Of a DNA stretch of 64,000 nt, positions 1-64,000 are shown piece by piece. The notes beneath the pieces are model-generated. The model was not told where the DNA came from. It searched no databases and saw nothing but the letters and a program-made list of their open reading frames with translations. Every line of letters starts with the position of its first letter. Position 1 is the stretch's first letter. Origin of the DNA: Octopus vulgaris (Eukaryota); contig OX597815.1 in assembly GCA_951406725.2 (NCBI GenBank), forward strand, positions 97,278,001 through 97,342,000, given 5' to 3'. The translations under genes were made by a program, and so were the position numbers.

Positions 1-1022
1 AAAGTGAAGTCTGGCTTTGCATGTAATCTGTCTGGAGTTGCTGTCGCAACGCGAAAGTGATATTTTGGTTGTCTTATTTTCGTTTATATAAAGACCAAGT
101 TATTTAAGTTTTTAAATTTCAGTATTAACACTATATGATCGTAATAGAAAATATTTAATTTTGATAAACGACAAAACAGACCTTCATTGCTATTGTATAC
201 TCCAATTATATTGATTTCTGTTAAGCAGCAGTCAGGGGAAAATATTTTCAGATACGTTATGCCAAGGTATTTAACAAGATTCTTTTATTGTCCTGACTGC
301 AATACCCCCGAGAGCAATGTTGCCTTTATCTTTTTGATGTGCGTTAAACAACTACCAGTCAAGCATCTTAATCGATTAATCAGATTGTCTCCTAACTCAT
401 GAAAAATTGGCAGTATATCTCTGGTCTTATTCAAAGCAATTCACTAGTTAACAGGGATTTCTTTCCGTAATTCACAGATCTGCTAGATATATATGCGCAG
501 TGTCCCTCAAATCGTATTCTACTCTCTTTAAAAATATAAATACGGTTCAGAAGATGATGTCTAAAAAATAGATCAGATTGTTATGGCAGAAATGCATTTA
601 ATATTAATTATTTCATTAAGAACTCACTTTGAAAAACAGCAATAGCAAATACTAGTTTTATTATATGCCTATTCTTTCAGTATAAAAGTGCTTGGGTTTC
701 GATAATTTAATATATATTGTTTGCCTTAAATATCATACAAATTCAATGAAAAATAAACAAACTTTTCTCCTCCATTTTATTTTCCTAAAACTCTTATCTA
801 TTTCAGATCTCGAAAATAGAATAATAAATCGAAACAAATAGAGTTCAAGCGAATTTTTTTATAAGAGATGGAATTTTTCCAAAAGAGATAAAAAAATAAA
901 TTGTTTTGCTGTATTTTCCAGCATTGGTTCTATAACGGTTCATAATTTTTCAATTGTTATTGTAAGAATATCACCATATACTTGGAAATCATACATAAAA
1001 GCAGACTCATTTAACCGATATT

Positions 1023-1099
<77 letters not shown>

Positions 1100-1185
1100 T
1101 TATCTATCTATCTAACTATCTATCTATCTGTTAATCTCCCTAACTACATATCTATATAGACATACATACGTATAGATATACATAC

Positions 1186-1234
<49 letters not shown>

Positions 1235-1246
1235 TGTGTGTGTGTG
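1023..1246. repeat. Compound microsatellite (CTAT)n followed by (TG)n
   Basis: Long tctatctatcta run then gtgtgt runs, read directly. Confidence 0.95.
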
Positions 1247-1575
1247 TCTTGATAGCCCAAGTACTGGGCTATCAAAACTATCAGATTATCAGGCCATAGC
1301 CAAAATCCTTCAGGTGTAGAAAGTCCAAGTTTCACGACCATTATACCGTCAAATGGGTTTAGCAAAAGTGTAAATAATCGAATAAAAAAAAGAGAAATGG
1401 CAAATAGTTTTTACTATGAGTTTCAATTGTTCCCGCATGTATGTATATATGTATGTCTGTATGTATGCATGTATGCATGTGTGTATGTATGTATGTATGT
1501 GTGTATGTTTGTATGTATGTATGTATGTATATGTATGTCTATATCTACCTGTCTATCTATCAATATATATATATA

Positions 1576-1946
1576 GGCGCAGGCGTGGCTATGTGGTAAG
1601 AAGCTTGCTTTTGCACCAAATGGTTCCAGTTTCAATCCCACTGCGTGGCACCTTGGACATGTTTGTTCTACTATAGCTTCGGGCTAACCAAAGCCTTATG
1701 AATTGATTTTGTAGACGGAAACTGAAAGAAGCCCGTCGCATATGTATGTGTATCTGTCTGTCTGTGTTTGTCCCTACCCCCGCCATCACTTGATAAACGA
1801 CGTTGGTGTTTTTACGTCCCCTAACGTAGCGAAGGAATAGATACTAGACTTACAAAGAATAAGTACGGGGTCGATTTCCTCGACTAAACGCAGTGCTCCG
1901 GCATGGCGGCAGTTAAATGACTCAAGCAAGTAAAAGAATAAAAGAA
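1576..1946 (+). mobile_element. tRNA-headed SINE, family A (near full length)
   Basis: Head ggcgcaggcgtggctatgtggtaagaagcttgc...tttcaatcccactgcgtggcacc with A/B-box-like motifs; tail ...gcatggcggcagttaaatgactcaagcaagtaaaagaataaaagaa. The same family recurs at about 8.8, 9.6, 19.5, 29.1, 32.4 and 48.6 kb. Confidence 0.85.
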
Positions 1947-2157
1947 CATATATATATATCATTGCTATTATGTCAAAAGTTTTCTACCGTCCATCCTGCA
2001 CTTTCCCTGTGCATATATAGACGTGTCTTACTCTTTGCTTACTTTTATACTCCCTTACGCCTTATGTTCTGTATTGTTACCCTTAGCCCTGTTTTTCTTT
2101 GTGCCTGTACGTATATAGATGTGTGTATGAAATTTTTAGTGCGTGTGTGTGTGTGGG

Positions 2158-2209
<52 letters not shown>

Positions 2210-2211
2210 CA

Positions 2212-2249
<38 letters not shown>

Positions 2250-2525
2250 CATTTGGCGAATTGTGCGGGTGAGAATGTGTACGTTTCAAGTGAAAGTGGA
2301 TGAGTATAACTTTTAGGCGCATGCATGTACGTGGGTGTGCGGGCGCGCATGTGTAGGTATGGACATGCGCTCTTACGCGAATACTATGAACTTTTTACAC
2401 CCTTACATTTACTCCTCCCCTCACTCAGCGGTCATTCAAATACCAATTTTGTCTTAATAACGGTCAATCACACAGTAATTCCCCTTTGTTTAACGGTCAT
2501 TTTCATAGTATTTTTCCGATGGCCG

Positions 2526-2586
2526 GATAACTGAAGAGATGGTGGCGTGGATTTCCACCCCGGCATCCGAAACTCTGAGTTTTATC
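2526..2586 (+). ncRNA. Type I hammerhead ribozyme motif (PLE-terminal type)
   Basis: GATAA-CTGAAGA-[GATG..GTGG attt CCAC..CATC]-C-GAAA-CTC-T-GAGT-T-TTATC: intact core, stem I GATAA/TTATC, stem III ACTC/GAGT, GUU cleavage triplet. Confidence 0.75.
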
Positions 2587-3950
2587 ATGGCTACCGAATA
2601 ATTGTCACATACTACATTTACATATAGGATCTACAATTTTACCTACCTGCTTCCTTACAGTCTGGCTGGGTAGCTTGGACTTTGGCTAACACTACTATGA
2701 CCCTTCTGGCAACTTGTCTCTCTAAATCTCAAGTGAGATTTTGTGGAACCAGTTTTCCAAGAATGCATTGATCACTTTACCCGAACCTGTCTCCCCAAAG
2801 TTCTGCTTTTTGGTATAACATCTCTGCTTATAACTTTTCTTTAACCATTGACCTGCAACAGTTTTTAAACGGAATATCAATTACACTAATCTCGGCTGTC
2901 CCGACGTTCCTGCTAGGATGTTGTCAGTGCCTCTTCCATCATAGTTTTTAATATATATTCATCTCTTTCATACTGTGCTGATTCAACTGTTGCTAGAACA
3001 AAGATTCTGGATACTATTTAAGTTGCAAAGCACTGTCAATGGAATTTATAAAAGGAAGAACCTTTAGACATTTTATTTCGGTATTGCAAATTTTCAACCA
3101 ACGTAAATTATTTGATGATACGCAAATTAACCTGAAATCCATAAATTTTCAGATTATTCCTCTCACACTTACTAACCTAACGAAACATACCGATGATTGT
3201 GGATAACGATTACAATTATAATCTGGGTAGATAGATTGTTTTCATCACTGGATATATAATATAAATCAATTACGGTGATTTATATTAACATGAGGCTATT
3301 AACATTACTGGTAAATTTCTCTGAGTAAATTCCATCAGACATAGAGTTAACTGATGTACATCATTTTACAAATGTAAATCATTACAGTAATTCTGTAATT
3401 TTGTAAGAAGAGAGAAGGCTGTATTTCGTTGATGTTCATTAATACTGAAATATGTCGAGAGTTGTCGGCTTTACGTGCATGATTAGATGAAACCTATAGT
3501 ACGCACTAATACTATGTGAAACGTATATTAAATCCTTCAACTCGCTAATGATTCCTTCACGCTGAATTTAATGATAGAGTTTTAACTTAATATGACGAAA
3601 AAATATTGGTTCTAACTGAGTTACAGAAAGTGTTGGTTTCTGAACTGTTTATTATACATACTATCTAGACTATTAATTATATACGGAATGTCCAGATAGG
3701 TAATAAATAATTTAATAAAATAGCATACTTACACTTCTCTGCTGAGTGGTTATATTCAGTATATTATACTGAATATAACCACACAGCATACATGTATCTT
3801 TCCATGAATAACGTCATTGTAAAAAGAGAATTCTGAAGCGTGTACTTCCTGAGAAGAATCCCCCATGTACTATTACTTATGAAATAGTTTTTAGAATTAT
3901 ACATTTTCATATTCATGCATGCGTGCGCGCGCATATACACACAAACATAC

Positions 3951-4040
<90 letters not shown>
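3951..4040. repeat. (AGAT)n microsatellite
   Basis: Perfect agat run. Confidence 0.95.
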
Positions 4041-4041
<1 letters not shown>

Positions 4042-7000
4042 AAGGACGAGAGAAAGTGAGTAACGACGTGAAGAAGCAAAAATTCGTCAGTCATTAACTC
4101 ATTTTAATTATTTTAGCAACACGTGAGCTAACTCAGGTTATATTTTGCACAAATATATCAGACAATAGATTTAACCGTACAGTATTAGTAACAACTAGTA
4201 CATTATTTCCTAATGGGCGAAAATGTCAGTTATTCCGATAACATTCCAATTCTTTGGTCTTGTTGTCTTTTAAACCCAGAATTGTAGCTTGTATGTGCGG
4301 TGCATAATTCTTGCTGCTTACTGAAACTGGATGGTCGATTCATTATAGACTTTCTAGCTTTGAAGACTAGGTGAACAAATTGTATGTCATATTTTAGTAT
4401 CTATAATATTATTGGAGGTGAGTTATTTACAATGCATCGTTAAAGATATAATGCTGAAATTTAAAATACATATTGAATTTAAAAAAAAAAGAAAAATCAC
4501 AAGATATTTACGGTGAAAACTGAGAGAAAAATGAAACGATCTACAATGAAACTTGGAGAGAATAAAAACACTACATGAAAAGAAATATACAATGTTATTG
4601 TACATTTTTGGTTCATAGTTATAACCGAATTACTTGTACTGAGTTAAAATACTAGGGAAATGCATGTGTGTAATGTACGAATATTTTTGGTGGCAAAAAT
4701 AAAATCACAAGCATATCAGGCACACCTCAATGTCAGCAGAAAAAAATAATGGCTTTAGACTCTGAAATATGATGGTAGGGTTAAACTTCGCCTATAGGTT
4801 CCCAGGTAACTTTTATAGATATATTTTGGTGAAAAATTTCGTCACATCAAATACATACCTAGAGCTGTTGCTGAATAGTTAAATAGTATGTCACACATAT
4901 TTCAATACGTGCTTAAAATTAAATGAAATATAGTGAGATCAGTCGACGAGTAAAAACATACAGAATATTCCTCTATGTTACTGATATAAATTTAAATATT
5001 GATTCAGACTTTTCAGAATGCTTACCTATAAATATATGCATGTTGCATACGTGTATGTATATCTGTTGCATGTGCTTGTGCGTGTGTTATTGAATAAAAT
5101 ATACACAGTTTTTGAAAAGCTAGTGTCCAGATTGTGGATGATCAGAAAAGTACGAGAGGATGCATGAAACGATGAAGCAGTATAGAACAGAACGTCGAGG
5201 AAGAATGATAATGATAAATGTTTTATATCTGTATATATATGCGGACAAAGCCATAGTTTATACACAATTCTTCACGGATTATAACAAATTTGTTGATACA
5301 TTTACATATGCCTATAATACACTCCTCCATCCTACTTTTCCCTTTGCTTCTCTCTCTGCCTCTGTTGGTGTCAGCTCTATATACATGTTTCGAAGTATGC
5401 GTGTATATGTGTGTTGATGTATAAGTGTGTGTGTATGTATTTATAAATACATAATATTATATGTTCGGATGTGCGTGTTTATCTTTTTGTTTTGGGATAG
5501 TGATAATTCACGTATATTTATTATCATATGTCACTTGCATTACAACTATGAAGTTCTTCAAGTAGAAAATTATGGCAGGAAATTACTAACGTGAATTCCG
5601 TTGAGGATAAATATGTTTACATATGAGATAGATTATTAATGATTTTTTAAAAACATTCTTAATAAAACAATCTAACATTAGCAGTATGCCTCACATTTCG
5701 TTATGTTGTATTATAGACTATATTGACCCTAGTATATCAGTAGAACTTATTTTCACACAGAATGAAAACATAAGGCGGACTTTCATGAAGCGAAGAAGGG
5801 TGAAAACAAAACGGAAAATGGCCATTATGAGAGTAGCTATGTGTATGATATATGTGTGCTTATCGAATGTTTGTGTAAGTCTATATGCGTTATATACAAG
5901 GGTGTGTACAACGGGCGTGCTAGGTGTGTGCTGCACACCTATCGAAAATGGCAATTGCCTTAAAAATATTTACGTTACTTATGAATTTAATCACAAAAAA
6001 TAATGCAAAACTTTTGTTATACTCCTGCTTAAAATTTGATGGCGGGTGTCCTGAAATAACGCTGCACACCTCACAGTGCATTGTATCATAATATGGTACC
6101 GGGCGTATCATAGGATAATGAGAGAATGGCAAAACATTAATGGCGAAAGGTGTGCGACAGTTTAAACAGCACGGTCGCATGTTCGTTTTCGTGGCGAGAA
6201 GATGCACGTTTAAATTAATTCCCAAAATAAAGCTTTTTTTTTTACAATGTTTCTTATGATATTATCAAATAACTTTGATCTTAATTTGTTTTCAAAACTA
6301 ATAGTAAAGTGTTTCACTGTACGATGAGGTTATCAAACATTTTACGTCTCAACGTAGAGGAATAAAACATAAGAAATTTAAGTAAAATTATGTGGTTTCT
6401 CATTTTTCAGTGTGTTCGCATAAGAGCATCATGGCTTATTTTACAATGCTTACAATTTATAGAGCATTGTCAATTGTTTATTTTAGTGCCATATATCTGT
6501 ATTCCAACTGAATTAAGTTTCCATTATTTACGTTTTGATTGACGCTCCGGAAATAGAAATACACAGAGTGTATGCCTAATTTGAGTTATATTGATGTTAG
6601 TGATAGTATGGTCAGGGTGGCTGTGCCCCCTATGGCAACAACCACCATGCGCCACTGGTTTTATATACACGGGTTAGTGATTAAATGGCCTTTTGCATGT
6701 GCATGCCAGGATGTGTGGTTTTAATATGTGAGGTTTGTCTTAAACATATAAATCGTATACATTGTCGGTTTCTTGTCAGTCAAATGATACAATGCTCAGT
6801 AAGAAATTGTTCATAACTTAAAGAGATGTACATGTATTTAAGAGCTATAAGGAGTTCGAGGAAACTCTAGGTCTCGAGGAGGAGCTGGTCTCACTTGCAT
6901 AACTTTCGGATAGGGGTGTGCAATGGATAATCTTCTGATAACCTTGGCCTAGTCCAGCTACAAAGAGGCACTGCTAGAACAGTATGCGGAGCAACAAACC

Positions 7001-8772
7001 GTACTGCACGCTTTCGAACACTATTCGTGTAGCTGTTGTTGCTTATTGGAAAAGTCGAAGTAATAGCCGGCGATCCCTGGTGAGCGTCACCAAACCATCC
7101 ACCTCTAAACAACAACATCAAAATGATGTCGGAACATCTCGCTTCAGATACGTTGAACGATGTTGTGAGTTGGACGAAGCTGAAAGATTTGATGACATAC
7201 CATCGTCTGCAATACCCCATCGACTTGTTCAAGTTCCACTTGCAATGGAAAGTCAGGATGGAAAGAGATGCATTCAACCAGTGAATTTATCAAAGTGTGA
7301 ATCAGGGAAAGATGATTAGTATAAATGGAAATTATTTTGAACTTGTGATTTATTTCATATCTTACCGAATTCTAACACATTTACTATATCTGTCATTTAT
7401 TATGAGGCCTTTAGTGGATACGGCAGATTTGCTACAGCATCCGAAAAAATATGATACAGTATCTAATTAGGTTTCGTTACATTCTGAGTTCAATCTCCGG
7501 CAAATTCAAATTAACTTTATCAAATATAAGAAGTTGATATAATCCAATTACCGTCAAGTACTAAAGTTAAATTTGTAGAAGAATCTTCATTAGGAAATGC
7601 ATACTTTTATGCAAATGCTATAGATTATTCTTAATGTAATCGATACTAGAACCAACAGATTGGTTGTGAAATGTTTTGCTTGTTTATATTTTGAAACATG
7701 TGTATGGAGAATGGAGCAGTGCTCATGACCTACGTAAGGTCTTCCGATCCCGATCTGAGTGAAGCTACTCTCGAATAGCTACAAGGTTGACAACTCAAGA
7801 AAAATAGGTAAATGGGTGAAAAATCTGAGATTTTATGTTTCGGGACGAAAGAACTGGTGGAAATGGATAGTGCGGCCCGAGCAGACTATTTGGACAAAGA
7901 AATATATTTGGTTGTAAAAATGCATTGTAAGGTTATACTATTTCGATAACTTGTCTCAGTGGTACCTGCGCTTATATATTGCATTCGTGTGTATCACTCT
8001 CTCTCTCCCTCCCTTCTCTTCCTCCTCTCTCTCTGTCTCTCTCTTTATCTGTCTGTCTGTCAGTCTGTCTCTTTTCTCGCCCATCCCCACTTTATCTGTT
8101 TCATACTTCTCGTATGACTAACTCGGCAAATAATATAAGTCAGAAAGAGGTAAATTTAAATGTACCACATTGGCCAATGTGCATATTATATATTTGTGTC
8201 GTATATGCGTATGTGCCTGTATTTGGCCACAAAAAATACACATGGTAGGGAAGGAATTGACGGGGTTCATAATCTTTCGTTCATGTTTGAGTGCGTATTT
8301 GGATATTTATTAGTTCACTACGACGTCTTCCTTTATCCAATTAATCATGAATCAATTAATCTCAATAACACATTGTACTTTAAGTACTTTATTTTAGTTA
8401 AGCTATGATCAATTACTTTTTATCTTCTGATAATAATTAGAAGATCTTTTAACATTAATCTCACAAATACAAAATGCTTTAATTATTCAACTTTGATTAA
8501 GCTAAGATCAATTACCAGTGTATATTGTGGTGCTATTTTAAATTGTGCTATTTTTGCCTTTGTTATTGTTATCGTAGTGTTATCACAGTTCACCAAGAAG
8601 TTAGAAGTTAAATGTAGGTGAGCATTGACGGTTAGTTTGCGCTGACGAGTGACCGTAATAATTTGGCGTATGACATTTGTTGGGAGCTGAGGATGTATTC
8701 TAGGATGATTGTACATGTTGAGTGGTCACTTAAGTCTAGACGTTCATTATAAGTGGTTTCAGAAAGTACATT

Positions 8773-9170
8773 TTTTATCTTTTACTCGTTTCAGTCATCA
8801 GACTGCGGCCATATAGTGACACCACCTTTCATAATTTTTAGCCAAATACTACTTATTTTTTGTTCCTTAAAGTCTAGTGCTTATTCTATAGGTCTTTTTT
8901 GACAAGCGCCTAAGTTACGGGAGCGTAATTACATCCGCACCAGTTGTCAGGTGGTGGTGGTGGTGGTGGTGGGGACAAACAAACTCACAAAGACACACAC
9001 ACACATTGATATGAATGTATATACATATATACTACAGGATAATTCAGTTTCCGTCTACCAAATCCACTTACAAGGCTTTGGTTGGCCGAAGGTTATACAC
9101 ATAGACATTTGCACAAATTGTCCCCCACTGGGACTGAACCCAGAGTCATGTTGTTGGTAACCAAGCTTCT
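8773..9170 (-). mobile_element. SINE family A, reverse orientation
   Basis: Reverse complement matches the 1576-1946 copy (aagaagcttgg...gttcagtccc...ccaaagccttgtaagtggatttggtagacggaaactgaa; tail gactgaaacgagtaaaaga). Confidence 0.8.
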
Positions 9171-9934
9171 TTATTTTAATATTTTGCCATAAAAGAATTA
9201 CACAGCGGGGGACACTACAACACATGTGGGGATATACAACAATTAAAAATATAAAAATGAAATATGATGTAATGAGTGATACATGAAAATGAACATGCAG
9301 AATAAATTGAAATATGATAATATGAATGATATCTGAAAATGATATTATGAAGAGTGCGCTACTCACACAACACCACTCGCTGCCTCTGAGTCCTAAGACC
9401 TTTTTCTCCTTCAGTCGTGTTCTTTTTCCTTCTTCTACATCACTTAGTGGCATCGTTCTCTTCGCCGTGCATTCGTAACCTTTTTCAGCGGGAGAGTGTT
9501 CTTCTAAATTTTGCGGTGTCTGTTCTTTCTTTTTCTTTTTTTTTTTCTTTGTGGGTCTTTGTAAGCTTAGTACGTATTCTATTGGTCCCCTTTGCCGAAT
9601 CGCTATGTTATGGGGGACGTTAACACACCAGCATCGGTTGTCAAGCGATGTTGAGGGAACAAATACAGAGACACAAACACACACACATATATATATACAA
9701 AGAGCATATATAGTTTTGTATATGTATATATGCGCATACATACATACTCGCACACCCTCAAATATCTATGTTCAATAAGAAAAATTTGTATTATAACCTC
9801 CAGGAAAGAATCGAACCACATATCGGTCATAAACTATCATTAGTCTAACCACAGCCTAAGCCTAAACCAAGCACGATACTCTTCATCTCACTAATCACAA
9901 TAAAGGATGAGTGTGTGTCTTTGTGTGTGTGTGT

Positions 9935-9975
<41 letters not shown>

Positions 9976-11008
9976 CACGCACGTGCGTTTTGTGTAAGGT
10001 GATACACTGTCATTATCTCCACTCGAAATTTCCATTTCTATTATAAATTTTTTATCAACTCAGTCACGTTCACTGTTAGCTGTCATACATAGTTTTAAAA
10101 AAAAATAAGCTCCTATTTTATTAATTATGAATAGTAGAAATTTCCAAATACACATTTTGGTATTTTCGCGCAAGTTTCTCATCAACTATCGGCCAGTTAC
10201 ATGAATGTTTATTTACAGATGAATTGCTTCATATTATTGGATGCCAACTCATCTGTGATCAAGAAGGGTAGATAATGCATGTACGTGTTAGCTTGTTCTT
10301 CATCATACACTTCGTGAATAATTACTGATTTAGTTATAAGCAGATTATCAATATAAAGGAATTGCATATTTGCCATTATTTCCATTTCGACTACTTTATA
10401 TGATTATCAATAGGGACATAGTGCGCGCACACATACCACACACACGCACAAACGCACCCACATATCACGCACTTAGGAAAAACATACACTCATATAGACA
10501 CAAGTACACACAAGTATATACGCACACATCATGAGCCAACGATAATGATTATACTAGACACTGAATCAGGAGCTCTCTCTTGTATAATTACATGCTAGTA
10601 TTAGCAACTAGATCTTCCAACAAGCAAGCATTCCTTTAATGAAATGGATGCAAAATATTGCAAAATGCGGTCCTGTATATGTCTGACAAGAAGGCATCAC
10701 AATTACTAAGGTGATTTTTGGCCATTAGTCTTTTATTCCACAGAAGAGGGTAACGCTGAAATGTATCTAATTAATTTCTTAATGACACTTTTTCTTACCA
10801 CATTCTTTACTTATTATAAATACATATTCACTTTCTAAGTAATATTCATATTTGTTGGTGTCTTTTTTTCTTTTCTTTTTGTATTAGTCAGATACGGAGG
10901 GCCTTGCCTCTCACAATATAGAAACATTCCCCATGGCACCAACAGGGTCAGCTTGTTAATAATAATCCAATAGGTCAATTTTGCTTTTAGTCAGTTTTCT
11001 CTCCCTCT

Positions 11009-11045
<37 letters not shown>

Positions 11046-11770
11046 ATTATTATCATGTGAGTAAATATACACCTACATTCACTAGCAGATCCGATACACA
11101 AAATAGGTAATATAATATATATATACATCCACATACACATTCATCCGCCCGTCTACATGCACTCTCATATATATAATATATGCACATATTGCATATACAT
11201 ACACACACGCACAAATAGAAACGCAAATACACACACACAAACTCACACAGAACCACTTACACGCGCACATGTACACATCTGCATGCATATAATACCTACA
11301 TCGTGGTTTGAGTGTTATCCGGGCATTGAAAAGCTGATTCATAACAGCTTTAAGCAAATATGGACACAGTGACATTTATAAAACATGAAAGGAATCCGAA
11401 ATATCCAAATTGGATATAAAATTTAAACATACACTAGCTCTGAAGTCGATTAATAACACACAAATAATATTAGCTTGGAGAGGGGTCAAACGTCAGTATT
11501 CAAGTACTTGCATTTCAGTATTTCACTCAGCCATATTTTCCTGCAAAAGTAATCTGGATATAGTATTTGTATGAGTTAACTAAGTAAAATACTGTCCACA
11601 GCTTTCATTTCTTTGAGTCTCCACGAATATTATCCTTGCTACAAATATTGTTGTTTTTTAACGTTTAGCTATAGTAAGAATTATTCTTACATACAAGCTT
11701 GCATACATACATTTATATTTTATATAAATATATATGTGTACGTATATACGTACGTATGTATGTATGTATG

Positions 11771-11799
<29 letters not shown>

Positions 11800-11801
<2 letters not shown>

Positions 11802-12171
11802 CCCAGTTGAATTTGTCGCATTGTCGGCCCACCGGTGACTAAACCATCGACCCTACCAACACTGCTTGCTAAGAAGGTTGGTTTTGGTTGGCCACCCTGC
11901 GGGACGAAATCGGGTACCTTTGAAGGTGGGGTAAACTCAGAAAAATCGCCGGCCGTCTATCATTTGAGACACTCCAAACCTTTGATAAGGCAAAACTCTC
12001 ATAATGAAATTCCGTAAAATCATCCGCCCCAAAGCAAAGCCGAAAATCTCCTAGTTTCTGGATTACTTGACTGGTGAGAGTTTTAGCGGTGCTATGCAAG
12101 CTCTTACTGACTTTAAATTTCAGCATGGGCGCAGCTATTGTCATACTTGTCTTTGAATTGACAGACTTCAT
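11800..12171 (-). mobile_element. Unclassified GC-richer insert between (ATGT)n tracts, possibly a retroelement 3' end
   Basis: Sharp composition shift; (tatg)n on both sides; short open frame on the minus strand followed by a UTR-like stretch running into (taca)n. Confidence 0.35.
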
Positions 12172-13961
12172 GTATGTATACATGTGTGTTTTTGTTTGTA
12201 GAGTTTGTAGATGCGTGTGTATGTGTGTGCGCGCGCGCGGAGGTTGTCAGTTTGCGTTTACATACAGAATCGAGCACATGCTGTTGATAATAGCGTGTGA
12301 AGATTATGCAACCACTAAGGATGGGCGTACTTCATACAAAATTTGTACATGAATTCGACATGAAATATTTTCAGTTTCTTTTTGATGTTAAACAAACTCA
12401 GTGACAAAACACTAAGTGAATCCCTGTAAATCCGTCATCTCTTCCAAAGTTCAATTAAACCTATAATTACAATATTAGTCATAAATTATCAACGAGTAAT
12501 GTTGTTACGGAAGACAATTTTAAAAGAATCGTATTTAACCGTTTTAAGAATTAGCCTTTCAATGGCATACTTCAAGTATTAGTTTACTGAAGCCTTTTAT
12601 TTATCTTCGTACCAAATCTGGCAAACTTTAAAATGTGTAATCCCACATGAAGGAGTGGCAATCACAATTGGATTGCAATTCTCGATAAGATTTTCCTACA
12701 AGGGTTGACCTGAAAGTTAATTACAGCAGTTTTCGGTCATCTGGCTACATATATGCACTGCGAATTTCTACTGCCGATATACTTAAATTATTTCACATCA
12801 CGTAACGTACACTTATCAATTTACCGAGAGTTTCTTTCGCAAAATGGTAACATTCTTTGAATCCTTGCTGGTCATATTTCTCTCTCCTGTTGCCATGTCT
12901 ACATCTATACGATTAAGAGAGGTGAACTACAGCAGGCTTATTTTGATTAACTTTACATCTAAACCTACGCATTGAATTTATAAATAAGATATATAAAAAC
13001 GATGGTGGGCGAGGGGTGTCCAGGCATACGTACTTCATGAAACCAAATAGTAATTTGAAAACGAACATAGTTAATATAATGGAAGAATAAAGTTTAATTC
13101 ATTAAAATTAAATATGTAGGTATGAGAACAAATCATTATCTTAATTATTACATGCTATTAAATAAGACAGGAATAATAAGCTTGTAATTTGAAATATTAT
13201 TCAAAATTAACATGCATTGGCGAGTGACCCTCAATTACAGCGTAATATTCAATCATTAAATATCGTGATTGATTGGAGTAAGTTACCGACTACTTTAAGA
13301 CATGGAAAACGTCATTGTGTGTATCTCTGAGTATTAAGCAATAATGAATATTTGTATATGTACAACGACAAATAATATATATGAAGATTCTGCAACATAA
13401 CAGTAGAAGGAATTCAATTGTAAATGTCATAATATTATTAGAAATTCTCACAAGAAGTTTCTATGACTGGATCTAAGTTTACGACAGAAGTACGATTTCC
13501 TTTCCTCCTTTGTCCCGGCGTTAACAATAGAGGGGAAAGGTTTACATAAATTTCTAATGCTGTTAACTTAAATACATACGTAAGTTGTAACTTCAATGTT
13601 ACAACTTCAAGTTATTAACATACACCTAAGTCCACCTGTCCCAAATTCATTGCCCTGAACTTGCAGTAAATATTTCATCCCAAAGTGTTCTGCTTGAAAC
13701 CTTCGTGGGCTTCGGCATGCCAAAATTATTTATGATTCTAAGTAAATCAGTAGTAACTACATTTCAATACAGAACTTCACTCATTTCTTCCTGTCATAAC
13801 GTTCTACTATTTATATATAAATTATATTGATTCTGTTGTATTCTCACATAACAATATTATTCAAACTTGTTTGCAAAACCTTTCAGAAAGTTCCACAATT
13901 GTCAGATTCACGTTTATCGCATATGATGTTATCACTCATTGCTTTATATATATTCGATATA

Positions 13962-14620
13962 TACGTGGTCTGATCATTAAATATCGGCATTATAGCCATA
14001 GTAAGGAATCTACAGCACACAGAGTGAAGTCGTTTGACACAGACTGATCTTAAACTCTGCGGTGCATGCACACTTGGCTTTGACGCTCTAACTTACTTCC
14101 GCTGTTTAGCGTGCGATCGTCGCATTGACCATGACAGAAAAAGTCGGGCAGAGAATCTGCATCAAAGTTTCCTAAAAAATGTGCTATACCTGCTCAGAGG
14201 CCGACACAAAGTTTTCAAAAGCATTTTATCTTTCTCAACACAATCAAGGAGATCTTGTGCAACCGGAAACCGAGCATATTCGAGAACGTTCATCAATATC
14301 GACATTTTTCGGCCATCTTGGAAACATTTGGACCACTCGTATACTAGTAATCCTCTTCACACGCTTTCTGCAATTTTGTGTTGGCCTCCGAGCAGGTATC
14401 ACCATGGTAACTTTCTCCATCATGGTCAATGCGACGATCACACGCTACAGACATTCCTGCCAAACACTGTTATAAACAGCAGAAGTGAACTAGATTTTTA
14501 ACACTTAATGCGCATGCACAGCAGTTTCCAAGTTCAATCCGTGTCCAGCAGCTTCATTCTGCATACTGTAGCATCATTACAATGGCAGCCGTGCGGATAC
14601 CTATTGATCAGTCCTCGTGG
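13962..14620. mobile_element. Mariner-derived foldback element (two left halves in inverted orientation)
   Basis: TIR-like ends tacgtggtctgatcattaaatatc and gatacctattgatcagtcctcgtg; + strand MTEKVGQRICIK; - strand GDTCSEANTKLQK..YEWSKCFQDGR..VDIDERS (with frameshifts), i.e. the mariner N-terminal HTH region. Confidence 0.8.
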
Positions 14621-15105
14621 ATACATGTGTGTTTGTATCTGTGAGTTTATGTGAGTGTGCGTACGTACATGGATATACGTATGAATGTGCATATGTATGT
14701 ATTAGTTACCAAGATATACTGCAACAAACTTGCTGAAATGTACTTTTCTAAGTCTAGTAATTGCTAGGCAAACTGCGATAAGATTTAGGTCGAAAGTATC
14801 GAATCAGTATATACATATGGTCGGAAATAGCGGGGGTGGGGAAACAGTTAAACAAAACAATAGATGACAATATACAAGTTGTAACTTTGTTTATTTTCCT
14901 AATGAAAATAAATAAAACGTATATGGGTCAAGACAGAATTTTATTTCCTGCTATACAAATGGCCCACAATTAACATTAATGAGAGGAATGTGTTGGATTA
15001 ATAGGAAGTCAGCCAAAGATTATAAAGCGGAGAACAATTTTAGCTGGAATTGTACCAAAGCTCACTTAATGTTTCAACATTTACAAGTCGATAATATAAA
15101 GAGGA

Positions 15106-15111
15106 GTAGTG

Positions 15112-15172
<61 letters not shown>

Positions 15173-15186
15173 CAGCAGCAGCAGCA
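15106..15186. repeat. (AGC)n/(AGT)n trinucleotide repeat
   Basis: Read directly. Confidence 0.9.
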
Positions 15187-16498
15187 AAATGACATGGCAA
15201 GTGGTTAGCTATATCTAAATATCTGTCGCTGTCCGTGTCCGTTTAAAACACAATTCACAAAATGTTGTTTATTTAGCTGATTGTCGCAGGGTTATATATA
15301 CATATATATATATATTATATTTTCTGAATAAGAATAGCAAAATCAGTACCCACATTGGGATTTAACCTAAGGCATGTTTTATATACTTAACAGAATTTTA
15401 ACTCACGAATCAGTTATGCATCAGAAGACGTAACTCGGACCAGTATATACTTGAGAACAAAATATCTCTAATCAACGTTCACCTATAAAAAAAACAAGAA
15501 AACAAGAAATGAAACAAAATTCTTATTGATGACATATTCAAACATAGTCTATTTCAGTAACCTTCTTTTCTACCACTGTCTTCTCAGTATGCGATATTTT
15601 GAGAAACAAAATTGCTTGTTCTAAACGCATAAAAAAGATTTTAAAAGTACTTTACCATCTGATAACGTGTGTGAAATGTTTTATAAAGAATGGTTTTCAA
15701 TACAATTTTTAAATCATCCGAGTAAATGCACTAAACTTGTATAAAATATGTTGTGAAAACGTGACGTTGAATAGACATTAGGTGGAAATTAATAAAGTAT
15801 AAGAGAAGAATCGTATCTCAGATTCGCATATTTGTTGATATAATGAAAGCTCCATGACAGCTGGCAATGCCAGATGACAAATCCAAACATCTTTATAATT
15901 TATGTCCAAACAGCAAGGAATTCTCTTTTTTAATATTCTTCTCTATATACAACAACAATAGATAACACGCACCGTGCACAAAGAGCCGCGCCTACGTACA
16001 CATACACACATGAACAAACTCACACTCTCACACACATATATATACACACGTGGTGACACTTACACTCGCACTCTGACACACATGCGTGCAAAACATACAG
16101 AAGCCGCATTAGCAATAGTTAATTTCCATGATCTGTGTGATCTATACATATAATACTGAAGATATAAAATACCACGTGTTACGCATATGGAAAAGCTAAC
16201 ATATGCGTTCTGCACATAGCAATGGATTTGATTACCGACTAATGCATTTCTACTCGTTTGTCGACATACAATTAAATGTCGATTAGTCTGTATTGGAGAT
16301 ATTAAGAAGTAGTTGTGCTTATATATCCCTAAGTTACATTTTACTCTCGAACACACTGAATAATCGACAAAGTTTAGAACAGAATAAGGTCATTGAAAAA
16401 AAAATTAGCCGGCACTTAATATCAAATAACTTCCGTCATCCTATCGATTCTACAAATATAGACGTGCAGACTAACAGATATATATATATATATATAAA

Positions 16499-17575
16499 AA
16501 CTTAGATATGTTTCGACCAGAGATTGGTCCAGGCCATGTCTAACTTAATAGCACCACCTGATAGGATTATTCGAATCCTGTTTAAGTCAAGTTTTGTTCA
16601 AGTAGTGAGTTCTAGTTGGGTGAGTTGTATCCAGTTTTGTTCAAGTAGTTAGTTCTTGTAGGGTGAGTTGTATCCAATTATGGGTGGCTTATCTGGTATT
16701 CTTCGAAGGAATCTATCCAGACTCTGTTTGAAGTTGATGGGATCCTTTTCCTCTTTGATCTCCCTCGGGACAATGTTAAATAGGGCAGGGCCTGTTGAGG
16801 AAAAGAAATTATGTTGCAGTGAACATGTATGTTGTGATCTTGAATTTGGCAGGGGACGTATAGCCCGTGGTCCAAGTCTTGGATGAACCTTGAAGCTAAT
16901 GTTTAGGTCGTTTGGGCAAAGTTGGCGGTATATTTTCCACATCGTACAAATGATGTACCGCTCACGGCGACGCTGGAGGGAGTAAAGTTTCAAGGCTTTA
17001 AGGCGATCCCAATAATCGAGAGCAGCCATGCCTTCAATTTGTTTAGTGAGAGCCCTCTGGGGTGACTCAATTCTGGAGATGTTTTGTCTTGTGTGAGGAG
17101 ACCACAGTGGGCAGCAGTATTCAAGGTGTGGCCGTACAAGGGAGGAAAAAAGTGGTATGATGACACCTTGTTCTCTGCACCGGAAAGTTCTTAAGATCCA
17201 GGAACTCATCCTACGAGCTATATCGACCTTCTTGTTGATGTGTGCACTCCAACTGAGATCGTCATCAACAATTACACCCATGTCTCTGATATTGTTGGAG
17301 GCTGTGAGCGGTTCCCCTGAAGGAAGAGAGTATGGTTGTTTTAGTGAGGAATTTCTTCCAAAATGCATCGGCTCAAATTTTCCCTCATTCAGTTGCATTT
17401 TGTTTCTGTCTGCCCATTGACTTACATCATATAGATCAGACTGGAGTTGAGTTCGGTCTGCTTCTTCATTGACGATTTGCTGGAGCTTAGTGTCATCAGC
17501 GAATATTTTCACTTTGCAGTGATGTACGACACTGGAAAGGTCGTTTACGTAAATTATGAAGAGTAGCGGACCCAA

Positions 17576-17578
<3 letters not shown>
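16499..17578 (-). mobile_element. 5'-truncated CR1-group LINE (RT C-terminal half plus 3'UTR) inserted in (TA)n
   Basis: ORF 16649-17575: LGPLLFIIYVND..FADDTK, RPHLEYCCPLWSP, LYSLQRRRER; 3' stem-loop at 16515-16529; (TA)n on both flanks. Confidence 0.9.
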
Positions 17579-17630
<52 letters not shown>

Positions 17631-18140
17631 GTTTAATATTTGTTGTGCAAGATTTTTTTATGTGAAGTCGTGTGTTGAAACAGATATTGTTATATTTCGG
17701 AATGGTCATATTGCCAGTTTAGCCAATAAAAACACACGCACTATATATTTGGTGTTATTTTGCTTCAGTGATATTTATTTTTTACATTAATCTTAATCTT
17801 ATTTCGGCCAAAGTTCTTTCGTCACACTCCTGTGACCGCATCAGTGGTCCTTTGTTTTCTTCTCACTTACTTGTGTCTCTCCTTACTAACCGTCAGCCAT
17901 TTTGTATTTCTATTGTATGTCTTCATTTGCGCATGCTTATATCTCTATGTGCGTCTATGTTTATTTAGTGTGTGTGTGGGGGGGATGCCTGTAATATTTG
18001 TATCTTCTGGTTATATACATTCTTGTAATTTGTATTTTGTTTTTGTTGTTGTTGCTTTTGTTCTAATTTTGTTCATGTGTTTACATCCACCCATTATCAT
18101 CATTACATATGCTTGTATGTATGTATAACAACAATATTAT

Positions 18141-18344
18141 ACATATAAAAGCTCATCGATTCTGTACCAACACGCCGAACAAGAACACGGGGGATCAATC
18201 AATAACATAGAGATTAAGATATTGTCCACACATAGAACAGATGCAACAATTAGACAAATTACAGAAGCTACACATATAATAGAAAATAAACCTAGCCTGA
18301 ATAGAAAACTAGAATGGAGCAATAGCGCACACCACAACATATGA
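18141..18344 (+). pseudogene. PLE GIY-YIG endonuclease C-terminal fragment
   Basis: Manual translation: TYKSSSILYQHAEQEHGGSINNIEIKILSTHRTDATIRQITEATHIIENKPSLNRKLEWSNSAHHNI*. The HxxxxH, R..E...I and P.LN..EW pattern is typical of PLE endonuclease ends. It has no start codon, so it is absent from the ORF track. Confidence 0.75.
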
Positions 18345-18855
18345 CAATAGTGGATCCTGCAAACATAATAAATACACAGGTAATTAAAGAAATAGAAATG
18401 AATATCTATATATATGTATATGTGTATATATATGTATATGTATATGTGTATATATGTGTGTATATATGTATATATATATATATGTATATGTATGTGTATG
18501 TATATATATATGTGTATATGTATATTCTTTTTTTTTTTTTTCGATTAGATTTATTATTATTATTACTAATATTGTTGTTATACATACATACAAGCATATG
18601 TAATGATGATAATGGGTGGATGTAAACACATGAACAAAATTAGAACAAAAGCAACAACAACAAAAACAAAATACAAATTACAAGAATGTATATAACCAGA
18701 AGATACAAATATTACAGGCATCCCCCCCACACACACACTAAATAAACATAGACGCACATAGAGATATAAGCATGCGCAAATGAAGACATACAATAGAAAT
18801 ACAAAATGGCTGACGGTTAGTAAGGAGAGACACAAGTAAGTGAGAAGAAAACAAA

Positions 18856-18900
18856 GGACCACTGATGCGGTCACAGGAGTGTGACGAAAGAACTTTGGCC
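18856..18900 (+). ncRNA. Non-canonical minimal hammerhead-like motif (mirror copy at 17806-17850, -)
   Basis: GGACCA-CTGATGC-G-GTCAC(aggagt)GTGAC-GAAA-GAACT-T-TGGCC; stems I and II pair, but A9 is replaced by C. Confidence 0.55.
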
Positions 18901-19020
18901 GAAATAAGATTAAGATTAATGTAAAAAATAAATATCACTGAAGCAAAATAACACCAAATATATAGTGCGTGTGTTTTTATTGGCTAAACTGGCAATATGA
19001 CCATTCCGAAATATAACAAT

Positions 19021-19052
<32 letters not shown>

Positions 19053-19761
19053 GTATGTATTTATGTATGTATGAATATATGTATGCCTGTGTCTGTGGAG
19101 AGAGAGAGGTAGATAGAAAGGAGAAAGAAATAAGTGTGTGTTGTTGCTGCTGTTGTGTTGTTGCTGCTGCACTTACTCTTCCTGCTGTTACAGCTAACAG
19201 GCGGTTACTTCTGCTGTCCTCTGAAACCCAGTTACTTTTAGAAGTAAATGAAATACACCACTGCGAGTTCTTAATCAGACCTCACATTATAAAATATTAA
19301 ATCGTTTTAATGTATTTAAATTTATTTTCCCTTTTATTTTATAACAAAGTTATCATCCTAAACCGACCGAAAACAGTAGTTACTTAATTAAAAACGTAAC
19401 TACTGTCTTGTCCTCTCCATGATAAAGTTGCCAAATTATTTTGTCCATTTTTTATTCTATTTCTACTTCTTTCAGTCTTTAGATTGCGGCCGTGCTACAG
19501 CCGTGCCTTAAGGAATATTTAGTCGTACGAATCTACCAAAGTACTAATTATTTAAGCTTAGTACTTTCTCTATCATTCTCTTAGGCCACACCGCTAGGTT
19601 ACGTAAAGATAAACACATCAACGCCGGTTATCGAGCGGTTATTGCAGGACAACCATGAGCACACACACACTCATATATATTTATATATATGTATGTGTGT
19701 GTGTGTGTATGTGTGTGTGTGCGTAAATATTTGTATATTTATATACACACACACACGTATA

Positions 19762-19981
19762 TACGAGAGGATGCTGAAAAGATCTTGGCTGTAAATATAT
19801 TACGAAAGACGTGGCTGGAAGTCAACTTTCCGGGTTCATTTATAGGGCTTACAAAAACTGAAGGATCGCTGCAATAAGTGTGTGAATCTGAGAGGAGAAT
19901 ATGTTAAATATAATCATAATTGACTTATCCACCTATATTTTCTGTTATCCAAAGCCAGGAACTTTTCAGCACTCCATCGTA
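19762..19981 (+). mobile_element. Mariner MITE
   Basis: TA-flanked TIRs cgagaggatgctgaaaagatcttggct and agccaggaacttttcagcactccatcg; internal GLQKLKDRCNKCVNLRGEYVK* resembles the mariner transposase C-terminus. Confidence 0.85.
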
Positions 19982-22399
19982 TATACGCTCATATAGGAAG
20001 CGTATTAAATAGATTCACCAATTACAATATAACACTTACTATTGCAGTGTTCCGGCATGTGAATTGAAGGCAATTAAATACTTATTTGTGGCACATTTAA
20101 TAATTCTGCAGCTGCTCCCTCAATGGATAATATGATTTCAGTTGTCGCAATAATGTAGTTACTAGCCGTAGGAAATAACATATTGGTGTTTCTTATAACT
20201 TATATCTTGCGGGATTATTTAAGGCTTTAAAGCAAGCATCGTATTTTATTACAATGCAATTTATTTGGACGAGTTCTCTCATTTGTTAGATAGCCTCTTA
20301 AGTTATTTTCAAACATTAATACTTTTTCTCGGCTGTTTTCTTGTTAGTAGTGATATTAGGTATCATTGTCCATCTTGATCGAGCTGACCTTTGATAAAGA
20401 GCATTGAGCAAGGAGCATGATCTCTTTTTTCCTTATTTGCTGAAAACCCCATGACGTTTCCTCTTTATTTCCGTGTCCTTTCATATGACGGTATGAGGAA
20501 ATCCGATATCTTCTAAGTTTAATACTTCCGGTGATCACGTGGAAGATGGCTCGCTGGCTTGTTGAACGGGTTTCTCCCTCTCTTCAGATCGATTTTCCTT
20601 TTTGTGATAGGGGCTTTGTTGATCTTCAGAAAATTAGTGCAAATTACCATGAACTGCATTTTCTTCATCGGTTACACTCTCGAAATCCCAAAATGCATTT
20701 TAATTATAACTATAGTATACATAAATATTAAGCATTTCTCTATAATAAGAATCAAGCAGTTTCATGTTAAATTGCTTTCCATATCCAGTTATAAAGTTAT
20801 AATGCTCTGTACTGTATATTAAAACCTGAAGCTGTCCGCGTTATAGTTGCCATGCCTGCCACAGAAGATCTGTAGAACTCTTGTGATATTTAATTTATGT
20901 TACTTTCGTTTGTTAGATATATCTTCGGAAAAATCTTCGACCTCGATCAAGTAATACAACAATAGACAAGATTAATTTGGTAATTGTTATTTAATTTAAC
21001 ATCTGTAATACAGTAGGGACATAAGTGATACTTATTGCTCGTTTAAAGAAGAGATGATACATAATTTAAGGTTACTGCTATCATATAGTGTGAAATGAGT
21101 AGTGGTCAAGTGACAGCGGCACAGCAATATAACAACACATCGGTGTGCTATCTTGGTTTTCTCACGTACTTCTTTGACAGATATCTGTTATAACTTGGTA
21201 TGCACATGTCAGTGTGTGTTACTTCAAATTACGACGATGCTTCACACGTTCGCGCGCACGTGTATGTTAGTGCGCGCGCGCACGTGTGTGTGTGTAATAA
21301 GATGTAATCACAACTACATGAACTGGGACTTTGCCCTAATGTATGACACCTCAGGAATGTGTCTTCTATTATGTTTGTGAGTGAGTTCGGTAGAAGGAAA
21401 CTCGAATCAGCATGCGTGTCTATGTGTATCTATATATATCTATATGAGTTTCTCTTTGTGTCTGTTTGTCCTTCACTTTAAGAGGTAAGCTCGTTTCTTA
21501 AAATCTTCTTAATTTAGCAGTTAATCAAGAGACCGATATAATATGTACCAGAATTTAGAAATAAGTGCTGCAATAGATTTGCTCGAATAACGTATTCAAG
21601 GCTGTTACTAGCAATGTCACAGTTCAATAGCTGAAACAAGTAAAAAATATATATAAGAATACACACATACACACGCACATAAGCACGCAAACACATATAC
21701 ACATACAAATAGATATTTAAAAATATATATTTCATTTTAGAGATATACATATATACAAATATGTCATATTTGCTTCTATATGTTTCTAAATTATGCACGT
21801 TTCATCCCATATAACTGGAGCTTTCTTTTTATAACATGTGATTTGAAAGATCTATCTATATATATATATATATATATATATCATTTTATATCAAGACGTG
21901 CAAATTTAAATATTAAACAAACCAAAAGGTAAATATTTTTTTCTTCCATAATATTTGACACCACGTACTAAGATTTGGCAGATATAAATTTCAAATGAAT
22001 TATATTAGTGACATATATCTCAGAGAGGTACTGCAGAATGTGGATGAGCGTCATTCAATGACTTAAAAACAGTTGTTGCATACGTCTGTACAAGATCACA
22101 CGAAATGTCTGCTGAAGACATTTATGCAAAGTAATGCTGACTGGAATAGTAACTTGTATCCAAATCGAGATTAGCCTTCCCCAAGCAAGTGAGGATTTTG
22201 CTATGACTTTTTTGTCTGCCCCCATTTTAAACGTAGGTACATTTATCATTATCCGTAAGAAACCAAAATATAATATTTACTTTATCAAGCTTAACAACAG
22301 CCAACTCTTTCTCAGATAGAATCTACCCCTACCATGTATACACTCTATGTTTCTTTTTATCAAGAATATTGCACAGCATGTTCTGCAGTGTAGCCTGTC

Positions 22400-22700
22400 A
22401 TCTCTAATATGAGCAGCAGTTACAACACTCAATCGATAGTTGCTATAAGTAACTATTTATGAACTCCAACAAGTGGAAGTGTATGTCTACAACACAAAAA
22501 TCCTCCTGGTACAAGACAAAAGAATTATGTTACAAGTAGCAAGCTTTCTGAGCATATCATCAATACTCTCCAAACTGCAATTCTGCAGGATGCTGCCCAC
22601 CTTCGAATATGCTAACAGTTATCCAGATGGCAGTCGTCAGTTCACCATATAGTGTATGTTAATGATATTGCCCGTCATCCGAGATTTAGTTTTGTAATTC
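22400..22700 (-). pseudogene. Decayed RTE-like LINE remnant
   Basis: Minus-strand fragments ILQNCSLESIDDMLRK and DDGQYH*HTLYGELTT resemble RTE/BovB C-terminal motifs; boundaries are uncertain. Confidence 0.4.
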
Positions 22701-23679
22701 TCGCCAAACTACTCATGTTCCTCTCCAGAATCCGTAACACTAAAACACTGTAACGGTAAAGCATTCTGTGTAAGAATGTATCCCTAGGTTTTCGAATCCA
22801 CTATCATAATTGTTTGTGGAAGAAATGTTTCCATTCCACGCTTTATTCTCAACTTACCATATATGTCATTTCATTGCAAGAGCCTTCAGTTTCAAATATT
22901 ATGGACATCCTATTAGGTTTAGGAAAGCGAAGTGATGTGTCCATGTTTTTCTTGGGTCAGATACATGTTGCATGCTCATACCTTTCTACAAAGCAGGCCA
23001 TTCTGGAGCGGGAAACCAAAATAACTATTTTGTCTCCATCACAGGCTCTGTTTATTAAAACATATTTATATTAGCGTTTATCTTGATTTATAAATTTACA
23101 ATTTAGAACTAAAAAAAATATAAAAGAAAACGAAAGCAATTCCACAATTAAATAATTAGAATTTTCAATAAACACAAAATCAAAATCATCTAACAAGTGC
23201 AAGCTAGAAAAATTCAACTTAAGACATTTATCTAGATTAAAATAAAAATATTTTTTTAAGTATAATTACATACAAAAAGCACTGCATAAAATAATGCTAT
23301 AAATTATATCGTTTACATTCTTAAAAATACTGCTCTACATATTCTTTGTCATTTGTACATAGCTGCATGCACACATATACACTGACGTACACACGCACAA
23401 ACACACATACACACATACGTGCACATGTATATTTACATAGATAGATGTATAGATATAAATATATATGTATGAATCAGTATATATACATATGTGTGTGTGT
23501 TTGCATATACATGTACGTACATATGTATGTTTGTACATATATTTATATATATATATATTTATATATGTATGCATGCTTGTATGTATGCATGAGTATAATC
23601 ATATATAAACACAGTGTATACATATATATTTGTATGCATATTCATACATATACATGTATACAATGTATATAGATATATA

Positions 23680-24445
23680 TCTCTATATATAAAACTGAAA
23701 TGCGTTTTTACCGCTTGGATCGCTTTCAATGCCACTACATCCCGTGGGCTACCTATCTTAAATCCCTATCTTAAAAGGTGTGGTTGCTAGGGGCCATCTT
23801 CCTCACTCACGCTATTTCCTCCATTCCCCTCTAACTCCCCTTCATATCTAACTTTGACAATTCCACTCCCGTTATTTAATGTATCTGTCTTCCTCAACTC
23901 ACTCTCGCTATTTCCTCTCTTCCCAGCACATTTTCACTCACTCTATTGCTTACCTTCCCATAACATTCACTTATGTATCTGTCTGCATTCATAGAGAGAA
24001 ACAAATATTCCATCGCCATCGCCATCGCATTCTATTGTCTACCTGTCAATGCGCCGATCGTCCAAATACAAACAGAACACACCAAAACACTTTGATCTTC
24101 CAGAGCGTTCGTGTTCTGGTGATAACATAGTTTTTTCGTATCTATTACATTTTAACATTTATTTAGAACCCTGCAAATTTTTCGTGCTAAATTTTCATTT
24201 TTTACTACTTTATTATTTTTTCTTAAATTGATGCTTTTATTAAAATTGATTCTTATTGTCTGGGTCAACAGTTCGTTTTCTCGGAGGATATGGAAATTCT
24301 TATTACCCGTCAGAGAAATAACTCCAGCAGCTCACAACTATTTCAACAAAGACAAGGTTACCTGCTTACCAGTCGAATTCAGCGTCAACGCTCACGTATG
24401 AGAGAGACTCCAACACACATACACACACACACACAGACACACACA

Positions 24446-24476
<31 letters not shown>

Positions 24477-25298
24477 GTAATGTGTGCATTATGTGGTCGG
24501 TTGAGCTGAAAATATGCACACCTATATTAAAAATGCTGGCAAGTTTGCATGACAACTATTTTTTTCCTCAAATGAAAGGCGTGACCTCTAGGACAAAATT
24601 CCTCATCTTATAAAATGTGGCCCCAGTAGACCCGTCGTTAAGAAATGCCAGCCATGGTGACTCTACTATCCTCAAATTCTATCCCTTCAAACTTTGGTTT
24701 CCAATATTTTATTATTTTTATTCAGCTCGCAAGTTTGTCTGTCCCTTTTAAATGTTAGTGTTTTGCTGTCTGCCATGAAGCAGACCTTTCCGTTGGTACT
24801 GCCTGATATTTATGATTGATCTTTCTAAATATTTTATTTCTCAACTTACTCAAGATCATTTGTTGTTTATAAATGGGAGAGAGATAGATAAAGATAGAGA
24901 GTAAGAGAAAGCGAGGGAGAATCCGAGAGAAAGGAAGAGTAACAGAGTGGGAAAGTGAGAGAGAAAGGAGGGAGAATCATCATCATCATCATTATCATCA
25001 TAGTTGAACGTCCGTTTTCCGTGCTAGCACGGGCTGGACAGTTTGACCGGGGTCTGGGAAGCCAGGAGGCTGCACCAGGCTCCAGTCTGATCTGGCAGTG
25101 TTTCTACAGGTGGATGCCCTTCCTAACGCCAACCACTCTGTGAGCGTAGTGGGTGCTTTTTACGTGCCACCAGCACAGAAGCCAGTCAAGGCGGCGTGCA
25201 ATCCACCACGTTCGGGCGCTTTGTACGTGCTGAAAGGAAGCAACAGAAAGTAACAACCACACTCTTTCCCGCGCGTAGAGCGGGCCACCTTCAGCTAG
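23680..25298 (+). mobile_element. Probable non-autonomous Helitron with nested repeats
   Basis: 5' A|TCTCTATATATAAAA; 3' hairpin CCCGC-gcgtaga-GCGGG (25268-25284) followed by CTAG|T; internal QRQRSRMRETP resembles the ETP repeats at Helitron N-termini. Confidence 0.55.
24977..25200 (-). mobile_element. SINE/LINE-tail family C with (ATG)n tail
   Basis: caccaggctccagtctgatctggcagtgtttctacaggtggatgcccttcctaacgccaaccactc is shared with 48948-49130. Confidence 0.8.
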
Positions 25299-25398
25299 TA
25301 TATATATATATATATATATACATATAAATATATGTATATATATTCTCATACATACGTAAATACATACACATACACACACATACATATATATATATATA

Positions 25399-25467
<69 letters not shown>

Positions 25468-28400
25468 CACTCACAGACATATATACGTACGTACATAGAC
25501 ACGCAAGCATACTTACATAAATACATATATACATAACAAATCCAATATAATGCAGGATATATTTTCTTTTTAAATAACTATTTAATTCAATTCTCCCAAA
25601 ATAAAAAAAGAAGAAAAAATTATTTTGCAGCGGATTACTTACTTTGTAAACAGCAAAGTAAATCATATATCAATGTGTTGAGACGGATCAATGTAAACAA
25701 CTTGAAACTTAACACTTTGTAATTTCTGATACACATCGATTATTATAAGATGAAATATATTTAAACTCATGCAGTGATAGAAGCGTTTATATCGGCATTT
25801 ATACAAACATGGATGTACATAGAGACAGAATGTTCATATTATTTACAATTAAATCATATATACACACATATTTACGCGTGTGAGCGTGTATGTGTATAAT
25901 TGTTTGGTACTAGTCGAATAATTTCAAAAGACGTTCAAACACATAAATAATTTTTTTTTTCTCAGCACTTCCTGTTATGTTCTGTTTGAAAATGCCGCCT
26001 TCTCCCACTTTGTCTTTCATCTTTCCAGTAAAAAGTTTTAATTTAATTACTTATCACTAGCTTAAATTGTAGTACTTAACTACATATTACTGACTATATC
26101 ACTGAAAGCATTATCAACCCATGCTACAATATATTGAGTGAAATTAACAACATAACCAAGAAGAATGGTTTAGTTTGCATACTTGTACTGTTGTGGAGTT
26201 AATCTTAACTTGTTTATGTATCTATATATTACTTATCGTATTTATGTATATCAAATATATAGATATTCCTATCTTTTGTTTATTATTCTAAAACTTTAAG
26301 AGATATGGAAGATAATCTACACTTTGATGGGAAGTTCTGCTTTCTTTCAATTCAGTCTTCAAATAAAGATTAAAATCTTCAAATGAAGATTAAAATCAAA
26401 ACAACTACTATGGAGTTTAAAGCGATACTGCTTGCTGTAGGTGTAACATATTTCACTTGCTTAGGTTAGATCTAGGTTGAACGTGTGGACAATGTTTTTA
26501 GGCATTAACTATTCTTTTACATGTATATTCACAATGTTGTTAGTAAACAAAAATGCTGGAACGTTATCTACAGGTGACATCACACACTCCTTACTTTTAC
26601 TGTCATATCCTAACACGTCTTTATAGATAACTGTGAAATCACACTTTGAGAACGTTTCAACGCGAATGAATTGAAACGCGAAAATAAGTCTTTGTGTAAA
26701 CTCTTACCATAACCTGAATGAAGCTCGGCGGCAATTTTTTTCAAAGGTAACAAAGAGTACGGGATTGGAAGGAAATGGATTCTGTGAATCGTATCCTTTA
26801 TTCGTTAAAAGTTAACAGGGAGCGAGAAAAAAGGTGATTCGACTTAAGTGCATGAATAACTAACTTTTTTATATATCTATATGGAGGGAAAATGAAGCTG
26901 ATTAACACCATAGAGATTTGATTTCAAATTTGAAAGATGTAGAAGTAATTCATAAAGAATTTGTCCGACACAGTAATGATTCTCCCTTCCTATCAAAAAT
27001 TGCATGTTACAAAAGTGTTCAAGGTAACTTCTTGACTCAGGATCTTCGCTTGATATAACATACGTAAATGACTCAAGATATCTTGGACAGCTCCTACCTA
27101 CAATTTATTTATCTAAAACATGCACAACTAATGTGAGAAGTGAGTGAGAAGACTTTCAATGTCATCTTATTTACTTTCTGAATATTCAATGGCTTCGTCA
27201 GATGAGACACGCCAAGATACACAATACATTTTAGACTAACTATAAAAATATAGAGTAAGGGAAGTAGTTATACACAAAACGGAGATTCAACCCATATACT
27301 TACAACAGAGTTGATTCTCCAAATCGGAACAAACGGAACGGTGGACGAAGTGCCTTTTCAAAGGAATTCACGCATTCAGTATCTCAATTTAGGGTGTTAA
27401 AGTTTATTCTCAATTCAACCATCACTGAACCAACTTACGCCTAGAGACACAGCAGAGACCATTAACATTTCTTTTATATAAATAACAGTTTTAGTTCGTT
27501 CCATGCATACGCTCGCACGTATAATCATTTCTTTGCTAAAAGAAAGCAATGTGAATTATTAATACGATTCACATATAAATGTAAAGTAAAAGTGCGCTGA
27601 GATAAGAGTAAGTAAATTGGGAAGATATTCTTAAACCTCAGATATGGATTGAACAATAGTTAAAAAAGTGTAAATTGAGTGATAAATTCAAAAAAAGGTT
27701 TTAAAACGGTTGAATGATAAGATCTGTGAGGAAAAGGAAAGGCCCGTCGGTTGCCTGCCATTGAAATTCAACCTGGCATATTTTATTACACAAGTTTCAT
27801 TAATATGCAATTACCGAAACAGGAATGCATTCCCAAATGTGTTCATTGTTTGGTGCCAGCGAAGGAATATCAAAGCTGTAAAATATATTAGCTTCATATT
27901 TTAAAAACGGAAGTCGTTCCCAAATGCAAAGCATTGTCGCCGATTCGGATCTGAAATACGCAGAAATTGGACAGAATTTCTTGCTTCATTTACATTATTC
28001 ATGTTCATCCTAAACAATTTCTCCCATTTTCATTTCGAATCTCACACCATTTACATCGCCTTCACTTGCCCTGAGAGTCTGCTTGTATATCAATCTGACA
28101 GCCTGTATGACTATCTTGTCGTCTAACAGTCTATATATACATGTGTGTAAATTTAACTATATATATATATATATATATTTATTTATATATATATATATAT
28201 ATAGTACACACACAAACACTCACACACACATATGTATATTATATACGCACACATAAATATAAACTCATACGTTTACGTGTATATACATGGGTATATACAG
28301 ATATGTGTATATACATTTGAACTTTGACCTGTCATTGATTAATGCATTAAAATCAAAATCATCTGCATGACATCATTCCAAGGACCAATCTAACTCCACA

Positions 28401-29069
28401 AAATCATCATAATAATTGCCAGTTGCATTAACGTTGATGCTAAATAAATACTCTTAACAATTTTTATGTAGATTTTGTTTCAAATTCGCATCAACACAAT
28501 TACTATAAATTAATGGTGTTTCCATATTTGTGGTTTGATGTTTTGTGCTTCTGATTCCCAGCAAAATAAATCGCATCTAATTTTTTTCTTTTAGTGCAAT
28601 TCTTTATTTTTGTTTCTGTAAAGATAGTTTTCATTTTCTGTGAATTGATTTTATGAATTTGTTTTATTTTTTATTGTATGCCATGTTCTAAATTTATTGT
28701 TAACGAACATTCGATGTTGATAATGCTACGTAGCCAAGTATGAGTCATAATTTAAGGATATACATACATTAAGCCCACAAAGCAATGAACACATATATAT
28801 AGATAAACGTACACGCATAAATATGCATATACATGTTTACATATACTCATACATGCATATATACATATCTATAACACATAAATGCAGCCATACATTACAC
28901 ATAATACGTAGGTATATATTTTATATGAACATATATATATATATATATATTCAAAAACTCGCACATAGACACACATACACAAACGCACACACACACACAC
29001 ATATATATATATATCATTTGTGTGCGCAACTTTATATATATATGTGTATATATATATACACATATATAT

Positions 29070-29207
29070 AACTGAACCCAGAACCTTGTTATTAGGAAGC
29101 AAGCTTCTTACCACACAGTTACGCAAGCGTCTATATATATATATAGACGCTTGCGTAACTGTGTGGTAAGAAGCTTGCTTCCTAATAACATGGCTCTGGG
29201 TTCAGTT
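29070..29207. repeat. Loopless palindrome of a SINE family A head centred on (TA)n
   Basis: 69-bp arms with 2 mismatches; centre at 29138/29139. Confidence 0.9.
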
Positions 29208-30413
29208 CTACTGCGTGCCACCTAGTGCAACTCTCTTGAGAGCCACTGCCTGGTAAATCATTATTTTTGCTGCTATCAGTATCACATTACTATTACTATG
29301 CTTATTTTGAACTCACCTTATGTTCCAAAATTGATCTAAGTTTGTTTCCAAAATTATGGCTTCTGCTAGAATGTTATTTCCCGATTATTTCCCGATACTT
29401 CACAATAACTAAACAGTTTTTCTACCATATTTTTCCCTCTTTGCCTTAAATTTAATATGCCTTGTCATATATCTACGTATTTTTTACGCAATATTTTCAA
29501 TATCTCTGAAGATTCCATATCCCGTTATAATAGAATTTATTTCCAAATAAATAATAACGTTCTTGCAAAATCGCGAATGAATGCAATATGATATTTCCAA
29601 ATCTGTATGTTTTATATATAAATAATTTTTCGAAGTACTATGTGGGAGCAAGAAATCGTTTGGATTTCAATGAAACTGCATGTAAACGTAAATAAATATA
29701 CACCTTGAATTCTAAGCATAAAATGGAAATTAAATATCAGCATGATCATCCCAAACAACGAGTTCAATGTATGCGTTTCTCTGAGTATATATGTGCATGT
29801 AAATATAGAAGTTCTTAAACCCAGTTTGTGATTACGTATATGTGTGTATGTATGTGAATGTTGGAATAAAAATTTTGCAATCTGTATCGTAGGTATTACT
29901 CATGTCCATTCCGGAGATGTGACTCTCATGTAGGCATGTAGGTCAGATCTGCATCTGAAAGATAACTACAATGACTATGAAATCTGTTGTACGCTTCTAT
30001 TTCTCAAAACCATATTTTTCTCAAAACCAATGGGTTTATAGATATAACAGAAAATGACATCGAATATCTTGTATTGCTATTCCCACCAGAAGCATAATTG
30101 TATTTGAAAGATGGATTATGAGTACTGGATATTTCTTATGAAGTAATCTTCAAATTGAAACACGGTTTCTTAAATGTATAAAAAGTTCATTAAATTTTCG
30201 AGACCATCTTTATTGAAACAGAGTGTAACCCACAGCCTACGGAAATTTCTCCTGATAGTGATTTTATTTACCATAAGATTTAATACCATGGATTATAAAA
30301 GCACCTTAAAATGAAGTTCTTACCATCCCTTTACTATTTCTATTATATTTATTTCATTTTATTTTATTCTATTATTTTAACTTACATTCCCACATGTTAG
30401 TTTCCCAACATTT

Positions 30414-30550
30414 AGTCTCTCTGATGAAGCCTTGGGGCTCAACCATTGTCCAACCCCAGTCTAATGTGTGTTCATCCCTGTATATCACTGGCGCGATGAG
30501 GATAACTTGGAAGATTTGGTAGCCCCGTAGTAGAAACATCTGTACAGATT
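30414..30550 (+). ncRNA. Hammerhead-like motif with ~105-nt extended stem II, in a probable PLE terminus
   Basis: CTGATGA (30421) ... GGGGCT/AGCCCC, ACCA/TGGT, TCCAA/TTGGA, ATCC/GGAT nested pairings ... GAAACATCTGTA; stems I and III are partly decayed. Confidence 0.5.
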
Positions 30551-30917
30551 TAGTATTTCTACACTCATCTATTCTTATACGTTTATTTTATTTATATATT
30601 TATTTACGTATTTATTGGTTTATTTCATTCGTTTACTTGGATCACTAACAGGTATGATTGTAATCAGTTAAGAAATAGATATAATTGAAAGTTTACAGGT
30701 TGATGTTTGTTGATTATTTATCCTCCCCATTTTCTTATTTGGCTTATACATTCTGGGTAAATTTCTAATTTAGCCCCACTCATACCTAGTATTTAGTTGC
30801 GATATTGTCCTTCAATAGTAAGCTCATGTTTATAAATACGTAGATATAAAACCAGCAGTATATTGGATATTTAATATTTTTTATATGGTTAATTACGCAA
30901 AAAACGGATACACATAC

Positions 30918-30970
<53 letters not shown>

Positions 30971-32400
30971 TGTGTGTGTCTGTGCGTGAGTATATATGTA
31001 TATACATATATATATATATACACACACACACATATATATATATATACATACATACCTATATACATATATACATTCAAATATATATATATATATATATATA
31101 CATACATACATATAATAATAGCAGGCGCTTTGTGTTAGAGGTTTCAACCCTCCTCAGACTGATGATGACGCTGGATGGGAAGTAGAGTCTTCCCGAGTTT
31201 GCTTTCAATCTTTCATTATTATGTGAATTTTGTTTTATTTTACTTCACAGAATAATACATGTGATATACGTGCGTTCGTGTTTCAGCGAGTGTGTTTGTG
31301 TATGTAATTCACTTAGCCTAACACAACTTCTTCCGAAGGAAATTTCATTCTTTCCGATCCAATATTTCAGTAAAAGACCCAGCAGTAAGAGAAGCATTAA
31401 GAAACTATAATATAAGCACTATAATTCAACGCATTTATGTATTTTCCATTGTCCTACTAAGATACATTTTAATCTACTGGTATTTGCAGCATTAGAATGC
31501 CACATGGCAGTATGCCATAACATAAACAATGGACACATGTCATACATTTTCTATCACTCGTTCTTCATATTTTTACTTTTATATACAATTGAGGAATCTA
31601 TGTCTTCTTTATAGAAGAATCATTTGCATCCATTTCAAACAAGCAGAAATCATGACCACATTACAGAATATAATCAGGGTGCAATATAGAAAGCAGATAC
31701 GACTGGAATAACATTGATCTGATGTCTAGTCGATCAGAACTGAAATGGCAGTAAATAGCAACAGTATCAATTCCGTCTAATGTCGCTTTAATTCTTTTAA
31801 TGCTTTCCAATAATAATGTAACAATATTGTTTCCAGGATAGATACACAGAAATTTCTGTTTCAGACAGATCGGATAAATAACATATGTCACATAGTCATT
31901 AATTATTATTAATAAATAACATTTTTGAAAAGGAATTCATACATTATTCATATCAGTGGTAACTTATTCTGCATGTTATATACCTTCATGTATTGTATTC
32001 CTGCGTGTTATTGTTTAGTGTCATGTCAAAACTGATCAATGAAATTCCTGCAGCAATGGCCATGAACTTTTTATTGTTATCTGTCACATGTAATCTTCTC
32101 TTTACTAACACTGGAATGTATGATTTGAATAGGATTGAACCGCTATTTCTAACAGATTCAATGACATTGTAGAAGAGATATTATTCACATAGTAACATGA
32201 CTTATGCATTTCACACACACACTCACACAAAAGACCTCTATCACACACACGCATACACAAAAACAATCAGACACACAAACACACATGGATACACACGCAC
32301 GAATATGATGCTGGTCAACAAACTGTTCGGAAGGAAAATGAGAAGTAAAGAAATAACTGTTACTATTCGTAATAGTCAGTTTGTAAAATACGTTTAATAT

Positions 32401-32682
32401 CTATCCTTTGTCTATTACTTGTTTCATTCAGTGGACTGTGACCATGCTAGGGCACTTCCCTGAAGGGTTTAATCGAATAAATCGACCAGAGTATTTATTT
32501 TCCTTTTGAGAATCGCAGGACTTGTATAAGTTCTTTTTGCCGAACCGCTAATATAACGCAGCCATAAGCAACCCAACGCCGTTTGTCAAGCGGTGGTGGG
32601 GAAAAACACAGATAGACAGATAAATATATAGATAGATATCTATATAGATTCACACACATATGTATGCATGTATGTATGTATG

Positions 32683-32739
<57 letters not shown>

Positions 32740-32880
32740 CGGACTTATTTCTGTTTCCGCCTACCAAATCCATTCGGCCTGGGGCTGTAGTAGAAGATAC
32801 CTAAAGTGTCACACATTGAAACTAAACACGGAAACATGGGTTTGTAATGAAGCTTCTTACTTCACAGTCACGCCTGCGCC
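32401..32880 (-). mobile_element. SINE family A with expanded internal microsatellite
   Basis: Ends in cacagtcacgcctgcgcc (reverse complement of the head); tail and central motifs as in the 1576 copy. Confidence 0.8.
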
Positions 32881-33357
32881 TATATACAGAAAACCTCCAG
32901 GAAAATGCTTTGTCGAACGATCATGTGACGTAGCAAGAATTATTGAGGATCGATGTTGGCTTCAACCGTACACAGAGATGTGAACACAAAGTATGCAAGA
33001 TTTACAGACCGCTAGGCCTTACGCCAGCCAATCGAATAGTAACTGAATTACTTGACGATACAGCAGAGTTAGAGGAAATAAAAAAGTGAGCTAGATGAAA
33101 GGAAAGAGAGTGAAACGAAGAGTGAAGATGTAGCAGAAATGAAAATACAAAAAGAAAACAATAGAAACTAAGCTTATGCATGTATTCTATACAGTGGAGA
33201 AAATATTTAGAAATGTTTACGAAAAGACATTAAGAGATTAACTCGTATTTTCAGAATCAGAAAGCCAGGTCACGCCTTCAGTCATTTTCTGTCAAAAAGT
33301 AACGAACAGACATAACTAACAGACTTTCTTCGATCATAACTATCAGATCAAAAAATC

Positions 33358-33550
33358 TTTTCTACTCTAAGCACAAGGCCCGAAATTTTGGGGATTAGAT
33401 CGGACCTAGTACGCAACTGGTAATTAGTTTATCGACCACAAAAGGATGAAAGGCAAAGTCGGCGGAATTTGAACTGAGACCATATAGACAGACGAAATAA
33501 AGCTAAGCATTTCGCCAAGCGTGCTAACGTTACTGCCATCTCGCCGCCTT
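33358..33550 (-). mobile_element. SINE family B
   Basis: Minus-strand head ggcggcgagatggcagtaacgttagcacgc..; core gttcaaattccgcc..gactttgcctttcatcc; also at 38.5, 39.3 and 62.1 kb. Confidence 0.85.
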
Positions 33551-33786
33551 TATCACATCAAAGAATGCGGCCAAAATGCCTGAGCACTAAAATTGTTCAC
33601 ATTTTTGAAATTTCATTTTAGCAGTCTGTACTTCTCAGTCTTTTCTAATTCTTTTTCACTTATCTCCAAGTATTGCAATATCTATAATTTTGGTTTCATT
33701 TTTTCCTTTATCTTCCACAAATATATTTGGTTTGTTGAGCAACGATTAGGGAGTCACAGTGAATTGTAAAATCCCACAGTATCTAA

Positions 33787-33881
<95 letters not shown>

Positions 33882-33882
<1 letters not shown>

Positions 33883-35965
33883 TATGTTTGACTTTTGCAT
33901 TATGTCTGTACAAGTTGGCTCCAAGTCTCACCCAGAGACCTCAAGAGACAACAGGTTGGAAGTCCACGTTGTTGTTATGCCTAGTGTGCCATATATTTGG
34001 GGGGGGGGGTGTACTAATGAATGTCTAATACATAAGTTTTAAAAAAATATTTGTTTTAAACCTTGGGATTACATAGAGAGTATTTTGCGTAGGATATGAG
34101 CAGTTCCCATGAGCACTATCTTTTGAATTTCTGCGATTTTGGGGTTTCCTGGTATCTGAGTTAGGTAGCAATCAGCCGCTTTCGCTATCATTCCCCGGGC
34201 ACCTATGACAACATGTATTGTTTTAGTTATCAGGTTCCACATTTTGCTGATTTCTATTTCAAGATCTTTATATTTGCTCAGTTTTTGGTAAGTCTTGACA
34301 GATACGTTTATATCGATTGGGACAGTCATATCAACGAGGAAGCATGTTCTTTGTCTGAAGTCTTTCAATATGATGTCTGGCCTATTTGCATCTATTTTTC
34401 TGTCAGTTTGGATGGTGAAGTTCCAGAGGAGCGAGATGTGGTCATTTCCAAGCACTGGAGGTGGATTGTGTTCCCACCAGATGTTTTCATGGGGCAAATC
34501 CAGGTTTTTGCAAATTACCCAGTGAATATAATGTGCAGCTCTATCATGCCTGTTGAGGTACTCTGTAGGCGCTAGAAGATTGCATTTGGAGACAACATGA
34601 TCAATGGTCTTATTTTGTTGTCGGCCTACACGACATGTTGGGCTACTGCCGTTCTTTAATATGTTGATCTTGAGCTGCTATGATAAACCCTTCTGTTTCA
34701 GATTTTACGCCAGAGGCCATTAGCCATTGATGGGTCAGGGCTTTGTCAATATCTGCATTATTCGCTCTCTTTGGGTATTTGCCATAGAGAGGTTTTTCTT
34801 GCCATTTATTATTCAGAATATCTAAGGCCTCAGTTTTGGCACGGGTTTTCATGCGCCTAGCTTTTTCTGTGCTTGTTTCTAGTATGTCTATCTCTAATTC
34901 CGAAATTGGTTGTATTCGGAATTCACTTAGATATTCCTTTGCCTGTTTTGTTACTGAGTATGATGCTTTCTTGTTTTCATGTTTTGAGACAAGTTTTAAC
35001 ATCCAGTCCTCAGACTTTTTCAGGTAGGTCTCTAGGCCAATTGTAGCAATCTTCATTGTTATTGCCAGTTGCAAAAGACCACGGCCTCCCTCTTTTCTTG
35101 GCAGATAAAGTCGTTCTGTATCTGCCTTAGGGTGGTGCATTCTATGCATTGTCAAAAGTTTTCTTATTTTTCTGTCGAGCTGACATATTTCAGTAATTGA
35201 CCAGTTAACGATATTGAAACTGTAAGTCACGACTGGTATGGCTAAGGCATTGATCGCTTCGATCCTGTTTCTTGCATTCAGCTCTGTCTTGAGTATTGCT
35301 CTCACTCTTCGATAGTATTCTCTCCTGATCCTTTCCTTCATCTCTGAATGCCTTATTCCGTTCCCTTCAATTACCCCTAGGTACATGTAGCTCTCCGCTG
35401 GGTCTAGTTCTTTTATGATATTCTGCTCATCAAGGTTAACGTTAGATGTTTCTGTCACTTTTCCTTTGATAAAGGTAGCTTTTGCACATTTATCGAGGCC
35501 GAATTGCATTCTGATGTCGTCACTGAATTGTTTGACTATCGCTAGTTAGCCCTTGAGTTGTTGGTAATTTTTTGCAAAAAGCTTTAAATCATCCATGTAA
35601 ATGAGATGATTTATAATTTTATCAAACATTTTATACCCGCACTGCGCGGGTGGTAGGTTATCAAAAGCCATTTTATAGTCTATCCAGGCTATTGATAAGT
35701 TTTTGTGTCGTTTGTGACAATCTTCTAAGATCATCTTATTGATGAGTAGTTGATCTTTACAGCCGTAGGAATCCACGTTTACATCCTTTCTGTTCATTAG
35801 GGAATATGCTGCTGTCTGTTAAAAAACTATAAGTATATTCCGTCAGGACAGATGTTAGCGTTTTCTACATAGTTGTTAAGCAGGTTATGGGTCTATAGTT
35901 TTTGGTTCATTTGTTTCTTCACTCTTTGGAAGCAGGAATGTTAACCCATTAACTAGCCAAGGAGG

Positions 35966-35966
<1 letters not shown>
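33882..35966 (-). mobile_element. 5'-truncated, disrupted R4/Dong-like non-LTR retrotransposon (RT plus restriction-like endonuclease)
   Basis: [45 protein letters not shown]; zinc knuckle CRVGR..TIDHVVSKC; RHD; NRPDI..D; flanked by (TTA)n at 33790-33881 and 35967-36015. Confidence 0.9.
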
Positions 35967-36015
<49 letters not shown>

Positions 36016-36016
<1 letters not shown>

Positions 36017-36425
36017 TGAGTGAGAGAGCAGGGCATGCCATCAAAGTGACACTGGGTAAAATATACGTAGCCCAGTATACCCATCATGTCTACCTGCCTG
36101 ATAAGGTTACACTGGGCACATGCATTACAACCATATGTGTAAGACATGCTGATCTCATATCAAGATAAACAGCGCATGACCTTGCAGGTGGGGGCCCTGT
36201 TAGAATTTTCTTCTTGTCGAATACCCCACCCCGCTCAAAAGGTCCCTGAATAAGGATTGTTTAAGGATGTTTTCAAAGGTGAATTATCCAAACCACCAAG
36301 AATTCCTTTCAACACACGGCTATGAGGCTCCCCCGCTACTTCTGTTCGTGTTCAGAGATGCACATATCGTCAGCCACTAAGGGACATTGTCAACTGGTTA
36401 AGGTCAAACAACTGGCAAGCAATCC
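36016..36425 (-). mobile_element. Interspersed repeat (SINE-like) ending in the (TAA)n tract
   Basis: GC-richer block directly abutting the (tta)n run; no ORF; family not identified. Confidence 0.45.
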
Positions 36426-37453
36426 GTCAATAAATTCTGCATACATCCCAATATTTTGTGAATTCCTTTTGAAGAAACTAAATTAGTGTATTTCTGAAAA
36501 TATGAATGACAAATATAAAATCGTGATAAAGTTTATACTTTCTCTATTGTCAATAGAGATAAATTGTTAAGGACACCAAAGTAGGAGCACGTTAACGTGT
36601 ACTGGTTGGACAGTTGCAGAAGAATACGAGACCATAATATAGAAATTATGCATGTGAAGAATAGTTTTCTTCCTATTGGCCTCTAAACAGGATCTGAACT
36701 GAATAGATTTTAAGAAACAGAATATGAATATGACATTGATGTTATTGCACATAAGAAGGTAGATCATAGCGAGAAATACAGATAAGGAAATGGAATTCTT
36801 CAAAGACACAGATTGTCTACTTTACGGAAAGAAATGTAGAATAGACTTGTTTGTGATACAATCTAAAAGGGAGAATGGGGAAATAATCAAAATTGCAGAA
36901 ACATTTGAATTGCAATGAAATAGTTGTATTAAGGGACATGCAGAGCTTATAGTGTTTCAGGCTGATTAAAACGAAATATAAAGAAATGAAAGACCACATA
37001 GAAAAATGGACACACAATGCGGAAATCCCTACGTGGTATATTTAAATATTAGAGTCCGCAGGAGTTAGTGGGATCTGCGCTGACTAATATTAATGCAAAG
37101 GCATCAAAGGAAAGCATACATTTCATAACATTTCATTCAATAAATCTAAAGTTCATTGTATGCTGTTCAAAGTAGCAGCTATATTTCATCAAATCCAAAT
37201 TGCATATGGCAACTATAAGTATTCATTATTTATGATACTATATAGGATTAAAAATAATATCTTAGATGATAAAGTTTTTCAATCAGTTTACTTAAAGCTA
37301 AACAACAAAATCAGTGTATAGAAACAAAGTGAGAAGTTAATGTTCAAATGCTATATTAATGCAACAAGGAGAATATACGCAATAGCTACAGTCCTTGTGT
37401 ATATAGTGTGACGCAGTTTAAACGTGATTTAACGTATCCTACTTCCAGGAGTC

Positions 37454-37717
37454 GTGGAAGCGTGTGGATTAGTGGTCCAGGTGTCAAAACCATGATGTAC
37501 GATTCTGGTTTCGATTCCTGGACCGAGTGACGCGTTGTGTTTTTGAACAAAACACTTCATTTCATGTTGCTCCAGTCCACTCAGCTGGCAAAATTGAGTA
37601 ACACTCCGATGGACTGGTGTCCCATCCAGCTGGGGAACACCTACGCCATAAAAACCGGGAAACCGGGCCCATGAGCCTGGCTAGGTTTGAAAAGGGCGTT
37701 TGTTATTTTATTATTTT
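37454..37717 (+). mobile_element. tRNA-derived SINE, family D, with 8-bp TSD
   Basis: A-box-like tggattagtgg, B-box ggtttcgattcc, central gctccagtccactcagctg, T-rich tail; CAGGAGTC duplicated at 37446-37453 and 37718-37725. Confidence 0.85.
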
Positions 37718-38479
37718 CAGGAGTCAAGTGCGGAATATCACGAACGTGTACGAAATGTGATACCTGAAGATAGTTACTGTTTACGGTCTATAAATACTAG
37801 CAGCCATGTCTTGTTAAGTTTAGCTCGATCTTCTTAAATGTAAGCAACAAACAGTATATAATCTGACACTAGTTATACTTGAAAATGAAAATAAAACTAG
37901 TGGAAATTGATTTCAGAGAAGCTGAACAAACAATACAACAAAGCTTATACGATAAACGAATAAATATGGGCTGATATACTATTAATGTACGCCCACAGTT
38001 TTCTCTTCTTACTACTTCCCTAATTTTCTTGTTAGAGACACAAACAAATAACGGTAACTTTCAGTAGTTGTCATGCAAAAAAGGAGAAAATTTCAAAATA
38101 TTAGGAATATATTTCACAAAATTAAGTCCATTCACTTACAAGAAAATTAACCTTCGATTGTCATCGTGTGTCGTTGTTCGGATTATGCAAATGTTACGAT
38201 CTGAGGGCAAGTTGATCAAAACCTACTGTAGGAATTTTCTATATGAAGATAAATGTAATCATCTGAGAAATTATATCCTTATTTCTTTATATGATACCCA
38301 TTTTATTAATTTACTTTTGATATGAAAAATAGTTTTGTCGAGTGCGATATCTTATTGTTTAGTAAACAGAATCAAGTAGTTCTGCAATTGATAATTTTTC
38401 ATCCCAATTATCTTATAAACCCACTTCTTAATGAGCTTATAACAAATGTTCTATCGTATTTGCTTGCCAGAATGCATTC

Positions 38480-38677
38480 AGCTGTCAAAATCTTTAGTAT
38501 GCCGGGCAAAACCCTTGGCCGTATTTCATGTGTCTTTATGTTCCGAGTTCAAATTCCGCCTAGGTCGACTCTACCTTTCATCACTTGGGGGTTAATAAAA
38601 TAAATATCAGTTAAGTACTGGGACCGATGTAATCGGCTTACACTTAAGCCGCAATTGCTGTCTTTATGCCAAAATGT
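38480..38677 (+). mobile_element. SINE family B
   Basis: agctgtcaaaatctttagtatgccggg..gagttcaaattccgcctaggtcgactctacctttca. Confidence 0.8.
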
Positions 38678-38733
38678 GTTGTCAGCCTAATACGAGATGA
38701 TTCTATACTTATTAGATTAATTATCAGATTTAT

Positions 38734-39061
38734 ACTGTTATGTCTGGGGAGAGTCATTTTGTTTTTGTGCCTTATAATGTAACACACTCACCGGTAAAAT
38801 TTCCACTATTTTCTTATTTTTATTTTCCTAAAATTTTCGTTGCAACTTGCAACCTTTTCAATATTCAAAACTATTGAAAATGTTGCAAGACGCAACGAAA
38901 ATTTTAGGAAAATAAAAATAAGAAAAGAAGTGGAAATTTTATCGGTAAGTGTGTTACATTATAAGGCACAAAAAGAAAATGACTCTCCCCAGACATAACA
39001 GAATATGCTTCAACACACGAACTCATACAAAGAATTTTGCAAGCCAAATCCAAAAACGAAA
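38734..39061 (+). mobile_element. Short PLE-type insertion: inverted pLTR hairpin plus tail, 12-bp TSD
   Basis: Arms 38735-38863 and 38872-39001; TATCAGATTTAT at 38722-38733 and 39062-39073; hammerhead-like motif 38871-38907; ATG at 38979 starts MTLPRHNRICFNTRTHTKNFASQIQKR. Confidence 0.75.
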
Positions 39062-39342
39062 TATCAGATTTATTCTATGCGTATATTAGTATTTCTCAAA
39101 ATTGCTCAATTCTAAATGTAGTGAAAGATATAAATTATATGCACTGTAAAATAAACGTATTTTAAAACTATTATACTTATTTTGACATTCCCGTATATTT
39201 TAGTGAAGATATATTATGAACGTTGATTTCTACTACAAAATATAACTTCCACATGAAAGAATATGTTTTAATTGAAATATTGCAAAAAGGTTGAAGCTTT
39301 TGTTGGTCTCTTTCTTTAAAGATTTTAAATGAATTTATATAT

Positions 39343-39558
39343 CGGTTTCAAATTTTGGCACAAGGCCAGTAAGTTCGCGAGAGGCTGCTAGTTGATTAAA
39401 TCGACCAGAACGCTCACCTAATGCGTATTTTATCGACACCCGAAGGGGATGAAATACAAAGTCGACCATGGTGGAATTTGAACTCAGAGCATAAAGACGG
39501 ACAAAATGCGATAAACATTTTATCCGGCGGGGTAATGATTCTGCCAGCTCACTGCCTT
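39343..39558 (-). mobile_element. SINE family B
   Basis: aaattttggcacaaggccag..gtcgaccatggtggaatttgaactcagag..ctgccagctcactgcc. Confidence 0.85.
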
Positions 39559-40707
39559 AAATGATTTTATATATTAAATTCACCTTGGTATGTACATATT
39601 AAAGAAATGAATACTTTTTGATGTATTCAGATATTATCTGGGCTATTTTGCTTGATACAGTTATTTTCCCTGTATACACTCTTGTATATATTCTTAATAA
39701 TTCTCCCATCACTATCAAACAAATTCGACAATTAAGTTGAATGTTTTTGCACGTGGATCCCGTCAATTTTCTCCAGTCGAACAACATTCCCACTGAAATA
39801 CGTGTGTCGCTGAAATTAGTAAATTGTTGCTAGAATTATTCAACCATACTTCAATATCGTAAATAATCATTATTACTAAGTGGCAAATATTTTTGTAAAA
39901 TTAATTTACGAAGTACCTCATAATGATAAGATACATAACTTGGTTATGTTTTACACACTTACATTTATAGGGGTGATTGTTTCATTCCTGATTACCTGTA
40001 TAAGAATATGTCCATCTGTATATCCTTGTAGGTTATTTTGGGGCGATAAGATATATTGATTAAATCATCAATTATCTGTAATAATACACATGATAATACA
40101 CTTACAAATATATTTCCAACATTAAAAAGCTAAGTCAAAGAAAATAAGTTGAAAGTGTATAGATATATGAAAGAAAGTCAGGGAAAAAAAAGTCAGGGGA
40201 AAAAAAACACCAGGTGTACTGTTGGCGGATTTCAGGAAGCATGGAAGATTTGAAGGACGTCATGTCTCGGTAGCTAACGACTCATTTGTGTTGTTTATTC
40301 CATACTTCAAGAGTTCTGATCGTCTAAAAATGTTTCCGATAGTTATGGGTATTGCGTTGATATTTTGATTTTGAAAGCATGTCCAAAGTGTTCGCCATAT
40401 GGAATTCAAAAATGTGCCGAAGGTTGTTATTGGAAAGATCAGGAAAAATGGTCCATATAATATCATAATATATATTTTTGCGTCGGAGTCACAAAATATA
40501 CAGTAGCTTTACAAATACTTTTCTACACAGGTCTATCATTCTTTTAAAAGATAGCGTGTTTTCAAATGTTTTCTACAATAAAGTTGTTTTCTTTTTTAGA
40601 ATCTGAGGAATGACAGTAGTGTGGAGGAATGATTATATTTGCTTGTGCTTTTCTGAATTTGAGCTAACTATCAACTTTAATTTATTTTTCTTTTTGGATA
40701 TTTCCAG

Positions 40708-40889
40708 GTTTAGTACGACTTCAAGAGATACTAAAAGCTACTCAAGACAACGACTTTGAGGTTACAGTGCGTAAATTAGAAATGGTCAATGGGAACTATA
40801 TATCCATCATGAAGGAACTAAAGAACAATGGAGAGTTTCGCATAATGGTCGATTGTAATACCACATTCGTCAAAATGATTTTAGCAAAT
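40708..40889 (+). CDS. Internal coding exon of an ionotropic glutamate receptor, kainate (GRIK/GluK)-like amino-terminal domain
   Basis: Polypyrimidine tract and ttccAG acceptor; GTAAGT donor; phase 1 to phase 0. Translation (G)LVRLQEILKATQDNDFEVTVRKLEMVNGNYISIMKELKNNGEFRIMVDCNTTFVKMILAN resembles, from memory, vertebrate GluK GLIRLQELIKAP...[28 protein letters not shown]. The paralogue cannot be assigned from one exon. Confidence 0.9.
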
Positions 40890-41746
40890 GTAAGTAATAA
40901 TTTTCTATAGTTAAATATGATATGTCTTTCTATCGATTCATATAAACAAAATAACTTTACTATCGCTCCAAACAAAACTTTCTTCTTGATATACGTATAA
41001 TTTCTCAAGCTATAATTACCTGTTTGAAAGATTCATAAATTTTGCTTTGAGGAATGATTGATGATCTGTAATGGAATTTAGCCTGGAAAATTTAATTTTG
41101 ACATAGATTGATATTTCACGTCTGCTCCAGTACGATGTTTTGCGGTGAAGGGTAACAGATCGCAGAAATCAGAATATTATTCATCGATGTGTTCAAAATC
41201 CCATTAAAGATGATATGAATCTCAAGTGCAACTTATATATATTTTTATTTCATGGCCTTTTTTATATAGCGTTATAGTTTTGGCTTATACGCACGCACAC
41301 ACACACAAACATATGCACACATGAGCGCATTGGTCATGTGCGTTTTAGCCATTCCATTATTCTATAAATCATTAATTTCATCTTTAAATTGTTCTTTCTA
41401 AATGATTTGTTTTTGCTGTATCAGATTCATCGGTTTACTTAATGTGTTCAGGTGTACAAAACATGCGCTTGAAATCCTTCTTTAACCAGACTTAATTTGA
41501 GGCAGGTTGATTTAAATAAAAATAAGGGAAATGGGTTCTTGCTAAGGTGCCCACATCACAAAGCTTTTGGGTGTGAGTGCGTGTATATGCGTATGCGTGC
41601 GTGTGTGTGTGTGAGTGAGTGAGTGCGTAGTACAATGAACTAACCAATAAAAATGGAACAGTGGAACAAAGCTTGAAATTATGACGTTGGCTTAATTTAT
41701 TAGAAAGAAGTGTAACCAGAGATAATGTCTTAGATTTGGGGAACGT

Positions 41747-41799
<53 letters not shown>

Positions 41800-42582
41800 T
41801 ACACGTATACATACATACTTGCATACAAGGATGCATGTATATATGTATAAATATCTACGCATGTATGCATGCATGTATATATATATATGCTGCAGTGCTC
41901 GCATTCCTCCTCTAAATCACAGAATGCCGGCGGCAAAACAATATCATAATACGAGTCCTTTGTAATCTGCTCTCCATCTCGCATATCAGATGGCAGGATT
42001 GCATTCCTGGCTTAGATGTCCTGCGCCGTACTTGGGCAGTTAGTGCCAAGTCCCTTAGTACCTTATTACAGCTGCGCTGGGTGGAAATGTTTTACAGGAG
42101 GACAACAACCACCCAACGATAGTTTGCTATGCCGAACTGCTTCTCCGAGGGCGGGGCCCTGGTAATTAGAGTTCGCAATGCAGGGATGTGCTGAAAAGAC
42201 ACATGAAGACCTGCGGCATCTTCCCAGACAAACGAGAGGGAAAGCTCTACGGCACGATGAATGGTGCCGATCATTTGAGGCCGTATTCCCAGCCTTTGTG
42301 GAGAAACAACAGATATAATACGAAAGAATGAGTAGAGAGCACAATATGAGAGACGTACATAAATGTAGGGAGGAATAAGTTTTAGAAGGGTGAAAAGGGA
42401 ACGGGAAGAAGATATAAGTGAGTGGGAGGAAGAAGGTAATTCGCTTGTAGCGTGAATGACGAGTTTCACATATTGTTGCTAAGTGAGATCTCAAGCGACG
42501 AGTTTAATTTCATTTTCTCCATGTCCGTGTCTTCCACACAGCGTTCACTAGATTATGAACAAGTGATATATAATTTTAAGAT

Positions 42583-43086
42583 CCCAGGATCGAGGTGTAG
42601 GAAGAAAGTTAGCTTCAAGCAATTCGTAGTAAATATATATAAAACAACAATTTTCAGGGACAATGGTAGTTTATGCAGACGGAATGTTGTGGTTTTGATT
42701 TTGTTTGTATCGAAGGACGATAAGCTGAAAAATAGTTCTTATATTCCACGGTAGGCGACCATGGTTGCCAGGTGTGCGAATAGGATAACAAGAGTTACAG
42801 AATAGTGTAAGTAAGGCCCGGCTACTTTGTTTCATAGCGGGCGGAGCTCCATATGTAGCCTGGGTCTTACCTACTCCTCTCCGTAACTCTTGTATTCTTA
42901 TACACATACTCGCCAACCCTGGTCGCCTACAGTAGAATATAAAAAGAACTTTTTTTCAGCTTATTGTTCTTCGATATGAAAAAAATGAACAACTCTCTAC
43001 TATTGTCCCTTAAAGTTGTTTGTTTTGTTTATACCTACTGCGGATTGCTTGAAGCTAACTTTCTTCCTACACCTCGATCCATGGGT
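42583..43086. mobile_element. ~500-bp foldback (MITE-like) element
   Basis: Outer 37 bp (ggatcgaggtgtaggaagaaagttagcttcaagcaat) perfectly inverted; imperfect pairing continues to a ~30-nt central loop near 42826-42854. Confidence 0.8.
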
Positions 43087-43620
<534 letters not shown>

Positions 43621-44889
43621 TGGTCAAGTTGAAAACAGAAACAGAGGAATGACAAAGAAAGGAAAAAAGAGATAAGAGATGAGAGAAAGAAAGAATTAAA
43701 GAGAAAGAAGAAAGCAAAATTAAAGAATAAATCCCTGACGGTATGAATAAAGAGAATAACGAAACGAAAACAGAAAAATTAAGATATAGGTTGGTCAGTG
43801 GAGGTAGTTTGAAAGCAGGAGTGGGGATAGAGAGAGAAAGGTATTATAGTATAAATGATAGAGGAATGGTGGGTTAAGAGGTAGAGGAAGTACTAAGCGT
43901 AGTAGTAGCTATTAATTGCGAGGCAAATATATGAAGAATTAAGAACTAAGGAAATAGCAGTGTTAATTATTCTGAGAAAATATTAATGTGAAGATGTATA
44001 TACATGTATGTTAGATAAGTTATAGAGATAAATTACAAATACATATGTGTACTATATTCTTCCCTAATTGTAAGATCCACAAAAAAGTACTCCATCTGGT
44101 GAGAGATAACTATTATTTAATAAACACAATATATATTTTGAGTTACTACTAGTTGATGCAGTGAAAGCAGCTCAGACAGCATTTTAACGTCTTCGATACG
44201 GCCTTCAAATTGTGCTCACTTGGCACAACAAGCTAAAAAAAGAAACAGGTCCATAAAATGAAAAAAAAACGAGAGAAGGCGGTAAAGATGTAGATTTAAG
44301 CTATGCTGGTGCGATAGAAGACATTTCTCTTCAGCCGTCTGCTCCGCTGTTCATAACTGTGGTCACTCCCACAGAGCGTCAAATTTATAGCACGATCTGA
44401 TGCTGTTCAGCGGTACTACGCCAAGGAGTTTGCATCAATGGAACGGCTGAACTACGGGATATGACTGAAAAAAAGCTACGATTGTACACCTCGGTGCGAT
44501 GAGGGTTGGCATCAAACTTTGGCATCCAGAATTATACCAATCCTCGAACTGGACGTCACTGAACGTTACCAAAGATTCCAGTACCTTCATCTACTCTGAT
44601 GCTGATATACTACAATAGCTCGGAATTTAAGTGCACACAGCTTTTAAATAACTTGACAAAAATAAGAAAACGGAATCTCCTGCTGCCCAGGTCCCTTGTG
44701 AGCTGGCATGACGACAAGAAATTCCAAAGAGGACAAGGATATCGAACTCCCTCCTTCACCATTAGTCAACCACATAAGAATGGGCATTGAAAATATGATA
44801 ATACTTTCTGTTTCCCAGGCATGGCCACTGCCTTTGGGCTGAACAGCACAAAAGAATAAAAGAATATATCCCTATCTATAATTACACAT

Positions 44890-46732
44890 GCATGTGTAAT
44901 GGGCCCCCAACTATGCGAACCGGGTCGTATTCTCTCAATCCACTGGCCCCACTCCCGAAATATACGGTCGTTATATCGGTGTCTGTATTGGCATGACCTC
45001 ACACTCACGCGAAGTAGACTCCTTTCTGTCTTTCGTATTCTCCCGCATTATCTCTAACTCTACCGTCGAATTTCTCGACATTTCTGTCAAAATACACCAC
45101 TCCGCTCTCACTACCTCCATCCACTATAAACACACTGACTCACACTCCTACCTTGACTTCTCCTCCTTACACCATACCGATACCAAGCTATCAATCCCTT
45201 GCTCCCAATTCCTCCGTCTGTGCAGGCTCTGAAGTGGCAATCATGAGTTTGAAACTAAGTCTCAACTCATGGCACGCCACTTCATCCTACGTGGATATCC
45301 CTCCTGCCCTTGCCAGGGCACGATCTGAGGAACATGCTTCCGCTCTTTCTCCTTGCACCGCCCCGCCGTGGCCCGTTTCTCGTTTTCCCTCACTTATAAC
45401 ACTCTTACTCCCTGCCCCTCAAACGCACTATTCTCTGAGATCCCGGATACTCCAGTCCGACGCCTCCACCTCCTACATCTTCCCCAATAAATCCCTTCCC
45501 TCTTTCAAACGAGCCCATAGCCTGTGTGAACTTCTGGTCCATATTTTCTTCCCTAACGCCACCTGCCAGCCTAGCTCATTCCCCTGCTCACACCCACGCT
45601 TTCACACCTACCCCTACCTCTCCAACACCACCATCGTCACAGGCATCCATCATTGTCCCTATCTCATCACCGACAACTTTACTTGCACTTCTAGTAACGT
45701 CATTTACTGCATCTCTTGCTCTCTCACTCTTACTCTCTCTCCTTCCCTGTACATCGGTCAAACGGGACGCTGCTTGACCGACCAATTACTGGTGCCCCTC
45801 CGAGACATCAAACTCTGCAATGATACCATTTCCGCTCTACGGGTCATTCGCTACGACATTTGTCTGTGTTCGGAGAGGCGATCCAGACACCCGCCTTCGC
45901 CGTGAACATTAATTAATCTTCTCTCTTCGATTCTTTGTGCTGAATGGGCTCAATTCACCTCCTCTCTGCATCTTCTCTCTTCATTTGACGTCAACCTCAT
46001 CTTCTCGCTTCATTTTATACCAATCTCACACCATTCCACACATATTGGCACTTAGCACTTACCAGCACCAACAAGAAACACCATCATTCGCACACTCACA
46101 CACAATATTCAATAGCGTCACCACTATATGAGCAGCCACAAACCCTATTTAACTCAGTACACACGCCACATATTATCATGCACACTCCCACACGTAACAT
46201 ACATAAGCAATGATAACTTTCGACCACCATACACGTGCACATTGTTTGGTCACAGACATACAGACGCGCACACACACACACATATACACACGCATGTGCA
46301 CACACCACGTAAAAAAGCAAACAATACACACACGTTACACAAGTACACACTCATACGCGTCAGAGTCACTCGCCCCAATTCACATGCACACAAATACACT
46401 CACACACACACACTGTTCCCATATACGCTCACACCACGTGAAACTTCTCTGGTTGCGATCACTAGCACTTTATTTACTCCCCGTGATTGAAACTATTTTT
46501 TTATTATCTCCGTTTTTTTTAGTCTCTTTTTTCCATTCATTCGCCATACTGGACCGCTGAAATCTAAAAGATTTTTTTTCACTCTCCCTCTCTGGTTATA
46601 TTCTCATATTCATTTCTGTTGAAGAGTGATGGCTTGAAACGTAAAAGATTTTTCTTTTTGCCCGAGCGTCAAACTAATACACTTGCTCGTTGTTCATACA
46701 CCTGTCTTCCTCTTTTGTTTTGCTATAAATTT
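44890..46732 (+). mobile_element. Degenerate Penelope-like retroelement (RT C-half, GIY-YIG, 3' pLTR)
   Basis: MGP.NYAN remnant, YGRYIGVCIG (decayed YIDD), VEFLDISV, HYKHTDSHSYLDFSS.H, KLSIPCSQFLRLCRL, FTCTSSNVIYCISCS..LYIGQTGRCL; hammerhead-like TTGAAGAG..GCTTGAAACGTA-AAAGA at about 46614-46650. Confidence 0.9.
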
Positions 46733-46823
46733 CAGCTACATATACATATATATATCATAATTACTGTATACATAATATTGTTTTGCATATTTACATAAAC
46801 AGAAACACACTTGCACCCCCCCC

Positions 46824-46869
<46 letters not shown>

Positions 46870-48616
46870 CTGAGAGAGAAATAAAGAAATAGAAAAGGTT
46901 AGGATTTCGTAGACTGATATATTTCTCGTAACAGCTGAACAAAACAACGAATGGCAAACATTCTTATATACAACATTTTCTTGAAAGACAACATGCTGAA
47001 AGCTGTAACACTTTTCGTTATACGTCTCATCCACCACTCTTGATATCTGGTTAAATATCAATGTAAAGGTTTTCTTTGTAAAATGCATTTTCCTTTGCGA
47101 TTCTAGATATTACTTATTATTTATTTTATTGTAATTAAGGATCTTACAATTACTACAATTATTTTTTATGCCTTTTAGATTTCAGTTTTGAGTTATTATC
47201 ACTGAAGCGATAAATTTACATATCGAAAAGCTTTGTCGCTTATATTTTCCATAGCATTAATGTTGATGTCATTCCAATGTATTTTTCGTATATATTCAAC
47301 ATAGTTACCCGTAAGATTTTTTCATACATACATAAATGCCATCAATACTTTTAGATTTACGTTGATATACACATGAATTCCTCCTTATACTAGTTTACCC
47401 TTTTGGTATTTCTATATGTAATTTAGATAAAAATTATATGGCTTTTCTATTAAATGTTCTTATTTCTATATTACTTTATTTCAAGTTTCCACTATATTTT
47501 TAGAATTTAAATATTATTTCCATATAGTTTGCTGTATGTATTTCACTTTTACAAATGACTTGTTATTGCTAAGTTGATCAGGCACAGTACTTTACAGATT
47601 GTAGATGCATGATGCTAAGAAAAGAATGTTTAAATAGCGAAACAACTTTTTCTTACAACTTTAAATTTCCTCAGGGAAAATTCATTCGCTAGCAATAGAA
47701 ATTCAATTTCTTTTCATTTTCCCTTGCTATTTTAGTGTTAACTGCTTTGCATATGTTATATATTTTGGAAAAGAAATAATTACCAAAAGCATCAACGTGT
47801 TCGTTTTGAGATTTATTTAAAAATGAGGAAAATTTTACACTTACAATTCTCATAAAATTATTGCTTTGGGGGAATGTTTATGTTATCCAAACAGGAACTA
47901 ATTTTAGACTAAAGAGCTACATATACTCATTGGCAGTGTTCTTTGTTTAATTTATTTTCAATTCTCTAAACAAACTATTTCAAACTAAATTGCATTTGTC
48001 TTTTCCTTTATTGTTGATCACATTCTTAAACTATAATGCCATACCAAAGTCTGTCAAGAATTGTTTATATTAGACGTTTTCAGTAATATTTAGGTATTTT
48101 AGCTTTCCCATAACGAGTAGATTAAAATTTCAACTATTATCTGTTTTGTTCTGAATAGATTTTTTGTAAAGTAAAGTCATACAGTAATTGTGAACACTCA
48201 TAGGTTATATTTATGAATTCTAATCAAGCCTTAATTTGTAATTAAAATTCAGGTCAGGCAGGGAAATTGAATACATTTTTGAGGGAAAATTTCATTTCAG
48301 CATATAAAGTAATCTAATCTTCTGTATTCATAAATGAAACAAGCAGCATGGGAACTAATCGCAAGCGAGTATGCTGGTTATTTGTATAATACTTCAAGCG
48401 CATATTAAAGTGTTTGAAATTAGTTCAACCGTAACGCTATTGACTTCAAATCTGGTAATAAGTAAAGACTTGCCATATTCATATTTATTCAAAAGAATTA
48501 AAGGAACCCTTTCACACATACTTAAATACATACATAAATGCATATATACATACATAAGTATGAATATACACTCGTGCATACACACACAAAAAGCAACGTG
48601 TGTTATATGTACATGC

Positions 48617-48765
48617 AGGTGTGGCGGTGTGGTAGGAAGCTTGCTTCCCAAACACATGGTTCAAGGTGTTCAGACACACTGCATGGCATCTTGCGAAGCT
48701 GCCTCTACTATGGCCCCGGGCCAACCAAAGATATGGGTTTGATGTGCGTGTCTCTGTGTGTTTGC
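48617..48765 (+). mobile_element. SINE family A, 5' part
   Basis: aggtgtggcggtgtggtaggaagcttgcttccc..ctactatggccccgggccaaccaaag. Confidence 0.75.
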
Positions 48766-48876
48766 ATGTAGATACATACATACGTATATGCATATATATA
48801 TATATAAACATATATATATATATATACATGCGTGTGTGTGTGTATACATGTATACACACATGCACACACACAAGCA

Positions 48877-48947
<71 letters not shown>

Positions 48948-48951
<4 letters not shown>

Positions 48952-49130
48952 TCGTTTAATGTTCGCTTTCCATGCTAGCATAGGTTGGACGATTTGCCTG
49001 AGGACTGGCAAACCAGATGGCTACACCAGGCTCCAATCTGATCTGACAGTGTTTCTACAGCTGGATGCCCTTCCTAACGCCAACCACTCCGAGAGTGTAA
49101 TGGATGCTTTTACGTGCCACCAACACGGAA
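48948..49130 (-). mobile_element. SINE/LINE-tail family C
   Basis: Matches 24977-25200. Confidence 0.8.
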
Positions 49131-51229
49131 AGTATCAAGCGATTAAGATTTACCAACGTGCCAACTTACGTTTGACTTTATGATTTTATGACCTTGTAAA
49201 TGTCACAACGTGGGAGAAACAATCAAAATTTGATACAGTATTGTATATTGAAATATTTCCAAGTTACCACGCATTCCGCATAGTTAACATCACGTCGTCA
49301 TTTCTTCTCTTTTGAAACAAGAAAAAATGCATTGGTCAACTCAAAGTTTATAGAGTAGTTGTTTACACTATGAATGTCTGCATATAACATAACTGGAATT
49401 ACTTATATATACATCTATGCGGTTGCGTATTTTATCGTTTGCTAATGAAGGTGTACATTTCAGAAATACATAAAACTTTTATTGAAATCAAATTCTGTAT
49501 AATATTATTAGTTCCATTTCAGTTTTTCTACAATATAAATATATTCTTTTTAGAATATAAAAACTTTTTTTATGTTTCTGTATATAGCACCAAAAATGAA
49601 ATATTTTTGTAAAGTGTACTTTTTATTCATGAAATGAAACACAAATTCAATAAAAAAAAATGCCATTGTTTATGTTTTGACTTTCTTTTAATCGAATTAT
49701 TGATACATATTGTGAAGAGAACCACATTTCTCTACTACAAAAAAAGTCTAAATCAATTATAGTAGGAAAGCTACAAATAATACTTCAGCTACAGGAATCG
49801 AAAGTGTCTGTATTAAATGTTTGATGTTTAGTTTTTAACATTTTAGCACCCTTCCAAAGTTTGCTTGAGTTGACCTATGCTCAAAGACATTACATCTTAT
49901 CTTTCCACTTTTATAATATCTAGCAATTCCTTATTTCAATTTGGGAGGTGTGATTTGTAATCGACGGGTCTCGTACAAGTTTTTTAATGAGTTAATGTTA
50001 CTGCTTACTTCTGCTCTATGTGGTATTTTCCCGGATGGCGCATAGCATAGATTGTCTCAATGCTCCATTAATATAGATCCTGTGAATGAAAGCAATGGTG
50101 CATTGCATAATGTTTTATTATGAATAATTGTGCTGATAAACGCTACAAGACAGGGTAAAATTAATTTTCGTTATATCAATGAACGGTCAAAATTAGTAAC
50201 ATAATCGATACACCATGGGATGCCAACAAAATATAAATCCCTTATACTCTGTAATATGTAGGCTCTTCATCTCTGAAAAAATTATCAAAAGAGTAGAAGC
50301 GGCGCCGGAATGAAATATATTTATGTGTGTTTATTAATGGCTGAATAATGCTCCCGAGATACTACAAAATATGTTTAATCACAAGAGTTCACATCAAGAA
50401 TTTTATAAACAAAACACTGTTAATTAAACTTCTTGTCGAAAAGGAAAATAACTTCATTACTGCAAAACAAATAATTTATGCTAAGTAGCTATTATGAAGA
50501 ATTATATTTCAAAACTTTCTGTTATTCCTCTATAAGTCTGCCTATCTCTGACTCCATAAAACAGTTGCTGATCATAAAAAAACCGTTATAATTGCACTGG
50601 ACAATTATTAATCATTTCTGTATCGCGACAGAATACATATGTATATGAAGGTGATGACAGAAAAATGTGTAAATTTCATGTAAGAAGAGGCGAATAAAAT
50701 AATGCTCGTTATTTAGTGGACAGCTTTTATTTGTCAAACAAATACCCTAGGGGAACACTTTTGAATGGAAGTTTTGTTGGGAATACTTTTCACTTCATGT
50801 TTACTAAATTTGGCATGTTTATTTCGAAATTAAAGTCAGGTTTCTTCGATGACATCAATTTATTTTTCTACAGCTTTATCTCCGAATAACAGCTATTGAA
50901 TTGTTTCACCATAAGTAATATGACATGTCAGCTACTTATATTCTTTTATTGAGTGCATTGGGTAAAACTTGTTTTAAATTTTTAGTTGTATTCTTTTTTA
51001 AAATTTACTCCTACCTACTTTGAGGTGTTGGGTTAAGAAATGCTCACAGAAAATTTTATCACGCTAAAAGTTTTGTTAAACAAGAATTCATTTCATATTA
51101 CGAAAACCAAATTGTACCTTTTATTGCTTAACAAATATAGGACACAAATTGTTTAATTATACATCTTAGAAAAACTATTTCTCCCAAACAAGAGTTTCAG
51201 CTACCCAAGGAGTGAACATGCACCGCAAC

Positions 51230-51830
51230 AGTTCCTTTGAAGAGGTCAGCAGTAAACAGCCATCATGTGTGTTTTTCATCTGCCTTCATACCTAATCTCC
51301 ATGGTTTTGATATTGTGGTGGAATCTTTCTCCTTGCTCATCACTTTTGGCACTATGATTTTCAGGCAATTAATCCAGATAACTGTGTACTTTTACAATCA
51401 TGTTGCAACCCAGTACTCAAAAGCTGATTAATAGGACCTGCACAATTTCTTTATAGATCGATGGCTTTCTATTTCTCAGAAAATAAGACACAACTGTATC
51501 AAAGGTATTCTATGCTTCTTTTTCAACGTTAAAATGGTCTCTAGCAATAGCCACCTAATCTGTGGCCCTTCAAACATACCAAAATTCATTTTGTTACAAG
51601 ACAAACCTGGAAACATTCTGCATAAGTCTTTGAAACAGTCACTGTCTCAGTGTTTCCACATGTTTTGCATAATTATATAGAGTACCCCCGGCTTTGTCTG
51701 CATCACCTGGTTTCATGTCACAATAAATAAGGCAAGCTTTCTTAAAAAACCTGTGATTTTTTTTCGCTGCTTAAGTTAAATGTAACATCCACAAATATAG
51801 CAGAAGATACTGGGGCGTTCGTTTTACAAT
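51230..51830 (-). pseudogene. Internally deleted Chapaev-like (CMC group) DNA transposase remnant
   Basis: N-terminal FCYICG..KQRKKITGF..GDADK..CKTC.ETLRQ joined directly to C-terminal DCFKDLCRMFPGLS..GMFEGPQIR..LGCNMIVKVH..SDEQGERFHHNIKTMEIRYEGR*..MMAVYC*; many stops and frameshifts. The family name is from memory of these motifs. Confidence 0.7.
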
Positions 51831-54800
51831 TGGGCATATTTCTGAAGCATGAAACATATATTCAAGCCAGTTGTCACCTTGGGCAAGAATTTTCAGAATT
51901 GCTATAAGTTATAAAGTGAGCAAATGCAGTTCTTCTACAGTTCTTTGACCAGGTTTGACACAAAGTTACCTTTGACATATATGACCATACATACAATTAA
52001 GAGCACATTCAAAATACCACATTTTATAAGAAATATCTACAGTTTTAACAAAACATGCCTCACACGGTTTGCAATGATAATCACACAGCGTGCGCATACC
52101 CGAGACATATATGATTTCAAAGATCACAGAAATTATTTGTTTATTAACATCTAATTCTATAAAAAATATTTCTGTCATCATCATTACCTTCAAAACTGCT
52201 CAGATAGAAAATAGTGATAATTACTTAAGTTGGATGCTTTTAATGTACGGAAGATACTTAAATTATGACTTTTGCTTTCACTTTTATAGTTATATTTACT
52301 TTAAAATGATATTGAAAAACTATGCTTTCAAAGTTACGTCAAACTCCATACATTGGTCTTCTTTTGATGTAGCAAAATTAATCCGTTGAAATGGTGATAA
52401 TGTCGGAGATGTTGAAATATGGACAAATGGGTTGACGTGAAATTTTAGGATTGATCAAAATGAATTTCATCTTTGAAATCAACACCGCAAAATTGCTAGA
52501 AAACATGTCTCCATCACCAGACAGCAAAAAATCACTTTTACCAGTTTGAAAACTGACATCATAGGCATACGCACTCCCCCATTCAATCACATCGTTTCCA
52601 GGATTATAATTCATTACTACATAGACATTTTAGTGTACTTTGATGATAGTCTGACAGTGTTAATATCGTACTGAACGAGTGGTAGAAATTACGCTAAATA
52701 TGTCATTGCGAAATTTACTTCAACGTCTCAGATAGAATGACATGAGTATATAACGGAGGTGGGCATAGTTTCCCTAATTGTAAAGAACCTTTTAGACGGT
52801 AAAGCGAATATTTTGTGTGATAGTGAATGATACAATATCTATTGCGTCCACTAATATTAATGGCACATTACAATATTAAGCAACAACAAATCACTGAGTA
52901 TTCTTTCGAACTTTTAGGAAAGTAACTATAAAATAGAACATAAAAATATATTATTGAACACCTTATAGATTATCTAAAAAAAAACAATAATGTTCGGCGT
53001 TAGGTAGACATTTTGTGAAAGGAATATCGAAGTATTATTGAACATTTTAAATTAGTGCAATTTATATTGAATATTTCCAGTACAGTGGCAAATTTAGAAA
53101 AGCATCAAAAGTGAAGTTTCTTTTTATATAATCATGAGCAATTTTGCCTTCTGTGCTATTATGTAATGATTTTAAATACGATTAACTATATAATATTGCA
53201 GTGTATATTAATTACGATTGACTTCATGTAATAAATATGTGTCTTTGCTGATACATTTATCCTATATGTTTGCATCTTAACAACATATATAGTAACAAAC
53301 ACACGTTTGATTTGTAATGGCTGAGATAGAAAAGAAAAATCGATAGACTCGCAACAAAGAATGTGTAGTAATATGTACTTATGAGGAAGCCTAATACTAG
53401 AGACCTACTCTGAATCGCCATAACAAATAGGACACCAATGCTAATACATAGGAATTCAATGACCAAGTGGAAGTGTTAAGACAATCAAAGTTTTAGACCG
53501 ACATTAGGCTTTATCTGTGATCATGATTTCTTTTTACTTTTTTCATTATTCCTGGATTTATAAAATAAAGCATGTGTAACTACTGAGATCGTTTAGACCT
53601 ACTGCAAAATTTTCAACATGTCCAAAGGCCAGAAATCCTCATGTTGTTTGTACTGGAAGAGTTTATATAGATTATGACACATGTGTTATATTAATTCTTA
53701 CCCTCCGAATAGGTTTCTTAACAAACAAAGTGAATATTCACTGTGATGGTAATTCTTGACAATTAAACGTTACTCTTGGCAATATTATTTACACAAACAG
53801 AATACGAGGATTATATTCATCTCAATCTTAAGAGTGAATCACAGTGTCATTGTTTCGAGTGTTCAGGATGTCAGTGATATAATAGAACATAACTTTATTC
53901 CAGCAGTAACTGAATTATTTAATTAGAACCAACTAGCTCTAAGGCTATAAAATGCAAAAATAAAGGTGTAGAAATACCAAAATAATTTTTACTGTGAAAC
54001 AATAAGAATCATAATAGTATCGTAGCACATCACATAGAAAACACACGAAGAAAACATTATAATGACGCACAAGTTTAGAAAATTGAAATGGAGAGAATCT
54101 TTCACATACATCACGCCGTAGTTATTTTAGTTACTTCTCTACTTTTTGTTATTTCCCTCCATTCAAGTTGTTTATTTTTTTCAATATTCTACGATAAAAT
54201 AACATGGTTCGTATCAGTTATCACAAGTTAACATTAGGCTTAATTTAATTGAAATATAATTGTTTGATACAATCCTTCAAAATATGACACTCCTATTTAC
54301 CTTACTCTACAACTTACACATCTTACGATTTTGAAGATAATTCAACGATTCAACAATATTTCTAAAAAAGATCAACAATTAAAATGTATTTCTGAGAATG
54401 AAGTATTGTATCACTTTATTATTACTTCTTGGTGGATGTATTATTATACTAAAAAATAGCAAAGTTGTGTGTATCTATATAGTTGCATTCTTTTCATGTT
54501 TTATTGCAAAAGAACACCTCAGACTTTACATAATGTTAAATATTTTCAGTCTTATGTTATCGTTGAACACTTTTTTCTCTGTACCTTTTGTGCACGAATT
54601 TCTATTTATTTAATATTTTAGAGCAATAGAAGCAAATATATATTTACTTTGCCACAGGCTTCACCGAAATGAGCATAAACATGACTCATACTCTACGCTT
54701 ATATGTATACATATATGTGTGTGTGAGAATAAGAAAATACAAAAAGGATAGAGCATTAGACTATTATGAATAATTAACAAAGCCATCATACAGCCCATGG

Positions 54801-55179
54801 TTTCGAAATACAGTTATGAGTTGTTTGGAGTTAATAGCAGTTATTCAAGGATTCTTGATATCTTTAGCCTGGTCACAAAATCAAAGTTGCATGAAACGAT
54901 CTATATTGGTTTTTTGAACAATACTGTGTATTGCCTATTAAATACTGATATGCCAACCACTGAAGTCTGGAAGATTATTGTTCGTGAAAAATATTTGAAT
55001 TCACAACACAAAGTATCAAAATGTGGAGAACTGGTGTTAAATAGAAACACATAGTTTCGTAAATTTTACTGCTTTCATTTTCTATGCATATTCAACGCAT
55101 GTAAAATGAAACGGTACGTGGGTACATATAATTATATGTATGGTAGTAGATAACTTATTTAGTAATACACTATTGACTC

Positions 55180-55208
55180 TGCTGCTGCTACTGTTACTAC
55201 TACTACTG

Positions 55209-55253
<45 letters not shown>
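55180..55253. repeat. (CTA)n trinucleotide repeat
   Basis: Read directly. Confidence 0.9.
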
Positions 55254-55254
<1 letters not shown>

Positions 55255-55455
55255 ACACACACTCGTATAAATTCATATGTAGATAGAAATGAAATCAAAA
55301 TACGTTAGGATAACCAATATACAAAGATGATAAAACAATACATTACCTAGATCTTGTACCTCTATGATTATGACCACCTTCCAATTCTACGTACTCTCCA
55401 TTAATCTACTTAACTGGTTCAAGTTTGAAGGTCGCCTTGAGCTACTCATTGATAC

Positions 55456-57599
55456 AAATCTTGAAATTCTAACCGAGGCTTCCGCGCTTCTGGACTGGCG
55501 TTCCCTGATGACGTTGTCCTCAGTTGACGAACTATGGTCATCCCTCAAAGCATATGTAATCTGTTTGACTGACCAGGCAGTTCCCGTTGGACTTCCCAAG
55601 AGGAAGAAACACAAGCCCTGGGTGACGAAGAAGGTTAAACGAGAACCTCGACTCAGAGATATTGCTTGGGCTGAATTCAAAAATCTGGATTCGACTGCAG
55701 CTTTTGAGGTGTACAAAACTCAACGAGACCGAGCCGTGAAAATTGAAAAGAAAGAACGCTTCAGTTATGAATACAAAATCGCGGCAAATGTCAGTAGCAA
55801 TAGAAAAACCTTCTTTGCCCATGTCCAGCGGAATTCCCGCTTGAACAACCAGATTGCAACGTTGGTAGACTCAACAGGCGTATCGATTGAGGACCCTTAT
55901 CAACAGAGTCAATTATTTGCCGAGGCTTTTTCAACTATTTTCAAACAAGATGATGGTCGTGAACCCCCTCCATTTGATAGATCGGTACCTCCAATGCTTC
56001 GATTGATCATCACGCGGGACCAAGTCAAACGGGTTATTCAAGGCCTCGATGTCAACAAGGGTCACGGCCCTGACGGCATACACCCACGGGTTATCAAAGC
56101 GTTGGCTCCGGTCATCTGCGAGCCCTTAACACGACTATTCAATATGTCATTGGCGACGGGTGTTATACCTGCAGACTGGAGAACAGCGATAATCTGCCCA
56201 ATTTTCAAGAAAGGGAGCCACGAAGACCCGCTTAACTACCGACCGGTTTCCCTTACATCAATAATCAGCAAGATGTTCGAAACCATCCTTAAGAAAAGTA
56301 TGATGCTCCACCTCCTAAACACAGCCTCGATCACTGATTCCCAACACGGCTTCGTGCCGAAGAGATCATGCTTGACCAACTTACTAGTAATGGAAGAATT
56401 GGTGACGCGCATCCTCGATGATAGTGATGCTGTTGACATCGTTTTATTGGACTTTGCCAAAGCTTTTGACTCGGTAAACCACCGCCTACTACTTGTCAAG
56501 CTTCAAGCATATAGTTTCCATCCGGATATTGTACGATGGGTTGGTGCCTTCCTCTCAGATCGCTCCTTCCAAGTTCAAGTTAATGGTTCGCGGTCCGACG
56601 TCTCTAGTGCGAGCAGTGGCGTGCCTCAAGGTTCAGTGCTTGGGCCCTTGTTGTTCTTAGTCTTCATAAATGACTTGCCCGACGACCTCACGCAACACAC
56701 CCTTCTATTTGCCGACGATATCAAACTGGTCGCTCCTCGCGGTAGTATAGAGGATCTTCGTCGATGCCTCCACCAAATTTGGAAGTGGTCTAACGATTGG
56801 GACCTGTGTCTGAACGTGTCAAAGTGCTGTCATCTGCCTGTCGGCTCTACTCCTGCAACTCAACTTGATTTCGAGCCGGGTCGTCTGCTGCTGGAGAGGA
56901 CCGATCAGGTAAAGGACCTGGGTATCTTGGTGGATTCCTCCTTTTCGCCTTCGGCCCAGTGCGTCCATGCTGCCAACAAAGCGCGCGGAATTCTGTTTTT
57001 GATTCGACGGTCATGCGGAATGCTCACAGCAGCCATATTCCTGCCACTCTATGTCACGCTGGTGAGACCCATATTGGAGTATGAGATTCAAGCCTCTTCT
57101 CCTTATCTCCTCAAAGACATACAGCACCTCGAAAGAGTCCAGAGGCTGGCTACCCGCATGGTTCATGGTCTCAAAAATTTGTCCTACGAAGAAAGGCTGA
57201 GGACGCTCGACCTTTGTTCTCTTGAAAAACGCCGCCGCCGTGGTGATCTCATTCTCGCCCACAACATCATAAGCGGGAAGTGTAACCTCTCGAAAGAGCT
57301 GTTCTTCACTCCTGCTCCGGAGCGTCGGCTGTGGGGTCATTCCGAAAAGCTCTACCTGCGACGATTTCATCTCAATCGAAGGAGAGGAGCTTTCTCCGTC
57401 CGGGTTGCGGATCCGTGGAACAAGCTGCCAGACGAGATGGTGAAGATGCCGACGACCGCTTTGTTCAAAGCCTCCCAGGACCTCAAGTGGCCTGAACTCT
57501 TTACATGAACACCACCCTGTACTTAACTCCCTGTCCCCCTACATGGCCTTGCTATTTGCTTTTGAGCCAAATTAACTAACTAACTAACTAACTAAATCT
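55456..57599 (+). mobile_element. 5'-truncated CR1-clade LINE with uninterrupted RT frame, (TAAC)n tail and candidate TSD AAATCT
   Basis: ORF to 57508: GPDGIHP, NYRPVSLTS, QHGF, DFAKAFDSV, GVPQGSVLGPLLF, FADD, RPILEY, RRRGDLI; no endonuclease domain; AAATCT at 55456-55461 and 57594-57599. Confidence 0.93.
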
Positions 57600-58300
57600 C
57601 AGAGACTGGTAGGTTGCTTGAAACTTTCAATGATTCACTTAGTCAAAGATCGCCTTCTCATTCTAAATATTGTCCTTCCTCATTCTTTCTCCAATCCTGT
57701 CATATATGTTACCAGTTCTACGTTGGATATTCTGAACTTCATCTAGCGACTGAGGGTGGTAAACTCCTTCAGAAAGTCTTATTCGCTTCCTATTTTTGTT
57801 CATTTTATTTTTTCAGGGAAACAAAAGGCGTTTTTCTTTTCTGTTTTTTTCTGCTGCTGATAGTTTATCACATCTTGTCCATCCTGCATCTCCAACCCCG
57901 CTATTATCTGAAGTTTATGAAATACTATTGATTGGGGGAAGGGGCAGTGTTCTTGACGTTCCATCTATGAGGACAAAAAGATCTCTTACGCTACACTCAG
58001 GTCTGCAAATGATTTTACAAATTGAGAAACTTTGAAGTAGTTTCTGCGATCCTCCATTGATTTCACTGCGTCTGTTGATCTGTGTCTTTGCGTGTCCCTA
58101 TCTATAAATATGTGTGGTACAGCTGTATAGAAGTAGAACAATGTGAGTTAATTCAATTGGGTTAACATCTTTCTCTCTGCCCTCACAATGCGATACAAAG
58201 CTAGGGGTAGGCCGTCGGCATCTTGCAGTTTTTATACCTACTTCCATACAAACAAGTCAAAAGTCTCTCTTTCTCTGACACTCGTATATCATACGTATTG
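57600..58300 (-). pseudogene. Older decayed LINE (RTE-like) interrupted by the CR1 insertion
   Basis: Minus strand SEINGRIAETTSKFLNL resembles the RTE EIxxRIxxA motif; the sequence appears to continue across the TSD into 55340-55455. Confidence 0.35.
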
Positions 58301-59750
58301 CAACTTCTCTGTTCGAAGGTATTCGCTCCGTTTTTAAATCTCTATAGAATTTTAGACGCGATACTTACTTTTACTCTCTTCCAATGAAACACTTGAACAA
58401 AATGCTTGTGTTCCACTTCTGGAATTGTTCGTTTCCCCTACGTATGTTCGATTTCTTATGCCTTTACTCGAAATTGTATCTACTAGTCTCATTGTCCTAA
58501 TATTTTTCTTTATCAAGGATACAAAATTTTCCTCTAAGTTCCTGGATCGTAGAAAAAATAATTGTGTTACTTCATGTTATGAAGACATATTTAAAAGTTC
58601 AATAGTTGCTGATATGCTACAAGCGTCAGGTGAAACCCATAAAAGTGTATTGCATCAGCATCTTGCCTGATAAATTTTTCTATGCATAGAGGTATACTAG
58701 ATCTCTTCCAGAGAGGAATCACTCGATCGACTTGCATTAAATCGTCAACATTCATACACCAGCTACTGACTTAATGGGACGGTGTATCCTCTCGTTGTTT
58801 TGATTTGTTTTATCGCTACCACAACAGTTACGTTTTTCCAAAGTTGGTTAGTTTACTGCCTCCTCTGTTCAAGTATCACTGACCGACTAGTCTCTACACA
58901 ACTCGTTACCAAGATTTATCCTCTCCAACCGGCAAACTTTAACCGCAATGACTAGTCTTTCTTACGCAGAAAATCATCTGCTGCTAATTTCCCTGCAAAT
59001 GTTGACGGGAAAGAGTTTAATTAGAGCATTACATTCATTAAGCTCTCTAGTCTCGGATGTCTCTACCTTCAGGCACAGTAAACAACAGAAAATATATAAG
59101 CCCGATTGTGTCATTTATTAGGATTACAATGGTAACATAAGGGAGCTTTCTCTTTCTCTATAATATCTATTGCGTGACTAGTTAGGGATTCCATTGTTGA
59201 AAACGTGCACGTCTCTCAGAATAATTGCTTTCAAGAAATTACTCTAAAAAATTTCAGGTGTAATATTTAACAACACTTTCTATCGCGTGTGATTATTCTT
59301 CAATTATTCTATAACTATACATGCTTTCACATTCTCTATTCTCTTCTGGGTTTTCTCTCATTATCTAACATCATGTTATTGTCACAGTGAGCGGGCCCTT
59401 ACTCTTGCCTTAATTACTAATTATCACATGCCTTTTATTTTATTGTGGTTAAGTACTTTTTTCTCATTTTGTATCTCATTTTCGTTTTCCTGATTTACAT
59501 TGAATGTTTTTTTCTTTTGTTGGATTTCCAGTCGCTTTAATACGATTCACCACAGAATAAATAAGCTCACTTTTTAATGAGACGTGTTAATTATAATAAT
59601 GATATCCAAAGTATAACATGGGATTTCTAAATATTCATATGCACAATACACGCGAGGCATAGATGTACGCTCAAACACTGCTGTTCTCACTCGAACACAC
59701 ATTCACAAAAGCACATGCATATGTACACACACTAGCACACACACACACAT

Positions 59751-59787
<37 letters not shown>

Positions 59788-60167
59788 CGCACATATGTAT
59801 GTAGTCACGTGTGTGTGTTGCCAGTGAAAGAGAGGCAGGGAAACTTACAGATACAATTTTAAAATATACACTTTGCAAAACTGAGAAAATAAAGCATAAA
59901 TGGTATCACATTTTCAATTACCCAACTGAGACCACCGCAGCATCAATTAAAAACTGATGGAAAAGCAGCAATCAAGGGAGGAAACTTTAAATATACGAGA
60001 TAATTGAATTGGGGGGAGGGCGGATAAAGAGCACACGGGTGGGGATCCTTCGCTTAGTATCATTTAGCGAAAGCGTAGTACAAGTTACAAAAGTTATGGA
60101 TCTATCTCCTCAAATCATATTGAAATAGGCTTCGAAAAGATGAACGCAAAAATACAAACAACCATAC

Positions 60168-60577
<410 letters not shown>

Positions 60578-61111
60578 TGTATATGTCTGTCTTTATGCAT
60601 ACCAGTCTATATTTATGCATGCGCATTCCACTTTCTGTGTATGTAATCAAACTGCACAATAATATACTAATATTTCTACACCATTAAATGTCATACTTCA
60701 TGTGAATAGAAAATCTGCGAATTATATTTCATACTAATTTATTTTTATTTATTTTCTATACAAGGATTACATAATATACCATTGTTTCCCATTCTATTCA
60801 AAATATTTCGATTTGTATTTATGACAAAAATGTACAAAGAGCCAAAATCAATATCTAAGCGTCTGCGGCGTTTAATGATTCCGATTGATTTACTTCATTC
60901 GATGTTCATGTACATAATGTATAGAATTTTTTTGTTGTATTGATTGGACCCTACGTTTAATAATTACTCTATAGGATTATATTAGTAGTATATTAATAAT
61001 ACGCACATTTAGAAGGCGGTGTCGATTGTCAATACAAAATCAGAATCAGGGGAAATGATTTTGTGATAGTTTAGTGAAAAATATTTTTTGTAATAAACCC
61101 GGGCAAACACA

Positions 61112-61142
<31 letters not shown>

Positions 61143-61274
61143 TCAAACACACACACAACACACACACACAAACACACACACATGCCTGCACAGAATCTCA
61201 ACCGTACGCATATGAATGAATATATATACATATATATACACACATATACACATATGTATGTTTATATTTGCTAG

Positions 61275-61317
<43 letters not shown>

Positions 61318-62131
61318 TTCATATGTGTGTGCATGTGTATGTCTGTGAGTGTGTGTATGTGTGTATGTATATATCTATATGTGTACGTATACATGTATAT
61401 TTACACACATAAATATGTTCGTACTTCTCTATACACTTACATGTATGGCCGTATACGACATATATTTCCTTAAAAACTTAGAGGAAACTTTGCCATTCAA
61501 TCACAATATTTATCACAAATTTCATTAGCAATCTATTAATTATATAGGAAAAAATGTCTTCGGTAAAACCGATTAACACAATACCGAGAGAAGAATTTTT
61601 ATGTACGTGCTTTCGCTGTCGTCACCTTTACAAACGCGTTTGGTGTAATTTAATTCTGTCGCTATTTCCGATTTAGTGTTGGTCTCAAAATATTTTTCCT
61701 TTGCCGTTTGTGAATAATCATCATTGCCCTTCATGCTGAAAATATATGGATATTTCCAAATTTTTGTTCGCAAATAAATTTAGGACTTTCACTATGTGGA
61801 ACATTTCCTTGTGAAATATCCTGCTTGATATTTAATACCCCGAAGCAGTCCACTAATTTTTTTCTGCTTGGCCGATATAGATCTCGTTGCATTGTTGATA
61901 TGTTATAAAACAAATGATTTTCCACGTTCTTTTTTTCTTTTTCTTTTTGCAATAAATATTTCTGTTAACTTTCAATTGTTTCGCATTCGTAAACTTTACT
62001 GTTTTCATTTAATTAATACACATCGCATCAACAGGATCTGTATCATCATACCTGCATTATTTTCCTATGCAAATTTTGCCTTTGTCGAATGTCTTTTGTC
62101 ATTTAACGTTAATATTATATTACTCTAATGT

Positions 62132-62330
62132 GTTGAGCTGGCAGGATCTTTAGTATGCCGGACAAAATGCTTAGCGACATTCTATCCGTCTTTTATGTTC
62201 TGAGTTCAAATTCGACCGAGGTCGACTTTGCCTTTCATTGTTTTGGGGCCCATGAAATAAGTACTAGTTGAGCACTGGGGTTGACTGAACCCCTTCTCCG
62301 AACATGCTGGCCTTGTGCCAAAATTTCAAG
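62132..62330 (+). mobile_element. SINE family B
   Basis: gagctggcaggatctttagtatgccggacaaaatgcttagcg..gagttcaaattcgaccgaggtcgactttgcctttca..ggccttgtgccaaaattt. Confidence 0.85.
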
Positions 62331-62886
62331 CTAATATTTTCTTACTCATTTGCGAGTATTTATTTGATAATTTGTGTATAATTCGAAGGCCCCGTTTGGC
62401 CGAAAATTTTGGTATTTCAGATTGTTTGTGATCATAAAGAAAATATTCCTGTTTTTGCCTCCGGTCTCATTGTGATAGTTTACGAGAATCTGTAATTATT
62501 GCCTTTTTACGTTTTACCATTTTGATTCTGATATTTCTGTAATATGGAGCGGAAAGCGAGTTAAAATACTTTAGTTTTTGTGTGTACCCACATCTATTCT
62601 TTCAAGGCCATTTGTAATTGTTGCATCTTCTTAATTTCAAATTGCCCAGTACTGGAAATTCCGATCATGTACTATAGAGAATTGTAACCGGTCGTGAATT
62701 CTAATAGGTTAAGGGAAGCATGTAAAGATTTCCTTCATTCTGTTCCAAAATAGAACAGAGCATATATGCACATACACGCACGCATATATATGCATGCACG
62801 TATGTAATTTCTTATGTTTATTTCTATGTTCTTGTACGAATATGTAAGTATGTGTTCGTACAAGTGCATGAGTATACAGCTTTCTA

Positions 62887-62923
<37 letters not shown>

Positions 62924-62931
<8 letters not shown>

Positions 62932-63205
62932 ATCACGTGACCGACCAGACCATCAGATGTTTTTACACATCGCTGGTCACAATGCGTTCGCATTGTTTTT
63001 TAGCCTTTGAATGACGCCACCCCGGTGGCTAAGCGAGCAGGCCAACAGAAGAAAGAGTGGTGAAAGAGTACAGCAGGGATCACCCCCCCCTGCCGGAGCC
63101 TCGTGGACCTTTTAGGTGTTTTCGCTCAATATACACTCACAACGCCCGGTCTATGAATCGAAGCCGCGAGTCCGCTGGCCTAACCACTGGGCCATTGCGC
63201 CTCCA

Positions 63206-63206
<1 letters not shown>
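62924..63206 (-). mobile_element. tRNA-derived SINE, family E, in (TA)n
   Basis: Minus-strand head gtggaggcgcaatggcccagtggttagg..ttcgattc (A and B boxes); tail tcacgtgatcacgtga; TA tracts on both sides. Confidence 0.8.
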
Positions 63207-63238
<32 letters not shown>

Positions 63239-63964
63239 TCAAGAAAACAATAATTCTGAGTCAAAATATTATATATCTATTTTATAAATATTATGTTTAT
63301 TATTAATTTGGATATATACGTGTGTGTCTGTATGTCTACCTTTGTGTATGTGAACATATATGTATGAATGTATGAATGTTGTATCTAACTATCTATGCGT
63401 AGGCGGAAAGATCGGTGAAATGCTGATTTGACAAGGAAAAACTATTCGTCTCCTGAGGTCTTGAGTAGCGACATTACAGTCATGTAATTTGCCATTGTGG
63501 AAAGTTTACTGATGTATTACTTATTGCTGTAGATCACCAGTCACTCTAGTGGAGTCGTATTAATCGTTACCGAGCGAAATTTATATCATTGCAAAGCTTC
63601 ATTCTTAATGACTCTGTACAACATTTGAGATACTGGAAGTCTGTGTGTGGTTGAAGTTTCTTTTCATAACCACATCTCAATAATTAATTCATATTAATTA
63701 TTGAATGCTTATCTCTATAGTTTTCTTGCCAAAAAATCCCTAACTTTTAATCTATTTATTTTGTTTTATTTTATTCGAACGTCGTTTTCATCAAATGAAA
63801 ATGAAAATCCATGATTTGAAGCAACAAATATCCTGGAAATTTAATTGAAGTGTTTTTTTCTATATAATCACCCAAAATTAAGCAAGTATCCATTATCTAT
63901 TGTATCCAATTTATGGGAATCAGGCGAATCAGTTAACATTAGTTGATATGGAAATCAGTTGACA

Positions 63965-64000
63965 TACGAGGAGCGTTCAATAAGCAATGCCCCTGACCCA
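63965..64000 (+). mobile_element. Start of a mariner-type TIR, cut by the window edge
   Basis: TA-CGAGGAGCGTTCAATAAG resembles the tacgag..caataag TIRs at 13962 and 19762. Confidence 0.5.

Follow-up and report, generated by a model that had tools for sequence, protein, structure and literature searches.

Minimal type I hammerheads of two Penelope-like families in Octopus vulgaris and a probable recent weakening of one core

Fragments of two Penelope-like families

The window analysed here is a stretch of 64,000 nucleotides of Octopus vulgaris (contig OX597815.1, positions 97,278,001 to 97,342,000 of the forward strand); all coordinates below are window positions. It holds two fold-back pseudo-LTR (pLTR) fragments (loci 1 and 2) of two sister Penelope-like element (PLE) families, each present in thousands of copies. 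Each locus consists of a 5'-truncated copy and an inverted pLTR arm.

At locus 1 the inverted arm of family 1 lies on the reverse strand (17628–18139; 98.6% identical to the intact element L061 described below) and its long 3' end with tail adjoins a (TA)n tract. Within it are a mirror copy of the hammerhead (17806–17850, reverse strand; C9, U17), identical to the forward copy, and the first ORF codons (17629–17709, reverse strand; located by tblastn with the L061 protein P0001), which in this copy are frameshifted beyond about codon 18. The forward-strand copy retains the final 65 GIY-YIG endonuclease codons (18147–18341; 100% identity to P0001 residues 1245–1309), followed by the 3' UTR and pLTR (18342–19022; 96.5% to L061), whose short 3' end, as judged from the 3'-end histogram, lies in (TA)n. 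This pLTR carries the minimal type I hammerhead (18856–18901, forward strand; 3-bp stem I, 5-bp stem II and a self-complementary stem-III remnant; with cleavage predicted after 18895) and the ORF start codon with the first codons (18997–19022, forward strand). The arms form a 456-nt inverted repeat of 100% identity (17684–18139 and 18567–19022).

Locus 2 is composed of a family-2 inverted arm (38731–38864, reverse strand) with a mirror hammerhead at 38828–38864 and a forward-strand pLTR stub (38862–39062) that runs from the common 5' point of the family to the long 3' end. The stub contains the minimal hammerhead (38871–38907, forward strand; U3-A8 core, 5-bp stem II and AAUU palindrome; with cleavage predicted after 38904) and the first 27 family-2 ORF codons (38979–39059, forward strand; 67% identical to the P0001 N-terminus). 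The extra nucleotide (38881) is U at this locus and G in the family majority (80%), and stem I of the mirror also differs from the majority. The earlier note on this DNA had given the sequences of both hammerheads and of the locus 1 mirror as they are read here; its G/U alternative at locus 2 stems from the mirror arm of the same locus.

In the intact family-1 element, a single ORF of 1309 residues with RT followed by a C-terminal GIY-YIG/CCHH endonuclease, the arrangement of EN+ PLEs, lies between two direct pLTRs 4.6 kb apart. The motifs DKSG, YVDD and IRC..C..YVGET..H..H were read from the translation, and a CX4CX2C linker is located at about residues 1182–1190. A Pfam scan of P0001 returned 0 families at E ≤ 0.1; its relatives carry PF00078 or PF01541. 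The family-2 ORF, which lies upstream of the UUGAAAA motif, is 44–67% identical to that of family 1 by segment (55–61% in the long RT–EN segments). These ORFs bear out the Penelope-like origin and the homology of the two families that had been proposed from the window alone.

The ORF starts inside the pLTRs, which occur in tandem in L061 and inverted at both window loci. Since in both families the hammerhead precedes the ORF start by 70–100 nt within the pLTR, a homologous peptide begins at both loci: P0001 opens with the start peptide reported earlier, and tblastn with P0001 recovered its homologues from 17709 leftwards and from 38979. The surrounding DNA had been described as looking unalignable. 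This holds for the non-coding pLTR parts, whose alignment between the families is no better than that of shuffled sequence (equalled or exceeded in 443 of 500 shuffles), but not for the coding start, which shows 74% DNA identity over its first 27 codons.

Neptune-clade EN+ PLEs have one ORF with RT, a Zn-finger-like CX2-5CxxC linker and, at the C terminus, a GIY-YIG domain with CCHH (Craig et al., 2021, PMC8557442). The family-1 linker and the (TA)n flanks match, and the two octopus families are accordingly of probable Neptune type, with Nematis as the alternative. As in the Neptune elements of the portions of that paper used here, inverted 5'-truncated copies, (TA)n targets and a tail at one end only are found; the tail is about 55–60 nt in octopus compared with 30–40 bp, and the family-1 ORF differs by an Asn-rich insert of about 260 residues.

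Hammerhead anatomy and core letters

Genomic copies were gathered by core-pattern matching in the 2.8-Gb genome, which gave 3,387 exact matches for family 1 and 3,807 for family 2, the latter all with UUGAAAA; reversed-pattern controls gave 0. Among 11 natural copies that were parsed, stem I had at least 3 bp in ten and stem II had 5 bp in ten, and the stem-III remnant was self-pairing in all 11 (4–6 pairs in a dimer). The copies thus show stems I and II, G10.1-C11.1, an extra nucleotide, a palindromic remnant and an NUH site, as in minimal type I PLE hammerheads. The core CUGANGA, or the compensated UUGANAA, together with GAAA is present in family 2, in old family-1 copies and in the sister family of the series below; young family-1 copies, locus 1 included, lack the canonical A9.

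The two motifs represent the minimal type I hammerhead known from PLE pLTRs, and the architecture is not new. In the consulted parts of Cervera and De la Peña (2014, PMC4209133) the PLE consensus is CUGANGAH-G...C-GAAAN-palindrome-NUH, and the metazoan hammerheads share with those of octopus the type I form, the short stem I, G10.1-C11.1, the extra nucleotide between 9 and 10.1, the palindromic stem-III remnant, NUH sites including NUU, the pLTR location, inverted pairs and the U3-A8 variant (a Schistosoma mansoni UUGAAAA row). The earlier claim of an atypical, lineage-specific architecture, built on the extra nucleotide, the minimal stem III, the NUU site and U3-A8, therefore falls, and locus 2 carries an already published core. 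A short palindromic stem III is likewise a feature of the small PLE variants of Lunse, Weinberg and Breaker, as covered in a review. The differences from PMC4209133 are C at position 9 in octopus family 1 (A in all alignment rows examined), a stem-III remnant of 4–6 nt, and G as the extra nucleotide (H in the consensus, G in one Nasonia row). The expectation that standard CUGANGA searches would miss these motifs proved correct for Rfam: an Rfam search gave 154 matches, and the 150 listed contained microRNA and snoRNA noise only and no hammerhead. CUGANGA-only descriptors and Rfam overlook most copies of both families.

The change of the 3-8 pair from C-G to U-A noted earlier is upheld by older family-2 relatives, which retain C3-G8; by this comparison family 2 passed from C3-G8 to U3-A8 in a true compensatory change.

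At locus 1 the letter at core position 9 is C (18868), followed by the extra G (18869). This is the truly non-canonical letter of the locus, and it had been transcribed in the earlier note and left unflagged there. A9 is known as the invariant hammerhead partner of G12.

Family-1 core series and copy ends

Family 1 gained A9C (3,387 exact matches) and later C17U (1,390 exact matches) in its youngest waves; C9/U17 is also found in the intact element. Mean pairwise distances were 0.228 in the sister family (n = 24), 0.104 in A9/C17 (n = 25), 0.043 in C9/C17 (n = 29) and 0.020 in C9/U17 (n = 29), and in the tree U17 is nested in C9 and C9 in A9. C9 thus characterizes a younger wave and U17 one that is younger still. 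C9 does not form one clean clade (seven label changes were counted for C9/C17, and two rows carrying C9 fall among the old A9 ones and two carrying A9 among those with C9). Of the first 100 matches to a downstream anchor, 72 bear the motif and 64 of these have C9; the letter also predominates, when contig depths are summed, in runs labelled organisms C and D. Stems I and II are intact, and no stem or G8/G12 change accompanies C9. The folding energy is identical for the C9 and A9 versions and does not tell them apart. C17U alone is not damage, because U17 is frequent among the PLE hammerheads already published (PMC4209133, in the part considered) and occurs in family 2.

It had been proposed that the ribozyme is under selection. 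Along the older branch, changes numbered 0 in the 21 positions of the core and stem II and 42 in 109 positions of the flank (p = 2e-4), a result that is partly circular as the search patterns fixed the core letters (in the sister-family pattern only eight inner stem II positions were free to vary). On the recent branch the motif changed at the flank rate (1 of 21 versus 8 of 122, p = 1.0), with almost no power, about one change being expected. Selection on the hammerhead fold is supported for the older branch and not for the recent one, where C9 appears as a recent change with no sign of selection at this low power. Lineage comparisons were used in place of a covariance model since within-family copies are near-identical and had been retrieved through their core patterns, which would make covariation counts circular.

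Family-2 copies identified by a downstream anchor commonly have their first nucleotide some 10 nt upstream of the core: 23 of 69 begin 4–14 nt before U3 (4.1 expected). Of the 69, 4 have their 5' end near the predicted cut site (2.6 expected, p = 0.27), and no pile-up of 5' ends was seen there among downstream-anchored genomic copies. In family 1 no start of comparable sharpness lies near the core. A 5'-end peak at +98 in the sister family was an artefact of an A-rich reference stretch and was discarded. The tail is at one end only and there are two discrete 3' ends in both families, near ATG+25–29 (57 of 122 in family 1, 32 of 106 in family 2) and near ATG+75–89 (48 of 122) or ATG+85–89 (48 of 106), respectively.

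In the Poseidon element PAc of Anolis two discrete 3' ends are also present, and the results considered from that study place neither reads nor the ends of copies at the site where cutting is predicted, just as the octopus families show no excess of copy ends (PMC11167929). There, hammerhead mutants leave in vitro insertion unaffected and uncut RNA serves as the chief template, to which the reading proposed below for octopus may be likened. PAc belongs to a different clade, has a canonical core where octopus family 1 has C9, and its ORF starts inside the hammerhead rather than 70–100 nt after it.

Readings of the core changes

We favour, with a probability of about 0.6, the reading that both loci carry minimal type I PLE hammerheads, with U3-A8 at locus 2, and that the recent A9C at locus 1 probably weakens cutting and probably owes its spread to the element making its copies from uncut RNA. 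The monomer would be unable to form stem III, so that cleavage, if it occurs, would require dimers held by the self-complementary remnant. The small variants of Lunse, Weinberg and Breaker reportedly cleave as dimers. The protein of the element possibly assists cleavage. Transcription of family 2 probably begins just upstream of the motif, and reverse transcription would be initiated at the two points downstream of the ATG and would read through the intact motif, in which case a weak core costs little.

That the window copies are merely decayed single insertions of an ordinary hammerhead is very improbable. The U at 38881 and the deviating mirror stem I of locus 2 are departures of this kind, but as the source of the core letters decay is refuted by the copy counts, C9/U17 recurring in the intact element and 1,390 matches and UUGAAAA in 3,807. 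An ordinary CUGANGA is indeed carried by older subfamilies of both families and by the sister family, in part the outcome that had been named as one that would reduce the motifs to decayed copies; C9 is nevertheless a subfamily trait. It is less improbable, although still unlikely, that the fold was kept for a non-cutting task, as a promoter or transcription start or as a protein binding site, with the catalytic letters free to drift. The sharp family-2 starts 4–14 nt before the core would suit this, PLE promoters lie in pLTRs (PMC6765202, in part) and the consulted part of PMC4209133 leaves non-cleavage functions open, but family 1 lacks such a start, and the compensated 3-8 change and the self-complementary remnant in every lineage are signatures of a catalytic fold.

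A more serious competitor, which we consider possible but clearly less probable than a weakened core, is that C9 is tolerated or tuned: the motif would still cut, slowly or only with the protein of the element, and slow cutting would be favoured with uncut RNA as the insertion template. C9 has persisted over at least two amplification waves and in the runs of other organisms with stems, G8 and G12 unaltered, the Anolis hammerhead cuts only with protein (PMC11167929, in part) and natural core variants are occasionally tolerated (PMC3088659). Against it, the recent motif changed at the flank rate (low power), G12 has no compensating change and the cut site has no surplus of 5' ends. A further, independent origin of C9 was sought in 24 of the 35 matches that combine C9 with the older loop and was not shown; these have mixed old and young flanks, for which recombination, stepwise change and recurrence were all considered. 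In the literature that was searched, no measured A9C cleavage rate was found.

Under the favoured reading, a known minimal hammerhead is likely to be under relaxed constraint in an active lineage. The function of hammerheads in PLEs is called unclear by Craig et al. (PMC8557442, in the part used), and the architecture once claimed as new contributes nothing to that question. The core series does bear on it: the youngest and most successful subfamily altered a usually fixed core letter yet kept spreading, which suggests that cutting is likely to be dispensable for jumping. The two families may even, as we tentatively propose at somewhat less than even odds, constitute a natural experiment in which one lineage fixed a compensated switch while its sister lost the invariant A9 and yet gave the youngest, intact, thousand-copy waves. 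If so, a hammerhead-bearing clade would provide evidence in vivo that cleavage can be done without, or that slow cleavage is selected. Should C9 cut with the protein of the element, it would be a protein-rescued core variant, of which the literature search found none. The dated natural cores (A9/C17, C9/C17, C9/U17, C3-G8 and U3-A8), in an otherwise near-identical context, form a ready collection for testing whether retrotransposition requires cleavage.

Structure of the loci and their elements

The motif sequences described in an earlier note, which had proposed homologous start peptides and an atypical Penelope-like (PLE) hammerhead core at two loci, were confirmed on re-reading at 18856-18901 (+; mirror 17806-17850) for family 1 and 38871-38907 (+; mirror 38828-38864) for family 2. 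A perfect inverted repeat of 456 nt has locus 1 as one of its arms, and a second motif copy lies within the left arm of the locus-2 fold-back. Exact core patterns gave 3,387 (family 1) and 3,807 (family 2) genome matches, with 0 control matches each.

Ten genome stretches around paired family-1 motifs were retrieved, one containing a complete element. Its 1309-aa ORF (P0001) opens with the peptide noted at locus 1 and has a CX4CX2C linker and a GIY-YIG-type domain at its end; an Asn-rich low-complexity insert lies in frame (L061:2013-5939, minus strand, residues about 250-510). Positions 18147-18341 of the window match the last 65 residues of P0001 exactly, so locus 1 is a 5'-truncated family-1 copy plus an inverted pseudo-LTR (pLTR) arm in (TA)n. 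The peptide common to both loci is the ORF start carried by the pLTRs. Its first 27 codons align between the families (12 identical, 9 synonymous, 6 changed), and the non-coding pLTR parts, called unalignable in the earlier note, indeed aligned no better than shuffles (443/500). Non-LTR retrotransposon RT frames (724, 327, 300 and 202 aa stop to stop) were located at 55334-57508 (+), 16649-17632 (-), which adjoins locus 1, and 34069-35545 (-). The frame at 45018-45905 (+), which terminates in a GIY-YIG-like motif, is probably a piece of a different Penelope-like family.

Family 2 is an older, broken sister of family 1. Its ORF pieces were 44-67% identical to P0001 (long RT-EN segments 55-61%), with the UUGAAAA motif downstream of them. 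A Pfam search of P0001 itself returned no family; PF00078 or PF01541 was present in other relatives, and the best named homologue of residues 590-1309 was an Octopus vulgaris predicted protein (99%). In the host gene model P0115 ('dynein regulatory complex subunit 6-like isoform'), one segment matches 21% of the RT-EN query at 98% identity, a possible exonization or annotation artefact. Closely related family-2 copies spaced 15-30 kb apart (G000:C1:206.65-206.85 Mb, L132-L137) are probably a segmental duplication.

Hammerhead architecture and order of core changes

The hammerhead architecture is not new. The traits previously taken as atypical had been published for PLE hammerheads: the part covered of Cervera and De la Pena (2014; PMC4209133) describes an extra nucleotide between 9 and 10.1, a short helix I, a palindromic helix-III remnant and about 1,300 U3-A8 motifs in Schistosoma, and its alignment includes a row whose UUGAAAA core is paired with an NUU site, besides many further NUU rows. 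Natural U3-A8 covariation also appears in the portion covered of PMC3088659. Every row in the part of the PMC4209133 alignment covered has A9, whereas family 1 in the window has C9; an A9C subfamily was not found in the literature covered, outside which the paper most relevant to PLE hammerhead variants lies. Eleven natural copies, drawn from every lineage, had a self-complementary stem-III remnant, which reads as a dimer signature. According to the part covered of a review (PMC3705267), an extra G at the corresponding position slows a viroid hammerhead, which would add to the expectation of low activity. Further older sister lineages (L191, L194, L195, L201) have canonical cores and different stem-III remnants, the extra nucleotide being U in two.

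A C3-G8 pattern gave 68 genome matches (18 controls), about 19 having the family-2 stem II by eye; seven of the eight matches read had family-2 flanks. Diversity was 0.204 in five C3-G8 copies versus 0.131 in 84 U3-A8 copies, the latter sample being biased toward the window copy, and the motif was otherwise common to both. The proposed 3-8 switch is thus a real two-step compensatory change.

Family-1 flanks with a non-C at position 9 gave 566 genome matches (A 86, T 13, G 1 in the first 100 listed, counted by eye). A looser pattern retrieved a CUGAAGA-G sister family with the family-1 stem II (1,056 matches, 4 controls). In an alignment of the 120 of 140 collected copies that reached the start codon, both arms of an insertion being counted separately, mean pairwise distance fell from 0.228 (sister family) through 0.104 (A9/C17) and 0.043 (C9/C17) to 0.020 (C9/U17). 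The tree, built without columns 9 and 17 and with a bootstrap that had not settled, placed A9 copies basally and all 29 C9/U17 copies within a supported set of 31 (100/92); C9 was not a clean clade. The youngest core, C9/U17, had 1,390 exact genome matches and is that of the intact element. An exact downstream anchor, biased toward young copies, found the motif in 72 of the first 100 family-1 copies (64 C9, 5 A9, 3 T9). In run contigs A9 made up 16 and 13%, and C17 91 and 93%, of summed depth (not copy number) in organisms C and D, respectively, and one organism E contig was identical to the young form. C9 therefore predates U17 and is not confined to this assembly.

Copy ends and the insertion template

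Family-2 5' ends were scored in 69 of the first 70 of 3,398 downstream-anchor matches, a few being segmental duplicates. Starts 4-14 nt before U3 numbered 23 (4.1 expected); those near the predicted cut site numbered four (2.6 expected, p = 0.27), with no excess. Of the 100 family-1 anchors, 38 contained the whole core and the other 62 could be scored; three started at +30 to +38, without a peak. Insertions thus arose from uncut RNA even with the compensated core; cut RNA that is never inserted leaves no trace, and copy ends are silent on inactivity. The point 4-14 nt before the family-2 core (L291-L360) is a likely transcription start, and the apex of the locus-2 fold-back (about 38862) coincides with the common family-2 start point.

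The part covered of PMC11167929 reports that core mutants of an anole PLE insert normally and that its motif cuts only with protein; insertion from uncut RNA is common to this element and the octopus families. Copies of each family stop at one of two 3' positions separated by about 55-60 nt (tail ATG+25 to ATG+85), with equal codon offsets in the two families; this agrees with the two sites at which reverse transcription begins in the anole element (PMC11167929, in part). The tail is longer than the 30-40 bp stated in the part covered of PMC8557442.

Constraint and mechanism

The sister family and old family 1 differed at 0/13 core and 0/8 inner stem II positions versus 42/109 in the flank (p = 2e-4), the core result being in part dictated by the patterns used for searching. 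Old and young family 1 differed at 1/21 motif versus 8/122 flank positions (p = 1.0); the recent branch fits relaxed constraint, though selection may still have acted. That C9 is a tolerated or tuned variant is a lesser possibility, and retention of the motif for a non-catalytic role appears improbable.

A9 has a role in the hammerhead core, on which the expectation of weaker C9 cleavage is based; no measured cleavage value for A9C was found in the literature searched. The layout of the pLTRs, the number of copies, the succession of core changes and the positions of copy ends were observed directly. They are best accommodated, with a probability of roughly 0.6, by an account in which ancestral cores would have cleaved through dimers or with protein help, C9 would have weakened cleavage, and C9 may have spread because uncut RNA served as the template.
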